A DNA stretch of 64,000 bases, from positions 30,755-94,754 of the forward strand of contig JAJRZW010000032.1 in the NCBI GenBank assembly GCA_024275015.1. Reading direction: 5' to 3'. Shown here in pieces: positions 1 to 64,000 of the stretch. A program made the position numbers and the translations under genes. This stretch comes from Deltaproteobacteria bacterium (lineage in GTDB: Bacteria > Desulfobacterota > Desulfobulbia > Desulfobulbales > JAJRZW01). How positions within the stretch are numbered: position 1 is the first letter of the stretch; the number at the start of each line of letters is the position of its first letter. A model generated the notes under the pieces. That model was given only the letters and a program-made list of their open reading frames with translations, searched no databases and had not been told where the DNA came from.

Positions 1-780
1 GGTAGCACGGCGGAGGCCGACCTCCTCCGGGGTGACAATATACTCGCGCACCCCGCCATCCCATTCCGCCACCCGGGTCTCGCCGGTAAGGGTAAGTTCA
101 TCAAGATTGCCCTCGCCCCATACCACCAGAGCCCGTCTGGCCCCGAGACGGCCGAGGACCTCGGCCACCGGCACCGTCAACGCGGGGGAATAGACCCCCA
201 TCACCTGTACCGTGGCCCCGGCCGGGTTGGTAAGGGGACCGAGGGCATTGAAGATGGTGCGGATACCGATCTCGCGCCGCGGGCCGATGGCGTATTTCAT
301 CGCCCCGTGCATCTTCGGCGCGAACATGAAACCTATCCCGGCCTCCCTGATACAGTGGGCGATCGCCCCGGGAGGCAGATCAAGATTCACCCCCAGGGCC
401 TCAAGGACATCAGCGCTGCCACAATGACTCGACACTGACCGGTTGCCGTGTTTGGCCACCGGAATCCCGGCAGCGGCGACAATAAAGGCGGCGGAGGTGG
501 AGACGTTAAAGGTCCCGGAACCGTCGCCGCCGGTGCCGCAGGTATCGCCCAGGATTCCGTCCGCGGTCTCCACCTCGACCCGGGTCGCCCTGGCCCGCAT
601 AACCTTCGCCGCCCCGACTATCTCGTCAACGGTTTCGCCCTTCATCCGCAGGCCGGTAATAAAGGCCCCGATCTGGGCGTCAGTGGCGGCACCGGTCATT
701 ATCTCGTCCATGACCCCGGTCATCTCAGCCTCGGTCAGGTCGATGGAGTCAACCACCCTGGCAATAGCGTCTTTTATCAT
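1..780 (-). CDS. trpD: anthranilate phosphoribosyltransferase, truncated by the window edge
   Basis: Manual minus-strand translation from the ATG at 780 gives [20 protein letters not shown]...[41 protein letters not shown]...[22 protein letters not shown]. The GTGGDG and KHGNR motifs are typical of TrpD. The start overlaps the trpG stop (ATGA). It is absent from the ORF track because there is no stop inside the window. Confidence 0.9.
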
Positions 781-1385
781 CTCTTCTCCCCCCATGAGGC
801 GATTGAAGTCGGATATCCCGGGGCAATAAAGTTCCGTAACAGCTCAATTCCAACCCGGGTCATGATAGATTCCGGATGAAACTGCACCCCCTCCACCGCA
901 AGACCTTTATGGCGCACCGCCATGACTTCATCCCGATCCGTGCGGGCGGTGATCTCAAGGCAGTCGGGCATGGTCGCCTCGTCAATAACCAGGGAATGAT
1001 AACGCATGGCCTCAAAAGGGGATTCAAGGCCGGCAAACACCCCGGCGACATCGTGAAAAACCGGACTGGTCTTGCCGTGCATCAACCGCCCGGTCCGTAC
1101 CGTCTTTCCGCCAAAGGCCTCACCAATTGACTGATGCCCGAGGCAGATCCCCAATACCGGCACCCTGCCGGCAAAGGCGCGGATGGCCTCTATCGATATC
1201 CCGGCCTCGGCCGGGGTGCAGGGACCAGGGGAAATAATCAACCGATCCGGGGTCAGGGCGACAAGTTCACTCACCGTGGCCTGGTCGTTCCGGATCACCC
1301 GAACCTCAAGGGATGACTCAATGGCGCCCAGGGTCTGGACGACGTTGTAGGTAAATGAATCGTAATTATCGATGATGATAATCAT
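777..1385 (-). CDS. trpG: anthranilate synthase component II (glutamine amidotransferase)
   Basis: The 202 aa product [20 protein letters not shown]...[18 protein letters not shown]...VQFHPES is a class-I GATase with the Cys-His-Glu triad context. It lies between trpE and trpD. Confidence 0.9.
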
Positions 1386-1387
1386 GG

Positions 1388-2863
1388 CTAAAAGCCCTGT
1401 TCCACAAGTTCCATCGCCCTTCTCAACCCCATGGCCTTGTTGACCGTTTCCTTGTACTCCAGGGCCGGGTCGGAATCAGCGACAATCCCGGCCCCGGCCT
1501 GAATCCAGAGATCTTTACCGTGAAGAACAAAGGTCCGGATGGTAATACAGAGGTCCATGTTGCCGGAGAAACCGAAATAGCCCACTGAACCGGCATAAGG
1601 GCCGCGACGTTCCGGTTCAAGCTCTTCGATGATCTCCATCGCCCTGATCTTTGGGGCGCCGCTGACGGTTCCGGCGGGAAAACAGGCGGAAAGGACGTCG
1701 AACTGATCAAGGCCCGCGGCCAGGCGGCCGGAGACACTTGAGACAATGTGCATAACGTGGCTGTAACGCTCGATTACCATCAGGTCGCGGGGAAGCACCG
1801 AACCATATTCGCTGACCCGGCCGACATCGTTACGACCGAGATCGACCAGCATCAGGTGTTCGGCCCGTTCTTTAGCGTCGGCGAGAAGCTCTTCCTCCAT
1901 CAACAGATCATCATCCGGAGTCTTTCCCCGCCTCCTGGTTCCGGCAATGGGACGCACCTCGACCGCGTCATCCTCAAGGCGGACAAGAATCTCAGGTGAT
2001 GAACCCACCTGCACCACCTCCCCCATCTTGAGGTAAAAGAGGTAAGGGCTGGGATTAATATGACGCAGGGCGCGATAAAGATGAAAGGGGTGGACCTCGG
2101 TGGTGGTATGGAAACGCTGGGACAGAACCACCTGGAATATATCGCCGGCAACGATATATTCCTTGGCCTTTTCCACCATCCGCTCGAATTCCGCCTCGGT
2201 CATATTGGAAGAAAACTCATGCGCCGGAAGGGAATCACAGACCGCGGCCGCGGCCGGAATAGCCCCGCGGATCTTTGTGACCACCCGGTCAATCTCCTCG
2301 CCCGCCTGACGATATAGAGAAGCCGAATCCCCGGCGCGCACCGGAACCATCCTGATAACAGTAAGGGTCTGACGGAGATTGTCGTGAACCAGAAGGGTGG
2401 CCGGGACCATGAAGGCCGAATCGGGAAACTCGTCAAGACCGGGGTTGTCGGCCGGGAGGTCTTCCATGAAACGGACCATGTCGTAGCCGAGATAGCCGAC
2501 GGCGCCACCGAAAAACCGCAACCCGGGGATGTCCGGCACCGGGCCGACCTCGGCCAGGATCTCCCGCAACAATTTTATCGGATTGCCGCGCCTGATCTCC
2601 TCGCCGATCACTCCGCTGATCCGGACCTCATCGCCGCGGCTTGAAAACAGGGCCAGGGGGTCATAACCGATGAGCGAATAACGCCCCCATTTCTCCCCGC
2701 CTTCAAGACTCTCGAATAAAAAGGCATTATCCTCGTCAAGACCGAGGCGGGCGAAAATTGAAAGGGGCGTTTCAAGATCACAGACAATCTCCCGGCTTAC
2801 CGGGACAAGGCCATGATTGGCGGCAAGGATTGAAAACTCTTCCGGGGAGGGACGCAATTTCAC
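1388..2863 (-). CDS. trpE: anthranilate synthase component I
   Basis: Chorismate-binding enzyme with motifs GDIFQVVLSQRF, PSPYLFYL, GAGIVADSDPALEYKET. The ORF extends to 2908, but the GTG at 2863 (VKLRPSPEEF...), preceded by GGGGGTGGA, fits the usual TrpE N-terminus better. The start is uncertain. Confidence 0.85.
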   Translation of the reverse strand: MKLRPSPEEFSILAANHGLVPVSREIVCDLETPLSIFARLGLDEDNAFLFESLEGGEKWGRYSLIGYDPLALFSSRGDEVRISGVIGEEIRRGNPIKLLREILAEVGPVPDIPGLRFFGGAVGYLGYDMVRFMEDLPADNPGLDEFPDSAFMVPATLLVHDNLRQTLTVIRMVPVRAGDSASLYRQAGEEIDRVVTKIRGAIPAAAAVCDSLPAHEFSSNMTEAEFERMVEKAKEYIVAGDIFQVVLSQRFHTTTEVHPFHLYRALRHINPSPYLFYLKMGEVVQVGSSPEILVRLEDDAVEVRPIAGTRRRGKTPDDDLLMEEELLADAKERAEHLMLVDLGRNDVGRVSEYGSVLPRDLMVIERYSHVMHIVSSVSGRLAAGLDQFDVLSACFPAGTVSGAPKIRAMEIIEELEPERRGPYAGSVGYFGFSGNMDLCITIRTFVLHGKDLWIQAGAGIVADSDPALEYKETVNKAMGLRRAMELVEQGF

Positions 2864-2905
2864 CGTCCACCCCCGGAAGACCCGGAGAAACGGCTGATGA
2901 ACTCG

Positions 2906-3011
2906 CAATTCCCCGCTCCGGGTTGAAACGACGGTTTCCGGGCGGCAGGCACCGGGATGCTTAAATCCAGAACTCGGACTAAGTCCGCAAACACGCGGGA
3001 TTTATTAACCC
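2906..3011. repeat. intergenic repeat family R4, copy a (5' of trpE)
   Basis: About 105 nt closely similar to 13301-13407 (ccccRctccggNtgaaaacgacgRtttccggg...cgggatttNttaaccca). Both copies sit just upstream of a minus-strand gene start. Confidence 0.75.
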
Positions 3012-3028
3012 ATCTCGCCGCCCGGCGC

Positions 3029-3076
3029 CTTTTCCGGAAATCGCCGAAGACGCCTCCTCGGGGAGGACTTGTTACG
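3029..3076. repeat. intergenic repeat family R5, copy a
   Basis: cttttccggaaatcgccgaagacgcctcctcggggaggacttgttacg recurs in inverted orientation at 26166-26211. Confidence 0.7.
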
Positions 3077-3274
3077 AGACTGTCACGATTGATTCGCAAA
3101 AAAAGCGCAGAAGCCGGGTCGGGTTCGTCCCGGCTGTCGTCAACAGACCTGTTTTTTATCGGGCTACTGTCAGGTTCCATTCAGTAGTTCAGGCGTTTTT
3201 CCGCCCAACTATGGTTAGGGCCTATGGCCACCGGAGCCGGGCCACGAACGACGGGGAATTTCCACTGCCGGCGA

Positions 3275-3544
3275 TTAAGCCGCGGCAAGTGCGTTTACTT
3301 TACGGGTCAGACGAGAGATCTTGCGTGAAGCGCTTTTCCGGTGCATGGTCCCCTTACCGGCGGCCTTGGCAATGAGTTTTTCGGCCTGTAACAGGGCGGC
3401 ACGGGCATCGTTAACGGATGAGGTGCTAATGGCACTATCAACGGCCTTGACGACATTCTTGACTCTGGTCTTCATTATCCGGTTGCGCTGGCGACGCACC
3501 AGACTCTGACGATGCCTCTTGAGAGCGGACTTGTGATTAGCCAA
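3275..3544 (-). CDS. rpsT: 30S ribosomal protein S20
   Basis: 89 aa product MANHKSALKRHRQSLVRRQRNRIMKTRVKN...; basic, with the typical S20 N-terminus. AAGGAG RBS upstream. Confidence 0.95.
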   Translation of the reverse strand: MANHKSALKRHRQSLVRRQRNRIMKTRVKNVVKAVDSAISTSSVNDARAALLQAEKLIAKAAGKGTMHRKSASRKISRLTRKVNALAAA

Positions 3545-3640
3545 CTTGCTTTACTCCTTAACAAATATTTTTCACATCCATCCGCGAACAACAGCCACGC
3601 CGCCGCCGGGATGAAACCTAATCAAAAAAAGGAATATGAT

Positions 3641-3669
3641 ATATTAATATCAGGGAAAAGGCTTGTCAA
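3641..3669 (-). promoter_or_regulatory. candidate sigma-70 promoter for rpsT
   Basis: The minus strand reads TTGACA (3669-3664), a 17 nt spacer, then TAATAT (3646-3641), about 95 nt upstream of the rpsT ATG. Confidence 0.5.
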
Positions 3670-3913
3670 CCAGAATCAGCCACCGAAATTCACCGTCACC
3701 AGGGACGACCATCGAAGCCCCGAAGTTCCCCTGACAGAAATAACACCATTTTTTTTAAAAAAATCAAGGGCGTCCTTGCCTAATGCCGAAAAAATTGTTT
3801 TATTTAAACAAGTTATCGTCCTTATTGACAGGCCTCTCTCCCCAGACTGCCCATTCGCCGGTCTATCCTCCTGAAAAAGGGCGTTTTTCTGAACCCACGA
3901 CCACACGCAGGCC

Positions 3914-4702
3914 ATGTTTGAACTGATAAAAGCATTCAGATGGCAGGACATCCCTGATATACTGATTGTCTGGTATCTCATCTACCGGGTGCTCCTGATC
4001 ATCCGCGGCACCAGGGCGGCGCAGATGCTGGCCGGCATCGGAATTATCATTGTCGCCTATTTCGGAGCCCGGGAATTTGAACTCCTGACCCTTTACTGGC
4101 TCCTCAACACCTTTCTCAGTTCCATCTTTCTGATCATAATCATCGTCTTCCAGCGCGACATCAGACGGGCCCTGACCCAGGTGGGACAGACCCCGTTTGC
4201 CAAGACCTATGAAAACACGATCCAGAACATGGATGAAATCGTCGGGGCCGCGATTTATCTGTCGCGCAAACGTATCGGCGCCCTGATCGTCATCGAACGG
4301 GAGACCGGACTCAAAGACTATATTGAAAGCGGGCATAAACTTGACGCCGCCCTGTCACGCGAGCTTCTGGTAAGTATCTTCCACACCTCGTCCCCGCTGC
4401 ATGACGGTGGAGTAATCATCCGGGCCGGGCGCATCCTCACCGCTGGCAGTGTCCTGCCCCTGACCAAAAACCCCTATATCAGCCGCCGCCTCGGCACCCG
4501 GCACCGGGCTGCCATCGGTTTATCGGAAGAGACCGACGCGGTGGTAATCGTGGTAAGTGAGGAAACCAGCCAAATCTCGCTGGTGCAGCACGGCGCGATC
4601 ACCAGCGACCTTGATGACACCTCACTGAGAAACCGGCTTGACGCCATCTTTGTCCCCCAGGAGTATCACACCAACCTATGGAAAAACTGGCTAAACAGAT
4701 AG
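3914..4702 (+). CDS. cdaA: diadenylate cyclase CdaA (membrane-anchored DisA_N domain)
   Basis: Three N-terminal TM helices, then ...HDGGVIIRAGRILTAGSVLPLT...LGTRHRAAIGLSEETDAVVIVVSEETSQISL (DGA/RHR motifs). Confidence 0.9.
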   Translation: MFELIKAFRWQDIPDILIVWYLIYRVLLIIRGTRAAQMLAGIGIIIVAYFGAREFELLTLYWLLNTFLSSIFLIIIIVFQRDIRRALTQVGQTPFAKTYENTIQNMDEIVGAAIYLSRKRIGALIVIERETGLKDYIESGHKLDAALSRELLVSIFHTSSPLHDGGVIIRAGRILTAGSVLPLTKNPYISRRLGTRHRAAIGLSEETDAVVIVVSEETSQISLVQHGAITSDLDDTSLRNRLDAIFVPQEYHTNLWKNWLNR

Positions 4703-5700
4703 GAAAAAAGTTGTCCCGCGTGGGCAGTCTGAGCTGGCCGAAGGACTGGATTCTGAAAATCGTATCCCTGCTCTTCGCCCTGATGCTGTGGTACTTCGTC
4801 GTCGGCGAGGCCAAGGTTGACATTACCCTGTTCGTGCCGCTTGAGATCGTCAACCTGCCCCAGGACCTGGTAATTTCAAACCAGTTCAAGAAAGAGCTCG
4901 AAGTTACGGTAAACGGCCCCCGCGGCCTGACCCGCAACATCAGAAACCAGCATTTTTCCCGGCCGGTCAACATGGAAAAGGCAGTTCCCGGGACCATGTT
5001 AATCCAGAACGGCCCCGACTCGATAAACTTCCCCCGGGGAATCAGGGTAATCAGAATCCAGCCGACCAATATCACCATAGAGATCGACCGTCTGGTTCAA
5101 AAGAATCTGCCGGTAAAGGCGACCATCAAGGGCAAACCCGAAACCGGCTTTGAAATCTTTTCGGTCTCAGCCCAACCCCAGGCCATAAAGGTCACCGCCC
5201 CGGGCAAGTTTCTGAAACCGGTATTGTTTCTCCCAACCGAACCCATTGACATCAGCGGTATCAAGCGGGGACAGATCCTTGAATCAAACCTGGTACTCAA
5301 GCCGGAGCTTGCGGAACTGGTCGGCGATCCGCTGATAAAGGTCAAGGTCAATGTACGGGAAAGAATGGTGGAGAAAAAAATCCAGGGGGTGAAAATCCAC
5401 CTGGATGTCCCGAAAGGCCGACGCTACCGCCTTTCGCCCTCCGGGGTAACGATAACGGCGATGATCCCCTACCATCTCCTTCACGGCAGAAACAGGATCA
5501 ACCTGAAAAAGAACATCAAGGCGACAGTATCCGCGCCCATACCTGACACGGCCGGGAACCACAAACTCAAGGTCGCGGTTGCCGCGGTGCCGGGCGTCAC
5601 GGTGAGCGAAATCGTACCCCCGGAGATCACCCTGACCATAAAACGCAAGCAAGACCCGAGGAGAATCAAGGTGCTGCTGAAGAACAGGAAGAGCAAATAA
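4678..5700 (+). CDS. cdaR: CdaR-like YbbR-domain protein
   Basis: 340 aa with an N-terminal TM helix and repeated YbbR-like beta-rich modules. It overlaps the cdaA 3' end and directly precedes glmM, matching the conserved cdaA-cdaR-glmM order. Confidence 0.75.
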
Positions 5701-5701
5701 G

Positions 5702-7060
5702 ATGCGGCGACTTTTCGGTACCGACGGGGTCAGGGGAACGGCGAACATCTACCCGATGACCACCGACATCGCCATGCAGATCGGCCGTGCCATTGCCTTC
5801 AAGCTCAAGGACAGCCGGCATAAAAGCCGAATCGTCATCGGCAAGGACACCAGGCTGTCGGGCTATATGATCGAAAACGCCCTGGCGGCCGGTATCTGTT
5901 CCATGGGGGTAAACATTCTCCTCGTGGGTCCGTTGCCGACCCCGGGGATCGCCTTTATCACCTCGAGTATGCGCGCCGACGCCGGAGTGGTGATCAGCGC
6001 CTCGCACAACCCCTTCCAGGACAACGGGATCAAAATATTCTCCTCCGACGGTTTCAAACTCCCGGACGCGGACGAAATCGAAATCGAAGACCTGATCTTT
6101 TCCCAGAAGATGGCGGCCCTGCGCCCGGTGGCGGACGAGGTCGGCCGCGCCGCCAGGATCGACGACGCCCGCGGACGCTATATAGTTTTTTTGAAAAACA
6201 CCTTCCCGCCGCAATACACCCTTGAAGGGCTGCACATCGTCCTTGACTGCGCCCACGGCGCCACCTACGGGGTCGCGCCGCATGTCTTTGAAGAATTAGG
6301 CGCCCGGGTTAGCGCCATCGGCGTCAGCCCCGACGGCACCAACATCAACGATAATTGCGGCGCCCTGCACCCGGAACTGATCAGCGCCAAGGTCCGGGAG
6401 GCAGGGGCCGACATCGGTATCGCCCTGGACGGTGACGGCGACCGCCTCATTGTTGCCGATGAAAAGGGCAACATCGTTGACGGCGACCATATAATGGCCA
6501 TCTGCGCCGCCGATCTCATGGCCCGGCGAAAACTGAGAAAGAAAACCCTGGTGGCAACGGTGATGAGCAACCTCGGCCTTGAACGGGCGATGAGGAAAAT
6601 CGGTGGACGTCTCCTGCGGACCCAGGTCGGCGATCGTTACGTGGTCGAGGAGATGCGCCGCAACGGCTACAATCTCGGCGGCGAACAATCGGGGCATCTG
6701 GTATTTTTCGACCATAACACCACCGGCGACGGTATCCTTGCCGCCCTGCAACTTCTGGCGGTAATGATCAAAAAAGGCAAACCCCTGGGGGAGATCGCAC
6801 GGATAATGACCACGGTGCCGCAAATATTGAAGAACGTCCGCACCCCGGTAAAGATCATGCCGGAAAAAATCAACGGTTTCGCCGACCTGGTCGCAGGGGC
6901 GGGGAAAAAACTCGGCAACAGCGGCCGAATCCTGGTCCGCCCCTCCGGCACCGAGCCGATAATCCGGGTGATGGTCGAAGGGGAAGATCACGACCTCATC
7001 TGCCGGATGGCCGACGAACTATGCCACCACCTTTCCCGCCATTGCCGGGATTTAGCCTGA
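5702..7060 (+). CDS. glmM: phosphoglucosamine mutase
   Basis: [15 protein letters not shown]...[18 protein letters not shown]...[11 protein letters not shown]...GGEQSGH; catalytic Ser in SASHNP. Confidence 0.95.
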
Positions 7061-7097
7061 ACCCGGTTCACAACCGGGTGGCATAAGGTACCCTGAA

Positions 7098-7838
7098 TTG
7101 AAAGCCAGACTCGATAAGATCATGGTACAGCGGGGACTGGTGGCAAGCCGTCATAAGGCCCAGGCCCTGATCATGGCCGCCAAGGTCCGGGTAAACGGGG
7201 AACCGGCGGCAAAATCCGGACAGCAGGTCACAACCGGAGCAAAGATCGAGATCATCACCGATCCCTGCCCCTACGTCAGTCGCGGCGGCCTTAAAATCGC
7301 GGCCGGACTCGACCACTTCAGGGTCGATCCCCGCGCCTGGATCTGCGCCGATATCGGCGCCTCCACCGGCGGCTTCACCGACTGTCTCCTGCAACGGGGC
7401 GCGACAAAGGTTTACGCCATTGACGTCGGCTACGGCCAACTGGCATGGAAACTGCGTCAGGATGAACGGGTGGTGGTGATGGAAAGAACAAACGCCCGCC
7501 ATCTTAAACCCGGAGACCTCGCCGACCGCATTGATCTCGCGGTAATCGACGCCTCCTTCATCTCTCTGAAAATCCTTATCCCCCCTGTTCTTGCCCTTTT
7601 TCGCCGCGATTATCGTATAATGGCGTTAATAAAACCGCAATTCGAGGCTGGCCGCGAATTGGTGGGAAAAGGAGGGGTAGTCCGCGACCCCGGGGTTCAC
7701 CGGCAGGTAATCACGGCCATTCAAGACTACGCCGAAGACATAGGCCTTGAATGCCACGGGGCCTGTCCCTCGCCGATCACCGGGCCCAGGGGCAACCGTG
7801 AATTTCTCTGCTGGCTTTCAGGAGGCGAAAATGTATAA
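7098..7838 (+). CDS. tlyA: TlyA-family rRNA 2'-O-methyltransferase
   Basis: S4 domain (RLDKIMVQRGLVASRHKAQALI) followed by an FtsJ-like methyltransferase (DIGASTGGFTDCLLQRGA). Confidence 0.85.
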   Translation: MKARLDKIMVQRGLVASRHKAQALIMAAKVRVNGEPAAKSGQQVTTGAKIEIITDPCPYVSRGGLKIAAGLDHFRVDPRAWICADIGASTGGFTDCLLQRGATKVYAIDVGYGQLAWKLRQDERVVVMERTNARHLKPGDLADRIDLAVIDASFISLKILIPPVLALFRRDYRIMALIKPQFEAGRELVGKGGVVRDPGVHRQVITAIQDYAEDIGLECHGACPSPITGPRGNREFLCWLSGGENV

Positions 7839-8397
7839 CCCGGCATCATTCCTCATATCCAGTGCGGCCCTGACCAGCATTTTTAGCTTCTTCTTCGGCG
7901 GCTATTTCAAGGAGAGGGAAAAGGCCTATCTGTTATGGATCAGATATATCGGTTACGAGTCGATCCTTGATCACCAGGAAGAGGCCAAACACCTGTGCGC
8001 CGAGCTTGAGGCCAAGGAGCGGGTGTTCCGGCAGGCCAAGGGGGTGCTGAAGATCCTCCTGCTGACCATTGTCGCCGATTTTCTCGTCTTCCAGACCTAT
8101 TCATTCCCCTACGTCTTTGCCGGAGAACCTTTTTTTCGCCCCGAGTACTGGCATACCTATAAATGGTACTCGATCATCATCGGCTTCATCGTCATGATCA
8201 ACTGCGTTGAAATGATTTATATAAGGATCGCCCTTGAGACCACCCCCAGCTTTCCTTTTATAAGGCTGCGCCACCGGGTGACCGGCCAGGACCGGATCGC
8301 GGAATTGTGGCGGCTCTTCGGATGCTGCGACCTCAAGGATCAGGAACTGAACCAAAACCGTATTCCGGAAATGTTTTACGACCGGCTTGACGACTGA
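7831..8397 (+). CDS. hypothetical membrane protein
   Basis: The ATG at 7831 is preceded by GGAGG (7821-7825). Hydrophobic segments are present. I recognise no family. The longer 7747 start lies inside tlyA. Confidence 0.45.
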   Translation: MYNPASFLISSAALTSIFSFFFGGYFKEREKAYLLWIRYIGYESILDHQEEAKHLCAELEAKERVFRQAKGVLKILLLTIVADFLVFQTYSFPYVFAGEPFFRPEYWHTYKWYSIIIGFIVMINCVEMIYIRIALETTPSFPFIRLRHRVTGQDRIAELWRLFGCCDLKDQELNQNRIPEMFYDRLDD

Positions 8398-8421
8398 CGA
8401 AGACCTGCCCGACTACTCCTG

Positions 8422-10095
8422 CTACCCCTTACCATCCCGGCAGCGCACCTTGAAGTGCCGGCCCCGCCAGACAAAATCGTCCAACTGTCTCGGTGCCAGA
8501 GTCCGGCAGGCATAATCAGCCACCAGTCCCGATTCAACCAGAAGATCGCAGAGGTCGCCGTCGAGATGGCCGTCTCTGACCATTAATTCCAGTATCCGTA
8601 CCGATTCCGAAAGCATCTTGCCCGGCTTATAGGGACGGTCGGCGGCGGTCAGGGCCTCAAAGACATCGGCAATGGCGAGTACCCGGGCCGGAATCGGAAT
8701 ATCAACGGCGTTGATTCCCCGGGGATATCCGGAACCATCCAGTTTTTCATGATGCATCCCGGCAAAGAGCGGCACCTGACGGAGTTTTCTCGGAAACGGA
8801 AGTTTTTCAAGCATCTTGATGGTCAGGCGGACATGATTATTGATAATCTCACGCTCATCCGCGGTCAGGGTCCCCCTGCGGATGGAAAGATTCTTCAACT
8901 CATCATCATTCAACAACCCAACCCGCTCGCCGTTGACCGCCAGGGTGGTGGCCGCGATCTCCCGCAGCCTGGAGATGGAGTCATCGTCCATGAACTCGCC
9001 GCCGATATTGCTCTTTTCAATAAAGGCCAGATCGCGTTCAACCTCAACCGCAGCAGTGTCTTTCTTGTCCTTCCCCTCTTTCAGCCTCGCGATCTCAAGG
9101 TCACGTTTGACGATCTCGCACCGCAGCCGCACAAGCTCAATACGGTCAAAGATAGTCTCAAGTTTGGTCGCCTTGTCGACCACATATTCCGGGGTGGTAA
9201 TCTTGCCGATATCATGCATCCAGGCCGCCATTTTTATTTCCTTCACCTCATCCTCGGAATATTTCTCAGCGGCAAAAGGGGCGGCGGAGCTGGCACCGAC
9301 AAGCCGCGACAACTCTCCGGTCAGTTCCGCCACCCTCTCGACATGACCCGAGGTATAAGGTGATTTTTCATCGATGGCAGCGGCAATGGCGCGCAGGAAG
9401 GAATTCAACAGAATTTCAAGCTCGCGGATCAGACGCATATTGGTCACCGCGATCGCCGCCTGAGAGGCAAGACTGCCGGCATCGAGGATGACCTGGGGCG
9501 GAAATGGGGTCACCTCGCCGGTCTCACGACTGCGACAGTTCAGAAGCTGGAGGACGCCGATGACCTCATCCTCATGATCACGCATGGGAACCAGAAGCAT
9601 CGACTGCGAACGGTAGCCGGTGGTGGAATCAAAATCCTTTGTCCCCCGGAAATCAAAGCCGTCGGCATCATAGACATCGGCGATATTGATTGTCTCTCCC
9701 TTAAGGGCGCAATAAGCGCAGACATTGGCATGATTTTCAACCCCGTCGGCGGTAAAAAGCGATACCGGTTTCCAGTCAATGCCGCCGCCGGTACCACCCA
9801 TGCGAACATCAAGGGAGTCACTCTGGATAATGGTAAACTCAAGACGGCGGTGGTCATCGCTCCTGATATACAGAGTACCGCCATCGGCATTGGTGTAGCG
9901 CCGGGCCTCAGTGACGATCATCTCCAGCAGACGGTCAAGATTCTTCTCGGCCGACAGGGCCATGCCGATCTTGACCAGTTCTTTGATCCGGTTGACCTGA
10001 TCATCAGCAAAACCACGGATCTCTTCAACAACCTCCGGAGCAAGGCCTTTAAGATGGGGGCTTTTCTCATACCAGCGATCAAAAATACTCTTCAT
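8422..10095 (-). CDS. GAF + HD-GYP domain protein (putative c-di-GMP phosphodiesterase)
   Basis: GAF-like region (GGTLYIRSDD...LQLLN), then an HD-GYP domain: WMHDIGKITTP ... HHEKLDGSGYPRG. Confidence 0.85.
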   Translation of the reverse strand: MKSIFDRWYEKSPHLKGLAPEVVEEIRGFADDQVNRIKELVKIGMALSAEKNLDRLLEMIVTEARRYTNADGGTLYIRSDDHRRLEFTIIQSDSLDVRMGGTGGGIDWKPVSLFTADGVENHANVCAYCALKGETINIADVYDADGFDFRGTKDFDSTTGYRSQSMLLVPMRDHEDEVIGVLQLLNCRSRETGEVTPFPPQVILDAGSLASQAAIAVTNMRLIRELEILLNSFLRAIAAAIDEKSPYTSGHVERVAELTGELSRLVGASSAAPFAAEKYSEDEVKEIKMAAWMHDIGKITTPEYVVDKATKLETIFDRIELVRLRCEIVKRDLEIARLKEGKDKKDTAAVEVERDLAFIEKSNIGGEFMDDDSISRLREIAATTLAVNGERVGLLNDDELKNLSIRRGTLTADEREIINNHVRLTIKMLEKLPFPRKLRQVPLFAGMHHEKLDGSGYPRGINAVDIPIPARVLAIADVFEALTAADRPYKPGKMLSESVRILELMVRDGHLDGDLCDLLVESGLVADYACRTLAPRQLDDFVWRGRHFKVRCRDGKG

Positions 10096-10156
10096 TTCCT
10101 TTCCATAAGCCGATTAGTTTTCAACTTCCTTTATACTCCCGGTTCATCTATCATTT

Positions 10157-10313
10157 CAGTAGCCCGTTGAAAAAACAGGCTGGTCGCGGCGCATGGACGC
10201 ACCGCCGATTTTTCCGGGCTGAAAAACCCGGTGGAATCGAGAGGTTGGCCAAAAGTTGCTTTGCTCAACCGGAGTTGAAAAAGCCATGAACGGTTTTTTC
10301 AACGAATTGTTAG
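10157..10313. repeat. modular hairpin repeat family R1, copy A (full length)
   Basis: cagtagcccgttgaaaaaacaggctg...gcggcgcatggacgc...ccgggctgaaaaacccgg...tcgagaggttggcc...ggagttgaaaaagcc...ttttttcaac. The same module order occurs at 44483-44632, and inverted at 19201-19354 and 54229-54358. Confidence 0.85.
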
Positions 10314-10363
10314 ATGTGACGTTCATTGAAACTTATCAGACTTGTTATGAAAAGGGAAACCTC

Positions 10364-11014
10364 ATGAAAAAACAAAAAATCACCATTATAATGATCATGA
10401 CCGCAGCTCTCCTCACCAGCGACGGCGGCAAAAGCGCCACCACGATTATAGACGATTTTTCCCAGGGCCTCGGCAGCGGGTGGAAGATGAAAAGTTTTAA
10501 AGGCAATACCGCCTACACCCCGGTAGTTGAAGACGGCCGCCCGGCCCTCATGGCAGTGGCACGGGGCACGGCCTCCGGCCTGTTCCACAAGATCAGATAC
10601 GATCCCCGGAAAACACCTTGGCTGAAATGGAGCTGGAAGGTCGATCATGTCCTGAAAAAAGGCAACGCCCTGACCCGGGCGGGGGACGATTATCCCGCCC
10701 GGGTCTATGTGGTCTTTCCGTCGTTTCTGTTCTGGAAGACCAGGGCGATAAACTACGTCTGGGCCAACCGCCTCAAAAAAGACGCGGTTGTAGCCAATAA
10801 GTATACTGGCAACGCGATGATGGTCGCGGTGGAAAGCGGGGCGGTGAACACCGGCCGCTGGATTGAGGAAAAACGCAATATCTACCAGGACTACCGCCGC
10901 CTGTTCCACGCCGAACCGCCGGAGGTGGGGGCAATAGCGATAATGACCGACACCGACACCACCGGGGAAAAGGCCCTGGCCTGGTATGGCGCGATCAGTA
11001 TATCAGACCGCTGA
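10364..11014 (+). CDS. DUF3047-like secreted protein
   Basis: The ATG at 10364 gives a signal peptide (MKKQKITIIMIMTAALL). WKMKSFKGNTAYTPV...LKWSWKV...GDDYPARVYVVF resembles DUF3047. The annotated upstream extension runs through an R1 repeat. Confidence 0.65.
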   Translation: MKKQKITIIMIMTAALLTSDGGKSATTIIDDFSQGLGSGWKMKSFKGNTAYTPVVEDGRPALMAVARGTASGLFHKIRYDPRKTPWLKWSWKVDHVLKKGNALTRAGDDYPARVYVVFPSFLFWKTRAINYVWANRLKKDAVVANKYTGNAMMVAVESGAVNTGRWIEEKRNIYQDYRRLFHAEPPEVGAIAIMTDTDTTGEKALAWYGAISISDR

Positions 11015-11065
11015 AAAAACGTCCATGGCTTTTCAACCGTCTGACAAGTGGGTATCTTGATTAAA

Positions 11066-11280
11066 CCTGAATCCGTGGCGGCTTGGTGGCAACCGGGTAT
11101 GTATTCATCTGAATGAATACGTTTTTTACCGGATTTTCACTCCGGCGGAAATTTCACCCCACCGCCCTTCGGGAGTTCGGGAACGGCGCATCTGCAGTGT
11201 CAACCCGTTGATATACCGAAGTATCATCAACGGGTTTGTCTCCTTGCATCTGCGCCGTTCCCGAACGTCACGGATCCAGG
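11066..11280. repeat. MITE-like element R2, copy a (215 bp with 12-bp terminal inverted repeats)
   Basis: Ends are CCTGAATCCGTG ... CACGGATCCAGG. Nested hairpins: gggaacggcgca/tgcgccgttccc and caacccgttgat/atcaacgggtttg, with the loop taccgaagta. A second copy lies inverted at 38566-38784. Confidence 0.75.
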
Positions 11281-11409
11281 AAGATAGAATTTCCATCCGA
11301 AGCCAAGGAATGATGGATTCGTAACAAATAGCGATTTCGTCAAGGGATGATTGACCTGAAAGGCTGAGGATGATAATCTCGCAGAAATCAAAATTATGGT
11401 CTCATGATT

Positions 11410-11480
11410 AACAGTCCGTTGAAAAACAGACTGTACGCGGCGCATGGACGCAGTGCCGTGGATCGAAATCCTGCGCCGCC
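11410..11480. repeat. R1 repeat, partial copy B
   Basis: acagtccgttgaaaaacagactgtacgcggcgcatggacgc...; only the first modules are present. Confidence 0.7.
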
Positions 11481-11507
11481 ATAAAATACATCCGGGAGGA
11501 TAAAATT

Positions 11508-11972
11508 ATGACCAGGCGTCTTGCCATCCGCAGCCCGTTTCTTTCTCTTTTACTTTTCATTGCCCTTGGCCTCGCCTTTGCCGGTAACGCTGCGGCCAAT
11601 GGTTACGTCAGCGTAAAAAAAGACGGAGTCAATATCCGATCCGGCCCTTCGACCAAGGCCGAGGTCATCTGGGAAGTATTCAAGGGATTCCCCCTGAAGG
11701 TCCTGAAAAAGAAAGGGAAATGGGCCAGGACAGTCGATTTTGAGGGTGACCGCGGCTGGATTTACGCCTCGCTTTTAAGCAAGAAAAAAACCCTGATAGT
11801 CAAGGTCAAAAACGCCAATCTCCGGGTCGGCCCGGACACCAAGTACGAGATTGCCGCAACCGCTAAATACGGCGTGGTATTCACCCCGCTCGACCGAAAG
11901 GACGACTGGTTCAAGGTGAAACACAATGACGGCACCACCGCCTGGATCCACAAGGATCTTGTCTGGCCGTAA
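11508..11972 (+). CDS. secreted protein with two bacterial SH3 domains
   Basis: Signal peptide ending AFAGNAAA, then two repeats of the type V(K/N)xxxxNxRxGP(S/D)TK(A/Y)E...W(I/F).... Confidence 0.7.
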   Translation: MTRRLAIRSPFLSLLLFIALGLAFAGNAAANGYVSVKKDGVNIRSGPSTKAEVIWEVFKGFPLKVLKKKGKWARTVDFEGDRGWIYASLLSKKKTLIVKVKNANLRVGPDTKYEIAATAKYGVVFTPLDRKDDWFKVKHNDGTTAWIHKDLVWP

Positions 11973-12012
11973 GCGAACGGAAGCAGAGCGTAATTCTTAC
12001 GACGCCATCACA

Positions 12013-13230
12013 TTATAGCACGGGGCGGGGTTTATTGAACGCTATCATAAACAGGACAAACAGCCCCGCGGCGCAGGCAGCGGCGGCAGCGCCGAAATAA
12101 AAGGTCGCGACCGGACCGGCATGTTCCCACAGCCAGCCGCCGATGATACTCGCCGGCAGGGTCGCGAGCCCGGTGGCGGTGGTATATACCCCGAAGGCGG
12201 TGGCCTTGAAATCCGGCGGGATAATGGTAGCGACAAAAGCCTTCCCCGCCCCCTCGGTCAGCCCCATGAACACTCCGTAAGCCCCGAACAGCCACCAGAC
12301 CCCGACCGGATCCGACACCGTGGCAAAGCCCCAGTAAAGACCGGCAAAGAGGACAAAACCGAGCAGAATGATCCGTTTACGGCCAAAACGGTCCGCGGCC
12401 ATCCCCGCCGGTCCGGAAACCACAGAGTAAACGAGGTTGAAAAGCAGGTAAAGCACCGGGATCATCGCCGCCGATATCCCGACCTCCCCGGCCCGGAGGA
12501 CAAGAAAGACGTCACTGGAATTACCCAGGGCAAAGATGGTGGCAATCAGGACGAAAAAACGGAAACGCCGGTCAAAACAGCTCAATTTGAACCGTGGCCG
12601 ATCCACGCCGGCCACGGCCCTCCTTTTTTCCCGGATATAGATGGCGATCACTGCCACCGCAATCACCCCGGGGATCATGGAAAGCCAGAACACCCGGCGA
12701 TAAGTAGCGGCAAAACACCCCAGGAGGACAAATGCGATAAACGGCCCGATGACCGCGCCAAGGGTATCCATGGCCCGATGAAAACCAAAGGCCAGGCCCA
12801 GATGCGCCTCTTCGGTGGACTCGGCGATAATCGCGTCCCGGGGCGCGGTACGGACTCCCTTGCCGAACCGGTCGCAGAACCTTGCGGTCATGACCCCGTG
12901 CCATCCGCCGGCAAGGGCGATAAACGGCCTACTCATGACCGAAATCGCGTACCCGACGACCATGATCCCCCGGCGTCTGCCGATTCGGTCGGAAAACCAG
13001 CCGGAGAAAACCTTGAGCAGGCTGGCAGTGGCCTCGGCCACCCCCTCAATCAGACCGATAACCGTCTTGTCCACCCCAAGGACATTGGCAAGGAACAGCG
13101 GGACCAGGGGATAGATCATCTCCGAGCTGACATCCATAAAGAAACTCACGACCCCGGCAAAAAAGACATTGCGCCCGAGACCGAAAATCAGTTTCTCATC
13201 CTTAACCGCCGGTTTCATGTTCGCGTCCAT
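12013..13230 (-). CDS. MFS transporter
   Basis: About 12 predicted TM segments and the MFS loop motif SDRIGRRR. The start is placed at the ATG at 13230 (MDANMKPAV...) because the longer ORF runs into repeat R4-b. Confidence 0.8.
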   Translation of the reverse strand: MDANMKPAVKDEKLIFGLGRNVFFAGVVSFFMDVSSEMIYPLVPLFLANVLGVDKTVIGLIEGVAEATASLLKVFSGWFSDRIGRRRGIMVVGYAISVMSRPFIALAGGWHGVMTARFCDRFGKGVRTAPRDAIIAESTEEAHLGLAFGFHRAMDTLGAVIGPFIAFVLLGCFAATYRRVFWLSMIPGVIAVAVIAIYIREKRRAVAGVDRPRFKLSCFDRRFRFFVLIATIFALGNSSDVFLVLRAGEVGISAAMIPVLYLLFNLVYSVVSGPAGMAADRFGRKRIILLGFVLFAGLYWGFATVSDPVGVWWLFGAYGVFMGLTEGAGKAFVATIIPPDFKATAFGVYTTATGLATLPASIIGGWLWEHAGPVATFYFGAAAAACAAGLFVLFMIAFNKPRPVL

Positions 13231-13300
13231 CCTTATTCTCCCCTTCCTTTTCACCCCGGGCCGGTCTATTTCAAGACACACTTTATTGATGGACCCGTAA

Positions 13301-13407
13301 CAAATCCCCACTCCGGCTGAAAACGACGATTTCCGGGCCCCGGGCGGCGGGCTGCTGAAATCCCGAACTCGGGCCAAGCCCTCAAACATGCGGGATTTCT
13401 TAACCCA
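13301..13407. repeat. intergenic repeat family R4, copy b (5' of the MFS gene)
   Basis: See 2906-3011. Confidence 0.75.
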
Positions 13408-13511
13408 CGCCGCGAACCGTCCGTTTGCGACGAACGGTTAAATTGACCGCTGGACGATAACATACTAAAAAGATGATGATGTTGGAATAACCTGGGAAAA
13501 GAGCCACGACA

Positions 13512-15187
13512 ATGAACAAGACAAAAAAATCACAATAGCGGTACACGGCGGTCCCGACTCCCCCGGCTGGCTGGCGGCGAAAAAATTCTCCCCGGCAGCG
13601 AAGATCATCTCCGCCCCGGAACCGGCCGGGGTCATGACCATGTTCGCGGACACCGGTGCCGATCTTGCCCTGCTGCCGGTGTATAATACCCGTGAAGGCG
13701 CGTTTCATACCATACTCCGCCGACTGGAACGGCTTGAGCTTGGATTCTGGCGTGACAATATCGTCCTGCCGGTCAGTCTCGCCCTCGGCCACGGCGGCGG
13801 AAACGAGGTTCGGCTGATCTCCGGCCTCGCCCATTACCTGCGCCAGGCCGAGGGGTTCCTGACCGAGAATTTTCCCGCCATTCCCCGTCAGACCCTGGCG
13901 GAAAAGGACGGCGTCCCGAAAAAACTGGCCCAGGGTGAGGCGGTAATCGGCCCGGAAGAAATCCTCTTTGCCCGGGGTTTTCCCCTGGCAAAAAGGGATA
14001 TCGCCCCCTTCAACCGCACCCGGTTTGCGGTCATCGGCCGCGAACCGGCAACAGAAAGCGGTTATGACGCCACCGCGATCATCACCGCCCCGCTCATGGA
14101 CAGGGTCGGACTGCTGCACGAAACCCTGGGAGAATTCGCAAAGCGGGGGGTTAACCTCCTCGATCTCCGCAGCGATACCGACCTTGAAACCCAGCGTCTG
14201 CGTTTTTATCTTGAGACCGAAGGCCACCGTGACGACCCCGCTCTCAGGGCCGCCCTCTCCGGCATTGAGGAACGCATTTTAAAAGAACCCGGAGCCTTCC
14301 GGATCCTGGGGAGTTTCCCCCGGGTGGACATGCGCCGCAAGCTTATAAAAAAGATCGGCTTCATCGGTACAGGAGCCATGAGTCAATGGTTTGCCGAACG
14401 TATGCGGAACGAAGGCTACCGGACCGTGCTCACCGGCCGCTCAAGCGAAACAAGACCGGCGGAGATGATCCCCTCGGTCGAACTGGTCTGCGTCTGCGTC
14501 CCGATCAGCAAGACCGCGGCAACCATAGAAAAATTCGCCCCCCTGATAACCCCGGGTCAGGCCCTGGTCATCCTTGCCGGCGAGGCACACGCTTCCCTTG
14601 CCGCGGCCCGGAAGGCGTGCGCCGATAACGTTGAGGTCATGCTGGTTCACAACCTATGGGGCCCGGCGGCGGCAGGGATGAAAGACAAAAACGTCACCGT
14701 GGTCCGCACCGCCTCAAGCGGCCCCCTGTGCCGGGAATTCGAGGCCTTTCTCCATAAGCACGGGGCGAACATCAGCGTTGATTCCCCCGAGGTCCACGAC
14801 CTGTTCATGGGCTTCTGCCAGAAACTCCCCAGTGCCATGGCCGTGGCCCTGGCAATGACCGTGAACAACAAGGCCGTCTCCCCCAACGAGCTCGAGAGAC
14901 ACGCCACCCTGACCTCAATGTACGCCATTCTCGCCATGGCCAGAGCCCACGCCCAGAACCCGCGCACCTACGCCGAGATTCTGGCATCTCCCGGCCGCGG
15001 CAACGAGATCATGCGTAGTTTCGCTGAAAACCTGGACCGGATACTGGTCATGGGAGAAAAAGGAGAGGTGGCGGCAATCGCCGGAATCATCGAAGCCAAC
15101 CGCGACCTCCTCGGCCCCGACTTTCTCAAAAAGAGCATGGACACCGCCCTGAAAGTTGACGAGGTCATCAGCCGGGCAGGTAAATGA
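13512..15187 (+). CDS. bifunctional prephenate dehydratase (PDT+ACT) / prephenate dehydrogenase, with an apparent -1 frameshift in an A7 run near the 5' end
   Basis: 13634-15187 encodes the PDT C-terminal half and an ACT domain (GLLHETLGEFAKRGVNLLDLRS), then a TyrA-like Rossmann domain (IGFIGTGAMSQWF). The same frame upstream (13529-13633) encodes the missing PDT N-terminus ITIAVHGGPDSPGWLAAKKF but contains no start codon. The ATG at 13512 (MNKTKK) is in another frame and joins it through A7 at 13523-13529. Confidence 0.7.
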
Positions 15188-15306
15188 CAGACGGTTAAAA
15201 CGTAAGCGATCAATTAACCAAACCTGATGCAAAAACAATCGCACTCGATAATGGTTTCAGGGCGGCGTTCATGAAACGATTACGTTAAAACAACCGCGGC
15301 GGCCCG

Positions 15307-16752
15307 CTAAAACAGGCTGCTGTTGATCCATAGATGGCACAGGATACTTGCCCCGTAACCAAGGGCGATGACCGGGGTCCATTTAAGGTGAGCGCCAAAG
15401 GTGTAGGTACCGCGGGCGGTACCCATCAATGCCACCCCGGCGGCACTGCCGATGGATAACAGACTGCCGCCGACCCCGGCGGTTAAGGTCACCAGCAGCC
15501 ACTGACCGTGAGCCATGACCGGATCCATAGTCAATACCGCGAACATCACCGGAATATTGTCGACAATGGCCGACAGGATACCGACCGCGACGTTGGCGGT
15601 GGTGGCGCCGAGATCGTGGTAAAGAAACCCCGAGACCTTGGCAAGATAGCCGAACTGCGACAGCCCCCCGACACATAGGATAACCCCGTAAAAAAACAGC
15701 AGGGTATCCCACTCAGCCCGGGCCACCTTGCGCATCAGATCGAAATGATGCACCGGCGCGTCTTTATCCCGGGGGAACTTACCGTTATTCACCCCGAGAA
15801 TGGCATCGTACTCGTAGAGGCGCGTCTCCTTCATCTTGAGCCAATAGGAAAAGGCACCCAGGTAGCCAAGCCCCAACATCATCCCCGCCGCCGGCGGCAG
15901 ATTGAGGAAATTATGAAAACTTACCGCAGTGGCGATGGTCATCACAAAAAGGATCATGATCCTCCGGGCGCCGATCTTCATTTCCACCTTCTCTTCCGCC
16001 GCCGCCGGTGACTCACGGCTGATGGAGAAATGCATGAACACCGCCGGCACCAGCCAGTTGACAAGAGATGGCAGAAAAATATCAAAGAACTCTATAAACT
16101 CCACCTTGGCTTTCTGCCAGACCATCAGGGTGGTGATGTCGCCGAAGGGGGAAAACGCGCCGCCGGCATTGGCGGCAACAACGATATTGATGCAGGCGAG
16201 AACGACAAATTTACGGTTCTTGCCGCCAACCGCCATTGCCACCGCGCCCATGAGCAGGGCGGTGGTGAGGTTGTCGGCCACCGGCGAAATGATAAAGGCA
16301 AGAAACCCAGTGGCCCAGAACACCGCCCGCAGGGAAAAACCACGGCCGATGAGCCAGCCCTTGAGACTTAAGAAGACATTGCGCTCATCCATGGCATTGA
16401 TATAGGTCATGGCGGTGAGGAGAAAAAGCATCAGCTCGGCGTATTCGAGAAGATTACCGCGAATGGCCTCTTCGGCGGCATCAGGCATCCCCGCCTTACG
16501 AAAGGATAGAGCCACCAAAACCCAGATAACCCCCGCCGCCAGGAGTACCGGCTTGCTCTTTCTGATATGAAGTTTATCCTCAAGGATCACCACCGCATAG
16601 GCCGCGACAAAGAGCGACAGGGCAACGATCCCGGGAAGGCTGGTGGTCAGGTCAAGGATGATTCCACGCCCATCGGAGGCACAGGCGACGGCAACGTTTA
16701 CCAAAAAGGTAACGATCACGGCCAACGAAACAATAAATGGTCGAAAAAACAC
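15307..16752 (-). CDS. nhaD: NhaD-type Na+/H+ antiporter (ArsB/NhaD superfamily)
   Basis: Polytopic protein with ANAGGAFSPFGDITTLMVW and SAIVDNIPVMFAVL motifs. The start is placed at the GTG at 16752, preceded by AGGAG; the ORF is open to 16887. Confidence 0.75.
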   Translation of the reverse strand: MFFRPFIVSLAVIVTFLVNVAVACASDGRGIILDLTTSLPGIVALSLFVAAYAVVILEDKLHIRKSKPVLLAAGVIWVLVALSFRKAGMPDAAEEAIRGNLLEYAELMLFLLTAMTYINAMDERNVFLSLKGWLIGRGFSLRAVFWATGFLAFIISPVADNLTTALLMGAVAMAVGGKNRKFVVLACINIVVAANAGGAFSPFGDITTLMVWQKAKVEFIEFFDIFLPSLVNWLVPAVFMHFSISRESPAAAEEKVEMKIGARRIMILFVMTIATAVSFHNFLNLPPAAGMMLGLGYLGAFSYWLKMKETRLYEYDAILGVNNGKFPRDKDAPVHHFDLMRKVARAEWDTLLFFYGVILCVGGLSQFGYLAKVSGFLYHDLGATTANVAVGILSAIVDNIPVMFAVLTMDPVMAHGQWLLVTLTAGVGGSLLSIGSAAGVALMGTARGTYTFGAHLKWTPVIALGYGASILCHLWINSSLF

Positions 16753-17110
16753 AATAAGTTCTCCTGTTAAGGACAGATTGGTCCATATATGCCCGGAAAC
16801 GGCGAAACACGCCCTTCCGAATGAACATCCATAATAACGCATTCCGCCCCGATTCACGAGAAAAACCAGGAAAGCCGCCCTTGACATCCATCCCCGGGGT
16901 GGATGTATCCTAATACAATGTCGGCGAACCCGTAATTACTCAGGATGGCTAATTAAGAATTTCGATATACCAAGTAGCAGGGCTTTCTTGCGAGAGAAGC
17001 CATATCCCGCCATGGCGGGACCAAACGAATAAAACTGCGCTGCGACGCGGTAGATCGGAATTCTTACGACGCCATCAATACCTGACTAACCACAGCAAGG
17101 AGAACAGACC

Positions 17111-17593
17111 GTGAAGGTAAGGGATATCATGGAACGCACCGGTGACGTACTCAACCCGAAAACCACCATCAGGGAGGCCGTCGCCCGGATGCGGATGGCG
17201 GTAAGGATGGAGGACAAGGGGATTATCGGGGTAAAGGGGATGATCGTTGAAGACCCTCCCGGTCACCCGGTAGGGATGTTATCGATGATCGATATCCTCC
17301 GGGCGATCATTCCCTGGTATATGGAAGAAGGCAAGGTGGGCGGGTTCTCCTGGGACGGAATGATGGAGGCCCTGGTCCACAAGGTGGCTGACCGTCCCGT
17401 CGGCAAGATCATGGGGCGGGACCTGATAAGTGTTACCCCGGATACCATGCTGATGGAATGCGCCGAAATCATGGTCAAACATAATTTTCAGCGTCTGCCG
17501 GTGATCAATGCCGAGGGACACCTGGCGGGCATGGTCTATCTGCGAGACCTCTACCACGCCATTGCCAGGGCCTTTGCCGGGGAGGACGAATAA
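17111..17593 (+). CDS. CBS-domain pair protein
   Basis: MKVRDIMERTGDVLNPKTTIREAVARM... and a second CBS module (GKIMGRDLISVTPDTMLMECAEIMVKHNFQRLPVIN). It ends 2 nt before the next gene. Confidence 0.8.
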   Translation: MKVRDIMERTGDVLNPKTTIREAVARMRMAVRMEDKGIIGVKGMIVEDPPGHPVGMLSMIDILRAIIPWYMEEGKVGGFSWDGMMEALVHKVADRPVGKIMGRDLISVTPDTMLMECAEIMVKHNFQRLPVINAEGHLAGMVYLRDLYHAIARAFAGEDE

Positions 17594-17595
17594 CT

Positions 17596-18968
17596 ATGGA
17601 ACACCAAGCAGTCACGGCCTTCGGTAACGCCGTCAACATGGGTCCCGCCTTCTGGACCGCCACCGTAATCTTTCTTACCGCCTACGGGATCATCATCTCG
17701 GAAAAAATTCACAAGACCATAATCGCCATCGTCGGCGCCGGCCTGATGCTGACCCTGAAGATTCTCGAACAGCACGAGGCCTTCAACAGCGAGGCCCTCG
17801 GGATTGACTGGAACGTCATCTTCCTCCTAATCTCGATGATGATCATCATCAACCTCATGCGCCCCACCGGATTCTTCGAGTACATCGCCATCAAGAGCGC
17901 CAAATTGGGCCGCGGCGAGCCGATGCGGATCATGATAATCTTTGCAGTGGTCACTGCGGTACTCTCTGCCCTTCTTGACAACGTCACCACCGTACTCCTG
18001 CTGGCGCCGGTGACCCTGCTGATCGCCGACGCCCTTGAAATTGACCCGATACCGTTTCTCATCGCCGAGGCCATGGCCTCAAATGTCGGCGGCACCGCCA
18101 CCCTCATCGGTGACCCGCCAAATATCATGATCGCCTCCAAGGCCCAACTCAACTTCATGGACTTTATCTATAATCTGACCCCGGCGATCATCGTCACCAT
18201 GGTCGTTTTCCTCGTGATTATCAAGCTGGTCTTTGCCAAAAAACTCAACGTTCGACCCGAACTGAAGACCCGGGTGATGGCAATGAACGAAAAGGAGGCG
18301 ATCAAGGACCCGCTGATGCTGAAAAAATCACTCTTCGTCCTCTTTCTGGTTATCACCGGTTTCGTCTTTCACGGAACGTTTCATTACGAGCCGGCTACCG
18401 TGGCCCTGATGGGGGCGGGTCTCCTCCTCCTACTCTCCGGCACCCATGAGCCCCACGAGGTTCTGTCCGAGGTGGAATGGCCGACGATTTTCTTCTTCAT
18501 GGGGCTGTTCATCCTCGTCGGCGGGGTGGTGAAAGTGGGGTTGATAAAGTGGATGAGCCTCAAGGTCCTCGCCCTGACCCAGGGCAACATGTTCAGCACC
18601 AGCATGCTGATTATGTGGTTTTCCGCCTTTACCTCCGCCTTTGTCGACAACATCCCCTATGTCGCGACCATGAACCCCCTGGTGGCCGACATGGCGCACC
18701 AGATATGGCCCCACCTCCAGGGGATAGCGCTTCTGCACAAACCGGAGCTGATGCCGGTGTGGTGGTCGCTGGCGCTCGGCTCCTGCCTCGGCGGCAACGG
18801 CACCGCCATCGGCGCCTCCGCCAACGTCATTGTGGTCGGAATGGCGGAAAGGCGGGCAGAAAAATCAGCTTTATCCGCTTCATGGCCTACGGCATGCCGA
18901 TCATGATCATGACCGTGATTGTCGCCACCTTATATGTCTGGCTGCGCTACTATGTCCTGAACGTCTGA
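17596..18968 (+). CDS. ArsB/NhaD-superfamily (CitMHS-like) permease with an apparent frameshift near 18847-18852
   Basis: The frame-1 ORF ends at 18906 after ...ANVIVVGMAERRAEKSALSAS*. The hydrophobic C-terminus KAGRKISFIRFMAYGMPIMIMTVIVATLYVWLRYYVLNV continues in another frame to 18968. Confidence 0.7.
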
Positions 18969-19200
18969 CCGGGAAAAAAAATGGAACAATGGGGAGAAGC
19001 CCCCGGGCTTTCCCCCTTGTTCCGACCGGGATAAAATGCTACCCTGCCCCTGCACTCGGTGAAATCTACTTTGGTTCTGCCCATAAATGGTATTTTCGTC
19101 CGATCTATCAGCGTCATACGAAAAAAATAATGCTCGGAATATCAAACATATGCCTGCGCTTATTTCGTTAGCGGTCCTTGATCACGAACGTCCTCATTTA

Positions 19201-19354
19201 TCAGACCGTTAAAAAAGCCGTCCCTGGCTTTTTTTAACCCCGGTTGACCAAAACAAGTTCCGGCCAACCTCTCGATTTCACCGGGGTTTTCAACCCGGCA
19301 AAGCCGGCGGCGTGGACATGCGCCGCCTACAGTCCGTTTTTCAACGGACTGTTA
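19201..19354. repeat. R1 repeat, copy C (full length, inverted relative to A)
   Basis: ...ccggccaacctctcgatttcaccggggttttcaacccggcaaagccggcggcgtggacatgcgccgcctacagtccgtttttcaacggactg. Confidence 0.85.
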
Positions 19355-19385
19355 TGGACAGACACTACCTGAACCCAAGAGGCAG

Positions 19386-20774
19386 ATGAACAACTCCCCC
19401 CGATACGTCCCCCCACCCCCGCCCCGGATCTATATAGTAGATGAAGAGGTGGTCACGGTTCAGAACCTTGTCAAGACCCTGAGCAAAGACGGTTATGTGA
19501 CCGAAGGCTTCATTACGGGTCAGAATGCCCTGCTTCAGGTCCGCGACAATCCGCCCGACCTGACGATCATGAATGTTAATCTGCACGACGGCGACGGCAT
19601 CGACCTGATGCAGCGCATGCGGGCCGCCGCCCCGGAGATGGAGGTGATCCTGATAACTGATCACCCCGCCATCGATCAGGCGGTGGAAGCCACCAAGAAG
19701 GGGGCCTTCAACTATCTCAAGAAACCGGTCAAACTTAATACCCTTTGCAAGACCATTACCGACGCCCTGGGCCTGGCCCGACAGAAACGACGAAAAAACC
19801 TGATCTACCAGGGAATCCACGGCACCGATCACTTCGGTGAGATCATCGGTGCCGCACCGGCCATGAAGGGCATCTTCAAGACTATATCCCAGGTGGCGCC
19901 CCTGGATTGCAGCGTCCTCCTCCAGGGTGAATCCGGCACCGGCAAAGAACTGATAGCCCGGGCCCTGCATGACAACAGCCCACGCCGGGACAAACCTTTT
20001 GTCTCTTTCAACTGCGGCGCCTTTGCCGACGAATTGATCGCCAACGAACTCTTCGGCCACGAAAAAGGCGCCTTCACCGGTGCGGTCAGCACCAAACTTG
20101 GCCTGATGGAAACGGCTGACGGCGGTACCGTCTTTCTCGATGAAATCGGTGAGATGCCCCTGCCCCTGCAGGTCAAGCTGCTGCGGGTAATCCAGGAACG
20201 TAACTTCATCCGGGTGGGCGGTACCAATCCAGTAGCCATTGACGTCCGCTTCATCGCCGCCACCAATCGTAACCTCGAAAAAATGGCGACGGCCCGGGAA
20301 TTTCGCCAGGACCTCTATTACCGCCTCAAGGTGGTAATGATCGAATTGCCGTCCCTGCGCCGACGAACCGAAGACATTCCCCGACTGGCCAGCCACTTCG
20401 TCCACAAGGCCGCCACCCGCTTCGGCAAGAGCGTGCCGATTCTTAGCCGGGACATTTTGATCGAACTCGCCCGCTACAGCTTCCCGGGTAACGTCCGGGA
20501 GCTTGAGAATATCATGGAACGGGCCGTGGCCCTGTGCCAGGGCCGTTCCCTGAGACTGGCGGACCTGCCCCCCGACATCCTCTGCCAGACCAACGCCGCC
20601 GAACAGATCCCATCCAACGCTCCCCCGACAGAGATCAGGGACCTGGAGATGGATCACATCGCCAGGGTCTACCAGGAAACCGGCTACAACCAGACCGAAA
20701 CCGCACGTCTGCTGGGGATCTCCCGCACCACTCTCTGGCGTCGCCTGCGCAAGCTGCCTGCAAAGTCCCACTGA
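19386..20774 (+). CDS. sigma-54-dependent transcriptional activator (NtrC family) with an atypical receiver domain
   Basis: Receiver domain, then an AAA+ domain (GESGTGKELIARALH, GAFTGA, ESELFGHEKGAFTG-like region), then a Fis-type HTH (ETARLLGISRTTLWRRLRKL). The phospho-acceptor position reads PDLTIMNVNLHDGDG, with Asn where Asp is expected. Confidence 0.85.
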   Translation: MNNSPRYVPPPPPRIYIVDEEVVTVQNLVKTLSKDGYVTEGFITGQNALLQVRDNPPDLTIMNVNLHDGDGIDLMQRMRAAAPEMEVILITDHPAIDQAVEATKKGAFNYLKKPVKLNTLCKTITDALGLARQKRRKNLIYQGIHGTDHFGEIIGAAPAMKGIFKTISQVAPLDCSVLLQGESGTGKELIARALHDNSPRRDKPFVSFNCGAFADELIANELFGHEKGAFTGAVSTKLGLMETADGGTVFLDEIGEMPLPLQVKLLRVIQERNFIRVGGTNPVAIDVRFIAATNRNLEKMATAREFRQDLYYRLKVVMIELPSLRRRTEDIPRLASHFVHKAATRFGKSVPILSRDILIELARYSFPGNVRELENIMERAVALCQGRSLRLADLPPDILCQTNAAEQIPSNAPPTEIRDLEMDHIARVYQETGYNQTETARLLGISRTTLWRRLRKLPAKSH

Positions 20775-20887
20775 TCCCGGTTCAGTCACATCCAGGTAAG
20801 CGATCAATAACCACACCTGATCCTGAATCTGCGCGTTTTTATCCACCTCTCACTCCAATGGAAAATTTCATCACGCCGTTCCCCGAC

Positions 20888-20976
20888 GCTGTTTCAATAT
20901 GCAACTATTGTTTCAAAAAAAATCCTGTTTGATTTCATGACGTTACCCGATATGTGTCAACATCTGAAACAGTTGC
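20888..20976 (+). promoter_or_regulatory. candidate enhancer (UAS) sites
   Basis: Inverted copies of GCAACT(at)TGTTTCA (20900-20916) and TGAAACAGTTGC (20965-20976), plus extra TGTTTCA/TGTTTGA half sites. They lie 80-170 nt upstream of the sigma-54 promoter. Confidence 0.4.
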
Positions 20977-21054
20977 GACCGAATTCTCTTAAGGAATCTG
21001 GGGACCGGATAATCCAACCATGATTTATATATCAATATCAATATGTTATGAACT

Positions 21055-21070
21055 TGGCACAATATTTGCT
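21055..21070 (+). promoter_or_regulatory. sigma-54 (-24/-12) promoter
   Basis: TGGCAC aatat TTGCT is an exact match to TGGCAC-N5-TTGCW, about 70 nt upstream of the ATG at 21141. Confidence 0.8.
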
Positions 21071-21140
21071 TTTCTGCGTCGAACAAAGAAACTCAGTCCG
21101 TTACAGCAGACGGACATCCTGCAATCTGTAAAGGGAAAAT

Positions 21141-21647
21141 ATGGGACCCAAAATTGCTTTATTGCTGAGCGGTTTCAGCTCCGACCTGTCGGCCGTCGTC
21201 TGCGCGGTGCAACTGGCCGATCGGACGGGGAGACGGTTCTACACTTTGCAGGCGCAGGATCCCGGCGGCGTCCCCACGCCGAGCCGTGGAGAAACTACGG
21301 CGGGAGGCCGACTGCTTGACGGATTTCGCTTCGTGGCCGAGTTCGCCGGAGTCGAAGGAGTTCAGGTTACCTGCCATCTGCTGGGGGCCGGGTCGGTGGA
21401 ACAAGTGGCCGAGTTTCTCCTGGCCAATTCCATCACCTGTCTGGTTGTTGGCGACTGGTCCGAAGGATTCCGGAAGAACCAGGAAGATTGGCTCAATGAA
21501 TTGCGGCGGAGCCTGCGTGAGGCACCGCAACGTTTTTACCCGGACCTGCTGGTGATTAAAGCGCCGATCCTGGCGGAAGCCGATTTGAAGCGAATCGTAA
21601 GCCAGTCCCGCCGTTTGAAAAAACTGGTAGTTAGTAAAAAAAATTAG
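21141..21647 (+). CDS. USP-like / hypothetical protein
   Basis: 168 aa. Alternating beta-alpha pattern (KIALLLSG...CLVVGDWSEG...LLVIKAP) reminiscent of the universal-stress/adenine-nucleotide alpha-hydrolase fold. I did not see a clear ATP motif. Confidence 0.4.
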   Translation: MGPKIALLLSGFSSDLSAVVCAVQLADRTGRRFYTLQAQDPGGVPTPSRGETTAGGRLLDGFRFVAEFAGVEGVQVTCHLLGAGSVEQVAEFLLANSITCLVVGDWSEGFRKNQEDWLNELRRSLREAPQRFYPDLLVIKAPILAEADLKRIVSQSRRLKKLVVSKKN

Positions 21648-21728
21648 AAGGGGAGGGGAAAGTGGTGATTTTTTTCGTATACGAAATTTTTATATAGCTT
21701 CAGATAAACTTAAAACAGGAGTGAAACC

Positions 21729-22658
21729 ATGTACATGTACTTGCCAATCGCCCTGACCAGCGCCAATTATCTGGTGGTCGTGGGCTTGGGACTCTTAGTC
21801 GGCCTGCTGTCCGGCCTCTTCGGGGTAGGCGGCGGTTTTCTCATGACGCCGCTGTTGATGATGATCGGCATCCCACCGACCATTGCCGCGGCCACCGACG
21901 CCAACCAGATCGTCGCCGCTTCGGCTTCCGGGACTTACGCCCATTGGCGCCTGGGAAATGTTGACTACAAAATGGGCATTTACCTGCTGATCGGCGGATT
22001 CGTCGGCGGCGCCTTCGGCGTCCAGATCATCAAGGCACTGCGCGCCACCGGCGGCGCCGATTTTCTGATCAAAATAACCTATGTGGTGATGTTAGGCGCA
22101 GTCGGCGCCTTCATGTTTTTTGAAAGCTTAAACGCCATGCGCAAGAGCAAGAATAAACCTGTCGCCGAGACCGGGGAAGTCGCCCAAGTCGAAAAAAGAA
22201 CAGGGTTTTTCGCCTCCCTGCCCATGCAGACTTATTTTGAAAAATCCGGCGTCACCCATTCGGCCCTGGTCCCCGTGGCCCTTGGTGTCTTTGTCGGCGT
22301 CCTGGCCGCCATCATGGGCGTCGGCGGCGGTTTCCTGATGGTGCCGGTGATGATCTACATGCTGCGCATGCCCATGCACGTGGTCGTCGGCACCAGCCTC
22401 TTTCAGATCATGTTTACCTGTATCGAGGTTACCTTCCTGCAGTCATACTCCAACCACACGGTGGATTTCCTCCTCGCTATTCTGCTTCTGGTCGGCTCCG
22501 TCTTCGGGGCCCAGATCGGCACCATCATAGGCAAGAAGCTACATGGCGATCAACTCAAGATCCTGCTGGCCATCATCGTGTTGGGCGTTACTGTAAAAAT
22601 CGTGCTGGAACTGGTAATGGAGCCCTCCATACTGCTGGCCATGAAGGGAGGACATTGA
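21729..22658 (+). CDS. TauE/SafE (DUF81) family anion exporter
   Basis: 309 aa with an internal duplication, each half containing the GVGGGFLMxP motif (GLFGVGGGFLMTPLL and IMGVGGGFLMVPVM). Confidence 0.8.
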   Translation: MYMYLPIALTSANYLVVVGLGLLVGLLSGLFGVGGGFLMTPLLMMIGIPPTIAAATDANQIVAASASGTYAHWRLGNVDYKMGIYLLIGGFVGGAFGVQIIKALRATGGADFLIKITYVVMLGAVGAFMFFESLNAMRKSKNKPVAETGEVAQVEKRTGFFASLPMQTYFEKSGVTHSALVPVALGVFVGVLAAIMGVGGGFLMVPVMIYMLRMPMHVVVGTSLFQIMFTCIEVTFLQSYSNHTVDFLLAILLLVGSVFGAQIGTIIGKKLHGDQLKILLAIIVLGVTVKIVLELVMEPSILLAMKGGH

Positions 22659-22661
22659 TCA

Positions 22662-23447
22662 ATGCGTAACAAAAATACAGCGCGGCTTACCGCCATATTA
22701 CTGTTGTTATGCCTGTCCCTGACGGCGTCACCTGCCATATCCGCCATCACCTGCCAGGTGAGTCCGAAACAGATCGACATCAATCTCACCTACCATGGCG
22801 CCACCCTCACCGTTACCGGCGAAAGCGCGCCCGGTGACGACCTGGTTATCCGCATCGGCAACAAGGCGGCCCCCGCCCATTACAAATATATTGGCAAGGC
22901 CGGCGGAATATTCTGGATGAAGAAGGGAAATATAACCTTCAAAAACGTACCCGGGGTTTATATTCTCGCCAGCTCCGGAAAACTGGAAAGCATCCTTGAC
23001 CCCGAGGCGATGAAGGCCAACCTGCTCGGCTACGCGGCCATTAAGGCCACGGCCGAAATAGAAGAGGGCAACCCCGGGCTGAGCAAAAACGAGGCTCGCT
23101 GGAAGAATGAGTTCATCCGTTTCAAGGAAAAACAGAACCTCTACACCATCCACCCCGGCACCGTGACCATACAACCGGGGCAGACTAACACCTACCGGGT
23201 GGAGGTACCCTGGCCGTTCCAGGCCCCTCCCGGCACCTACAGCATCGAGGCCATGGCGATCAGGAACGGCAAGGTGGCCGAACGAGCCCGGACCGATTTC
23301 ACCGTCGCCCGGACCGGAATGGTGGCCAAGCTCACTGACCTGGCCTTCAACAAGCCGGCACTCTATGGTATCATGGCCGTGGTCATCGCCATCATCGCCG
23401 GTTTCGCCGTGGGAATGATCTTCAAGAAGGGAGGAGGCGCCCACTAA
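22662..23447 (+). CDS. TIGR02186/Alph_Pro_TM-like protein (signal peptide plus C-terminal TM anchor)
   Basis: Signal peptide, a beta-rich periplasmic part and a C-terminal TM helix (LYGIMAVVIAIIAGFAVGMIF). To my knowledge this family is typically encoded next to DUF81 permeases. Confidence 0.55.
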   Translation: MRNKNTARLTAILLLLCLSLTASPAISAITCQVSPKQIDINLTYHGATLTVTGESAPGDDLVIRIGNKAAPAHYKYIGKAGGIFWMKKGNITFKNVPGVYILASSGKLESILDPEAMKANLLGYAAIKATAEIEEGNPGLSKNEARWKNEFIRFKEKQNLYTIHPGTVTIQPGQTNTYRVEVPWPFQAPPGTYSIEAMAIRNGKVAERARTDFTVARTGMVAKLTDLAFNKPALYGIMAVVIAIIAGFAVGMIFKKGGGAH

Positions 23448-23480
23448 AGACAGGTCGATCTACATTCATAAGACATACAA

Positions 23481-23510
23481 ATACCCGGCAGCCGACAGAC
23501 TGCCGGGTAT
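23481..23510 (+). terminator. perfect 11-bp hairpin (terminator- or processing-like) abutting the next start codon
   Basis: ATACCCGGCAG-ccgacaga-CTGCCGGGTAT, followed only by TTG. There is no real U-tract, so this may be an attenuator or stabiliser rather than a canonical terminator. Confidence 0.4.
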
Positions 23511-26105
23511 TTGTCGAGGTCCGCCGTCAACGTGCATCCTTTATTGTTGAAAATAGCTCGATTCTTCGGCCGGGCGGATCATAATTCAGGCGTTGACCCG
23601 CGTCTGATCCTCGAACGTTTTCGCCTGGTCCTCCGCAGCAATAACCGGGCCATGGAAATTATCGCCGACCTGGGAGAAAAACTCAGCGGTAACTACATTT
23701 TCGACAGCCAGTACATACACGACAATATCAAAGACCTGATCAACACCCTGCACGACTCAGTTGAAGCCCTCAACAATCTCGATGCCCGGCACCGGGAACT
23801 CTATCCGGTCCTAACCCGCCTGACCGAGCATATTCATGCCGTCATGCGGCACAAAGACGATCGACAGGGACCAAGAATCCTGCCTCTGGAAGAAATTTCT
23901 CCCCTGCATTGGGGCATCGTCGGCGGCAAAAACGCCCATCTCGCCGAGATAATTCATCACCTCAAACTCGACATTCCCCCCGGTTTTGCCATCACTACCC
24001 GCACTTACCACGAATTGATCGACCATAACGGCCTGCGTCCCCTGGTGGATCGTTATGAATCCCTGTGGGCCGAAACGGACAACACCGACGAACTTGAAAA
24101 TTTACGTTATCGCCTGGCTTCCGCGTTGACCACCACTGAATCGCCGCCAGGTTTGATGACCGAACTTGAGGAGCATTTGACGGACCTGATCTCCGTAACG
24201 GATGGTCCCTGCGCCCTGGCGGTAAGAAGCAGCGCCCCGGAAGAAGACCTCGATTTCTCTTTTGCCGGCCAGTTTCTCTCCCGGCTGAACGTGCCCCCGG
24301 AGCCGGCAGCGGTGTTTGCCGCCTACCGGGATGTGGCCGCCAGCATCTTCAGTCGCAGGGCCATCGACTACCGGCGCTGGTTGTTCCCCGAAGACGGACA
24401 CATGTCGATCGGGGTCGGCTGTCAACTGATGATCGATTCCCGGGTCAGCGGCGTGGCCTACACCACCGACCCCGGGAACCCCGGAGACGAGACAATGATC
24501 ATTGTCGGGACCTGGGGCCAGGGGGCCGGAATCGTCGAAGGAGAATTCCCCGGCGATACTTTTATGCTCAGTAAAGATAACCCACCGACGATCGACACCT
24601 GTCAGATTTCCCGCAAGGACAGCGCCCTGTACCTTGCCGACGACGACGGGCTCGAGGAACGAAACCTGACCCCGGAATTGCGGCAGACACCGTGCCTGAA
24701 CGAGGCCCAACTGGTGGAACTCGGACAGAGGGTGTTGCAGCTGGAAAATTACTTCAAACGGCCCCAGGATATCGAATGGACCTTTGACCGGAGGGGACGT
24801 CTCTTTATTCTCCAGTCCCGGCCTCTGCTGGTGCCGGTGACCCGGGAACTGCGCCGGGACCTGGCCGAGTCCATCAAACAGTATGAAGTGCTGGTTTCTG
24901 ATCTGGGGCAGGTGGCGCAGCAGGGAATCGGGGCCGGGCCGGTCCATGTGGTGCGGCAGGACACGGACCTGGATGATTTCCCGGATGGCGCCATTCTGGT
25001 GGGTCGCCGTGACTCATCGCACTTCGCCCGGGTCATGCACCGGGCCGCCGCCATTGTCACTGAAATAGGAACCCCGGTCAGCCACATGGCCACCCTCTGC
25101 CGGGAAATGAAGGTACCATCCCTGGTCAATGTCCCGGGTATCCTCGACCTGGTCGAAAACGGCCGGGATATCACCGTCGATGCCGAAGACCGCCGCATTT
25201 TCCGGGGGCGGGTAAAGGAGCTCATGGCCTACCAGCTTTCCACCAGCGTCAATCTGGAAGTCACCCGGGAGTTCCGCTTACTGCGCCAACTGCTCAACAG
25301 CATCACCCGCCTGCACCTGGTCGACCCACTTATGGATCAGTTCACCCCGGACAGATGCCGGACCTACCACGACCTCCTGCGCTATATTCATGAAAGCGCG
25401 GTGATGACTCTGGTCAACATGGGCAAGGACGAACGCAGTCTGTTGCGTAATAATACCGCCCGCCACCTGGATCTACCGATTCCGGCCGGAATTCTGGTCA
25501 TTGATATCGGCGGCGGCGTAGCCCCGAAAACCCCAGCCGACCGGGTCCCCTTCGCCGCCCTGACCTCCATTCCCTTCCGGGCCATCCTTAACGGCATGCT
25601 CTACCCGGGGATCTGGCACCGGGCCACAATGCCGGTGGGTTTTCACGACCTGATGAGCAGCATGCTCTCAGTGCCTACCGACGCCCTGGAAGGCCAGTAC
25701 ACCGGCCATAACATCGCCGTTATCAGCCATAACTATGTCAATCTCTGCTTCCGTTTCGGCTACCATTTCAATATCATCGACGCCCGCTGCGACGAACGCG
25801 AACGCGACAACCACATATATTTCCGCTTCCTCGGAGGGGCCACCGACCTGAGCAAACGCAGACGACGGGTCCGGCTGATCGCCGAGATCCTCACCGCTTT
25901 CGACTTCAACGTCCGCACCAGGGGCGATCTGGTCATCGCCCGGGCCGGCAATATGCCCCGGAGCGAAATGGAACGGATCCTTGATATCCTGGGAAGGCTG
26001 GTCGGTTTCACCCGGCAGCTTGACGTCCGCCTGGACAGTGAGACAGCGGTTGATTACTATATAGAGGCGTTCCTGTCAGGGAATTACGATGTGGTCTCAA
26101 GCTGA
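23511..26105 (+). CDS. PpsA/PPDK-like dikinase paralogue 1 (ATP-grasp + phospho-His swivel + unknown C-terminal domain)
   Basis: GGKNAHLAEI, LAVRSSAPEEDLDFSFAGQF and PQDIEWTFDRRGRLFILQSRPL form a PPDK_N-type ATP-grasp. TEIGTPVSHMATLCREMKVPSLV is the PEP-utilizer mobile His domain. The last ~300 aa show no TIM-barrel motifs I recognise. The TTG start is supported by an equal-length N-terminus in paralogue 2; an alternative GTG lies at 23532. Confidence 0.8.
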   Translation: MSRSAVNVHPLLLKIARFFGRADHNSGVDPRLILERFRLVLRSNNRAMEIIADLGEKLSGNYIFDSQYIHDNIKDLINTLHDSVEALNNLDARHRELYPVLTRLTEHIHAVMRHKDDRQGPRILPLEEISPLHWGIVGGKNAHLAEIIHHLKLDIPPGFAITTRTYHELIDHNGLRPLVDRYESLWAETDNTDELENLRYRLASALTTTESPPGLMTELEEHLTDLISVTDGPCALAVRSSAPEEDLDFSFAGQFLSRLNVPPEPAAVFAAYRDVAASIFSRRAIDYRRWLFPEDGHMSIGVGCQLMIDSRVSGVAYTTDPGNPGDETMIIVGTWGQGAGIVEGEFPGDTFMLSKDNPPTIDTCQISRKDSALYLADDDGLEERNLTPELRQTPCLNEAQLVELGQRVLQLENYFKRPQDIEWTFDRRGRLFILQSRPLLVPVTRELRRDLAESIKQYEVLVSDLGQVAQQGIGAGPVHVVRQDTDLDDFPDGAILVGRRDSSHFARVMHRAAAIVTEIGTPVSHMATLCREMKVPSLVNVPGILDLVENGRDITVDAEDRRIFRGRVKELMAYQLSTSVNLEVTREFRLLRQLLNSITRLHLVDPLMDQFTPDRCRTYHDLLRYIHESAVMTLVNMGKDERSLLRNNTARHLDLPIPAGILVIDIGGGVAPKTPADRVPFAALTSIPFRAILNGMLYPGIWHRATMPVGFHDLMSSMLSVPTDALEGQYTGHNIAVISHNYVNLCFRFGYHFNIIDARCDERERDNHIYFRFLGGATDLSKRRRRVRLIAEILTAFDFNVRTRGDLVIARAGNMPRSEMERILDILGRLVGFTRQLDVRLDSETAVDYYIEAFLSGNYDVVSS

Positions 26106-26165
26106 CAACAGGGTATCTTGAAAAATTATGATTTTCGTCCGAGGCCGACAAGGTAATGATAGATC

Positions 26166-26211
26166 CGCAACAAGTCCCCGCGGAGGCGTCTTCGGCGATT
26201 TTCGGAAAAAG
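26166..26211. repeat. intergenic repeat family R5, copy b (inverted)
   Basis: cgcaacaagtccccgcggaggcgtcttcggcgattttcggaaaaag is the reverse complement of 3029-3076. Confidence 0.7.
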
Positions 26212-26213
26212 CA

Positions 26214-26630
26214 ATGACGGCACTTGATGACACCGTTGCCGGGACATACCGGCTGTTGATAATAGACGACGAAGCCATTGTCGGTATACGGCTCGCCCAT
26301 ACTTTCACCAAGATGGGCTACAAGGTGACAACCCATACCGATCCGGCCCAGGCCCTGGCGGAAGTGGAACGGCAACCATTTGACGTGGTAGTCACTGATC
26401 TTAAAATGGAAGGAATCGACGGGATGGAGATACTGCGGCGGGTCAAAAAAATCAATCCGTCCACCCGGGTAATCATGATCACCGGCTACGCCGGGAATGA
26501 TACCGCCGATACCGCCTTCCGTGAAGGGGCCTTCGATTTCATCACCAAGCCCTTCAGCCTCGACGAGATAAAAAACGCCATCCTGCGATCATTTGCTGCT
26601 CCGGCCCAGGAAAGGGGTGAAAAAAAGTAA
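26214..26630 (+). CDS. single-domain CheY-like response regulator (RR1)
   Basis: LLIIDDE...FDVVVTDLKMEGIDG...VIMITGY...FITKPF contains all canonical receiver residues. Confidence 0.9.
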   Translation: MTALDDTVAGTYRLLIIDDEAIVGIRLAHTFTKMGYKVTTHTDPAQALAEVERQPFDVVVTDLKMEGIDGMEILRRVKKINPSTRVIMITGYAGNDTADTAFREGAFDFITKPFSLDEIKNAILRSFAAPAQERGEKK

Positions 26631-26785
26631 CTGCTCACAGGGTACCGAATCTTTCCTCGATCAACCTGACTTACATATGACTGATACGCTGCGTCAGGCT
26701 GATCAAGAAAATCTCCGGCACCCTGCAAGAAGTTACAGGTCCCGTGGTTATCGACATTTTGGCGATCATGGGATGAGTCGTTACT

Positions 26786-26852
26786 CACAGGATTCCGGAT
26801 CAAGTCCGGAATGACAAAAATAATAATTTGCGACTTTTTACGACGCCATCAC
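26786..26852. repeat. intergenic repeat family R3, copy a
   Basis: cacaggATTCCGGAtcaagTCCGGAATgacaaaaataataatttgcgactttttacgacgccatcac is similar to 38347-38413. The short box ttcttacgacgccatca also occurs at 11993-12011 and 17060-17078. Confidence 0.7.
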
Positions 26853-26985
26853 TTTATAACATCTCGAAATGTAAAGGCGCAGTGACGCTCTGCGGTGCGT
26901 AATTACATACCCCGATAATACTCCTGTATATGGGGGGCTTAAGTACGTGCAGCAGGGCGTTCATGGAGCGCTTACAAAAAAGCCA

Positions 26986-27014
26986 TTGACGAAGAGGAGA
27001 CAGAGGCGTAGAAA
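26986..27014 (+). promoter_or_regulatory. candidate sigma-70 promoter for the DUF202 gene pair
   Basis: TTGACG (26986-26991), a 17 nt spacer, then TAGAAA (27009-27014), about 40 nt upstream of the GTG at 27054. Confidence 0.3.
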
Positions 27015-27053
27015 TAGCACTTTATTTTTTGGCTGGAGAGGCTTGAGAGTAAG

Positions 27054-28577
27054 GTGCGATTGAGAGGTCCGGAAAAAATAGCGGCGTTGGAGGAATTATC
27101 CAGACGCCACGGCTGCGGCTGGGTCGAATACAGGGAAGAGATCAATCAACCCCTGACGGTTCTGAACAAACTCGACCTTGAGCGGTTAAAAACCGACCTC
27201 TGGTTCCCCCACACCGTTGAAGACAACCGGGCCACGATAGTCGCCTGCAACCCCAGCCCGGCTCTGGCCGGAATGATAAAGTCAATCCTGGGCGTGGAAA
27301 GCGTCGAATTTCTGGTCACCCTGCCCCACGACCTTGTCCGGATCATCGAACACAATCAGGACGTCAACCACGGATTCCCCGCATCCTCCGGACGCACCCC
27401 CCTGGCCCTGGTCCGTACCCATCTGGCCGGCCGCCGTTCGCTGTTTGCCTATTACCGTACCCTGCTGGCCAAAAGCCGTACCGGTCTCGCCTTCATCCGC
27501 ACCGGTATTTCCTGCGTCACCATCGCCCTGTTCTTCATCCGCGTTTTCGGCCACCGATGGTTACTGCTTCTGGAAGGTCCGCTGCTGGCAGTGGGCTGTG
27601 TAATGGTATTCGACGGAATCAAGTGGTATCTGCCGGTCCGGCGCTTCAAGGCCCGGATCCCTAATTGCGTTGATACCGGGGGCACCGGGGGCACCACCGT
27701 GCTGACCGTCGCCGACGAGGAGGATTTTCCCGTTTTTTCCCGTACCGGAGAAATCGCCACCGCCGCCGAACTACGCCGGGCCTGGACCGACCTCTCACCG
27801 GTAATGCGCCGCCGTTTTCTCGCAAGCGACCGGACCGATTACGCCGAGGAGCGGACGCTGCTGGCCTGCCTGCGCTCCCGCATGGCAAAAGTCCGCACCG
27901 GCCTGGCATTTTCCCGCACCGGTATTTCCCTGGCCAGCCTGGGATTCGCCATGATCCGCAAGTTCCCCCCCAGCCTCTGGATGATCCTGGACCTGACCCT
28001 GATCGGCATCGGAGCAGTCATGGTCGTCGAGGGATTCCTCTGGTATGCCGGAAGTCGCCATGCCGGGGTCAAAGGCAATGCCTCGGTAAAACAAAACCTC
28101 AAGGCCGCCACCATCTGGGATCACTTCTTTCCCCACCGCCACTCTCCGCCCGCCCCCAATATTATCTCGCGGACCCTGCCAGTACACAGCAGCGACCTGC
28201 CCGGCATCTGGGCCACCACCGGCGTGGCCCTGGAACGCACCGTACTGGCCGAACGCCGCAATGTCATGTCCCGACTGCGTACAGTCATGGCCCGGGCCCG
28301 TACCGGCTTTGCCTTTATCCGCACCGGATTTTCCCTGGCCCTGATCGGCATCGCCTTTATCCTCTATTTCGGTGGGGGGGTGACCGGCTGGAACATCTTT
28401 GACTTACTGATGGTCGGAGGCGGGATGGCTCTGATCATCGACGGACTTTACTGGAGCCTGCCGGCCGAGCGCACCCGCCGCCAGTTCCCCTATTGCTACG
28501 GAGATATGGAGATAACCATTCCCGACTACGGCATCCCGGCCCGATCCTGGCGCACGGCGGTATTCAGCAATGAATAG
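27054..28577 (+). CDS. T2SSE_N (GspE/MshE N-terminal-like) domain fused to three DUF202 membrane repeats
   Basis: The N-terminal ~100 aa (LDLERLKTDLWFPHTVEDNRATIVACNPSPALAGMIKSILGVESVEFLVTLPHDLVRIIE) resemble the T2SSE_N fold. They are followed by three units of an amphipathic R/T-rich helix plus two TM helices: YRTLLAKSRTGLAFIRTGIS..., LRSRMAKVRTGLAFSRTGIS..., LRTVMARARTGFAFIRTGFS... Confidence 0.7.
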   Translation: MRLRGPEKIAALEELSRRHGCGWVEYREEINQPLTVLNKLDLERLKTDLWFPHTVEDNRATIVACNPSPALAGMIKSILGVESVEFLVTLPHDLVRIIEHNQDVNHGFPASSGRTPLALVRTHLAGRRSLFAYYRTLLAKSRTGLAFIRTGISCVTIALFFIRVFGHRWLLLLEGPLLAVGCVMVFDGIKWYLPVRRFKARIPNCVDTGGTGGTTVLTVADEEDFPVFSRTGEIATAAELRRAWTDLSPVMRRRFLASDRTDYAEERTLLACLRSRMAKVRTGLAFSRTGISLASLGFAMIRKFPPSLWMILDLTLIGIGAVMVVEGFLWYAGSRHAGVKGNASVKQNLKAATIWDHFFPHRHSPPAPNIISRTLPVHSSDLPGIWATTGVALERTVLAERRNVMSRLRTVMARARTGFAFIRTGFSLALIGIAFILYFGGGVTGWNIFDLLMVGGGMALIIDGLYWSLPAERTRRQFPYCYGDMEITIPDYGIPARSWRTAVFSNE

Positions 28578-29790
28578 TCCTGACTCCCAGGCCCCGGCGT
28601 TCGCCTCCCTGGCCCGGACCGGGCGGATCACCACGGAGTGTCTGGCCGCCGCCGCCTCTGCCGCAGTGTCCAGAGATGTGCCGTTGGCCCACATTCTCCA
28701 CAACGAATACGGAATCAGCCGGCAGACCCTCTTGCAGGCTCTAAGCAGCCATTACCACTGCCCGGCCGTCGAGTACGACGAACGCCTGCCCATCCCTCCG
28801 GAAATCCTGCACCACATGCCGGGGAAAAAAATGGTGGACGAAGGGTGGTTTCCGATACTGAAAAACATTAACGGCGATATGGTGATAGCCGCCATCGATC
28901 CCGCTGACCCCGGTCTCGGCAAGGCAGTGACCAAGGTTATGGGCCCGGGAAACCATGAGTTTCGCGTTACCCTGCCCGACGACATCGTCTGGTTTGCCCA
29001 GGACTTCCTCCACGCCCCGCCCGGCGAACTGATCGGTACCGAGCGTACCGGCCTGGCCTACTGGCGCAACACCATGGCCCAGTGGCGCACCCGTATGGCC
29101 TGCTACCGCACCGACCTGGCCAAGGCCAGAACCGCGCTGTCCACGGGACGGGCCGGTCTGGCCTTGACGACCATAGCCGAGACCCTGTGGCGCAGCGGCA
29201 GACTCCAGACCGAACAGTGGCTGCCGCTTGCGGTGTTAAACCTGGGGATGGTGCTGCTTATCATCGCCGCCCCCATCTACCTGAAAATCCGCCGTTCGCG
29301 CATGACGCCACCCGGTCCCCAGACCCTGGTGGAAGTAACCGCCGCGACCTTGATGTTCCTGGAAAATTTTCATTTCCCGATACCATCCGATCATGCCGCC
29401 AAGCCGCGCAAGGATACCATGCTGGCCCGGCTGGGCGATTTCCTCGCCGACTACTCAACCATCATCTATCCGGTCCCCGCAAGTCGCGAACGCACATATC
29501 TGGCCCGGGAACGCAATGTCCTGGCGGCGCAACGCACCATCGCCGCCTGCTATCGGACCATTTATTCACGAGCACGCACCGGACTCGCATTTATCCGCAC
29601 CGGGGTATCTTTCATCAGCATCGGCCTCGGCCTCCTCGGCTACTTCGGGCTGGGAAGCAACACCCCCTTTGACCTGATTCTGGTCCTGACCGGCACGGTG
29701 CTGATCGGCGACGGCCTGCTCTGGTACCTGCCGGTGCGGAAAGAGCAGGCCGAACTTCCACGAAGCCGCAGCGCCGCGCTGGCCGAATAA
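28570..29790 (+). CDS. T2SSE_N-like domain fused to two DUF202 membrane repeats
   Basis: The start overlaps the upstream stop (ATGAATAG). The N-terminal region is PLAHILHNEYGISRQTLLQALSSHYHCPAVEYDERLPIPPEILHHMPGKKMVDEGWFPILKNINGDMVIAAIDPADP. Two DUF202 units follow: ERTGLAYWRNTMAQWRTRMACYRTDLAKARTAL... and ERNVLAAQRTIAACYRTIYSRARTGLAFIRTGVS... Confidence 0.7.
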   Translation: MNSPDSQAPAFASLARTGRITTECLAAAASAAVSRDVPLAHILHNEYGISRQTLLQALSSHYHCPAVEYDERLPIPPEILHHMPGKKMVDEGWFPILKNINGDMVIAAIDPADPGLGKAVTKVMGPGNHEFRVTLPDDIVWFAQDFLHAPPGELIGTERTGLAYWRNTMAQWRTRMACYRTDLAKARTALSTGRAGLALTTIAETLWRSGRLQTEQWLPLAVLNLGMVLLIIAAPIYLKIRRSRMTPPGPQTLVEVTAATLMFLENFHFPIPSDHAAKPRKDTMLARLGDFLADYSTIIYPVPASRERTYLARERNVLAAQRTIAACYRTIYSRARTGLAFIRTGVSFISIGLGLLGYFGLGSNTPFDLILVLTGTVLIGDGLLWYLPVRKEQAELPRSRSAALAE

Positions 29791-29881
29791 AAAAATAAAA
29801 GCATAATAACGCCGGGCTTGCTAATCTCCATCATAACACGAGGGGAAACAGCATTCGCCTCCAGACGGCCCGGGAGACCAC

Positions 29882-31300
29882 ATGAAAATAGAGCATAAAA
29901 TCTATCTTTCCAACGCGGTGCATATCGTGCTGCTGCTGCTGATCGGTATCTTCGCCCTGCACAACCTGAACCAGCTCTATACCAAATTCCGTTTCACCGC
30001 CATCGCCGACGGACTGAACACCGGCTTCCTGGAAATGCGTCTGGCTGAAAAAAACTATTTTCTCTACCGGGACCAGACAGCACTGGAAGCGATCACCACC
30101 AGGATCAACAAAACCACCACCACCATGCAAAAACTCAAGAGCGACATCATCCGGGCGGTTGGTCCCGCCAGCTATGCCGGTCTGGAACAACGGCTCAAAA
30201 ACTACAGGAGAATGGTCGCCGCCATTCACCAGGGCGAACGTAACAGTCCCGGAATCCGCAAACAGCTGCGAAAGGCGGGACAGGATCTCAAGATTTTCTC
30301 CGAAAACATAACCGTCCTCGAACGTAAAAACGTCGCCAAGATTATCAACCATTCCAAGACAATACTGCTCTACTCCTTCTGGGCCGTGGTCCTGTTCGCT
30401 CTTTTCTTCAGCCAGCATACCGTCCGCAGCATCGGCGGAGCCCTGCGCCAAATCGTCGCCCTGACCCGGGCCATCTCCCGGGGGAACTACAAATCAATCG
30501 ACCAGAAGCCCTCGGCCGACGAAATGGGCGCGGTGATCACGGCCATCAACACCATGGCCAATGAACTCAAACAGCGGGAACAGGAGATCATCCAATCAAA
30601 AAGACTCGCCTCCATCGGCGTTCTGGTGGCCGGGGTGGCCCACGAGCTTAACAACCCCCTGAACAACATCTCAATGATCGCCCAGACCTACGAGGATGTT
30701 TATGACCGCCTCGGTCGCGAAGAGCGGATAAGTTTCATGAACCAGATCGAAGAAGAGACCGAACGGCTGCGCCTGATCATCAAAAACCTCCTCGACTTTT
30801 CCCGCCCCAAGGAACCTCGTCTGGCCCAATCCGAACCCAACCACGTCATCCATAAGACCCTGGATCTGGTCTGCAACATGTTAGAAGTCTCCAACATCCG
30901 CACCAAACTGGATCTGGCCGATGTGCTTCCTGACTTTTACATCGACGAACACCAGATACTGCAAGTGCTGGTCAACATCACCACCAACGCCATCCAGGCC
31001 ATGAGCAGCGGCGGCGAGTTGACCATTCGCAGCCGTTATCTTGAAAAACAGGACGAAGTGGAATTCGAAATCCGCGACAATGGCAACGGCATCCCCCCGG
31101 AGTTTCTGGAGCATATCTTTGATCCGTTCTTCACCACCAAGGAAGAAGGCGGCACCGGCCTGGGGCTCTGGATCAGTTATGGTATAGTTAAACAGCATTT
31201 TGGTAATATCCACGTCGAAAGCTCGGTCGACGGCGGTACCGCATTTTTTATTACTTTCCCGAGCTGCAACAAGGTGAAAAGGTGTAACAATGAAGAATAA
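29882..31300 (+). CDS. sensor histidine kinase (2 TM, extracytoplasmic sensor, HAMP, HisKA, HATPase_c)
   Basis: H-box [14 protein letters not shown]-box [14 protein letters not shown]-boxes RDNGNGIP and [14 protein letters not shown]. Confidence 0.9.
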
Positions 31301-31661
31301 TATCATGATCATCGATGACGAAAAAATAGTGGGTGATATGGCGAAGCTGTCCCTGGAACAGGAGGGTTACGAGGTCGAAACCTTTCTCGACGGGGAGAGC
31401 GCCCTGAACCGCATGGAGAAAAAATCATTCGACGTGGTGATCACTGATCTCAAGATGAAAGGTATCGACGGCCTTGAGGTTCTGCGCAACGTCAAACACC
31501 TCTACCCCGATACCGTGGTGATCATGATCACCGCCTTCGCCAATCTGGACGTGGCCATCGAGGCCATGCGTGACGATGTTCAGGACTTCTTCCCCAAGCC
31601 GGTCAAGATCAAGGAACTCAAGGCCTCAATCAAAAAGGCCCTGGAGAAGAAGGCGGGCTGA
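31290..31661 (+). CDS. single-domain CheY-like response regulator (RR2)
   Basis: IMIIDDE...FDVVITDLKMKGIDG...VIMITAF...FFPKPV. It is a paralogue of RR1 and overlaps the HK stop by 11 nt. Confidence 0.9.
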   Translation: MKNNIMIIDDEKIVGDMAKLSLEQEGYEVETFLDGESALNRMEKKSFDVVITDLKMKGIDGLEVLRNVKHLYPDTVVIMITAFANLDVAIEAMRDDVQDFFPKPVKIKELKASIKKALEKKAG

Positions 31662-31677
31662 GGCCCGGGGGCCCCTG

Positions 31678-34296
31678 ATGGCACGGAAAGCCCCGTTCCG
31701 CCGCGCCTGGCGCGACCGGCTACGCCACGCCCTGGGCCGTGCCCCGGCTGGGGCACAACACGATCCGGCCGCGCTCTTCACCCGCTTCCAGGCGGTCCTG
31801 GCCGGCAACAACCGGGCGCTTGAGGCAATCACCGATCTCGGTGAAAAGCTGGGCGGCGATTATCTTTTCGATGTCAACTACACCAAAGCCGCTTACGGCG
31901 AACTCTTTGCCGCCATTTCCGACGCCCTGGAAAATTTCACCATTCTCACCAACCACGCCCACCCGGGCCTGGCGGAAATACTCGCCCGCCTCGACCGCCA
32001 GGTTCAGCGGATTCTGACCGAAGAAGTCCCGGAATCGGATCCGCTTCTGATCTTCTACCCGGAAATCACCTGGGACCTGGCCGAGACCGTAGGCGGCAAA
32101 AACTATCATCTGGCCCTGTTAGGCAATGAGCTGCGGCTGCGGACCCCGCCGGCCTTCGCGGTCACCACCCGCGCCTTTGATCTCTTCCTCGCCCATAATC
32201 AACTGAGCGAACGTTTACAGGCCCTGGCCGACAGCCGGAACCAAAAAACCGACCTGGCCGGCCTGCGGGAGGCGATTATGGCCGGGGCTATGCCGCCTGA
32301 ACTTGAGACGGAACTGGCCCGGGCCGCCCGTCGGCTGGCCGGGCGCCGGGGAGCGAAATATCTGCTGGCGGTTCGCAGCAGCGGCGAAGAGGAAGACGGA
32401 GATTTTTCCTTTGCCGGCCAGTTCGAATCAATACTCAACGTCCCGGCCACCGCCGCGGCCATAGGCGCGGCCTGGAAACAGGTGGTGGCGAGTCTCTTCA
32501 GCCCCGGAGCCGCCTCCTACCAGCTACAACTTGGTTACGATCCGGGGCGGTTGAAAATGGCGGTGGCCTGCGTGGCAATGGTCAAGGCCCGGGTCAGCGG
32601 GGTTATATATACCGTGGCCGGTTCCGGACAGGACGATGTCGTCCTTATTAACGCGGCCTGGGGCCTGGGTCCGGCGGTGGTTGACGGAATCACCGACGCT
32701 GATCTCTATCTGGTGAAAAAGGACGGGGTGGCGATAATCAGCGAGACCCGGATCGGCCGCAAGGAATTGATGGTGGTTGGAGATGGCGCAGCCGGAATCA
32801 GGACCGTACCCACCCCGACGGCCGACCGGGGCCGTCCCTGCCTCGTGGACAAACAGGTTCTGGAACTGACCCGCCTGGCCATGAAGATTGAAAAACATTT
32901 TCGTTCCCCCCAGGACATCGAATGGGCCATCGACGACCGGGGGAAAATCTTTATCCTCCAGAGCCGGGCCCTGAAGGTTGACGAGGGTGAAAAGCCACCC
33001 GACCCGGAGAACGAGGGGGCAAACGACCCGGACCTGCCGGTCCTGATGGACAACCAGGGGGTGGTGGTCCGCCACGGAATAACCGCCGGCAGAATCTTTC
33101 ATGTCCGCAGCCCCGAAGACCTGGAACAGGTACCGCGCGGGGCGGTTCTGGTGGCCCGGCACGATTCGCCCCAATATGTCCGGGTGATCCCCTTTGTCAA
33201 CGCCATCATCACCGATACCGGAGTGGCCACCAGCCACATGGCCTCAATCTGCCGGGAATTCGCCATTCCCACCGTGGTCAACACCGGCAACGCCACCAGG
33301 CTTCTCCCGGCCGGCCGGGAAGTCACCCTGCGGGCCGACAGTGACGGTACGATCACCGTCTATGCCGGCGTGGCCCGGGAATTGCTGCGCGAAGAGCGAC
33401 GAAGCAGCGTCAAGCTGCGCCATCTCTACGAGTTCCGCCGCCAGAAATATCTGATGCGCTACATCACCCCGCTTCATCTGGTCAACCCACTGGAAGAGGA
33501 GTTCACTCCTGCCAAATGCCGCTCGGTCCACGACCTGATCCGCTTCATGCACGAAATGGCGGTGCAGGCCCTGGTGGCCGATGCCAACCGGCAGGCCGGA
33601 AGCCTCGCCCGTCGCCTGTTCGGCCGGGCAAACACGCTCCGGGACCTGGCCCTGCCCCTGCCGATCCGTATGCTGCTGATCGATATCGGCGGGGCCCTGG
33701 TTCCCGACAGCGGCCGCAAAGTGACCCCGGAGCAATTACGCTCCCGTCCCCTGCGGGCGATCCTGCGGGGAATGCTTGAACCCGGAAGCTGGAGTAACGA
33801 AACAATGCCGCTGACCGGAAGGAATTTCCTCGCCGGCATGACCCGGACCGCCGACCCCGGCGCCATCTCCGCCGGCGCCAACCTGGCAGTGGCCTCGGCC
33901 GACTACGTCAACCTGAGCCTGCGTTTCGGCTATCACTTCGACGTCCTTGACTCCTACTGCACCGACCAACCCCGCAACAATCACATCTTCTTCCGTTTCG
34001 TCGGCGGCGCCGCCGCCCTCACCAGCCGGTCGCTGCGCATTCACTTCATGGCCAGGGTCATGAGCGCCTACGGCTTTATGACCAGAACCAGGGGTGATCT
34101 TCTCGTGGCAAGGATCTCCAACCTTCCGGCCGCGGAGGTGGAACAACTGCTGACCAACCTCGGCCGCCTGATCGGTTGCGCCCGGCAGATGGACGCCGCC
34201 CTGGTTTCTGAAGCGGAGGCGGAACGATTGGCGGATGAGTTTCTCGCAGGCAAAACCGCCGGAGATTTCCTTTTTGACAAACACGGTAATAGATAA
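31678..34296 (+). CDS. PpsA/PPDK-like dikinase paralogue 2
   Basis: The ATG at 31678 (MARKAPFRR...) lies 16 nt after the RR2 stop. GGKNYHLALL, LAVRSSGEEEDGDFSFAGQF, PQDIEWAIDDRGKIFILQSRAL and the swivel His TDTGVATSHMASICREFAIPTVV are present. The C-terminal region is collinear with paralogue 1 (LRFGYHFDVLD, NHIFFRFVGGAA, TRTRGDLLVAR). The track start at 31570 lies inside RR2. Confidence 0.8.
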   Translation: MARKAPFRRAWRDRLRHALGRAPAGAQHDPAALFTRFQAVLAGNNRALEAITDLGEKLGGDYLFDVNYTKAAYGELFAAISDALENFTILTNHAHPGLAEILARLDRQVQRILTEEVPESDPLLIFYPEITWDLAETVGGKNYHLALLGNELRLRTPPAFAVTTRAFDLFLAHNQLSERLQALADSRNQKTDLAGLREAIMAGAMPPELETELARAARRLAGRRGAKYLLAVRSSGEEEDGDFSFAGQFESILNVPATAAAIGAAWKQVVASLFSPGAASYQLQLGYDPGRLKMAVACVAMVKARVSGVIYTVAGSGQDDVVLINAAWGLGPAVVDGITDADLYLVKKDGVAIISETRIGRKELMVVGDGAAGIRTVPTPTADRGRPCLVDKQVLELTRLAMKIEKHFRSPQDIEWAIDDRGKIFILQSRALKVDEGEKPPDPENEGANDPDLPVLMDNQGVVVRHGITAGRIFHVRSPEDLEQVPRGAVLVARHDSPQYVRVIPFVNAIITDTGVATSHMASICREFAIPTVVNTGNATRLLPAGREVTLRADSDGTITVYAGVARELLREERRSSVKLRHLYEFRRQKYLMRYITPLHLVNPLEEEFTPAKCRSVHDLIRFMHEMAVQALVADANRQAGSLARRLFGRANTLRDLALPLPIRMLLIDIGGALVPDSGRKVTPEQLRSRPLRAILRGMLEPGSWSNETMPLTGRNFLAGMTRTADPGAISAGANLAVASADYVNLSLRFGYHFDVLDSYCTDQPRNNHIFFRFVGGAAALTSRSLRIHFMARVMSAYGFMTRTRGDLLVARISNLPAAEVEQLLTNLGRLIGCARQMDAALVSEAEAERLADEFLAGKTAGDFLFDKHGNR

Positions 34297-34316
34297 CATC
34301 CGGGCGTTAAAAAGCT

Positions 34317-35165
34317 CTATCCCAGCTCCATCACCTCAAGGCCGCGGAGCCGGGCGAGGCTGAAAACCGGGCCGTCGGCGCAGACAAGTCTGCCGTCCAT
34401 GTGACAATGACGGCAGACGCCGACGCCGCATTTCATATGACGTTCCATGGTGGTAATGATCTCCTCATCGGCAAAACCTCGATTGCCGAGGTCGCTCAAT
34501 ACCGCCCGGATCATCAGCGGCGGGCCGCAGACCAGGGCCGTCTGTTTTCCCGGGGCAAAATCCGCCCGGTCAAACAGGGAGGTAACCAGGCCCACCGCCC
34601 CGTCCCATCCCGGTTCCGCCTTGTCAACGGTCAGCAGGCATTCGACATCTTTTTCCATCCCCCAGGCGGCGATATCATCGGCAAAGGCGATATCCGAAGG
34701 GGTACGGCTGCCGTATATGATACTTATGCGGCCGTATTGATCCCTTTTCTTGATACAGGTCCTGATTACCGCGGCCAGGGGGGCAAGACCGATGCCGCCG
34801 GCGACAAAGAGCAGATCACGACCGACCATATCGTCAAGGGGGAAACCATTGCCCCAGGGGCCGCGAAGCCCTACGACATCGCCTTTTTTCATCCGGTGCA
34901 TGGCATTGGTAAGCCTGCCGGCCCGGCGCACGCTTAAACGGATGTGTCCGGGCTCTTCCGGGGTTGAAGAAAACGATATCGGCGCCTCGCCGCAATGGGG
35001 TACCGAGACCATCATGAACTGCCCCGGAAGATAAGTGAACTTCTCGTTATATTCCCGGTCACAAAAGGACAGGACAAAGGTCCTGATCTGGGAATTTTCC
35101 TCAATGACCTCGTTGATAACCGCGGGCTGGGGTAAATAAAGCGGGCTGATATCCGTCATTGTCAA
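34317..35165 (-). CDS. FAD/NAD(P)-binding + 2Fe-2S electron-transfer subunit (AsrB / sulfhydrogenase gamma / PyrK-like)
   Basis: FNR-like fold (PGQFMMVSVP, LLFVAGGIGLAPL, IIYGSRTP) and a C-terminal cluster motif CGVGVCRHCHMDGRLVCADGPVF. Its start overlaps the upstream stop. Confidence 0.75.
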   Translation of the reverse strand: MTMTDISPLYLPQPAVINEVIEENSQIRTFVLSFCDREYNEKFTYLPGQFMMVSVPHCGEAPISFSSTPEEPGHIRLSVRRAGRLTNAMHRMKKGDVVGLRGPWGNGFPLDDMVGRDLLFVAGGIGLAPLAAVIRTCIKKRDQYGRISIIYGSRTPSDIAFADDIAAWGMEKDVECLLTVDKAEPGWDGAVGLVTSLFDRADFAPGKQTALVCGPPLMIRAVLSDLGNRGFADEEIITTMERHMKCGVGVCRHCHMDGRLVCADGPVFSLARLRGLEVMELG

Positions 35166-36202
35166 ATTCCTTCACAGGCCATATTAATAAAACGAATGAT
35201 GTCGGTACCGCCGAAACAGATGCCGACACAGCGGCCGCAGCCGACGCAGCTCGGGCGGCCGTGGTCTTTAACGTCGTAACACAGTTTGTGCATGAATCGC
35301 TGCCGGATGGCGTCGGTGGCGGCATTCACCGGGTTATGTCCCCCGGCCATATTGGTGAAACCGGCAAAAGTACAGGCGTCCCAGCTCCTCAGCCTTTCAC
35401 CGCGGACGTTATCAACGGGCCGGTCAATGATGGTAAAACAGGTACAGGTGGGGCAGAGGTAAGCGCAGCCGCCGCAGTCCTGACAGCGCAGCGACAACTC
35501 ATGCCACACCGAGTCATCAACCTTTTTTTCCCGCAACCGTTTGATGGCCTGGTCCACATGAACCATGCGGGCAAAGCCGCCTCTTGCCTCGAGAAACACC
35601 TGGTATTTCCGGGCCCGGTCCTCCTTAGCGGCGACGGCAAAGAAATACCCCCACTTCCTGACAATCTCCTCTCCCCTGCTCCGCCCCGCTTCCACCAGGA
35701 ACCGGTCACCGAGGTCGGTGAACTGCAGGTCGGAACCGTACTCGAGAAAAGGCCCGTGTCTCGTGGCATTACAGAAGCAGTCGGCAAAAGAGGTATTGCA
35801 GTTCAGGCCGATCAAAACCGAGTTCTCCCTCTTTTGAAGATAATGCGGGTCGGTCCTGCCCTGGAGGAAGATCACATCCATGTATAATACGGCTGAAAGG
35901 TCGCAGGGACGGACCCCGAAAAAAATGGTCGGCGGCGGCTTGACCGTGGCGGGGCTGAAAGAGTAATCTCCCGGACTGTTTTTATAGGTAAAAAGCACCT
36001 CCTGCTGTGGCAGCATGAACTCCTTGAGGGAGTTCTGCGGCTGATTAACAAGATCCGGCGGCTGGGAATCAAGATCTTCGATAACGGTAAACAGGGTGTC
36101 ACCGTGACAGTTTTTTAACGGTACCACCAGCTGGTATTCCTTGCTCAATTTACGCAGGAAGGTGGTCAGATGGTCTTTTTTAAGGATCAGTTTATCACTC
36201 AT
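35162..36202 (-). CDS. 4Fe-4S subunit (AsrA / sulfhydrogenase beta-like)
   Basis: CQDCGGCAYLCPTCTC and CVGCGRCVGICFGG ferredoxin-type motifs in the typical AsrA/HydB layout. ATGA overlap with the fdhA stop. Confidence 0.7.
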   Translation of the reverse strand: MSDKLILKKDHLTTFLRKLSKEYQLVVPLKNCHGDTLFTVIEDLDSQPPDLVNQPQNSLKEFMLPQQEVLFTYKNSPGDYSFSPATVKPPPTIFFGVRPCDLSAVLYMDVIFLQGRTDPHYLQKRENSVLIGLNCNTSFADCFCNATRHGPFLEYGSDLQFTDLGDRFLVEAGRSRGEEIVRKWGYFFAVAAKEDRARKYQVFLEARGGFARMVHVDQAIKRLREKKVDDSVWHELSLRCQDCGGCAYLCPTCTCFTIIDRPVDNVRGERLRSWDACTFAGFTNMAGGHNPVNAATDAIRQRFMHKLCYDVKDHGRPSCVGCGRCVGICFGGTDIIRFINMACEGI

Positions 36203-38238
36203 GCGACCTCGCCTTGTTCAATTTTTACCGCGCATACCTTATATTCCGGACAATTCGCCAGCGGGTCCCAGGTGTCGATACACAGGGCGTTGATCGGCGA
36301 CTCACTGAAATGGAAACTGGTGTAGATCATCCCCGGCTTTACTACATCGCTTATTTCCGCGGTAATCCTGATTACCCCCCGTCTTGAAGTTACCCGGAGG
36401 ATATCGCCGCCTCGCACCCCGAGCCTTCCGGCATCGCCCCCGTTTATCTGCAACAGCGCCTCCCCGCACTCCCGGTTGTGCAGGGAACACTTCCTGGTCA
36501 TGGTGCCGGTGTGATAATGGTGATAGGTCCGGCCGGTGATTAAAAGAAAGGGATACTCTTTATCCGGCAACTCACTTGGCGGATCATGCTCGGCGGCAAT
36601 AAAACGACCGCGGCCGCGGGTAAAATAATACTTATGGAGAAAGGGGGTGCCGGGATGGCCCCGGTCCCAGCAGGGCCATTGCAGCCCCCAGCCGCTCTCC
36701 AGGCGATCGTGGTGCATGCCGCCGTAAATCGGGGTCAGCATGGCGATCTCTTCCATGATCTCTACCGGAGACTCATGGCCCATGGGATAGCCCATCCGTT
36801 CGGAAATCCCCATGATTATATCGGCATCGGTGCGGCAGTGACCGACCGGGTCTATAGCCCGGCGCACCATCTGTACCCGCCGCTCGGAATTGGTGAAGGT
36901 CCCGGTCTTTTCGGCAAAGGACGCCGCCGGGAAAACCACATGGGCGAATTTCGCGGTTTCGGTGAGAAAAATATCAGAGACAGCGAGGAACTCGAGATTG
37001 GCCAGGGTATCCTCAACCTTTGATAACACCGGATCACTCAACATCGGATTCTCGCCCATGATGAACATCCCGCGGATAAGACCTTCAGCGCCGCAATGAG
37101 TCATCTCCATCAGGGTAAGGCCGGTTTTTTCCGGCAGGCGTACCTGCCAGGCGGCCTCAAACTTCTCCCGGAAATCGAGATTGCCGACCGACTGGTAACC
37201 CGGAAAGACATTGGGCAGTGCCCCCATGTCGCAGGCGCCCTGAACGTTATTCTGGCCGCGCAGGGGATCAACCCCGGTATCCTCCTTTTCAACGTTGCCG
37301 GTGAGCATGGCGAGATTGGCCAGCGACTGCACGTTCCTGGTGCCGCTGATGTGCTGGGTGATCCCGAGGCAATAGCAGATCACCGCCTTCCTCGCCCGGG
37401 CGTAAACCCGGGCCGCCTCTTTTATCCGTTCAAGGGGAACGCCGGTTGTTTTCGCCGTTTCCTCAAGATCTATCCGGTAAAGCATGTCGCGCAGCTGATG
37501 ATAATTTTCAGTGCGCATATCAATAAAGAGGTCATCGACCAGGTTCTGATCAATGATGATCCGCATCATCGCGTTCAAAAGCGGGATGTCGGTGCCGGGA
37601 CGGATATCAAGGTGGATATGGGCGAACTCGGCAAGCCGGATCCGGCGCGGATCGATGACGATCAGTTTCGCCCCGCGATCCACCGCGGCAAGCATCCGCC
37701 GCGCCACCTGGGGATGGGCCTCGGTGGTATTGCTGCCGGTGGCGAGGATGACCTCGGCGTTTTCGATCTCGTTGATGGAATTGGTCATCGCGCCGCTGCC
37801 GAAGGTGGTGGCAAGACCTGCCACCGTGGGCGCGTGTCAGAGGCGGGCGCAATGGTCGATATTATTGGTTTTGAACACCGCCCGGGTCAGTTTCTGTAAC
37901 AGGTAGTTCTCTTCATTGGTACATTTGGCCGAAGACAGAACCCCGATGCCGTCCCCCCCGCTACGCTCACGGACACGGGAAAAACCGGTCGCGGCAAAAT
38001 CAAGGGCCTCATCCCATGAGGCCGGAACCAGCCGGCCGTTTTTGCGGATCAACGGCTCGGTAAGCCGCTCCGGGTGATGGATAAACTCATGAATGTTCCA
38101 GCCTTTAACGCAGAGATTATTACGCGAGACCGGATGGTTGCGACTGGGGGCGGTGCCGGTCACCCGGCCGTCGTTCACCCTGAGATACAGGCCGCAACCG
38201 CAGCCACAATAGACACAGGTGGTCAGTATGTCGCCCAT
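36199..38238 (-). CDS. fdhA: selenocysteine-containing formate dehydrogenase catalytic subunit (Mo/W-bis-PGD), read through the TGA at 37839-37837
   Basis: The N-terminal 4Fe-4S motif is CVYCGCGCGLYL. Track ORFs 37837-38238 and 36199-37824 are in the same frame and separated only by TGA. The junction reads [28 protein letters not shown], matching the conserved Sec/Cys active-site context of FdhF/FdhA. There is no Tat signal. Confidence 0.9.
37807..37839 (-). promoter_or_regulatory. UGA(Sec) codon plus bacterial SECIS hairpin
   Basis: UGA CAC GCG CCC AC-GGUGGCA-GGUCU-UGCCACC. It has a 7-bp stem and a GGUCU loop 11 nt after UGA. It is very close to the E. coli fdhF SECIS as I recall it (UGA CAC GGC CCA UCG GUU GCA GGU CUG CAC C). 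Confidence 0.8.
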
Positions 38239-38346
38239 GATCAGCTCCTTGATGGTCCCTGGCGGGAAAAAGCTTTATTTTACCTGGATCGTAACTATCC
38301 ACCCCATGAGCACCAGAATAAATAACCACGGGGCTTGTAACTGCTT

Positions 38347-38413
38347 ACAGGGTGTCGGACCAGGTCCGGAATGACAAAGATGATGATTTGCGACTTTTTA
38401 CGCCGCCATCAAG
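38347..38413. repeat. intergenic repeat family R3, copy b
   Basis: acagggtgtcggaccaggtccggaatgacaaagatgatgatttgcgactttttacgccgccatcaag. Confidence 0.7.
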
Positions 38414-38565
38414 TTTTATCCATCCTATAATTAAAGACCGGATCAAGGCAAACGCAAAATACGGCCGAAGTCCGGCGCCAGAAGGGAAACAGCGGAAAAA
38501 CTCTCCCCACCGATGCCGGACCCCGCGAATGACAGCGTTCAACAAACCCCACCCCGTGCTATAAT

Positions 38566-38784
38566 CCTGGATCCGTGACGTTCAGGAACGGTGCAGATGC
38601 AAGGAGGCAAGCACGTTGATTATACTTCGGTATATCAACGGCTTGCCGACACCGAGGATGCGCCGTTCCCGGATGCCCGAAGGGCGGCGGGGTGAAATTT
38701 CCGCCGACGCGAAAATCAGACAAAAAAATACATGAATTCAGATGGATACATACCAGGTTACCACTAAGCCGTCACAGATTCAGG
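38566..38784. repeat. MITE-like element R2, copy b (inverted; flanked by ATAAT direct repeats)
   Basis: Terminal repeats CCTGGATCCGTG ... CACAGATTCAGG. ATAAT lies on both flanks (38561-38565 and 38785-38789). It is collinear with copy a over ~215 nt. Confidence 0.75.
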
Positions 38785-38830
38785 ATAATATCACGGGATG
38801 TAAGGGTTTCAACGGCCTGGTACCCGCGTA

Positions 38831-40750
38831 TCATGCGTGAACAGCATGGGGACGGGGAATGAGCTTGTAGACCATGACCGGAATCTCCTTGCCCTTGACC
38901 GTGACCGGCTCGCCCTCTGAAAATTCAACATGACCGATCATCCCCCGCCCCACGAGTTGTTCAATCTTCGCCAGGGTGAACTCGGTCAGAAGGATACGAC
39001 AATCCATGGAACGGGTCAGGGCCTCAACCCGCGCTCCGAGATTGACCTGATCACCGATGACCGTGTAGTCCATCTTCCGGCCCTGGGCGCCGATATTGCC
39101 CACCAGAACCTCGCCGCTGTTCAGCCCGATGCCGCAGTCGAGTTCAAGCCGCCCCTCCACACGCCATTTTTCCCGCAGCCGGTCAAGGCAATCGCTCATC
39201 TCAATGGCGCAGCGGAGAGCACGCTCAGCATGGTCATGCTGAGCAAGCGGCGCCCCCCAGAAGGCAAGAATCTCGTCACCGACAAACTTGTCAAGAGTGC
39301 CGTCCCAGCGGAAGATCACCTCGGTCATGGCGGTGAAATACTCGTTGAGCATCGCCACCACCTCCTCGGGCTCATTCTTCTCCGACAGGGCGGTAAAGCC
39401 GCGGACATCAGAGAAAAGAACCGTCACTTCACGCCGCACCCCGCCCAGTTTCGCCTCTTCCGGATTGGCGACCAGCCGTTCCACGATCTTGGGCGAGACA
39501 TAGCTTGCAAAAATCCGCCGGATATCCCGGGCCTTTTGCTCCTCGTGCCGGTAGCGGTAAGCAATGGCGAAGACCGATATCACGAGAATATTGACCAGGG
39601 GATAAAACAGGTTGGTGTAAAAATCGCCAAAGGCGAACAGGGCGCAATTGCCGCCGACAACCGCGGTCACCATCCCGACACTGGCCGCGATCCCGGTCGT
39701 TGCCCGACGACGAACGAGGACAAGAGTCAGCAAAAGACCGCTTGTCAAAATGACCAGCAGAGAAAGAAAAAGCGGCAGGTCACGGATAAAGCGATGATTT
39801 ACAATGTTGTCAATCACCGCCGCGTTCTTCTCCACCCCGGGCATACGGGCCGAAAGCGGGGTCACCACCTGATCGTAGGTATGCAGGGCACTGGCCCCGA
39901 AGAGGACAATCCGGCCACGAAAACGGACGGGGTCAAAATCAGGCTCAAGAATGTCCGCGGCGGAGATATATTTGTAGCTCCCATCCGGGCCGGGATAGTT
40001 TATCCGGAAGCGGCCGGCCGGATCCATGGGAATAAACCGGCCCGCCACCTCAACCCCGCGGCCGCCGTGGATGACAATGGACCCGGGTCCGCCGCCCAGA
40101 ACGACCGAGGCCATGACCAGACCGAAAGAGGGATAATAGTCGCCATCATAGCGGAGAAAGAGATATTCCCGGCGCAGTTTGCCGTCGCGGTCGGCCGGAC
40201 TCCACACATGCCCGGTAACGGCACCGTCATAAAGCCGGTCAAGGCCGATCCTGACGCTGCCCGCGACCAGGGCGTCAACGATGTCTCCGGCGTGTTTTAT
40301 TCTGGTAATGGCCGCGTCCCAGAGATAATCCGGGGCCGGAGAACCGGAAACGCGGTCAAAGCCCACGGCCAGAACCACCCTGCCACTACCCCCTCTAACC
40401 GCACGGATCAGGGGCTGGTCCTCGATATCATTCTGTCTTTCGGCGTAGAAGATATCGATCCCCAGAGCTCGAGGGCGACCGGCGAGTATCCGGGTAATGA
40501 TCCGGGCCTGGATGGAACGGGGCAGGGGCCAGCGACCGTAACGAGCCAGGGTATCGTCGTCAATGGCGACGATCATGATATCAGCTGATGTACGCGGAGG
40601 ATTCACCAGGGCGCGAACCTGAAAACGGTAATCAAGGAGCAGCCCCTCGACCGAATCATCCACCGCCGGGGGGGAAATGAGAGCGATAACAACGGCCGTC
40701 GCAGTACATAATATCCCGGCAAGCATGACCGGATTCCATAACCGTTTCAT
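38831..40750 (-). CDS. CHASE2-sensor class III adenylate cyclase
   Basis: N-terminal TM helix, a periplasmic CHASE2-like region (IMIVAIDDDTLARYGRWPLPRS...GIDIFYAE), a TM bundle, then a cyclase domain (VTVLFSDVRGFTALSE, LDKFVGDEILAFWGAP, DYTVIGDQVNLGARVE). The Lys/Asp pattern suggests ATP as substrate. Confidence 0.85.
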   Translation of the reverse strand: MKRLWNPVMLAGILCTATAVVIALISPPAVDDSVEGLLLDYRFQVRALVNPPRTSADIMIVAIDDDTLARYGRWPLPRSIQARIITRILAGRPRALGIDIFYAERQNDIEDQPLIRAVRGGSGRVVLAVGFDRVSGSPAPDYLWDAAITRIKHAGDIVDALVAGSVRIGLDRLYDGAVTGHVWSPADRDGKLRREYLFLRYDGDYYPSFGLVMASVVLGGGPGSIVIHGGRGVEVAGRFIPMDPAGRFRINYPGPDGSYKYISAADILEPDFDPVRFRGRIVLFGASALHTYDQVVTPLSARMPGVEKNAAVIDNIVNHRFIRDLPLFLSLLVILTSGLLLTLVLVRRRATTGIAASVGMVTAVVGGNCALFAFGDFYTNLFYPLVNILVISVFAIAYRYRHEEQKARDIRRIFASYVSPKIVERLVANPEEAKLGGVRREVTVLFSDVRGFTALSEKNEPEEVVAMLNEYFTAMTEVIFRWDGTLDKFVGDEILAFWGAPLAQHDHAERALRCAIEMSDCLDRLREKWRVEGRLELDCGIGLNSGEVLVGNIGAQGRKMDYTVIGDQVNLGARVEALTRSMDCRILLTEFTLAKIEQLVGRGMIGHVEFSEGEPVTVKGKEIPVMVYKLIPRPHAVHA

Positions 40751-40818
40751 CGCAAAGGCTCAGTGTCTCCCCGGAAAACAGCCATCCCCCATAGGCCCCG
40801 ATAGCGGATCAGCGGTGG

Positions 40819-42267
40819 TCAATTAAAATTGACGCTGCAGAACTTGTCCGTGTCCATGGTCACCTGGCAGGTGAGATCGCTCCCGCAGGAAGCACAGTCT
40901 CCGCCCCAAAAGCTGAAGGAGGTCGTGGGTACGGCGGAGACAGTGACCGACTCATCCTGCGAATAGGCCCAAATCAGGGTAGTGCCGCTACTGCCGCTTT
41001 CGGCGATCACCGGAGGAGTGAAAATCACATCCCCCTGCCCCGTCTTCCAGACAACGTGCAACTTAACGGTACAGGGATTGGCGACGAGGGAAGCGCCGGG
41101 ATCGTCCACCACCCCCCCGCCGTAGATATAGATATCATCACCAGCAGGCTCCACCCGCGGCGGGACATGATCCCAATAATTTCCCACCACATCCAGTGTC
41201 CCCGCCCTGCCGTAAACAAGGTCATCTCCCGTGTTACAGCTAAAGATATTATCGACAAGCGACGGGGTGCCGGCCTGCACTGACATACCAATGACGTTGC
41301 CGCTCAAGGTATTGCCGCGGATCGTCGGACTGCCGCCCTCCACACTGATCCCCCCGGGGGAGATCTCGCTCTGGCCTTTGACTCTGCTGACACTGTTATC
41401 CACCACCAATGAGTCGCCGCCCAGCCCCACCCCGCCGCCTGATATAATGTTATTCCTGATGGTCATGGCAAAACCTGAGTCATAGATCGCCGAGTCACCG
41501 CCCTGAATACGGCAGCCCTCAACCGAGGCCCCGACATCGCCGATGATGATCACTGACAACGGACTGGCAGTGATCATCGAGGAATGTCCCGCGCCGATAC
41601 ACTTAAGGGCGGTTCCGGGATTAAGGACAAGAGGAAAGGTCTCAAGACCACCGGCAACAAATCCCGATTCTCCATAATTTCCTGCCCTGACATAAACGGG
41701 CTGGTTCCCCGGAGAAAGAGAAAGGGCCTGGGTGATACTCCGGCATGGGGTCTCGTATGCCCCGCAGCCGGGATTATCGACGCCAATGTTGACATCGACA
41801 TAATAGGCGGTGAGGTCAATCATCTCGATGGCAAGCCTGATCGGGGCCCCGGCCAGATCGGCCACCGAGGTTCCCCTGAAGATCAGAATGCCGTTGCTGT
41901 CGAAACATTCCACCAGGAAACTCCGCCCCTGTCCGTTGGGGACCTCAACCACGATCCGCACACTTGAACGACCGGCCACATCCTCAGTCTTGACCACCTG
42001 AACCATATCCGGACCGTTGACGGTGAGCCTGACGCTATAAACATCGGCGAGAACGGCGGCCACCGCCGGGCCGGGAACGAAATAACCAAGGCTGCGACGG
42101 AAACGGGCAAAGAGACTGTCCCCCCCGGTCGCGAGCGAGGCACTTCGCCCCCCGTTACTGATCTCAACAGTTACCTCCGAGGTCCCGCCGGAGACGCCGG
42201 ATCCGCCGCAGGCGTAGAATATCACCGCAGCAATAAAAAGGATGGTTATCGTGGTAAAGCTCTTCAT
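40819..42267 (-). CDS. putative lipoprotein with right-handed parallel beta-helix (PbH1) repeats
   Basis: The ATG at 42267 follows GGAGGG. The signal sequence ends ...AVIFYAC-GGSG, a lipobox-like Cys. The middle has GxxxGxxIxxN-type beta-helix repeats (IRNNIISGGGVGLGGDSLVVDNSV...IRGNTLSGNVIGMSV). Confidence 0.6.
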   Translation of the reverse strand: MKSFTTITILFIAAVIFYACGGSGVSGGTSEVTVEISNGGRSASLATGGDSLFARFRRSLGYFVPGPAVAAVLADVYSVRLTVNGPDMVQVVKTEDVAGRSSVRIVVEVPNGQGRSFLVECFDSNGILIFRGTSVADLAGAPIRLAIEMIDLTAYYVDVNIGVDNPGCGAYETPCRSITQALSLSPGNQPVYVRAGNYGESGFVAGGLETFPLVLNPGTALKCIGAGHSSMITASPLSVIIIGDVGASVEGCRIQGGDSAIYDSGFAMTIRNNIISGGGVGLGGDSLVVDNSVSRVKGQSEISPGGISVEGGSPTIRGNTLSGNVIGMSVQAGTPSLVDNIFSCNTGDDLVYGRAGTLDVVGNYWDHVPPRVEPAGDDIYIYGGGVVDDPGASLVANPCTVKLHVVWKTGQGDVIFTPPVIAESGSSGTTLIWAYSQDESVTVSAVPTTSFSFWGGDCASCGSDLTCQVTMDTDKFCSVNFN

Positions 42268-42288
42268 CACAACCCTCCGGAACATTTT

Positions 42289-43071
42289 TCAGGGAAAATT
42301 CAGGGCCATGCCCACCGCGGTCCCCTGGTCCCCGACCGATGGCGGCTGGCCAAAGGGCGGCATGGAAATGCTGCGGACCAGATCAAGTCGGGTAAGATCA
42401 ACCGCCGACAACCGCGCGGACGACGTGATGCGGGGCAGGTAATCACCACCGAAATCAAGGAGATACCCCGCAAGCGCATAACGCTCCGGCCCGATGAGTC
42501 TGAACCCGACCGGTGATTCCGGCGGCCTGCCGGCACCGACCAGGGTCATCTGCCCCGCGGTAAGGGCAAGGATCTCGCCTGCCCCGTCGGCAACACCGCC
42601 CACCTCGACTTCGCCCTCGATCACCGCCACCCCGGTAAGTTTGCGTTCCCGGTCATACCAGACCAGAAAAATAGTCCCCCGGGCCGCGGCATAGGCGGTG
42701 GGGGTCACCACCCGGAAAGAGGCATTACCCACCACCGAACGGAGACTGCCGTCAAGGAGTTCATAGATCGAATCAGCCCGTTTCTCTGCCGGGTTATAAA
42801 GATACTGCCGGATCACCAGCCTGCTCTCCGGCCCCAGGGTAAGGACGGAATCGTCACGGAAGAGCATCTTCGCCCGGGACGCGGCAGCGGTGAGCATCTG
42901 GTCATCCTCGAGCAGGGGCAACCGCGGAATTGCCGCCACCTTCCGCGTCGGACCCGTTACCTCGACCACTCCCCGGACCCGGACGACATCTCCGGCCCGT
43001 TTCCCCGACGCGGCCAGGACCGGCGGCACAAGAATCAGAAAAAAAACAAGGGACAAGAAACGCGTCTTCAT
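42289..43071 (-). CDS. FecR-domain periplasmic protein
   Basis: Signal peptide, then GDVVRVRGVVEV...LLEDDQMLTAAASRAKMLFRDDSVLTLGPESRLVI...FRVVTPTAYAAARGTIFLV (FecR/PF04773-like). The start abuts the upstream stop. Confidence 0.7.
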   Translation of the reverse strand: MKTRFLSLVFFLILVPPVLAASGKRAGDVVRVRGVVEVTGPTRKVAAIPRLPLLEDDQMLTAAASRAKMLFRDDSVLTLGPESRLVIRQYLYNPAEKRADSIYELLDGSLRSVVGNASFRVVTPTAYAAARGTIFLVWYDRERKLTGVAVIEGEVEVGGVADGAGEILALTAGQMTLVGAGRPPESPVGFRLIGPERYALAGYLLDFGGDYLPRITSSARLSAVDLTRLDLVRSISMPPFGQPPSVGDQGTAVGMALNFP

Positions 43072-44346
43072 CTATAACCTCGCAAGCACAAAGATACCGC
43101 TCACGTTCCGCTCATAGTCGAAACGGGCGATACTCGAACCGTAGATGACCCAGGTCTCGGAAAGACCGAGGGAAAAAGTATGGTTGATGGGGTAGATAAT
43201 CCCGCCACTGTACTCCTGGACATAATCACGCCGAACCGCGGCCACGGCCGGATCCACCCCACCGTAACCGCGGTCGGTATACGCGGCGCCGACAAAGCCC
43301 TGCCAGCCCCGGCGGCGGTAAGTAACGGTGAGCCGGTAGGTCAGGCCGTCGTTGTCCCAGTAATTGCGGTCGGCGTTGTCGTGGGCAAAAAGTAATCCCA
43401 GTTCAAAACGATAATAACGTCCAAGGTCCATCCGGTGGGAGACCCCGATCTCAAAGCGGCCGCCGCTGCGCTCATCGTTGGCGGGGAAGGTGGCGGTGTT
43501 GTGGAATTCACGCAGTTCCCGGGCCAGGGTGAAGGAAAGAGTATTGTTGCGGAAAGAATGTTCAAGCGCGGTCGACAGACGGACAATGCCGCTGTAGTTA
43601 TCGCCCGAGACCAAAGCGCTGCGGTAACTCGAAGAAAATTTCATCCGGGTTCGGTCGGCGAACCTTTTCTCTCCGGCAAGGCTCACGGTATTGGCGGTCA
43701 GATCAAAGTCGCGATTATGGCTGTTCAGCCCCTGATAAAAACGGTAGCCAAGAGTGAGGTCGGAATCCGTGGCCCGACGCAGGTGCCACTCGCCGTCTAA
43801 GGCGGCGACCTCACGCCAGTCCGATTTCCTGTCGAGGCTGTAGGAGGGATTGGATGGCTCAAGGACCGTGTTCGAATCAAATTGAAGACCGGCAAGAATG
43901 GTAAGGGAATAAGGCCGTTCTCCTCCCTCATTGCCGGTCGCCCGCTCCACCGACAGACCCGCGGCGTCAGGAACGCCTGGATCGCCACCCCCGGGCCGCA
44001 ACGTTTCGGCCTCGGCCGACCGGCCAAGACGATCGAGGACAAGGGCGAGCTCATAGCGGACCCGGGAATTGCCGGGCGAGACAGAAAGCGCCCGGCGCAG
44101 AAGGCGTTCCGCCAGCCCGTAACGACCGGAGCGACTGTGGACGATGGCCATGGCGGTAATGGCGACAGGATCGTCGGGTTTCACCTCCAGGGCCCGGGCA
44201 AGAAACTTCCCGGCCTCTATGTATTCCCCCCGGTCCACGGCATACACCCCGCGGGTCATGGCGATCTCGAAATCCTTTTCAAGGGCAAGGGCCGGGGCGG
44301 CACAGAGAAAGGCCCCGGCAAGCATGACAGCAATAAATCTGATCAT
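43072..44346 (-). CDS. TPR-domain + predicted beta-barrel outer-membrane protein (DUF560/Slam-like architecture?)
   Basis: The ATG at 44346 follows GGGGAG. After the signal peptide (...CAAPALA) come ~100 aa of TPR-like helices, then ~280 aa of alternating amphipathic beta-strand pattern rich in Y/R/F/G/N. Confidence 0.5.
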   Translation of the reverse strand: MIRFIAVMLAGAFLCAAPALALEKDFEIAMTRGVYAVDRGEYIEAGKFLARALEVKPDDPVAITAMAIVHSRSGRYGLAERLLRRALSVSPGNSRVRYELALVLDRLGRSAEAETLRPGGGDPGVPDAAGLSVERATGNEGGERPYSLTILAGLQFDSNTVLEPSNPSYSLDRKSDWREVAALDGEWHLRRATDSDLTLGYRFYQGLNSHNRDFDLTANTVSLAGEKRFADRTRMKFSSSYRSALVSGDNYSGIVRLSTALEHSFRNNTLSFTLARELREFHNTATFPANDERSGGRFEIGVSHRMDLGRYYRFELGLLFAHDNADRNYWDNDGLTYRLTVTYRRRGWQGFVGAAYTDRGYGGVDPAVAAVRRDYVQEYSGGIIYPINHTFSLGLSETWVIYGSSIARFDYERNVSGIFVLARL

Positions 44347-44482
44347 TTCTCCCCCGACGGCAAGAGGTAAAACGGATAAATTCATGTTGCAAAAAAGGTA
44401 ATTACGACTTATTCATTTAAACAGGAGCATAGCACATTCATGGAGAAAAACATTTAAAAAAAACATCACAGAACTAACAGAT

Positions 44483-44632
44483 TATCAGTCCGTTGAAAAA
44501 CGGACTGATAACGGCTTATGTCCACGCCGCCGACTTTGCCGGGTTGAAAACCCCGGTGAAATCGAGAGGTTGGCCGGAACTTGTTTTGGTCAACCGGAGA
44601 GAGGAAAAGCCAGAACGGCTTTTTCAACGGTC
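44483..44632. repeat. R1 repeat, copy D (full length)
   Basis: atCAGTCCGTTgaaaAACGGACTGat is a perfect 9-bp stem with a GAAA loop. It is followed by ...ccgggttgaaaaccccgg...tcgagaggttggcc...gaacggctttttcaacggtc. Confidence 0.85.
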
Positions 44633-44721
44633 TATTATGCTACAAGACATAGTGAAGGCTTAGTGGCGTTATCATCGTAACTGTCTGATTTTACGAGGTT
44701 GCAGTTACCATGGAACCCATG

Positions 44722-44775
44722 GCGGGAAATTAACCCCGCCGCCCTTCGGGAGTCCGGGAACGGCGCATCTCTTGT
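44722..44775. repeat. R2 element fragment (copy c)
   Basis: ggcgggaaattaaccccgccgcccttcgggagtccgggaacggcgcatct matches the central part of R2-a and R2-b. Confidence 0.6.
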
Positions 44776-44967
44776 GCCGGCAACTCGTTTTTTTCAGCAT
44801 ACCCTGAAGAATATTATTCATTCCCCCTGGAGATTATTGACCACTTTTATCCCCCGGCCCCCACACCATGACGCCAACCCCCCGTAACCATGTGGTTCTG
44901 TCCCATGGCCCGGGAATTGCTTATTTTGCTATACATCAACCAATCCAGACAATAAGGAGACCGCAGC

Positions 44968-45810
44968 ATGAAACAGCACCTGTTTATCGCCCTCGCCGTC
45001 ATCCCTATCGCGGCAGGGCCGGCCCTGGCCGATAACGCCACCACCGTTTCTCTGGGATACTCCCGGACCAGCGGTGACTACGGGCTTGACCGTGACACCA
45101 CCGCCACCATCATTCCCTTTTCCGTCACCCGTAGCCAGGGAAAATGGTCGGCCGGGATCACCGTACCCTGGGTAAAGATCGAGGGTTTCGGCACCGTGCT
45201 CGTGACCGGCCGGGGTTCGCGGCAGATCAGCTCAAGCCCGAACGGAGGAATGTACACCTCAACCGGCCCGGGCGGCTACGGCTCAGGCGGCGGCATGACC
45301 TCTTCCACCACCGGATATACCCGGGTAAGCGAGTCCGGATTAGGCGACATAAACATCTTCGCCGGCTACGACCTTGTCTCCTCTGATAACGGCCCCACCG
45401 TCAATCTGACCGGAACGGTGAAATTCGCCAGCGGCGATGAAGACAAGGGCCTTGGCAGCGGCGGAACCGATTACGGAATCGAGACCGGGATAAGCTACCC
45501 GGTCGGCCGCCTCACCCCCTTTGCCACCGCGGGCTACACCTTCACCGGCTCCGGCGGCGGCGTTGACTATCAGGACTACCCCTACCTATCCCTCGGCGCG
45601 GATCTGTCAATAACCCGCGGCCTGGATGTCGCGATCTCCTGGGACTGGTCGGATTCCCTGAGCAACGACAGCGAGGCCGCGAGCGAAATCAACGCCGAAC
45701 TCGACCTGAAGATCAACCGGACATGGACCGCCACCCTGACCGCGGGCGCGGGGCTGAGCGACGCGAGTCCGGACACAAGCTACGGCGCGGGCCTGTCGGC
45801 CCGTTTCTGA
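44968..45810 (+). CDS. outer-membrane beta-barrel protein (MetA/phenol-degradation-like transporter family?)
   Basis: Signal peptide ending PALA-DN, a Gly/Ser/Thr/Tyr-rich alternating pattern, and the C-terminal sequence ...GAGLSARF. Confidence 0.5.
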   Translation: MKQHLFIALAVIPIAAGPALADNATTVSLGYSRTSGDYGLDRDTTATIIPFSVTRSQGKWSAGITVPWVKIEGFGTVLVTGRGSRQISSSPNGGMYTSTGPGGYGSGGGMTSSTTGYTRVSESGLGDINIFAGYDLVSSDNGPTVNLTGTVKFASGDEDKGLGSGGTDYGIETGISYPVGRLTPFATAGYTFTGSGGGVDYQDYPYLSLGADLSITRGLDVAISWDWSDSLSNDSEAASEINAELDLKINRTWTATLTAGAGLSDASPDTSYGAGLSARF

Positions 45811-45952
45811 GGGTAAAATTAAAAAGCGCCGTTCCGCCGGCGGGATGAACATTTTTCAGGATACCCATAGCATTAACCTCTGGATAACGTGATACACTGA
45901 ACCAAACGCAAGCAAAATAAAAAGACCAAAACCCATGAAAACGGAGGCAAAC

Positions 45953-46276
45953 ATGTTGACCTACATCATCGGAGTAATGGCAATCGGGGGACTCTTCTAC
46001 CTCATGATGCGTAAGGGCGGCGGCTGCTGCGGCGGAGGCGGCCACAGCATGAGTAATCACGATCACGGCAACCATGAAGGGCACGATCACGGCCACACTG
46101 ACACCCCGGCCGAGCCCCACAGCCACGACCATGAAGGCACGGCGGACAAAGATCCGGTCTGTTCGATGACCGTCGGCCCTGACGGCCCGGAGAGCACCTT
46201 CGAGGGGCGGACATACCGCTTCTGCTCCGATAACTGTAAAAAAACCTTTGACGATGATCCGGCAAAGTATGCTTAA
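45953..46276 (+). CDS. small membrane-anchored His-rich YHS/TRASH-domain protein (putative copper-binding)
   Basis: The ATG at 45953 follows GGAGG. One TM helix, then KGGGCCGGGGHSMSNHDHGNHEGHDHGHTD...HSHDHEG, then a YHS motif DPVCSMTV...YRFCSDNCKKTFDDDPAKY. Confidence 0.7.
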   Translation: MLTYIIGVMAIGGLFYLMMRKGGGCCGGGGHSMSNHDHGNHEGHDHGHTDTPAEPHSHDHEGTADKDPVCSMTVGPDGPESTFEGRTYRFCSDNCKKTFDDDPAKYA

Positions 46277-46354
46277 CCTGAATTCGTGAGCGTTCGGGAA
46301 TCGGACGAAAAGACCATTTTTGAAGACACCTTAAAATTAAAAAAGGGGGAAACC

Positions 46355-48787
46355 ATGACAACGGACAAAAACTTCACCGACCCGGTCTGCGGCATGAACA
46401 CCGATGACCCTGACGCCTTCAGCCCCTACGAACATGAGGGCGGGATCATATACTTCTGTTCCGATAACTGCCGGAAAAAATTTCTTGAAAACCCTGCCGC
46501 CTTTACCTCCGACAGGGAGGTATCCCATCATCACCCCGGGGCCGCAACGCAGACCTATACCTGCCCCATGCACCCCGAGGTGGTACAGGATCACCCCGGC
46601 AACTGCCCCAAATGCGGCATGGCCCTTGAGAAGAAAAACCCGCTTCCGCCGGTCTCCACCACCGACTACACCTGCCCGATGCACCCCGAGGTGGTGCAGG
46701 ATCACCCCGGCAGCTGCCCCAAATGCGGCATGGCCCTTGAGGCCGCAGTGAGCGCGGGGCCGGGCGAAGAGGAAGAAAACCCGGAATACGGCTATATGCT
46801 GCGGCGTTTTATCTTCGGCGCCATTCTCTCCCTGCCGCTGGTGATCATCGCCATGCGCGACATGCTCCCCGGCGGAGGACTGCTTGAAAAATTCTTTTCC
46901 GACACCACCCTCGGCTGGACCGAACTTGTCCTCGCCACCCCGGTGGTTCTATGGGCCGGATGGCCTTTTTATGTCCGGGCGGTGCAATCGGTGATCAACC
47001 GCAGCCTCAACATGTTTACCCTCATCGGCCTCGGGGTCTCGGTGGCCTATGTCTACTCCCTGATCGGGGTGCTCTTCCCGGAGATCTTCCCCGATACCAT
47101 GCGGAGCGCCGACGGCGCGGTAGGGGTATATTTCGAGGCCGCGGCGGTCATCGTCACCCTTATCCTCCTCGGTCAGGTGATGGAACTAAAAGCCCGGAGC
47201 CAGACCGGGGCGGCGATAAAGGCCCTTCTCGGCCTGGCGCCCAAGACCGCGCGCAAGATCAACCCCGACGGCAGTGAAACCGACATTCCCCTTGAACATG
47301 TGGTCCCCGGCGACCGTCTCCGGATCAGGCCGGGAGAAAAAGTGCCGGTGGACGGAACCGTGGTCGACGGCAGCAGCAGCATCGACGAGTCAATGATCTC
47401 CGGCGAGCCCCTGCCGGTATCAAAAAAGGCCGGCGACCGGGTGATCGGGGCCACGGTCAACACCACCGGCGCCCTGGTGATGGAGGCCGACAAGGTCGGC
47501 AGCGACACCCTTCTCGCCCGCATTGTCCAGATGGTGGCCGATGCCCAGCGCTCCCGGGCCCCGATTCAGAAATTAGCCGACCTGGTGGCGGGTTATTTCG
47601 TCCCGGTGGTGATAACCATCGCCCTTGCCGCCTTTCTCGTCTGGTATTATTTCGGCCCTGAACCGCGCCTCGCCTTCGCCCTGATCGCCGCGGTGTCGGT
47701 GCTGATAATCGCCTGCCCCTGCGCCCTCGGGCTTGCCACCCCGATGTCGATCATGGTTGCCACCGGCAAGGGCGCCGGATTCGGGGTGTTGTTCAAAAAC
47801 GCCGAGGCCATTGAGACCATGCGCCGTATCGACACCCTGGTGGTGGACAAGACCGGCACCCTTACCGAGGGAAAACCGAAACTGACCGGAGTGGAATGCG
47901 CCGAAGGGTTTACCGCCGACACCATGCTCGGGCAGGCCGCAAGCCTTGAACGCGGCAGCGAACACCCGCTGGCCGCGGCCATTGTCGCCGGGGCGGAGGA
48001 AAAAGGCATCGCCATGAAAGAAGCGGTTAATTTCGAATCGCACACCGGCAAAGGGGTCAGCGGCACGGTAAGCGGCAGCAAGGTCATTCTCGGCAACCGC
48101 AAGCTCCTTGACGACTTTCAGGTTGATCCCGGCGAACTTGCGAAAAAGGCCGAATCCATGCGGGCCGAAGGGCAGACGGTGATGTATGTCGGCGTGGACG
48201 GCAATATCGCCGGGCTCGTGGCAGTGAGCGACCCGATCAAGGAGACCACCCCGGAGGCGATAAAAAAACTCCACGCCGAAGGTATCCGAATCGTTATGCT
48301 CACCGGCGACAACCGCGCCACCGCCGGGGCGGTGGGAAAAAAACTGGGTATCGACCAAGTGGTGGCCGAGGTCCTGCCGGACGAAAAGGCGGCCACGGTG
48401 AAAAAATTCCAAGACAAAGGATCGCTTGTGGCCATGGCCGGCGACGGGATCAACGACGCCCCCGGCCTGGCCCAGGCTCACGTGGGCATCGCCATGGGCA
48501 CCGGCACCGACGTGGCGATGGAATCGGCCGGAGTCACCCTGGTGAAAGGCGACCTCACCGGCATCATCCGGGCCCGCAAACTCTCAAGGGCGACAATGGC
48601 CAATATCCGCCAGAACCTGTTCTTCGCCTTTGTCTACAACTCCCTCGGGGTACCAGTGGCGGCGGGAGCGCTCTACCCGTTTTTCGGAATCATGCTCAGC
48701 CCGATCATCGCCGCCGGGGCCATGAGCCTGTCGTCGCTGTCAGTGGTAGGCAACGCCCTGCGGCTGAAGACGGTAAAGATCGACTGA
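46355..48787 (+). CDS. copA: copper-translocating P1B-type ATPase with N-terminal YHS plus two HMBD modules
   Basis: DPVCGM...[11 protein letters not shown] is the YHS module. There are two copies of [25 protein letters not shown]. The core has CPC ([13 protein letters not shown]), [15 protein letters not shown] and TGE-region motifs. The ATG at 46355 follows AAGGGGG. Confidence 0.9.
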
Positions 48788-48810
48788 AACCGTTACGGCC
48801 TGCTACCCGC

Positions 48811-49680
48811 TCAGATGAGGATGATGGCCAGGTGCTTTTTGAGATCTTCCTCGACCCGACGGAAATAGGGCATGACCACCGGATCAATTATCCGGCCGAC
48901 CTCGGAGGCAATGATCTCCTTTGCCCGGGCAAAGCTGAGGGCCGGTTTATATGAACGTTTCGAGGTCAGGGCGTCAAGGATGTCGCAGAGGGTGAATATC
49001 CGCGCCCCCAGGGGAATTTCATCTCCGGCGATTCCCCTGGGATAACCGGAACCGTCAAAATGTTCGTGATGGGAATAGACAATCTCCGCCGCCGGGCGCA
49101 GGTATTCGATATGGCCGATGATCCGTTGCCCTATCTCCGGATGGGTATCCATGACCAGCCTTTCCTCATCGGTGAGCGGGCCGTCTTTAAGGAGAATGGC
49201 GTCGGGAATCCCGATCTTGCCAAGGTCGTGGAGCAGGGCCCCGAAGTAAAGGTCAACCAGTGCCTGATCGACAATCCCCATCTCCCGGGCGATGATGACC
49301 GCGAACTGAGTCACCCGGCAGGAGTGGTTGCCCACCTCATGTTCCCGGGCGTCAATAGCCGCGACCAGGGCCTCGATGGTGGAGAGAAAAACGGTTCCGC
49401 TACGATCAAGGGCGTCACCGATATAGATATCGCGGAAGGCACAGCGTTCGCAGCAGTACGGCCCGGCATCGCCATGAAAAAGCGGATGTCCGGCCACGAC
49501 GCCGCAGGCCCGGCAGTGGACGGAATCATCCCCCGGGCCGCGGGTGAATACGGCGGGATCACCCTGAAACTGCTCCCGGCAGGCCCGGGAACAGAAGAGG
49601 TAGTCCCGCCCCTGATACTTCACCCTTTCGGTATCGCTCCTTTCGGCCACCACCATGCCGCAGACCGGGTCCTTGATCAT
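48811..49680 (-). CDS. YHS/TRASH metal-binding domain fused to an HD-GYP domain
   Basis: The N-terminus MIKDPVCGMVVAE...YLFCSRACREQFQGDPAVF is followed by a second Cys cluster, CRACG...CCERCAF. The HD-GYP domain follows: ALLHDLGKIGIP ... HHEHFDGSGYPRG. Confidence 0.8.
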   Translation of the reverse strand: MIKDPVCGMVVAERSDTERVKYQGRDYLFCSRACREQFQGDPAVFTRGPGDDSVHCRACGVVAGHPLFHGDAGPYCCERCAFRDIYIGDALDRSGTVFLSTIEALVAAIDAREHEVGNHSCRVTQFAVIIAREMGIVDQALVDLYFGALLHDLGKIGIPDAILLKDGPLTDEERLVMDTHPEIGQRIIGHIEYLRPAAEIVYSHHEHFDGSGYPRGIAGDEIPLGARIFTLCDILDALTSKRSYKPALSFARAKEIIASEVGRIIDPVVMPYFRRVEEDLKKHLAIILI

Positions 49681-49877
49681 GATTCGTCTCGGGGTTCAGG
49701 TATCTGAGGGTATTTTGAAATAAAGGCATCCTTTTAATCAATACTTCATTATGGCAGAAAATGAAAACGATCATCCCGGCAAGGCTGTTTCCAGAGGCAC
49801 CAGCCTCTCCCCGCAGCGGCCGGAGGCTTCCCTCCCGCGCCCCTGCCCTCAACCTCTACCGACGGATAACCTCAATC

Positions 49878-51908
49878 ATGAAAACCGTTATCGCATTTTT
49901 TTTCCTGTCACTGTTTATCGCCGCGCCGTTTTCCGTCCGGGCCCGAACGGTTGAGTACGACCTCAACATCGGCTATAAAACCGTGAACATCGCCGGAAAA
50001 ACGGTGCGGGCAATGGCGGTGAACGACACCATCCCCGGGCCGGTGCTCCGCTTTACCGAAGGCGACCGGGCAGTGATAAGGGTCAATAACCACCTCAAAG
50101 AAGAGACCTCGGTTCACTGGCACGGCATCCTTCTCCCCAACCAGTACGACGGGGTACCCTACGTCACCACCATGCCCATCCTCCCCGGGGCGAGCCACAC
50201 CTTCACCTTTGACCTCAAACACTCCGGCACTTACTGGTACCACTCCCACACCAATCTTCAGGAACAGGTCGGCGTCTACGGCGGCATCGTCATCAAGGCG
50301 AAGAAAAAAAGGATCAGGGCCGACCACGACATGGTGGTCATGTTCTCCGACTGGACCAATGAAAACCCGCTCGCGGTCCTGCGCACCCTCAAACGCGGCG
50401 ATGAATGGTACGGGATAAAAAAGAACACCGCCCAGAGCTGGGACCGGGTGATAAAAAACCACGCGATCGTCGGCAGACTGAAACAATCGCTGATGCGGAT
50501 GCCGCCCATGGACCCCTCCGACATCGCCTATGACGCCTTTCTCGCCAACGGCCGGCCGATACTGCGGTTAAACGGCCTCAAACCCGGCGACACCGTGCGT
50601 CTGCGGTTGATAAACGGCGCCGCCTCCACCTATTTCAATGTTGACTACGCCAGCGGGGCGATGCGGGTGGTGAGCGCCGACGGCGTTGATGTTGTCCCGG
50701 CGGAGGCGGAGATCCTGCCGATGGCGGTGGCCGAGACCTATGACGTGATCGTCACCGTGCCGCAACAGGGGGCGGCACAACTGCGGGCCACCGCCGCCGA
50801 CGGCTCCGGTTTCGCCTCGGTGATCCTCGGCGCGGGGAAAATAAAGGAGGCAGCCGCCATACCCCCGCCCGACCCCTTTGCCGCCCTGCGTTCGGGGAAA
50901 AAAATGACGGGGATGAATCCCGGCGGCATACGGCTGCCGAAAAAACTTCACGACATGAGGCCTGATCCGGAGGGGAAAAAATTCACCTACGCCCACCTCC
51001 GCGCCCTCCGTTCCACCCGCGCACCGGCCGGCCGGCCGGTGCGCGAGGTGGTCCTCAATCTCACCGGCAACATGAACCGCTACCAGTGGTCGATCAACAA
51101 CATCCCCTTGAGCGAGGCCGACAAGATCCTCATCCGCCGCGGCGAGGTGGTGCGTTTCAAACTGGTCAACAAGACCATGATGGCCCACCCCATGCACCTC
51201 CACGGCCATTTCTTCCGGGTGATAAACGGCCAGGGTGATTTCTCGCCCCTCAAGCACACGGTCGATGTCGCCCCCATGGCCACCACGGTGATCGAATTCG
51301 TCGCCAGCGAGGACAAGGACTGGTTCTTTCACTGCCACATCCTCTACCACCTGATGAGCGGCATGGCCCGGATTGTTCATTACCAGGGCTCGGAAATCAA
51401 CCCGGCCCTGGCGAAAACGAAGAAAAAAAGCCGCACCGAGATCGACGACGACCATTTTTTTTCATGGGCCGAACTTACCGCGGCCACCCAGATGAACTCA
51501 GGCGAAATCAAGAGCGCCAATAACAGAAACGAATTCGGCCTGGAATGGGATTCAGACTGGAAGGACGCCTGGAGCGTCTCGCCCTGGTACGGCCGCTACC
51601 TCGGCCGGTTCCTCACCGTGTTCATCGGCGGCGACCTTGACGAAAAAGAAAAACTGGGGGTGGCGGGCCTGCGCTACACCCTGCCGTTGTATATCAAGAC
51701 CGAATTAAGGGTTGACGACAACGGCGATTTCCGCCTCGCGGCGGCGAGCGAAATCCAACTTATGCCCCGGCTGTTTTTCTCATGGAACGCCGACACCGAT
51801 GACGAGTGGCGCTACGGTCTTGAATGGCGGCTTACGAAAATGTTTTCCATCACCGCGAGCCACGACTCCGACTACGACGCCGGTGCCGGAATCCGGATGC
51901 GGTTCTGA
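49878..51908 (+). CDS. multicopper oxidase (CopA/PcoA-like) with a C-terminal CopB-like beta-barrel extension
   Basis: The ATG at 49878 gives a Sec signal peptide. Cu sites: VHWHGILLP, YWYHSHTN, HPMHLHGHFF, FHCHILYHLMSGM. The last ~175 aa (…LPLYIKTELRVDDNGDFRLAAASEIQLMPRLFFSWNADTDDEWRYGLEWRL…GAGIRMRF) resemble the C-terminal part of CopB/PcoB and end in Phe. Confidence 0.7.
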   Translation: MKTVIAFFFLSLFIAAPFSVRARTVEYDLNIGYKTVNIAGKTVRAMAVNDTIPGPVLRFTEGDRAVIRVNNHLKEETSVHWHGILLPNQYDGVPYVTTMPILPGASHTFTFDLKHSGTYWYHSHTNLQEQVGVYGGIVIKAKKKRIRADHDMVVMFSDWTNENPLAVLRTLKRGDEWYGIKKNTAQSWDRVIKNHAIVGRLKQSLMRMPPMDPSDIAYDAFLANGRPILRLNGLKPGDTVRLRLINGAASTYFNVDYASGAMRVVSADGVDVVPAEAEILPMAVAETYDVIVTVPQQGAAQLRATAADGSGFASVILGAGKIKEAAAIPPPDPFAALRSGKKMTGMNPGGIRLPKKLHDMRPDPEGKKFTYAHLRALRSTRAPAGRPVREVVLNLTGNMNRYQWSINNIPLSEADKILIRRGEVVRFKLVNKTMMAHPMHLHGHFFRVINGQGDFSPLKHTVDVAPMATTVIEFVASEDKDWFFHCHILYHLMSGMARIVHYQGSEINPALAKTKKKSRTEIDDDHFFSWAELTAATQMNSGEIKSANNRNEFGLEWDSDWKDAWSVSPWYGRYLGRFLTVFIGGDLDEKEKLGVAGLRYTLPLYIKTELRVDDNGDFRLAAASEIQLMPRLFFSWNADTDDEWRYGLEWRLTKMFSITASHDSDYDAGAGIRMRF

Positions 51909-51912
51909 GACG

Positions 51913-52407
51913 TCAGCCCTTAACGTAACAGCACTTCTTGTACTTTTTCCCCGAACCGCAGGGGCAGGGGGCGTTGCGGCCGATCTTCTCCACCCGCACC
52001 GGCTGCGGGCTGACCATGTCGCCGTCAAGGTAATACCAGGCGCCGTCCTCCTTCTCAAAACGGGCGACTTCGTGATGAACGACGGTACCGCCGGATGCCT
52101 GATAGCCGGCCCTGAACTCCACCACCCCGACCTCGTCATCAGCACCGCCCGCCTCAGAGGCAACGATCTCAAGCCCACACTAACCGACGTCCTGGTAGTC
52201 ATCATACTCGTTGTCAGGCGGCCGGGTAGAAGAATGGGTGCTGGCGATGACGTAGGGATATTCTTCCTTCACATGGGCGGTATAACGCGACCGCATCAGG
52301 GCCTCAGCCGTGGCAGCCTTTTTCTCTCCGCTTAAAAGCGGGCCGCAGCAGAGATCAAACTCTTTGCCGGAACAGCAGGGACATTCACTCATATTACAAA
52401 TCTCCAT
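51913..52407 (-). pseudogene. ychJ: YchJ/UPF0225 family (two SEC-C motifs) interrupted by an in-frame TAG
   Basis: Track ORFs 52180-52407 (MSECPCCSGKEFDLCC...LMRSRYTAH) and 51913-52125 (...GAWYYLDG...[18 protein letters not shown]) are in the same frame. The joining text reads ...[19 protein letters not shown]..., and the TAG (52182-52180) aligns with the conserved Trp of the W-x-G-L motif. Confidence 0.75.
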
Positions 52408-52613
52408 AAATCGGGTAACCGTTCAGAGCCCCTTTTACCGGGAGGAAGAGATTTTGGCAAGCAGATCTGGAACACAGCCGACATAGGCGGTATAATCCAT
52501 TCCGAATACCTTGAATCCATTACCGGGCGCCCCGCATGGCGGCGGGGTGAGTCAGGCACGAAGCCGTCACGGATTCAAGGTAATACCCAAAACCCAAAGA
52601 CAAAGGACAGGCC

Positions 52614-53963
52614 ATGAAAAAAAAGATATTTCTCCCCGAAGGTGAACGCATCAGCCAATGGTACAATGTCATCCCCGATATCCCGAACGGGATTGAGCCC
52701 CCGCTCCATCCCGGCACCGGCGAACCGCTGACCCCGGAGGTCATGGCCCCGATCTTCCCCATGGGCCTGCTGGAACAGGAGATGAGCGACAAGCGGCACA
52801 TCGACATCCCCGAAGAGGTCCTCGATATCTGGTCCATCTGGCGGCCATCGCCCCTGGTGCGGGCCAATTTCCTCGAAAAAGCTATTGGAACCAGGGCAAA
52901 GATCTTCTTTAAAAACGAGGGGGTTTCTCCGTCAGGCAGTCACAAGACCAACAGCGCCGTGGCCCAGGCCTATTACAATAAAATGGAGGGGGTAAAACGA
53001 ATCGCCACCGAGACCGGGGCCGGGCAATGGGGTAGCGCCCTGTCGTTTGCGACCCATAAATTCGGCCTTGAGTGCAAGGTATACATGGTGCTGATATCAT
53101 TTGACCAGAAACCCTACCGCAAGAGCATGATGAACACCTACGGGGCCGAGATCGTCGCCAGCCCAAGCCCCGATACCCCCACCGGCCGCGCCTTTCTCGA
53201 AAAAGACCCCACCACCCCCGGATCGCTTGGCATCGCCATCAGTGAGGCCCTTGAAGACACCACCAGCCGCGATGACACCCGCTACGCCCTTGGAAGCGTC
53301 CTCAACCATGTCTGTCTGCACCAGACGGTGATCGGCCTTGAGGCCAGACGCCAGATGGAACTGATCGGCGAGAAGGCCGACGTGGTCATCGGCTGCTGCG
53401 GCGGCGGTTCAAATTTCGCCGGACTTGCCGCGCCCTTTGTCCCCGATAAACTTGACGGCAGGGAGATTAAACTGATCGGAGTCGAACCAGCCTCCTGCCC
53501 AAGCCTGACCAAGGGGGTCTACGCCTACGACTTCGGCGACGTCTCGTCCCGCACCCCGCTCCTCTACATGTACACCCTGGGACACGACTTCATCCCCCCC
53601 GGCATCCACGCCGGCGGCCTGCGCTACCACGGGATGAGCCCGATCATCAGCGCCCTTTTACGCGAGGGAATCATCGAGGCCCGGGCCGAGCACCAGTTGG
53701 AGTGCTTTAAGGCCGGAGTCCTCTTCGCCCAATGCGAGGGGATCATCCCGGCGCCGGAATCGTGTCACGCGATCAAGGCCGCAATCGACGAGGCCATGCG
53801 CGATCCGAAAGAACCGAAGACCATCCTCTTCAACCTCTCCGGCCACGGCCTGCTCGACCTTTCAAGCTACGACAAATACTTCGCGAATGAGCTCCACAAC
53901 TACTACTACCCCGGGGCCGCGGTGGAAGAGGCGAAAAAACACCTGCCGAAGATCGGCGACTGA
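52614..53963 (+). CDS. trpB: TrpB2-type tryptophan synthase beta-like PLP enzyme
   Basis: 449 aa with [14 protein letters not shown] (PLP Lys), [11 protein letters not shown] and the long N-terminal extension typical of TrpB2. It is encoded away from trpEGD. Confidence 0.85.
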
Positions 53964-54023
53964 TCTCCCGGACCGTTTTCAAGCCCCGGCATCCCCGCGT
54001 GTTGCCAACAGAGATCATCCCCG

Positions 54024-54051
54024 AACGCCCGGAATCCATCCGGGCGTTTTT
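54024..54051 (+). terminator. rho-independent terminator after trpB2
   Basis: AACGCCCGGA-atcca-TCCGGGCGTT followed by TTTTT. Confidence 0.75.
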
Positions 54052-54228
54052 CTCTCCCAACACCACGATGTGATACCGATAATTTTTATCATTTTTTGTT
54101 TGCCCCCTGAAAATGTGAAGTGATATCATCTGAAAGAGGAAAATTCCAACCACCGGACGATCGACAAACCAGGGTCAGGGTTGATGGTCGCCGCAGTCGG
54201 GAGACTCGTTAGCATACTCCTGAATCTG

Positions 54229-54358
54229 TGACGGCTTTTTCAACTCCGGTTGGGCAAACAAGTTTCGGCTAACCTCTCGATTTTGCCGGTTTTTTCAACC
54301 CGGCAAAATCGGCGGTGCGGACATCGGCCGCGTATAGTCCGTTTTCCAACGGACTGTT
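54229..54358. repeat. R1 repeat, copy E (inverted orientation; preceded by an R2-type terminal sequence cctgaatctgtgacgg)
   Basis: gacggctttttcaactccggttgggcaaacaagtttcggctaacctctcgattttgccggttttttcaacccggcaaaatcggcggtgcggacatcggccgcgtatagtccgttttccaacggactg. Confidence 0.85.
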
Positions 54359-54390
54359 AACACAATATTCATTACCAGGGGGAGGATGGC

Positions 54391-56277
54391 ATGACATCGT
54401 TTTTCAGCAGGATCGGACTACGAGGTAAAATCTACAGCGGGATCGGAGTGGTCATCTTTCTCTCCACCCTGGTGATAATCAGCTACCAGTTGTCGTTAAG
54501 GCAGGTGACCGGCAGATATAACAATCTCCTTAACGTTGAGATGCGCACGGCAATGATCGGCCATGATATCGACGCCGAGACCATGGATTATGACCGCTAC
54601 GTCGAAAAATTCCTCATCCTCCACGACCAGGATTCCCTCAAGGCCCAGAAAGAACTGGCTGAAAGCGCAATGGCCGATATCAGGAAACTGGCCGACCTCG
54701 CCACCGCCACCGGCAACCGGGGACTTGCCGACAAGGCGGATCGGCTGCGGCAATTATTGACCAGCTACAATACCGGCCTAAAGACGGTGGTCGCCGGCTG
54801 GAACAAAAAGGGCCTGAATGAAAAGGAGGGTCTTCAGGGAGAGTTCCGGCAGACGGCCCACGCCCTTGAAAACACATTCAGGCAACACATGGCCCCCCGG
54901 CTGTACATCACCCTGCTGCAGATCCGCCGTCACGAAAAAGACTATCTCCTCCGCGGCAGCCGGAAATATATTGACAAGACCAATCAAACCGCGGAGAGAT
55001 TCGCCGCCGAGGTCGACGAGGCCGGTTTACCCGCGGCCGTCAAGGCCACCCTGCAGCAGGAGATCACCAACTACCGCCGCAAATTTGACGCCCTGACGAC
55101 GGTGGACCGGGAAATCAGGACCGGCCTTGATAAAATGCGCCAGGCTTACCGGGAATTAGGTCCCCTGGTCGACGCGGTGGTAGACGGCAGCGCAAAGGCC
55201 GCGGCCATGAAGGCCGATACCGCCAAGGCCGGGGCCTCAAAGAACGGCGCCATCTCCATGGCCATCGGGGGCGGCGGTATAATCCTCGGCATCATCCTGG
55301 CCTTTATCCTCGGCCGCTCGATCAGCGCCCCCATTGACCAGGCCATCAAGGAACTGGGAGACGGGGCGAACCAGGTGGGCAGCGCCGCCGACCAGATGTC
55401 GGCCAACAGCCAGATGCTGGCCGACAATGCCGGGGAACAGGCCGCCGCCCTTGAAGAAACATCGTCATCGATGGAGGAAATGTCCTCCATGACCAGACAG
55501 AACACCGATAATGCCGGCCACGCCGACAAATTAATGACCGAGACCATGGCGGTGGTGACCCGGGCCAACGACTCAATGGAAGAGTTGACCCGGGCCATGG
55601 CCGAAATCGCCCGGGCCAGCGAAGATACCTCGAAGATCATCAAGACCATTGACGAAATCGCCTTTCAGACCAATCTCCTCGCCTTGAACGCCGCGGTGGA
55701 GGCAGCCCGGGCCGGAGAGGCCGGGGCCGGTTTCGCCGTGGTCGCCGAGGAGGTCAGAAACCTGGCCATGCGCTCGGCCGACGCCGCCAAAAACACCGCT
55801 GGCCTGATTGAAGATACCGTGGCCAGGGTCTCCCGGGGCAGCGCCATTGTCGATGACACCGCCAAGGCCTTTGTCGAGATAAACGAGCACTCAAACAAAA
55901 TCGGCGAATTGATAAAAGAAGTGGCGACAGCCTCCATAGAGCAGGACACCGGCGTTACCCAGGTAAACAAGGCGATCACCCAGCTGGACCAGGGAGTACA
56001 GAGTATTGCCGCCAACGCCGAGGAAACCGCCAGCGCCTCCGAGGAATTAAACGCCCAGGTGGCAAGTATCCGGGACACCCTGGCCGCCCTGGCCGCCCTG
56101 GTTAACGGTACTGAAAAATCACTAACACCCCGCGCCGCAATGAATCCCCCCCGGCCACCCCGTAAGTCCCTGCCACCGACGAAAACCACTGCCCATGGCC
56201 GCATAAAGCAGGGAGAAGACAACCAGGCCGCCAGGGTAATCCCGTTTGACGACGATGACAATTTTGAGGACTTTTAA
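54391..56277 (+). CDS. methyl-accepting chemotaxis protein
   Basis: Two TM helices flank a ~260 aa helical sensor, followed by HAMP and the MA signalling domain ([40 protein letters not shown]). Confidence 0.9.
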
Positions 56278-56374
56278 CAGACCGTTGAAAAAGCCGTCCA
56301 TAGCCTTTTAAACGCGGAGAGATCGGCAGCGCGTTCATACGCCTTAACAGTTCGTTTTGCAACGGACTGTTAAG
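56276..56374. repeat. R1 repeat, copy F (short)
   Basis: ttaacagaccgttgaaaaagccgtccatagcc...cttaacagttcgttttgcaacggactgttaag. Confidence 0.75.
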
Positions 56375-56383
56375 GCCCGGGGG

Positions 56384-57796
56384 TCAGGATTCGCCGCTTT
56401 CGTCTTCCCGATTCATCTGCCGGTAAATCGACCACGCCATCAAGGCGATCAAAAGCACTCCCGAGATCAAGACCAGCCACAGGGTATATCGACGCCAGTG
56501 TACGGGAGGGTCAGCCGGAATCAGAAGCTGCCGGCCGCCAATCAGATATTGGGCGCCGGTGGACGCGGGTCTGGGAACGAACTTTTCTCCGGTCGACCTT
56601 TGCGCTCCCGCCAGCAGAGAGCCGAGATGAAACCCTGGCGGTAAAACTGCCGTGGCCCCATAGGCGAGGATGAAAGGTCCATTACCCCGGGCGAGAAATA
56701 CCAGATCTTCGGGGCGCCAGGTAATATCAAGCAAAGGCGGGGTCGTGATCCCGCCTTCCGCGGCGGCCACCCGTACCAGCCAGTAACGCTGAACCGTTCC
56801 TCCAACGGATACCGGATCATTTTTCAGCCTCACACCGTCGGCGGCCAGGCTGTACGCGATCCCGCGCCATCTCGGCGAGAACGACGACAATTCCCTGCTG
56901 TTTGCCGATAATAAGGCCACCGTCGCCATGGCGTTTTCATCCCCGATTGAAACCCTGACGGAATCAAGGGGGATAAAGCCGGTCACGTCGGCCAGGTAAT
57001 CCCTGAACCCTGCCTTTGCGTGGACAGACGCGACCGTTTCCACCTGTAAATGCCGGCTGTCCGGCCACCTGCCCCCCCGTCTCTCCCAACCATGGGCGAT
57101 AACCGCGGACAGTTGAAAAAACCGATCCCGGTCGACCGGGACGAGACGCAGATATTTCCCCCTGATCCCGTCAAGCCTTATCCGGTTACGATCGAGACGA
57201 AACCCCCGATGACGCATCCGGGCAATGGTCGCGGTCGTGACCCGGCGCCATCCCTGCAGGTCGTCACTTGTTTCAAGCCTTACCCGCCTGATGAATTCCC
57301 CCTGCTCCATCGGCCATGACAGATCAAGGGCGAAAATCGCCCTGTGGTCGATGGCAGTGCAATCGATCAGCCAGTACGCCACCCGGGCGACGCCATCTCC
57401 AGAGGCGGCACTGCTCACGTTTATGACCATTCCGTCCCTGCCCGTCTCGATATGGAGCCCGGAAACGGCCACATCCTCCCCCGGCGCCGCCATTACCGGG
57501 AAAAAAGGCAGGGCTGTGTCCAGACGATCTTTTTCCGGTTTCGGTTCCAGGGGCCGCCGCAAAAGGAAGGGTACGGATTCGCCCTTGCCGTTAAAAACCC
57601 GCATATCACCGCGATCGGCGCGGCTCAGGCCCTGATAAACCTCAAGTGGCAGGGGAAATTTATAAACCGGGGCCCGACCGTTGATCATAATTTTCATGCC
57701 GTAGGCGAACATCCCCGGTTTTGGCGGCTCCACCGCAAACGCCCGAAACGGGAAAAACAGATAAAGTGCGATCAGCGCCAATGCCGTCTTTTTCAT
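56384..57796 (-). CDS. DUF3999-like protein (signal peptide, large periplasmic part, C-terminal TM)
   Basis: MKKTALALIALYLFFPFRAFA, then ...YKFPLPLEVYQGLSRADRGDMRVFNGKGESVPFLL..., then a C-terminal TM helix (YTLWLVLISGVLLIALMAW). The family call is from memory of DUF3999 and is coupled to the DUF2339 gene. Confidence 0.55.
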   Translation of the reverse strand: MKKTALALIALYLFFPFRAFAVEPPKPGMFAYGMKIMINGRAPVYKFPLPLEVYQGLSRADRGDMRVFNGKGESVPFLLRRPLEPKPEKDRLDTALPFFPVMAAPGEDVAVSGLHIETGRDGMVINVSSAASGDGVARVAYWLIDCTAIDHRAIFALDLSWPMEQGEFIRRVRLETSDDLQGWRRVTTATIARMRHRGFRLDRNRIRLDGIRGKYLRLVPVDRDRFFQLSAVIAHGWERRGGRWPDSRHLQVETVASVHAKAGFRDYLADVTGFIPLDSVRVSIGDENAMATVALLSANSRELSSFSPRWRGIAYSLAADGVRLKNDPVSVGGTVQRYWLVRVAAAEGGITTPPLLDITWRPEDLVFLARGNGPFILAYGATAVLPPGFHLGSLLAGAQRSTGEKFVPRPASTGAQYLIGGRQLLIPADPPVHWRRYTLWLVLISGVLLIALMAWSIYRQMNREDESGES

Positions 57797-60576
57797 CCCG
57801 CCGCCTCCGTCCCCTCAGCCTCCCGCCCCGGAAGCGGCGACAGGTAACCAATAATCAGACAGATCACTCCGACCCCGAGGAAAGATATTATCCGGGCAAT
57901 GGTCCCGGTATTACCGAGGTCAAAAAGAAAAAGCTTGACCACCACAACCCCGACCAGGGCCGCCCCTACCAGCCATACCACCCTTATCTTTTTGCGACTG
58001 GCCCACGACATGACCGCAAAGGCCGACAGGGCCCAGAATATCGACAGTGACGCCTGTACCAGTCCTGAATCCATCATCGAATGAAGATCAAACCCCACCT
58101 CAAACCAGAAATGAAGCGTCCGGATCAGGGTGGCGTTCAACCACAAAAACACCGTGCCCCCGGTAATTATGACCAATTGCCTGCGGAGTAAAGAAAAAGG
58201 CTGAATGTCCATCCGCACCGCCAGGGTCCGGGCCCAGAACAGGCAAACCACCAGCACCATGACCTGGGCGAGGTCAAGGGGATTGAGAAAGGGGACATAT
58301 CTCAGGGGGGCCGGGTCTCCGTGACAGAAAAGATTCGTCAGCACCGACCCGGCCCAGAGAAAAACAACAACCGGGGCCATGGCATGATAAACATACGACC
58401 TCCGGTTTTCAGCGACCGGCCATGGCAGGGTGTGGCTGAAACGGCTCAAAAAAAAGACAAACAGCCCCGGAACCACCGCGAGGGTAGACAGGGGCCAGAT
58501 CGAGGCGAAGCGAAAGAGATATTGCCGGGGAACAATAAAACCGGTCGGCATCGTGGTCATGACCCAGCCCGCCCCCCCGGGCAGCAGGCGCTCAACCCGC
58601 CAGTACGCCTCAAACGACAGCAGCGCGATCATGAAAATGAGCAAAACCGTATGGATGAAGGAGGAAAAATCCCCCCTAGGTTCCCGGCGGTCACGGTACA
58701 GGAGATAATAATGAACCCCGAAGGCAAAGGGCCAGGCTGCAAATCCAAGAAAGGCCGAGGGCGGACAATAAAAGACAAAGGATGTGTAAAGTCCGCAGGC
58801 AAACATCAGAAAAAAAAGCCCCCGGTAGACCCGGCCCGGCACCCGCCATGACAAACCATCGGCAATAAAACGAAAATCAAGGACCGAGGCCGAGACGAAA
58901 AGCAGCAGGGCTGAAGGCTTGTAAAAGTGGGGAACAAAACAGTCTATCTCATGCCAGCCGCCGCCGAACCCCCACAACAGAGCCCAGGCAAGCATCATCC
59001 CGCTTTCTGATTTCGCGGTTTCATGGTCAGCCCGGTAAAGAAAAAAGGCACTGATAAAAGCGGCCATGGACACCACCAGGCAACCGAGATAAAACCCGTT
59101 AACCACCGGATAACCGCCAAAGGACAAACGGGTCGACAGCACAAAACAAAGGCCGGCAAGCCCCTGCATGACCATGCCGAAAACCCGGGCGACCGGCCGC
59201 TTCTGCCTGATCCCGACCCAGACCACCGCCGCCCCTTCAAGGGCCCAGGCCGCCGAGGTCCATCGGCCGTCAACGGCCAAGGGAATGGCTATGGTCGCGA
59301 AGACCACCCCGATGAAGAGAAATGATTCAATCAGGGTTCCCATGGCGGCGCTGCCCTTTTTCTTTACCGCCCAGGCGATCCCGACGTAAACGGCGCCCAT
59401 GCCCAGGGCGCTCCAGGCCATACCGAACTCAAATCCTCTTACCAGGTAATATTGCAGGGCGAAACAGACCACCGGGGTACCGAAGACCATGGTGCAATCA
59501 ACATAGCCCTTACGCGCCAGCGGCTGGTTGGAGGCGAAGAGCAGACCAATGGCGAGGTAAAAGAGGAAAAAAAGAACCAGAAACGCTGCGGTGGAGACAA
59601 ACATCTCCGGGACAAAGGACCTCAGACCCCACAGGGCACTGATGGCAAAGGTGAAGACAAAACCGATAAAATTCAGTTCCCGCCAGGATTTATGCCGGGC
59701 GGTAAACAAGATGCCGAAGTTAAGCAGGGCGTAATAGGAAAACAGCATCACATGACTGCCGCCACCGGTAGAGGTAAGCACCGGGGCGAGAAAACCGCCG
59801 ACAATACCGATGACCGCGAGCGCACGGGCATCCTGAAGAATCGCAAGAACCGCGGAAAACCCGGCAAGCCCGGCGAGAAGCCCGAGAGAGACAGGCACCG
59901 GCAGGAGGGCGTAAAGCTTTAAAGCGGAAAATATGGTCAGATAGAGGACCCCGACACCGCCGCCCTGAAGAATCAGGGAATAAGTCGTCATTTTGCTTCG
60001 CAGACGCCAGCCGATAACAAGCATTGCCATCCCCCCGATACAGATGGCGGCAAGTCGTATCTCCACGGGGATCATATCGCGTTCAATGGAATACTTGAGG
60101 AGAAAGGCCACCCCGAAAAAAAGCACCATAACCCCGACCCGGACCACAACATTGCCGCCGGTAAAATATGACCTGATAATATCAAACCACTCGATGGCCT
60201 GTCCCCCGCCTTGTGGCGCCGACTCCGGTACCACGGGTGAAGCGGCGACAATTCCGGATTCCGGCATCGCCGCCGGAATATCTTTGCCGGGAGACTGCTC
60301 CATGGCCGCGACATCGACCTTTTCCTCCTCGATCCTGAGTTCAGGCAGCGGCGATTGCCGTTGCCTTGCCGGGGCGGTGGCGATATCCGGGGGAGCCGCG
60401 CCCCGGTCAATGATCCCGAGTTTCTGCTCAAGGTCGGAAATTCGTCTTACCAGCACAAATATCCTCGCAAACAAAATACCCATCCCGCCGCCAACCAGGG
60501 CCACGAACCACTCCCTGCCGAGGGAGGCCATGGCCATGGCCGCGACCAGCCCGATGATCAAATATAAAAAAGTCAT
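57793..60576 (-). CDS. DUF2339-like large polytopic membrane protein
   Basis: 927 aa. An N-terminal TM helix and a short coiled segment (ISDLEQKLGII) are followed by a low-complexity linker and more than 20 hydrophobic segments. Strong GGAGG RBS. 4-nt overlap with the downstream gene. Confidence 0.6.
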   Translation of the reverse strand: MTFLYLIIGLVAAMAMASLGREWFVALVGGGMGILFARIFVLVRRISDLEQKLGIIDRGAAPPDIATAPARQRQSPLPELRIEEEKVDVAAMEQSPGKDIPAAMPESGIVAASPVVPESAPQGGGQAIEWFDIIRSYFTGGNVVVRVGVMVLFFGVAFLLKYSIERDMIPVEIRLAAICIGGMAMLVIGWRLRSKMTTYSLILQGGGVGVLYLTIFSALKLYALLPVPVSLGLLAGLAGFSAVLAILQDARALAVIGIVGGFLAPVLTSTGGGSHVMLFSYYALLNFGILFTARHKSWRELNFIGFVFTFAISALWGLRSFVPEMFVSTAAFLVLFFLFYLAIGLLFASNQPLARKGYVDCTMVFGTPVVCFALQYYLVRGFEFGMAWSALGMGAVYVGIAWAVKKKGSAAMGTLIESFLFIGVVFATIAIPLAVDGRWTSAAWALEGAAVVWVGIRQKRPVARVFGMVMQGLAGLCFVLSTRLSFGGYPVVNGFYLGCLVVSMAAFISAFFLYRADHETAKSESGMMLAWALLWGFGGGWHEIDCFVPHFYKPSALLLFVSASVLDFRFIADGLSWRVPGRVYRGLFFLMFACGLYTSFVFYCPPSAFLGFAAWPFAFGVHYYLLYRDRREPRGDFSSFIHTVLLIFMIALLSFEAYWRVERLLPGGAGWVMTTMPTGFIVPRQYLFRFASIWPLSTLAVVPGLFVFFLSRFSHTLPWPVAENRRSYVYHAMAPVVVFLWAGSVLTNLFCHGDPAPLRYVPFLNPLDLAQVMVLVVCLFWARTLAVRMDIQPFSLLRRQLVIITGGTVFLWLNATLIRTLHFWFEVGFDLHSMMDSGLVQASLSIFWALSAFAVMSWASRKKIRVVWLVGAALVGVVVVKLFLFDLGNTGTIARIISFLGVGVICLIIGYLSPLPGREAEGTEAAG

Positions 60577-60625
60577 ACTCCCTCCTCATTTGATGAAGTC
60601 GTGACAAGTCCCCGCTCCGGAGAGA

Positions 60626-60730
60626 AAACAAGTTCCGGCCAACCTCTCGATTTCACCGGGGTTTTCAATCCGGTGAAATCAGCGGCGCATCCATGCGCCG
60701 CGACCATCCCGTTTTTCAACGGGCTGTCAG
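60626..60730. repeat. R1 repeat, copy G
   Basis: aacaagttccggccaacctctcgatttcaccggggttttcaatccggtgaaatcagcggcgcatccatgcgccgcgaccatcccgtttttcaacgggctg. Confidence 0.8.
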
Positions 60731-60799
60731 GAGCTGATCAAAGGGGGGAAATCGCGTGCAGGATGGGCTCCATGGATCGCTTATTTTCATCTTTATACC

Positions 60800-60911
60800 A
60801 GAACGTTGGAAAAATCGTCCATGCCTTTTACAGCCTCTCGATTTCACCGGATTTTTCGACCCGACGGCGCGGACATCAGCCGCGTGCAATCCGTTTTTCA
60901 ACGGACTGTCA
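60800..60911. repeat. R1 repeat, copy H
   Basis: gaacgttggaaaaatcgtccatgcc...cctctcgatttcaccggatttttcgacccg...caatccgtttttcaacggactg. Confidence 0.8.
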
Positions 60912-61000
60912 AGTCAACAAATTGGCGGATACGGCAAAATACATGTATAGTGCCGCAATCGAAGAAGGCGGTGGTATGGAACGACCATCTTGTCGCCGTA

Positions 61001-61086
61001 GCAGTCCGTTGAAAAACGGATTGGCCGGAAGCTGCTTTGGCCAACCGGGAGTTGAAAAAGCCAGGACGACTTTTTCAGCAGTCTGA
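61001..61086. repeat. R1 repeat, copy I (opposite orientation to G and H)
   Basis: gcagtccgttgaaaaacggattggccggaagctgctttggccaaccgggagttgaaaaagccaggacgactttttcagcagtc. Confidence 0.8.
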
Positions 61087-61119
61087 TAGAGAACAAATAT
61101 TTTCAGGAGGTTATTCACA

Positions 61120-61767
61120 ATGAAACTTATACTTCTTGGCGCCCCCGGCGCCGGCAAGGGCACGGTGGCAAAAATGCTGACCAGGATTGACGGTTCGGTG
61201 CAGATCTCAACCGGCGACATCCTCCGGGGCGCGGTCCAGGCCGGCACCGATCTCGGCACAGAGGCCCAGGGATACATGGATCGCGGCGACCTGGTTCCCG
61301 ATTCCCTGATCATGGGGATCATGGAGAAACGCCTCCAGGAAGACGACTGTAAAACCGGTTTCCTCTTGGACGGTTTTCCCCGCACCATCCCCCAGGCCGA
61401 GGCCCTGACCGAACTGCTTGAAAAATTAGGGATAAAACTGGATATGGCGGTTAACATCGACGTTCCCCGCGACGTGATCTTCGACCGCCTCTGTACCCGG
61501 CGAACCTGCGAAAATTCCGATTGCCAGGCGATCTACAACATAAAGTCCATGCCGCCGAAAAAGGAAGGCGTCTGCGATAAATGCGGCAGCGCCATCGTCC
61601 AGCGGGCCGATGAAACCGAAAAGGCCATCGGCCACCGCCTTGACACCTATAACGAAAAGACCGCCCCATTGGCCGGATTTTACCAAGGCAAGGGGCTGCT
61701 CCGGACCATCACCGGCACCTCAAGCGAGGTGGTGGTTGACGCGATCAAAAAAGAATTGGGAATCTGA
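61120..61767 (+). CDS. adk: adenylate kinase (long form with Zn-type lid)
   Basis: MKLILLGAPGAGKGT...GFLLDGFPRT...; lid Cys pattern CxxxxC...CDKCG. Confidence 0.95.
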   Translation: MKLILLGAPGAGKGTVAKMLTRIDGSVQISTGDILRGAVQAGTDLGTEAQGYMDRGDLVPDSLIMGIMEKRLQEDDCKTGFLLDGFPRTIPQAEALTELLEKLGIKLDMAVNIDVPRDVIFDRLCTRRTCENSDCQAIYNIKSMPPKKEGVCDKCGSAIVQRADETEKAIGHRLDTYNEKTAPLAGFYQGKGLLRTITGTSSEVVVDAIKKELGI

Positions 61768-61810
61768 TTTTCAGAAGTCGGAAGTCGGAAACCAGAAGAC
61801 TGATTGTGGT

Positions 61811-61850
61811 AAAACCGGGCTTGATGAGATATCATCAGGTCCGGTTTTTT
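61811..61850 (+). terminator. rho-independent terminator after adk
   Basis: AAAACCGGGCTTGATGA-gata-TCATCAGGTCCGGTTTT followed by TT. The stem is long with two mismatches. Confidence 0.65.
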
Positions 61851-61884
61851 ATCCCCGTCCACCTTTATCCCGGTCCCCGGAAAA

Positions 61885-63216
61885 GTGCCTGATAAAAAGA
61901 AATTTATAACCGTGATCGGCGGCGGCCTTGCCGGGAGCGAGGCCGCCTGGCAGGCGGCCCGGCGCGGCTGGCCGGTGCGCCTGATTGAGATGCGTCCGCT
62001 AAAAAAGACACCGGCCCATGAAACCGGAGGTTTTGCCGAGCTGGTCTGCTCAAACTCGCTCCGTTCCAACGCCGCCGATTCGGCCATCGGCCTGTTGAAG
62101 AATGAACTCCGCTGCCTCGGTTCCCTGATAATGACAGCAGCGGACGCAACCAAAGTCCCGGCCGGAAGTGCCCTGGCGGTTGACCGGGAAAAATTCTCCG
62201 CCCATATCAGCGAAAAAATCAGTGCCCACCCCCTGATTACCGTGGACCGCGCCGAAATAAAAAAGGTCCCCTCCGCGGAATCCGGCCCGGTGATCATCGC
62301 CACCGGCCCCCTGACCTCGGACAGTCTCGCCGCCGACCTGGGGCTGATCACCGGGACGGAAAACCTCTCATTCTATGACGCCATCGCCCCCATCGTTGCC
62401 GCCGATTCCCTTGATTACGACAAGGTGTACCGGGCCTCCCGCTATGACGACGGCCCCGGCGACTACCTAAACTGCCCCATGGATCGGGATGAATACGAAA
62501 GGTTCATCACCGCCCTGGCCGCGGCCGACCGGATCCGGCCGCGGGAGTTCGAAGACCCGAAATACTTTGAGGGCTGCCTGCCGATTGAAGTCATGCTCGA
62601 ACGCGGCGACGACACCCCCCGTTTCGGGCCGATGAAACCGGTGGGCCTGCCCGATCCCCGCACCGGCCGCGACAATTATGCGGTGGTCCAGCTCAGAAGC
62701 GAAAACCTCGACAACAGCGCCTATAATCTGGTGGGGTTTCAAACCCGGATCACCTATACTGAGCAACAGAAGGTCTTCCGCCTCATCCCCGGCCTCGAAC
62801 GCGCCGATTTTCTCCGCTTCGGCAGCGTCCACCGCAACACCTTTGTCCGGGCGCCGAAAGTGCTGGCCCCGGGGCTTGAGCTCGCGGCCCGTCCCGGAGT
62901 AATGCTGGCCGGGCAGGTAAGCGGGGTCGAGGGCTATATAGAGTCCTGCGCCATGGGGATGCTGGCGGGGATATTCGCCGCAGGACATATACGGGGGAAA
63001 CCGGTTCCACCGGTCCCGGAAGGCACCGCCCTCGGCGCCCTCCTCAACCACCTTTACCACGGGAACGTAAAAAAGTTTCAACCATCAAACATCAATTTCG
63101 GCCTGTTCCCCCCGCTTGGCCAACGACTACCCAAAAAAATGCGGGGGGCGCGGCGAACCGAAATAGCCCAAAAAAAGCTGGAGGATTGGATCATTGCCGA
63201 AAGTACTATCAGCTGA
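61885..63216 (+). CDS. trmFO: methylenetetrahydrofolate-tRNA-(uracil54-C5)-methyltransferase
   Basis: GTG start. VIGGGLAGSEAAWQAARRG is the FAD-binding motif, and ...CSNSLRS...GFQTRITYTEQQKVFRLIPGLE is the typical TrmFO/Gid core. Confidence 0.9.
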   Translation: MPDKKKFITVIGGGLAGSEAAWQAARRGWPVRLIEMRPLKKTPAHETGGFAELVCSNSLRSNAADSAIGLLKNELRCLGSLIMTAADATKVPAGSALAVDREKFSAHISEKISAHPLITVDRAEIKKVPSAESGPVIIATGPLTSDSLAADLGLITGTENLSFYDAIAPIVAADSLDYDKVYRASRYDDGPGDYLNCPMDRDEYERFITALAAADRIRPREFEDPKYFEGCLPIEVMLERGDDTPRFGPMKPVGLPDPRTGRDNYAVVQLRSENLDNSAYNLVGFQTRITYTEQQKVFRLIPGLERADFLRFGSVHRNTFVRAPKVLAPGLELAARPGVMLAGQVSGVEGYIESCAMGMLAGIFAAGHIRGKPVPPVPEGTALGALLNHLYHGNVKKFQPSNINFGLFPPLGQRLPKKMRGARRTEIAQKKLEDWIIAESTIS

Positions 63217-63232
63217 ACTGATACTGACCGTT

Positions 63233-64000
63233 ATGCTGGCGATTATTACCCCGATTAAAATTGCCGCAGGGGCGGAATCCCCCTACCCGCGGATAAACAT
63301 ATCGGCGGACCTTGACGTAAACGCCGGAATCATGCGCGCCGGGGCGGTAATCGACCTCCCCGCGACCAGTCCCGGCGAGATCTTTTTTCCCGGTCTTGAG
63401 ATTGAAAAAATCACGGTCAACGGCAGAGAGATCGACATCAGCAAAAGCGGCCCGGTATTCTTTAAAAATGACCACGCCCTCAACCTCAGGGCCTCGGATG
63501 CGGCAAGGACCATAAAGATCACCTACCGCTACCGCCCCGCCGTCGACGAGCTCCTCGGCCCCGGACAGATATACCTCCACCGATCCTGGCACCCCTATCT
63601 TGCCGTCCCGGCAATCTTTTCCCTTGAGGCGACCCTGCCCAAAGGCTTTCACGCCATAAGCCAGGCCGAAAAAATCGTTGAGAATGTAAACGGAGACAAG
63701 GTGACGGCAAGCTTTTTCTTCCCCCACCCCCGGCGCGGCCTCGACCTGATCGCCGGGCCCTATGAGATCAGCCGGAAGGAACTGACAAACGGCCCCGACC
63801 TCTACGCCTTTTTCTTCCCCGAAGACCACGATCTGGTCGCCGATTACCTTGAAAAGGCAGCGTCCTATATCAAACGCTACCAAGGCCTGATCGGCCCCTT
63901 TCCCTATAAACGCTTCAGTATCGTTGAAAACCGCCTTCCCACCGGTTTCGCCATGCCGACCTTCACCCTCCTCGGGCAGCAGGTGGCGCGGCTGCCGTTC
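63233..64000 (+). CDS. M1-family metallopeptidase-like protein, N-terminal part (runs off the window)
   Basis: Manual translation from the ATG at 63233 gives MLAIITPIKIAAGAESPYPRINISADLDV...YLEKAASYIKRYQGLIGPFPYKRFSIVENRLPTGFAMPTFTLLGQQVARLPF. The frame is open to position 64000. The start is uncertain. The track only shows the antisense ORF 63209-63883. Confidence 0.55.
   Translation, partial: MLAIITPIKIAAGAESPYPRINISADLDVNAGIMRAGAVIDLPATSPGEIFFPGLEIEKITVNGREIDISKSGPVFFKNDHALNLRASDAARTIKITYRYRPAVDELLGPGQIYLHRSWHPYLAVPAIFSLEATLPKGFHAISQAEKIVENVNGDKVTASFFFPHPRRGLDLIAGPYEISRKELTNGPDLYAFFFPEDHDLVADYLEKAASYIKRYQGLIGPFPYKRFSIVENRLPTGFAMPTFTLLGQQVARLPF

Follow-up and report, generated by a model that had tools for sequence, protein, structure and literature searches.

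The closest published system to the locus described here, as matched by described domains and gene content, is the Desulfovibrio "nitrate cluster" (DVU0251-DVU0245 / Dde_0597-Dde_0605; Korte et al. 2014, PMC4001038), to which its authors assigned a proposed role in anion (thiosulfate) uptake. Transposon mutants in its TauE gene (DVU0251), response regulator (RR, DVU0247), and PPDK-like gene (DVU0246) were all nitrate-resistant, whereas a mutant in the phosphatase (DVU0245) was still nitrate-sensitive, with a fitness score of -6.04 in nitrate (PMC4001038). By the published description, this cluster has in common with ours a permease of the TauE family, a histidine kinase (HK) with a HAMP domain, a CheY-like receiver consisting of a single domain, and a protein containing PPDK_N and PEP-utilizers mobile domains without a TIM barrel (Dik in our cluster); both also have the sub-order HK-RR-Dik after TauE, and the genes of both are poorly annotated. 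The Desulfovibrio cluster differs in having a PtxB-like periplasmic protein and a PTP-like phosphatase, both missing from ours, a second gene (DVU0250) without Alph_Pro_TM annotation, and one Dik-like protein of 744 aa instead of two Diks of ~865 aa; it has no genes for the membrane proteins MemA and MemB, and a sigma-54 activator is not mentioned. Thus, a sequence-only reading of our locus was only partly right in knowing of no characterised pathway, in that a cluster with the same parts and a nitrate-resistance phenotype had been published.

In the 64,000-nucleotide stretch analysed (hereafter designated the window), an ORF check located all seven plus-strand genes that had been proposed to form a mirror-image cluster (Table 1), and their domains, paralogy, and tight coupling were confirmed. 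Direct reading of the sequence reproduced the reported MemA/MemB overlap, ATGAATAG, by which MemB is translationally coupled to MemA, as well as the 11-nt overlap of HK with RR2 and the 16-nt gap between RR2 and Dik2. Dik1 and Dik2 are collinear (39% identity over 854 aa, 550 bits), each motif quoted earlier being seen in their alignment; RR1 and RR2 are 45% identical (E 8e-35), and MemA and MemB 31% identical (E 4e-34), so that the paralogy of all three pairs is far above the chance level. The start of Dik1 is ambiguous, as the TTG at 23511 lies inside a perfect hairpin and a GTG at 23532 provides an alternative; the hairpin may act in RNA processing, in attenuation, or in RNA stability.

The seven genes are, however, not the whole unit, which extends upstream to ~19386/21055; they constitute the downstream part, the 3' two-thirds, of a larger sigma-54-dependent operon that spans from a promoter at 21055 to the end of the last gene at 34296. 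Upstream of Dik1 lie, in order, a sigma-54 activator gene, a -24/-12 promoter, a Usp-like gene, a TauE permease gene, and an Alph_Pro_TM gene. The product of this first gene (Pfam Response_reg, Sigma54_activat with E 9e-70, and HTH_8) probably activates transcription of the operon, and 24 of 33 Desulfobulbia-like loci have an orthologue next to the cluster. The promoter sequence, TGGCACAATATTTGCT, is the sole zero-mismatch match to TGGCAC-N5-TTGCW within the 64-kb window, and among 29 related loci, 20 have a comparable site ~500-780 nt before TauE (expected, 0.07). The Usp-like protein of the window has no Pfam match of its own, and a Pfam Usp match was obtained for 7 of 16 aligned proteins (14 orthologues and two Nitrospirota Usp proteins); in Nitrospirota clusters, two clear Usp genes lie between Alph_Pro_TM and MemA, and another cluster (L086) has a Usp gene at the position equivalent to that in the window. 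The window TauE is 58% identical to that of a distant cluster of the fusion type (L088). The Alph_Pro_TM protein, laid out as a signal peptide, a periplasmic domain, and a C-terminal TM anchor, scores 94.9 bits against TIGR02186, under the model cut-off, and its gene follows TauE in every cluster examined.

Table 1 Features of the operon and its flank in the window.
Feature	Coordinates	Strand	Description
Sigma-54-dependent response regulator	19386..20774	+	Receiver, AAA+ sigma-54 activator, Fis-type HTH
Sigma-54 -24/-12 promoter	21055..21070	+	Zero-mismatch match
Usp-like protein	21141..21647	+	168 aa, small, divergent; first gene of the operon
TauE/SafE (TSUP family) anion permease	21729..22658	+	Pfam TauE E 1.6e-51; conserved core partner
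Alph_Pro_TM / TIGR02186 protein	22662..23447	+	Pfam PF09608 E 2e-51; conserved core partner
Perfect hairpin	23477..23514		17-bp stem between Alph_Pro_TM and Dik1; overlaps the annotated Dik1 TTG
Dik1	23511..26105	+	864 aa, TTG start
Dik1 C-domain	25233..26102	+	Defines the family; alignments A1 and A2, AF2 model
RR1	26214..26630	+	Single-domain CheY-like receiver, partner of Dik1; Pfam E 1.5e-29
RR1-MemA gap	26631..27053		423 nt, non-coding, AT-rich
MemA	27054..28577	+	T2SSE_N/GSPII-fold N-domain and three DUF202-type units
MemB	28570..29790	+	T2SSE_N-like domain and two DUF202-type units
HK	29882..31300	+	Sensor histidine kinase
RR2	31290..31661	+	Single-domain receiver
Dik2	31678..34296	+	872 aa; Dik1 paralogue with the same four-domain architecture

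Dik1 consists of a helical N-domain (aa 1-125), an ATP-grasp domain (136-440), a swivel-His domain (490-559), and a C-domain (~575-864). Pfam detected PPDK_N (E 2e-69 in Dik1 and 3e-76 in Dik2) and the PEP-utilizers mobile domain in both Diks, and gave no match for residues 1-130 and ~570 to the end; the swivel His is intact (H525 in Dik1 and H520 in Dik2). The Diks thus retain the complete nucleotide domain and swivel histidine of PEP synthase (PpsA) and PPDK in the same order, and formation of His~P from the beta-phosphate of ATP, with release of AMP and Pi, is likely a common partial reaction. Unlike PpsA and PPDK, they have an additional 125-aa helical N-domain, score under the family cut-offs, and are encoded in a signalling and transport operon; in place of the C-terminal PEP/pyruvate TIM barrel they have an unrelated, conserved domain of ~300 aa. 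To read the Diks as ordinary PEP synthases or PPDKs in a coincidental neighbourhood is therefore very improbable: the naming as "pyruvate, water dikinase" and the rank of PpsA models as the best NCBIfam matches favour this, but the models align over just 6-475 of their 798 positions, scoring 271-301 bits where the cut-off is 598, the same gene neighbourhood is kept in different phyla, and the missing barrel, which is the catalytic domain, refutes that identity. Some sources do label members of the Dik family in this way.

The C-domain, which the sequence-only reading could not assign, matched no family in Pfam (including a scan of 44 members at E<=10) or NCBIfam and no PDB entry by sequence profile or by Foldseek fold search. 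Its AF2 model (pLDDT 80.8, pTM 0.73) gave a best Foldseek PDB match of E 0.078 with TM <=0.25, and the secondary structure predicted for it combines an antiparallel beta-meander with helices and is not that of a TIM barrel. Alignments A1 and A2 revealed two Gly-rich loops and invariant polar residues rich in Arg, His, Asp, and Cys (in Dik1, E587, C616, H620, D621, R624, H627, D665, N734, Y742, Y751, H752, D757, N767, R772, R783, R786, D806, R835, Q836, and D838). Clustered at 50% identity, the family has no fewer than 1,482 clusters, which all share one fixed 860-aa architecture, and the C-domain is the family-defining domain, without known relatives.

The PpsA superfamily has repeatedly swapped its substrate domain, and the Diks might accordingly be small-molecule phosphotransferases of the kind of rifampin phosphotransferase, flavonoid phosphate synthetase, and phenylphosphate synthase, modifying an imported xenobiotic or metabolite, with the two-component system merely inducing the pathway. 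These recurrent swaps, the partial NCBIfam matches of the ATP-grasp region to Rph, PigC, and RedH, and a transporter gene in the same locus speak for this possibility. We nevertheless consider it unlikely, because those matches reach only 110-190 bits against cut-offs of 999-1700, and rifampin phosphotransferase, PigC, and RedH, while combining the same ATP-grasp and swivel-His core with a swapped acceptor domain, place that domain centrally and the swivel C-terminally, the swivel of Dik being central; their acceptor domains have no sequence or fold similarity to the Dik C-domain, and they have no receiver partners. Receivers fused to Dik argue for post-translational control beyond induction, and up to four paralogues per cluster with conserved membrane partners are atypical of a detoxifying enzyme.

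RR1 and RR2 are Response_reg proteins (Pfam) resembling NtrC/AtoC receivers (NCBIfam), with all key residues intact (D18/D19/D62/T90/K112 and D9/D10/D53/T81/K103, respectively), in agreement with the earlier claim of paralogous receivers with intact Asp. HK has a HAMP-HisKA-HATPase_c arrangement (Pfam), two TM segments, a periplasmic region of ~130 aa, and an intact H254, its best NCBIfam match being AtoS. An RR adjoins a Dik in all 33 Desulfobulbia-like loci and in 28 of 31 Nitrospirota loci, the order HK-RR2-Dik2 is kept in ~30 Nitrospirota loci, and every RR retains the full phospho-acceptor residue set. Furthermore, Dik::receiver fusions with the receiver at the Dik C-terminus occur in at least 14 protein clusters (90% identity) from other lineages. 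The recurrence of these fusions argues for direct Dik-RR coupling and backs the dikinase-receiver link suggested before. In L088, the gene preceding TauE encodes a protein that shares 32% identity with the window HK; in another cluster (L084), an HK lies directly upstream of a shorter protein composed of a partial C-domain and a receiver.

Dik might alternatively act as a non-canonical histidine kinase that passes phosphate from ATP through the swivel His to the Asp of a receiver beside it or fused to it, in parallel with or converging on the canonical HK, and with the C-domain serving as a docking platform. The C-terminal position of the fused receiver is the topology of hybrid histidine kinases and differs from that of receiver-regulated enzymes, and the near-universal adjacency of RR to Dik and the complete phospho-acceptor sets suit such a relay, for which the phosphotransferase system (PTS) provides a precedent, as the swivel His of Enzyme I donates phosphate to the protein HPr; the weak, non-significant Foldseek look-alikes of the C-domain, DR_1245 and ExsC, are small protein-binding alpha/beta folds. 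This relay is nonetheless doubtful, since the canonical HK is conserved in the clusters, translationally coupled to RR2 in the window, and kept even in L088, and since the C-domain, with its two Gly-rich loops and ~20 charged or polar residues that are invariant, resembles a catalytic or substrate site rather than a docking surface. In addition, DikX and DikY, further paralogues in relatives, have no receivers of their own, and we know of no PpsA-type enzyme that phosphorylates Asp.

The sequence-only reading of MemA and MemB as T2SSE_N-DUF202 membrane proteins was borne out by DUF202 matches above the Pfam cut-off (46.1 bits in three stretches for MemA) and MshEN/T2SSE_N matches just below it. 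MemA comprises a T2SSE_N/GSPII-fold domain (aa 1-101) and DUF202-type units at aa 113-200, 256-338, and 391-480, and MemB has units at aa 155-245 and 304-395. In the AF2 model of MemA (pLDDT 80.8), each unit consists of a single helix of 52-55 residues that continues into TM1, with TM2 after it, and the helix bears five invariant arginines at heptad spacing (R11/R18/R25/R32/R39). Foldseek matched the N-domain to XpsE-N, PilF-GSPII, and MshE-N (prob 1.0), and it superposes on the MshEN/T2SSE_N (GSPII) domains of MshE, PilF, XpsE, and PilB with an rmsd of ~3 A over ~97 residues; it differs from these in having no attached secretion ATPase and in its sub-cut-off Pfam scores. As the 24-residue c-di-GMP-binding motif is found in none of 77 orthologues, protein docking is the more likely role of this domain than c-di-GMP sensing.

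With three units in 38 of 41 MemA and two in 39 of 39 MemB orthologues, the pair provides exactly five DUF202 units. The yeast VTC complex (Vtc1/3/4) also has five DUF202 domains, Vtc1 belonging to the same Pfam family (E 1.7e-17), and forms a 3:1:1 pentamer whose five TM1 helices build a polyphosphate channel lined by the heptad-spaced basic residues K24 and R31 (PMC9911596). The cluster could thus be conceived as a bacterial VTC counterpart, in which the Diks build or extend a phosphorylated polyanion such as polyphosphate via phospho-His and the concatenated 3+2 units of MemA and MemB form a pseudo-pentameric, arginine-lined channel. An hhalign register placing K24 and R31 on unit residues R25 and R32 accords with this proposal, although the match is not significant (probability 2%). 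The units have two TM helices rather than three and a much longer arginine ladder, SPX and TTM (polymerase) domains are missing, and neither Foldseek of the MemA model against PDB nor profile searches with the DUF202-type units retrieved a VTC chain or detected structural similarity to VTC. The synthesis of polyphosphate by PPK1 through a phospho-His intermediate offers a chemical precedent; still, we regard a VTC-like function as quite unlikely, for the distant Dik clusters examined contain no MemA or MemB. Both are present in 29 of 31 Nitrospirota loci, and their lack in the distant clusters indicates that Dik function is independent of them and that they are accessory to the Dik cluster.

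The operon is conserved across several phyla of bacteria, and the gene association is strongly conserved outside the window genome, not specific to it. Relatives (for example, L083) carry the full collinear order Dik1-RR1-HK'-DikX-DikY-MemA-MemB-HK-RR2-Dik2, of which the window genome lacks the middle three genes; at their place is the RR1-MemA gap, in which tblastn found no remnant of HK', DikX, or DikY. The mirror-image order noted earlier is thus no design feature; it has no significance of its own and is the remainder of this longer cluster after a three-gene loss. Dik2 is orthologous to the single Dik of Nitrospirota clusters, and the Nitrospirota Diks score 650-840 bits against it. Of the 23 Desulfobulbia-like loci with enough upstream flank, 21 have both TauE and Alph_Pro_TM. 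Each of the Dik-containing clusters examined combines a sensor kinase, single-domain receivers adjoining or fused to Dik, and TauE followed by Alph_Pro_TM, and this core, HK-TauE-Alph_Pro_TM-Dik-RR, is retained down to ~35% identity in distant clusters.

From these results, we tentatively favour the reading that the operon is a two-component-gated phosphotransfer system controlling or powering membrane anion transport, as is supported by its domain content and intact catalytic residues, the conserved C-domain with invariant polar residues, the two-phylum synteny, the core of the distant clusters, the fusions, the sigma-54 promoter by the activator gene, and the Desulfovibrio genetics. Presumably, the adjacent activator would turn on the operon, and the membrane HK would sense a periplasmic signal and phosphorylate RR1 and RR2, each of which would dock on and gate its partner Dik. 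The Dik swivel His would accept the beta-phosphate of ATP, releasing AMP and Pi, and pass it to an acceptor held by the C-domain, and the phosphorylated product would activate or energise anion movement via TauE/Alph_Pro_TM and, in the window lineage, also via a putative arginine-lined MemA-MemB conduit. As the fold of the C-domain matched nothing, the transfer of phosphate from Dik to an acceptor is proposed by analogy to PpsA, PPDK, and rifampin phosphotransferase. Counting against the gated model, each of 107 Diks has the N-domain, with or without an adjacent RR, so that it gives no pointer to an RR-docking site, and the receiver-less DikX and DikY imply that one-to-one RR-Dik gating is not general; synteny, moreover, denotes functional linkage, not the direction of control. 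In Desulfovibrio, the like phenotypes of the TauE, RR, and Dik-like mutants and the opposite one of the phosphatase mutant would fit the gated model and point to an HK -> RR -> Dik -> transporter pathway that acts positively, possibly on a sulfur oxyanion or another oxyanion. Collectively, the Dik family represents uncharacterised PEP-synthase-like phosphotransfer enzymes coupled to two-component and anion-transport proteins.

The seven co-directional genes read earlier at 23511-34296 were recovered intact by ORF listing and translation, and each detail of their coupling could be read directly from the sequence, namely the MemA/MemB overlap ATGAATAG, the 11-nt overlap of the histidine kinase gene (HK) with RR2, and the 16-nt gap between RR2 and Dik2. 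The two PpsA-like dikinases, Dik1 and Dik2, are indeed collinear paralogues (39% identity over 854 residues), as are the single-domain receivers RR1 and RR2 (45% identical), and the membrane proteins MemA and MemB are 31% identical, with internal repeats in both. In the Pfam assignments, the kinase has the domains HAMP-HisKA-HATPase_c and both receivers are Response_reg proteins. HK and the receivers thus have the make-up of a two-component system, with the H-box His of HisKA and HATPase_c in the kinase and an intact acceptor Asp within the DD...D...T...K set in RR1 and RR2; by inspection, this set is also intact in 76 of 76 orthologous receivers. The sole uncertain point among the gene calls is the start of Dik1, as the TTG at 23511 sits within a hairpin and a GTG at 23532 is possible. 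No T-run follows this hairpin on the + strand, and it could be a candidate RNA processing or attenuation element.

The proposed limits of the seven-gene unit did not stand, however, because four more genes on the same strand lie upstream, beginning with that for a sigma-54 activator (EBP). The only perfect match to TGGCAC-N5-TTGCW in the 64-kb window (TGGCAC-N5-TTGCT) was found 70 nt 5' of the 168-aa ORF, and a comparable site occupies the equivalent position in 20 of 29 loci of relatives, versus 0.07 expected. With a predicted -24 GG/-12 GC promoter and a gene for its cognate enhancer-binding protein, these genes have the composition of a putative sigma-54-dependent operon. The 168-aa ORF product is, as judged by alignment, a divergent Usp protein; the Pfam Usp model matches 7 of 16 aligned sequences (14 orthologues of the ORF and two Nitrospirota Usp proteins), and in Nitrospirota clusters two clear Usp genes sit between Alph_Pro_TM and MemA. 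Separately, the 16-mer TGGCCCGGGAATTGCT, one mismatch off the sigma-54 consensus, occurs twice in the window, once inside Dik2 and once in front of a 280-aa ORF without a Pfam match, at a distance of 62 nt. Just 5' of the activator gene, a CBS-pair protein is encoded between two CitMHS-type anion permeases; this arrangement is not kept beside the clusters of relatives, where an HK and a 203-aa RR are found instead.

Coordinates of the cluster, its surroundings and the features cited from relatives' loci (L-numbers; P-numbers are their proteins)
Feature	Positions	Strand	Remark
c-di-AMP operon	3914-7060		canonical; CdaA (DAC domain), YbbR-domain regulator, phosphoglucosamine-mutase-like protein
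CitMHS/CBS/CitMHS genes	15307-18906
EBP	19386-20774	+	receiver/sigma-54-activator/HTH regulator; domain annotation
Predicted sigma-54 site	21055-21070
168-aa ORF, divergent Usp	21141-21647	+	orthologue alignment against Pfam Usp
TauE/SafE permease	21729-22658	+	domain annotation
Alph_Pro_TM protein	22662-23447	+	TIGR02186-like; signal peptide and C-terminal anchor
Hairpin	23477-23514		perfect 17-bp stem, 4-nt loop; between Alph_Pro_TM and Dik1, overlapping the annotated TTG start
Dik1	23511-26105	+	864 aa
RR1	26214-26630	+
MemA	27054-28577	+
MemB	28570-29790	+
HK	29882-31300	+
RR2	31290-31661	+
Dik2	31678-34296	+	872 aa
16-mer, first copy	33371-33386		inside Dik2
HydB/AsrA-like and HydG/AsrB-like subunits	34317-36202		electron-transfer subunits
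FdhA-like ORF	36199-38238	-	formate dehydrogenase alpha subunit; the span takes in the 133-aa ORF
133-aa ORF	37837-38238	-	directly upstream of the FdhA-like ORF
16-mer, second copy	44906-44921
280-aa ORF	44968-45810
Copper-homeostasis island	46286-51908
DUF2339 and DUF3999 proteins	56384-60576	-	927 aa (membrane) and 470 aa
P0413	L084 10001-10924		307 aa
P0235	L086 9001-11337
Metallophos gene after last Dik	L083 17137-17793
Metallophos gene after last Dik	L086 13865-14581
Metallophos gene after last Dik	L088 7876-8964

On the 3' side, the cluster is followed on the opposite strand by an unrelated formate-dehydrogenase-like gene set, in which the FdhA-like ORF matches the FdhA model from position 135 onward only and is preceded by a separate 133-aa ORF in the same direction; the gene looks like one split at an in-frame selenocysteine TGA. 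The genes for HydB/AsrA-like and HydG/AsrB-like subunits adjoin it. Elsewhere in the window are a copper-homeostasis island with a P-type ATPase carrying YHS and HMBD metal-binding domains, a multicopper oxidase and, on the opposite strand, a YHS-HD-domain (HD_5) protein; two adjoining genes for large uncharacterised proteins, DUF2339 and DUF3999; and a c-di-AMP operon.

Both Diks contain the ATP-grasp domain PF01326 (PPDK_N; E 2.4e-69 in Dik1 and 3.1e-76 in Dik2) and the swivel phospho-histidine domain PF00391 (PEP-utilizers, mobile; E 2e-15 and 4e-17), whose catalytic His, H525 in Dik1 and H520 in Dik2, lies within the SHMA motif and is kept in all four Dik paralogue classes. Pfam gave no match for residues 1-130 or from ~570 to the end, and the PEP/pyruvate TIM barrel (PF02896) is absent from both proteins. 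The ATP-grasp domain and the swivel His are shared with PEP synthase and PPDK, whereas the C-terminal TIM barrel is theirs alone, and the NCBIfam PpsA models align over positions 6-475 of 798 only, with 271-301 bits versus a cut-off of 598. Dik members are labelled 'pyruvate, water dikinase' in databases despite having no PEP-making domain, and it is barely credible that Dik is an ordinary PEP synthase. That another region replaces the barrel, as had been proposed, is borne out by the AlphaFold2 model of the last ~300 residues (C-domain; pLDDT 80.8, pTM 0.73), in which a helical part is followed by antiparallel beta-meanders and helices with no beta/alpha barrel, and for which the best Foldseek match in the PDB had an E of 0.078 and a TM of 0.25. 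Similarly, no known family could be assigned to this region from Pfam, NCBIfam or PDB sequences, at permissive thresholds and with 44 members.

Homologues of the last 290-300 residues are confined to the Dik family, which is large: when 1.84 billion representatives were searched with a profile of just the C-domain, at least 1,482 clusters (50% identity) were retrieved, 739 of them at E<=1e-30, and the full-length matches listed are ~780-990 aa each, with the C-domain starting at ~505-645. Members occur in Thermodesulfobacteriota, Nitrospirota, Methylomirabilota, Gemmatimonadota, Zixibacteria, Eiseniibacteriota and others; a taxonomic tie to sulfur metabolism only is weakened by those in Methylomirabilis, Gemmatimonadota, Eiseniibacteriota and Zixibacteria. 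The C-domain has ~20 invariant polar residues, including a C-x3-H-x6-H face (C616, H620 and H627, all on one helix), D665 in a VIDIGGG loop, Y751-H752, R772 in an FRFxGG loop, R783, R786, D806, and R835-Q836-x-D838. From this pattern, the C-domain may hold a catalytic or substrate-binding site, with a ligand that is anionic or carries phosphate. Rifampin phosphotransferase and PigC-RedH have the order ATP-grasp, acceptor domain and C-terminal swivel, in contrast to the central swivel of Dik, and their models gave 109-190 bits on the Diks versus cut-offs of 999-1700; the reading of Dik as a small-molecule phosphotransferase is, in our estimate, distinctly unlikely. As a separate observation, three Dik paralogues of relatives (P0235 in L086, P0221 and P0232) still have an N-domain, a C-domain and the swivel His, with an ATP-grasp region that looks divergent, and P0235 and P0221 have no PPDK_N match in the precomputed Pfam listing; such paralogues may be partner or pseudo-enzyme subunits.

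The suggestion of the sequence-only reading that the dikinases exchange phosphoryl groups with the receivers or are gated by them gained support from gene adjacency and, above all, from gene fusion. An RR gene adjoins a Dik gene, in either order, in all Desulfobulbia-like loci and in almost all of those from Nitrospirota. Moreover, in P0172 (987 aa), P0173 and P0181, a complete receiver directly follows the C-domain, with a TDLKM acceptor motif identical to that of RR1 and RR2, and a search seeded with such a fusion found at least 10 further fused clusters, some attributed to Candidatus Methylomirabilis and Gemmatimonadota. In locus L088, the fusion takes the exact place of Dik and the first RR in the order HK - TauE - Alph_Pro_TM - Dik - RR - RR. 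Because such fusion proteins exist, which we regard as decisive evidence, Dik and receiver are directly coupled. By analogy with hybrid kinases, which the fused receiver resembles in its C-terminal place, this arrangement favours His-to-Asp transfer, with Dik as a new ATP-grasp-based kinase that would phosphorylate receiver domains. However, a canonical HK is retained, both in the window, where it is translationally coupled to RR2, and beside the fused form in L088, which favours gating from HK through RR to Dik; that Dik is a receiver kinase is doubtful. The helical N-domain (125 aa; motif NNRA...DxGxKLGGxYxFD) was rejected as a docking site for RR, since an iterative search found it in 107 of 107 full-length Diks of the loci, whether or not an RR is adjacent. 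In L084, P0413 retains no more of Dik than the final part of the C-domain, to which a receiver is fused, and its gene directly follows and overlaps one for a HAMP histidine kinase; the C-terminal alpha/beta sub-domain may work with a receiver on its own.

Conservation of the gene association outside this genome was confirmed in a scan of one genome per species, in which at least 533 stretches encode the Dik C-domain; ORFs were called in the best 80 of these and scored against the window proteins. These 80 loci are Desulfobulbia-like or belong to Nitrospirota (Thermodesulfovibrionales and Dissulfurispiraceae), the closest relatives being uncultured Desulfobulbia-like MAGs, and the association extends beyond them. 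The Nitrospirota order is TauE - Alph_Pro_TM - Usp - Usp - MemA - MemB - HK - RR - Dik, with both MemA and MemB in 29, and RR adjoining Dik in 28, of the 31 loci having enough flank. The Desulfobulbia-like order is EBP - Usp-like - TauE - Alph_Pro_TM - Dik1 - RR1 - HK' - DikX - DikY, the last three being genes that the window lacks; in L083, where the cluster is readable in full, DikY is followed by MemA - MemB - HK - RR2 - Dik2. By this comparison, the window cluster is an L083-type cluster minus HK'-DikX-DikY, and the mirrored dikinase/receiver order, which had been thought a feature of the system, is incidental rather than a design principle: it arises because RR1 follows Dik1 and RR2 precedes Dik2 in the ancestral, longer collinear cluster. 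The 423-nt gap between RR1 and MemA was rejected as a decayed HK'-DikX-DikY, as tblastn found no remnant there. More distant members (~35% identity) have the shorter cluster HK - TauE - Alph_Pro_TM - Dik - RR - RR without MemA/MemB, and a further variant is Usp - TauE - Alph_Pro_TM - Dik - RR - Dik' - Dik. From the orders across near and distant clusters, the conserved core therefore consists of HK, TauE, Alph_Pro_TM, Dik and RR, to which particular lineages have added MemA/MemB, Usp and further Dik paralogues. No homologues were found on plasmids. A gene for a calcineurin-like phosphoesterase (Metallophos) recurs just 3' of the last Dik gene, at whatever point the cluster stops and mostly on the opposite strand (L083, L086, L088, and also L007, L008, L011, L015, L022 and L032), and one for a Cytidylate_kin2+BON protein recurs in short clusters (L081, L085 and L088); neither adjoins the window cluster.

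MemA and MemB had been described as T2SSE_N-DUF202 proteins. The DUF202 part holds in Pfam (PF02656; 46.1 bits for MemA and 27.6 for MemB versus a cut-off of 23.4), the same model giving 64.1 bits with yeast Vtc1. The T2SSE_N part stands as a fold, with Foldseek matches of the N-terminal domain to XpsE-N, PilF-GSPII and MshE-N (prob 1.0, rmsd ~3 A, target-normalised TM ~0.5), but not as a Pfam assignment, the MshEN/T2SSE_N scores of 19.4 and 20.4 bits being just under the cut-off of 23.1. MshEN-type c-di-GMP sensing was rejected, because its 24-residue motif, RLGxx(L/V/I)(L/V/I)xxG(L/V/I)(L/V/I)xxxxLxxxLxxQ, is present in 0 of 39 MemB and 0 of 38 MemA orthologues; a docking role for the domain is more plausible. 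There are three DUF202-type units per MemA in 38 of 41 orthologues and two per MemB in 39 of 39, and in each unit the DUF202 signature runs on N-terminally as a heptad ladder, (A-x-x-R-T-x-x)n, with invariant R11, R18, R25, R32 and R39 and interleaved alanines. In the MemA model, this ladder forms a single helix of 52-55 residues that runs on as TM1, and a second TM helix comes next.

In the yeast VTC channel, DUF202 domains make up a 3:1:1 pentamer, its pore being formed by five TM1 helices and lined for polyphosphate by K24 and R31 (PMC9911596). MemA and MemB together resemble it in having five units with basic TM1 helices. On one reading, these units would assemble 3+2 into a pseudo-pentameric DUF202 pore in which 25 arginines are stacked, and bacteria would have their own counterpart of the VTC polyphosphate channel of eukaryotes; the Diks would be phospho-histidine polymerases or phosphotransferases of a new class, directly controlled by CheY-like receivers, and would feed the phosphorylated polyanion they make into the pore. 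The hhalign register, a match that is not significant (probability 2%), pairs K24 and R31 of VTC with R25 and R32 of the units. No VTC chain was retrieved by Foldseek against the PDB or by a PDB profile search of the units, so that direct similarity was detected by none of the three methods, and VTC has a TTM polymerase and SPX domains, neither of which is in the cluster. Because the alignment is non-significant and these searches retrieved no VTC, the 'arginine-lined polyanion conduit' is a hypothesis on the working of the pair rather than a family membership. We consider the joint reading of MemA/MemB and Dik decidedly improbable.

Full-text literature searches for the domain combinations, TIGR02186, Alph_Pro_TM and Desulfovibrio locus tags yielded only the study of Korte et al. 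2014, in which a poorly annotated cluster of D. vulgaris and D. alaskensis confers nitrate sensitivity (PMC4001038). It encodes a TauE-like permease, a hypothetical protein, a PtxB-like protein, a HAMP kinase, a CheY-like receiver, a 744-aa PPDK_N/mobile-domain protein and a PTP-like phosphatase; cells became nitrate-resistant when the gene for the permease, the receiver or the dikinase-like protein was hit by a transposon, and a phosphatase mutant was still nitrate-sensitive, with a negative fitness score in nitrate. Leaky anion (thiosulfate) transport was proposed by the authors (PMC4001038). As compared by annotation, this cluster shares with the window the TauE permease, HK, single-domain RR and a PPDK_N/mobile-domain protein without TIM barrel, as well as the HK-RR-Dik order, and is therefore the closest known system. 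It differs in having the PtxB-like protein and the PTP-like phosphatase, neither domain of which is found in 19386-34296 of the window, whereas the window has MemA and MemB, which the Desulfovibrio cluster lacks, and Alph_Pro_TM, which is not annotated there. A positive pathway, in which receiver and dikinase act on the permease and dephosphorylation opposes them, would fit these genetics; the Metallophos phosphoesterase of relatives may have the opposing role. The best explanation, which we put forward tentatively at somewhat less than even odds, is a two-component-gated His-swivel phosphotransferase that drives or controls anion transport: the operon would be induced through sigma-54, the two-component proteins would gate Dik, and the Dik product would control or power transport by TauE/Alph_Pro_TM and, in the window lineage, also by MemA/MemB.

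Collectively, the cluster is real, conserved and largely undescribed, with the Desulfovibrio nitrate cluster as a partial precedent, and is built from known kinds of proteins, namely the PpsA superfamily, two-component systems and DUF202 membrane proteins. Dik stands for an enzyme family that is both unstudied and large, with at least 1,482 clusters (50% identity) and at least 533 stretches in species-representative genomes, and its ties to receivers by adjacency and fusion suggest a new two-component output, that is, a His-swivel phosphotransferase, or a new receiver phosphodonor. Through the 3+2 DUF202 arginine-ladder pair, the bacterial DUF202/YidH proteins become accessible to study, as does a possible link to VTC-type polyanion channels. 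The one phenotype known for a likely Dik relative, that sulfate reducers become nitrate-resistant, bears on the control of oil-field souring and has been without a mechanism since 2014; for it, the core of HK, TauE, Alph_Pro_TM, Dik and RR provides a concrete set of components.

Follow-up and report, generated by a model that had tools for sequence, protein, structure and literature searches.

The window, that is the whole stretch of 64 kb that was analyzed, contains two overlapping genes whose products, MemA and MemB (MemA is the name given in the preliminary description), consist of DUF202 membrane units behind an N-terminal domain. Both open reading frames had been described before and are indeed present. 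In Table 1 we list them together with their parts and neighbours. The MemA/MemB overlap is consistent with translational coupling. For MemA the NCBI call is 505 aa, against 507 aa for the open reading frame. MemB residues 55-386 align with MemA residues 12-331 at 31% identity (E 1e-34). More than 1300 homologs of MemA and more than 1100 of MemB were found, and a MemB relative occurs in 234 species-level genomes, those of sulfate reducers, sulfur disproportionators and cable bacteria.

Table 1. Features of the MemA/MemB locus, in window coordinates.
Feature	Position	Strand	Description
Response regulator	19386-20774	+	Sigma-54-dependent, NtrC/AtoC-like
Sigma-54 promoter consensus	21055-21070	+	TGGCACAATATTTGCT, exact; between the sigma-54 activator gene and the cluster
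TauE/SafE and Alph_Pro_TM pair	21729-23447	+	TauE/SafE-family anion permease (21729-22658); Alph_Pro_TM/TIGR02186 membrane protein (22662-23447)
DK1	23511-26105	+	Second dikinase paralog, DK2-like architecture
RR1	26214-26630	+	Stand-alone receiver, 138 aa; 45% identical to RR2
MemA	27054-28577	+	507 aa, GTG start; inner-membrane protein with truncated GSPII/MshEN-like N-domain and three DUF202 hairpin units
MemA N-domain	27054-27368	+	aa 1-105; GspE-N1/MshEN alpha/beta subdomain fold (sub-threshold Pfam MshEN, Foldseek)
Unit A1	27393-27647	+	aa 114-198; ladder R114/121/128/135/142/149(/163) continuous with TM1, then TM2; AF2 helices 114-165, 171-198
Unit A2	27798-28055	+	aa 249-334; ladder R260/267/274/281/288(/302), then TM1, TM2; AF2 helices 249-303, 310-334
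Unit A3	28200-28481	+	aa 383-476; ladder R395/402/409/416/423, then TM1, TM2; AF2 helices 383-439, 444-476
MemA stop/MemB start overlap	28570-28577	+	8 nt, ATGAATAG
MemB	28570-29790	+	406 aa, MemA paralog; complete GSPII/MshEN-like N-domain and two DUF202 hairpin units
MemB N-domain	28570-29007	+	aa 1-146; full MshEN/GSPII fold, four helices and alpha/beta part; no c-di-GMP motif
Unit B1	29044-29295	+	aa 159-242; ladder R159/166/173/180/187/194(/208), then TM1, TM2; AF2 helices 162-209, 217-242
Unit B2	29488-29748	+	aa 307-393; ladder R308/315/322/329/336/343, then TM1, TM2; AF2 helices 307-359, 365-393
Sensor histidine kinase	29882-31300	+	Two TM helices, extracytoplasmic loop, HAMP-HisKA-HATPase (NCBIfam, Pfam)
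RR2	31290-31661	+	Stand-alone receiver domain, 123 aa
DK2	31678-34296	+	PEP-synthase-like dikinase; ATP-grasp PPDK_N, swivel-His (TSH motif), family-specific ~290-aa C-terminal domain

DUF202 units and arginine ladders

The preliminary description had counted three DUF202 units in MemA and two in MemB, and this count stands: Pfam PF02656 (DUF202) identifies three stretches in MemA (E 6.9e-12, 46.1 bits) and two in MemB (E 4e-6, 27.6 bits), and both proteins score above the gathering threshold of 23.4 bits, taken as a whole-protein score. The top stretch of MemA (274-331) lies in unit A2. All five units carry RTxLAxxRTG followed by two hydrophobic helices, the arrangement that marks DUF202 ((E)RTxLAWxRT leading into TM1, then TM2). 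They align nearly without gaps and share five invariant arginine columns at a spacing of seven residues. The cytoplasmic half of the first helix is a heptad repeat R-T-x-L-A-x-x, in which every seventh residue is an invariant arginine over five to six rungs. This ladder continues into TM1, with Thr/Ser and one more arginine on the same face. A helix with arginine at every heptad is an unusual structural motif by itself, and no other real gene in the 64 kb window has a triple-heptad pattern.

Both AF2 and hydropathy give two TM helices per unit. The earlier wording, an Arg/Thr-rich segment and then two TM helices, holds at the sequence level, but in the AF2 models the segment is merged with TM1 into one helix of 52-57 residues, followed by a single helix that leads back to the cytoplasm. 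Confidence is good (MemA: mean pLDDT 82.8, pTM 0.74; MemB: pLDDT 76.4). Taken in isolation, both models have compact helical bundles as their Foldseek neighbours, resembling ABC exporters in the case of MemA and made of four and six helices in that of MemB, so MemA and MemB may form closed bundles by themselves.

The division of the units over the two genes is strict. Three units were found in all 120 MemA homologs and two in all 120 MemB homologs, and an exhaustive profile search of 1.84 billion representatives gives the same 3 versus 2 split. In 74 of 75 loci MemA is the gene immediately 5' of MemB, and start and stop overlap in 68 of 76 related loci, where 8-17 nt is possible; three related loci with called genes have overlaps of 14 nt. 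Orthologs are 74-86% identical at a given unit position and units of different positions 38-52%, as fixed places in a hetero-assembly would predict. Unit B2 is the most conserved (86% among orthologs) and B1 the most divergent of the five. Split, overlap and position-specific conservation are kept across two phyla.

Some relatives depart from this organization. Five of the 80 loci, all from Nitrospirota, contain 3+3+2 units. One sequence (P0349), encoded on a 2-kb contig, has five two-TM DUF202 units in a single chain. In a natural fusion (P0270) a receiver that is 49% identical to RR2 is joined to a heptad-DUF202 hairpin, which shares 42-47% identity with the units described here, and other relatives have 15-20 heptads before a single hairpin. 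New here are the heptad-arginine anatomy of the units, the conserved 3+2 split and operon, and the occurrence of the receiver fusion and the five-unit single chain.

Comparison with the VTC channel

To our knowledge, the only characterized role of DUF202, which is a widespread membrane module, is that of the pore of the eukaryotic VTC polyP channel, and we know of no bacterial member with an established function. The link between VTC and DUF202, with five units forming the polyP channel, had been noted in the preliminary description and is correct: Vtc1 (the sequence used is identical to PDB 8i6v_A) is a member of Pfam DUF202, matching PF02656 over residues 24-85 with 63.9 bits. VTC is a Vtc1:Vtc3:Vtc4 heteropentamer (3:1:1) with five TM1 helices lining the pore (PDB 7YTJ, 8I6V). 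The pore has basic rings at K24 and R31 of Vtc1, seven residues apart, the mutation of which lowers polyP, and each subunit has three TM helices, the third being used in the subunit interface.

The likeness concerns both composition and detail. In both systems a total of five DUF202 units is unevenly divided among gene products, TM1 starts with (E)RTxLAxxR(T), basic residues stand seven apart on one face of TM1 (which lines the pore in VTC), and an arginine follows TM2 (WYLPxR here). In the Pfam register K24 and R31 fall on two ladder arginines per unit (R135/R142, R274/R281 etc.), which would face a pore. By analogy, a pentameric MemAB pore is plausible. The inter-subunit ionic lock of VTC, between Glu30 (in ERT) and Arg83 (behind TM2), has no clear counterpart in register: the arginine after TM2 is kept, and a glutamate precedes the arginine only in the outer heptads and not at the R31 equivalent.

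Differences are also clear. The MemA/MemB units have two TM helices instead of three and are strung 3+2 in two chains instead of forming five separate subunits. The ladder has 5-6 rungs and projects into the cytoplasm for ~30 residues; VTC has two rings. GSPII/MshEN-like domains are present and a TTM polymerase or SPX is absent from both proteins, and the membrane is the bacterial cytoplasmic one, not that of the vacuole or acidocalcisome. A profile of the units reached no VTC chains by sequence, and hhalign of the units against Vtc1 was insignificant.

The count of five could also be a coincidence. MemA and MemB would then be independent six- and four-helix bundles, or other or higher oligomers (e.g. 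with MemA paralogs), having another role such as that of a small-anion or metabolite permease, with no VTC-type ring. The confident and compact MemA monomer model fits this reading, as do the closed helical bundles among the structural neighbours, the units without TM3, the 3+3+2 operons and the lack of a significant sequence link to VTC beyond common Pfam membership; moreover, the TauE and CitMHS transporters nearby suggest ordinary anion transport. We nevertheless regard it as improbable, given the 3+2 split, the gene overlap and the position-specific conservation across two phyla, and given the single-chain relative with five units. The additional MemA paralogs may serve as alternative subunits, in the manner of Vtc2 and Vtc3 in yeast VTC.

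Members of the MemA/MemB family are labelled 'uncharacterized membrane protein YidH (DUF202 family)' by JGI. The YidH-type proteins, as in E. coli, share Pfam DUF202 and are ~115 aa long, with one unit and three predicted TM helices. Unlike MemA and MemB they have no heptad extension, GSPII domain, tandem units or such an operon. The only mention of YidH that we found is in the abstract of a study of D-alanine export (PMC10299036).

N-terminal domains and c-di-GMP

Resemblance of both N-terminal domains to those of GspE/PilB/MshE ATPases had been proposed, and the structural comparison bears this out: the AF2 models have Foldseek matches of probability 1.00 to XpsE-N, MshE-N and PilF GSPII. 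PF05157 (MshEN) reaches 19.4 bits for MemA and 20.4 bits for MemB, under the Pfam gathering threshold of 23.1. A precomputed PF05157 call exists for the majority of MemB homologs and for many of MemA. The alignment with MemB covers the full length of PilF GSPII-A (9g1w, 139 columns) and of MshE-N (5htl_B, 134 of 139), with a TM score of ~0.65 and probability 1.00. MemA aligns with the alpha/beta half alone (probability 1.00 to 2d27, 5htl and PilF GSPII; rmsd 2.7-3.6 Å over ~95 residues); in this genome its domain is mainly the alpha/beta part of GSPII (~105 aa), most of the four-helix nucleotide-binding subdomain being absent. The fold is that of the GSPII domains of the traffic ATPases MshE, PilF, PilB, XpsE and GspE, but it is fused to membrane hairpins instead of an ATPase, and both 24-residue motifs are missing.

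The c-di-GMP motif consists of two tandem 24-residue copies of RLGxx(L/V/I)(L/V/I)xxG(L/V/I)(L/V/I)xxxxLxxxLxxQ. In MemA, MemB and all of 240 homologs it is absent in its strict form as well as in the relaxed form that has been published; the match in MemB had already been called partial, which is correct. The residues that contact c-di-GMP are replaced family-wide, with consensus P/A/Y-H at the R/G/Q positions. PilF GSPII-A, the closest structural match of MemB, is reportedly the subject of a study on reconstructing its c-di-GMP binding capability, the title of which we take to mean that the native domain does not bind c-di-GMP.

The proposed regulation by a nucleotide second messenger is not supported, given the missing motif and the replaced contact residues; the conserved regulators are a HAMP histidine kinase and a stand-alone receiver. 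This weighs against the reading of the preliminary description, in which a 3+2 heterodimer forms a conduit for polyP or a polyP-like compound, with regulation by c-di-GMP through the MshEN-like domains and with dikinases feeding it. In its favour, DUF202 homology with VTC coincides with a count of five, the MshEN fold is present, the dikinases are conserved neighbours and an arginine ladder fits a linear polyanion. We consider it very unlikely all the same, as MemA lacks most of the nucleotide-binding subdomain and the domain closest to MemB is taken as a non-binder. Furthermore, a specific link to polyP finds no support in the gene content, as no ppk, ppx, TTM or SPX was found among the window genes scanned, and we know of no dikinase of the PEP synthase/PPDK superfamily that makes polyP.

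Operon and proposed mechanism

The order MemA, MemB, histidine kinase, receiver, dikinase is conserved. The histidine kinase is the next gene 3' of MemB in 56 of 70 loci, the receiver is present in 53 of 67 and the downstream dikinase in 44 of 59, while any dikinase is found within 10 kb in 30 of 34. Upstream of MemA a dikinase occurs in 12 of 65 loci and the TauE/SafE and Alph_Pro_TM pair in 26 of 65. The order histidine kinase, sigma-54 response regulator, TauE, Alph_Pro_TM, MemA, MemB is seen again in several loci. Up to four dikinase paralogs are linked to the pair, each adjoining a receiver. Within the 64 kb window TGGCACAATATTTGCT is the sole zero-mismatch sigma-54 match. A CitMHS transporter is also among the neighbours of MemA and MemB.

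Tight linkage with receivers, a kinase and as many as four dikinase paralogs, together with the receiver-DUF202 fusion, would suit a signalling scaffold. Here the hairpins would serve as anchors, the arginine-heptad helices as coiled-coil stalks and the GSPII-like domains for the recruitment of partners; receivers and dikinases would be held at the membrane or a membrane signal relayed; the dikinases may then phosphorylate receiver proteins. Protein-binding roles of GSPII are established (GspE-N1 binds GspL and PilB-N binds PilZ), the PilB-N-PilZ complex (7lko) is among the structural matches, and the relatives with 15-20 heptads before one hairpin resemble long stalks. Still, this alternative seems somewhat unlikely to us. 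A coiled coil with a purely structural role would seldom have an invariant arginine at the same heptad position over 5-6 turns and on into TM1, the ladder matches the pore-lining face of VTC TM1, and an anchor needs no strict conservation of five distinct units. If true, it would reveal a new membrane module linked with an uncharacterized class of dikinases.

The reading that we prefer, with a probability of roughly 40%, is that MemAB is a two-component-gated, VTC-like and arginine-lined membrane complex that handles anions. The overlapping genes would yield MemA and MemB, probably at a fixed ratio, which would assemble into one heteromeric complex with five DUF202 hairpins (3 + 2). By analogy with VTC the five ladders would face a common axis and create an arginine-lined pore. 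On its cytoplasmic side 5-6 arginine rings would make up a long vestibule (~60-70 Å), and the pore may bind or conduct anionic species, probably phosphorylated or otherwise polyanionic. The GSPII/MshEN-fold domains would be cytoplasmic docking modules rather than c-di-GMP sensors. Operon conservation and one domain fusion suggest that the HAMP histidine kinase signals to RR2, which may act directly on the membrane module, and the activity of MemAB could be coupled to one or more PEP-synthase-like dikinases with a novel substrate domain. Two TM helices instead of three, the insignificant sequence match to VTC, the ionic lock without a clear counterpart, the compact bundles among the Foldseek neighbours and the 3+3+2 loci weigh against such a complex, and P0349 is a single sequence.

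A more specific version makes MemAB the bacterial counterpart of the VTC channel: a pseudo-pentameric, arginine-laddered translocase threading a linear polyanion, which may be polyP or a different phospho- or sulfo-polymer or oligomer and is made or activated by the dikinases, and gated by a phospho-receiver instead of SPX and inositol pyrophosphate. We judge its chances to be small. It would provide a prokaryotic functional ancestor for the eukaryotic VTC membrane module, and polyanions would be exported by a new route in the sulfur-cycling Desulfobulbia, cable bacteria among them, and in Nitrospirota. For anaerobes of environmental importance, a gated polyanion conduit as such would mean a new mechanism of transport. 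With its fixed 3+2 composition, exceptional arginine ladder and conserved operon, MemAB offers a concrete and testable bacterial system for the assembly and function of DUF202 and for the origin of the VTC pore.

Dikinases had been noted beside the pair, and DK1 and DK2 indeed flank it. With PEP synthase, PPDK and rifampicin phosphotransferase they share the ATP-grasp PPDK_N and the swivel phospho-His, in the order of PEP synthase, with positions ~1-470 of which both align. In contrast to PEP synthase they have a ~130-aa helical N-terminal extension and no PEP/pyruvate TIM barrel; instead they carry the ~290-aa C-terminal domain, which is exclusive to this dikinase family. Their NCBIfam equivalog scores (271-301 bits) are far under the cutoffs of 598-740. 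The DK2 reading frame is open from 31570, with its likely ATG at 31678. DK2 matches the catalytic motif T-S-H, and according to its translation DK1 has V-S-H at the corresponding place.

Domain content and conservation of MemA and MemB

MemA and MemB are two adjoining membrane-protein genes whose ORFs overlap by 8 nt (ATGAATAG). By Pfam, MemA has three DUF202 (PF02656) domains (E 6.9e-12, 46.1 bits) and MemB has two (E 4e-6, 27.6 bits). Each protein exceeds the gathering score of 23.4 bits, which confirms the 3 + 2 count claimed in the preliminary description. MemB 55-386 aligns to MemA 12-331 with 31% identity (E 1e-34), and judged from this similarity the two proteins are paralogs. NCBIfam holds no model matching MemA or MemB, and public annotation of the homologs goes no further than 'DUF202 domain-containing' or 'GspE/PulE/PilB domain-containing' protein. 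In the literature we found no paper on this family; the sixteen found to mention DUF202 concern other proteins. For YidH the sole mention found is reportedly a study of D-alanine export.

The division into three and two units is constant. Homolog listings comprise more than 1300 sequences for MemA and more than 1100 for MemB, and three heptad runs are seen in 120/120 listed MemA homologs against two in 120/120 listed MemB homologs. When 1.84 billion representatives were searched exhaustively with a profile, 1563 matches came up: those of MemA type have three stretches without exception and those of MemB type two. The best 150 of these 1563 contain no natural MemA-MemB fusion with five units. 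Each of the five positions is distinct (74-86% identity among orthologs versus 38-52% between positions). In one-genome-per-species contigs a MemB relative is encoded by 234 genomes, namely Desulfobulbia (Desulfobulbaceae, Desulfurivibrionaceae, Desulfocapsaceae and Ca. Electronema), Hydrosulfovibrio ferrireducens and Nitrospirota (Thermodesulfovibrionales, Ca. Sulfobium and Dissulfurispiraceae). Cultured carriers of the operon are Hydrosulfovibrio ferrireducens CB1MN, Thiovibrio sp. JS02 and some Desulfobulbus/Desulfurivibrio strains. The closest reference MAGs are labelled 'uncultured delta proteobacterium' (73-74% identity). Overall, MemA/MemB builds on a known membrane module in a new architecture, marked by an unusual Arg-heptad helix and by regulatory and enzymatic surroundings that are conserved. 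It is an interesting and testable case.

Operon context and dikinases

Neighbourhoods were counted on 80 fetched loci, with the eligible loci as denominators. MemA lies directly upstream of MemB in 74/75 loci, and a possible MemB start overlaps the MemA stop by 8-17 nt in 68 of 76 (gene calls show 14-nt overlaps at three other places). Next downstream come a HAMP histidine kinase (56/70), a stand-alone receiver (53/67) and, in the expected slot, a dikinase (44/59); any dikinase is present within 10 kb in 30/34. The TauE and Alph_Pro_TM genes recur upstream in 26 of 65 loci, often with Usp genes between this pair and MemA. CitMHS/ArsB-type and TauE anion permeases are among the nearby genes in the window.

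Features in the window
Feature	Position	Strand	Remarks
GAF-HD/HD_5 (HD-GYP-like) protein gene	8422-10095	-	
Sigma-54 activator gene	19386-20774		
Sigma-54 promoter consensus, TGGCACAATATTTGCT	21055-21070	+	exact; sole zero-mismatch match in the window
168-aa ORF	21141-21647		no Pfam match
TauE/SafE permease and Alph_Pro_TM (TIGR02186) membrane protein	21729-23447	+	abutting pair, 3-nt gap
Perfect palindrome (ACAAATACCCGGCAGTC...GCTGCCGGGTATTTGT)	23477-23514		17-bp stem
DK1 (dikinase)	23511-26105	+	PPDK_N ATP-grasp and swivel-His domain, V-S-H
MemA ORF	27054-28577	+	507 aa
MemB ORF	28570-29790	+	406 aa
DK2 (dikinase)	31678-34296	+	PPDK_N ATP-grasp and swivel-His domain, T-S-H motif
Oxidoreductase set	34317-37824	-	
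541-aa ORF of this set	36199-37824		
CHASE2-adenylate/guanylate cyclase gene	38831-40750	-	
Copper-handling cluster	46286-51908	+	
DUF3999 (470 aa) and DUF2339 (927 aa) genes	56384-60576	-	adjoining

The PEP/pyruvate TIM barrel is absent from both DK1 and DK2, two PEP-synthase-like paralogs, which match PEP synthase over the first ~470 positions only and far below the equivalog cutoffs. Their C-terminal domain of ~290 aa is known only from the same dikinase family, and it gave no functional clue since a search with it returned only fragments of that family. Related loci carry up to four dikinase paralogs, each adjoining a stand-alone receiver; these receivers might be dikinase partners or even substrates.

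The exact sigma-54 consensus sits between the sigma-54 activator gene and the cluster, a short way downstream of the former and ahead of the 168-aa ORF and TauE. It suggests a sigma-54 regulon made up of the cluster or at least of its beginning. A scan for promoters and terminators turned up neither an internal terminator nor a sigma-70 promoter that would convincingly bound the transcription unit. Terminator, attenuator and operator are possible roles for the palindrome between the Alph_Pro_TM gene and DK1. It overlaps the TTG codon given as the start of DK1, whose true start may lie further downstream.

On the opposite strand downstream of DK2, Pfam identifies an FAD/NAD-binding Fe-S subunit and a 4Fe-4S dicluster protein, along with an ORF that by eye resembles a molybdopterin oxidoreductase from its translation. 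The likeliest reading of this set is a redox module of the sulfite or formate type, unrelated to the operon. The copper-handling cluster comprises a multicopper oxidase and a P-type heavy-metal ATPase bearing HMBD/YHS domains. Elsewhere the window has an uncharacterised gene pair, of which the DUF2339 member is a large predicted membrane protein.

The arginine-heptad hairpin and its likeness to VTC

A unit consists of an Arg-heptad segment followed by the transmembrane helices TM1 and TM2. In all five units Arg-Thr dipeptides are spaced exactly 7 residues, and the alignment of the units is almost gap-free with five invariant Arg columns in the heptad R-T-x-L-A-x-x. Family consensus sequences place small polar residues on the same helix face one heptad deeper, inside the membrane, and a further Arg two heptads deeper in 3/5 units. 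Within the window, the triple-heptad pattern is confined to these five places, bar one spurious antisense match. AlphaFold2 models based on alignments of 117 (MemA) and 119 (MemB) sequences reached a mean pLDDT of 82.8 and pTM of 0.74 for MemA, and 76.4 and 0.51 for MemB. Every unit has its heptad region and TM1 joined in one unbroken helix (52-57 residues) with a return helix of 25-33 residues after it, and is thus modelled as a helical hairpin. The predicted topology is N-in, C-in; the outer loops are short, and TM2 is followed by basic residues. Viewed in isolation, and compared with the PDB by Foldseek, the MemA and MemB models look like closed helical bundles.

According to two cryo-EM papers on VTC, the eukaryotic polyphosphate polymerase and channel, Vtc1, Vtc3 and Vtc4 are present at 3:1:1, each subunit has three TM helices and five TM1 line the pore; basic rings lie at Vtc1 K24 and R31, 7 residues apart, whose mutation leads to less polyP (bioRxiv 10.1101/2023.01.27.525886, PMC9911596). 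Residues 24-85 of Vtc1 (our sequence is identical to 8i6v_A) fall in DUF202 with 63.9 bits, and the relation between VTC and DUF202 given in the preliminary description is correct. In the Pfam register K24 and R31 coincide with two ladder arginines per unit, for instance R135/R142 and R274/R281. Differences are also apparent: VTC subunits have three TM helices whereas MemA/MemB units have two, and the Glu30-Arg83 'ionic lock' of VTC is not clearly conserved, the units having the Arg past TM2 but a Glu before Arg in the outer heptads only. Used as queries against PDB sequences, neither MemA nor MemB nor the unit profile gave a significant match or a VTC chain. When the unit profile was aligned to Vtc1 with hhalign, the score fell short of significance. 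The link to VTC is at the family level only.

On this analogy we tentatively propose, as the reading with most support (probability roughly 0.4), that MemA and MemB would assemble 1:1 into one heteromeric membrane complex, with five Arg-laddered hairpins arranged like the five TM1-centred VTC subunits. Such a ring would enclose a pore lined by Arg, with a long vestibule on the cytoplasmic side, for an anionic species. The adjacent kinase would control the complex through the stand-alone receiver, and the complex would be coupled to the novel dikinases.

Gene content is not always five units, since five Nitrospirota loci (L045 6547-11203, also L055, L056, L058 and L060) have 3+3+2: two tandem three-unit MemA paralogs (544 and 568 aa), both of which have an extended N-terminal domain, precede MemB. 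By analogy with Vtc2 and Vtc3, the extra paralogs could be alternative subunits. Five evenly spaced units, each with 2-3 RT heptads and a TM hairpin, are found in the 476-aa single chain P0349 (DUF202 score 105.8 bits), one sequence from a 2-kb Logan contig. Weighing the 3+3+2 loci against this chain and the constant three and two of the homologs, we consider it unlikely that the count of five is coincidental. The Asn/Asp-rich N-terminus of P0349 hints at a low-GC or eukaryotic source.

Other relatives (P0261-P0263) carry 15-20 consecutive R-T-x-L-A-x-x heptads ahead of a single DUF202 hairpin, and a helix with Arg at every heptad seems to be a family-wide element of variable length. In P0270 heptads and hairpin, 42-47% identical to the MemA/MemB units, are fused to a C-terminal receiver that shares 49% identity with RR2, closer than the two stand-alone receivers RR1 and RR2 are to each other. 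Such a fusion speaks for direct cooperation between an RR2-type receiver and the membrane module. It would also suit a scaffold or signalling role for MemA and MemB; set beside the ladder arginines in register with K24 and R31, such a role is possible but somewhat less likely than the proposed pore.

P0267, P0272 and P0281 were not counted as a single-unit class, as they look like C-terminal MemB fragments on tiny contigs. P0333 and P0337 are spurious profile matches: these unrelated coiled-coil proteins have ER(D/E)xLA repeats and no TM hairpin.

N-terminal domains and c-di-GMP

MshEN (PF05157) scores 19.4 bits in MemA and 20.4 bits in MemB, slightly below the 23.1-bit cutoff, so the domain is not called by Pfam in either protein. 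The MshEN-like fold proposed in the preliminary description is nevertheless right according to Foldseek on the AlphaFold2 models. MemA ~1-100 matches XpsE-N (2d27), MshE-N (5htl) and PilF GSPII domains (probability 1.00, rmsd 2.7-3.6 A), whereas MemB ~1-146 matches the whole of PilF GSPII-A (9g1w; 139 columns) and MshE-N (5htl_B; 134 of 139), both at a TM of ~0.65. MemB is complete, with both the four helices and the alpha/beta part; the MemA of this genome keeps mostly the alpha/beta half.

The c-di-GMP motif of MshEN, in its strict and relaxed published forms, is absent from MemA, MemB and all 240 homologs (0/240), and the contact positions Arg, Gly and Gln are replaced by Pro, Ala and Tyr/His in the MemB family consensus. 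Sensing of c-di-GMP is therefore not supported. Among the window genes scanned, none is a ppk, ppx, TTM or SPX gene. Although the fold and the relation to VTC both speak for it, the originally suggested polyP conduit under c-di-GMP control is very improbable.

A CHASE2 cyclase gene and a gene for an HD-GYP-like protein are encoded in the window, so genes for cyclic-nucleotide signalling are present nearby, though outside the conserved operon.
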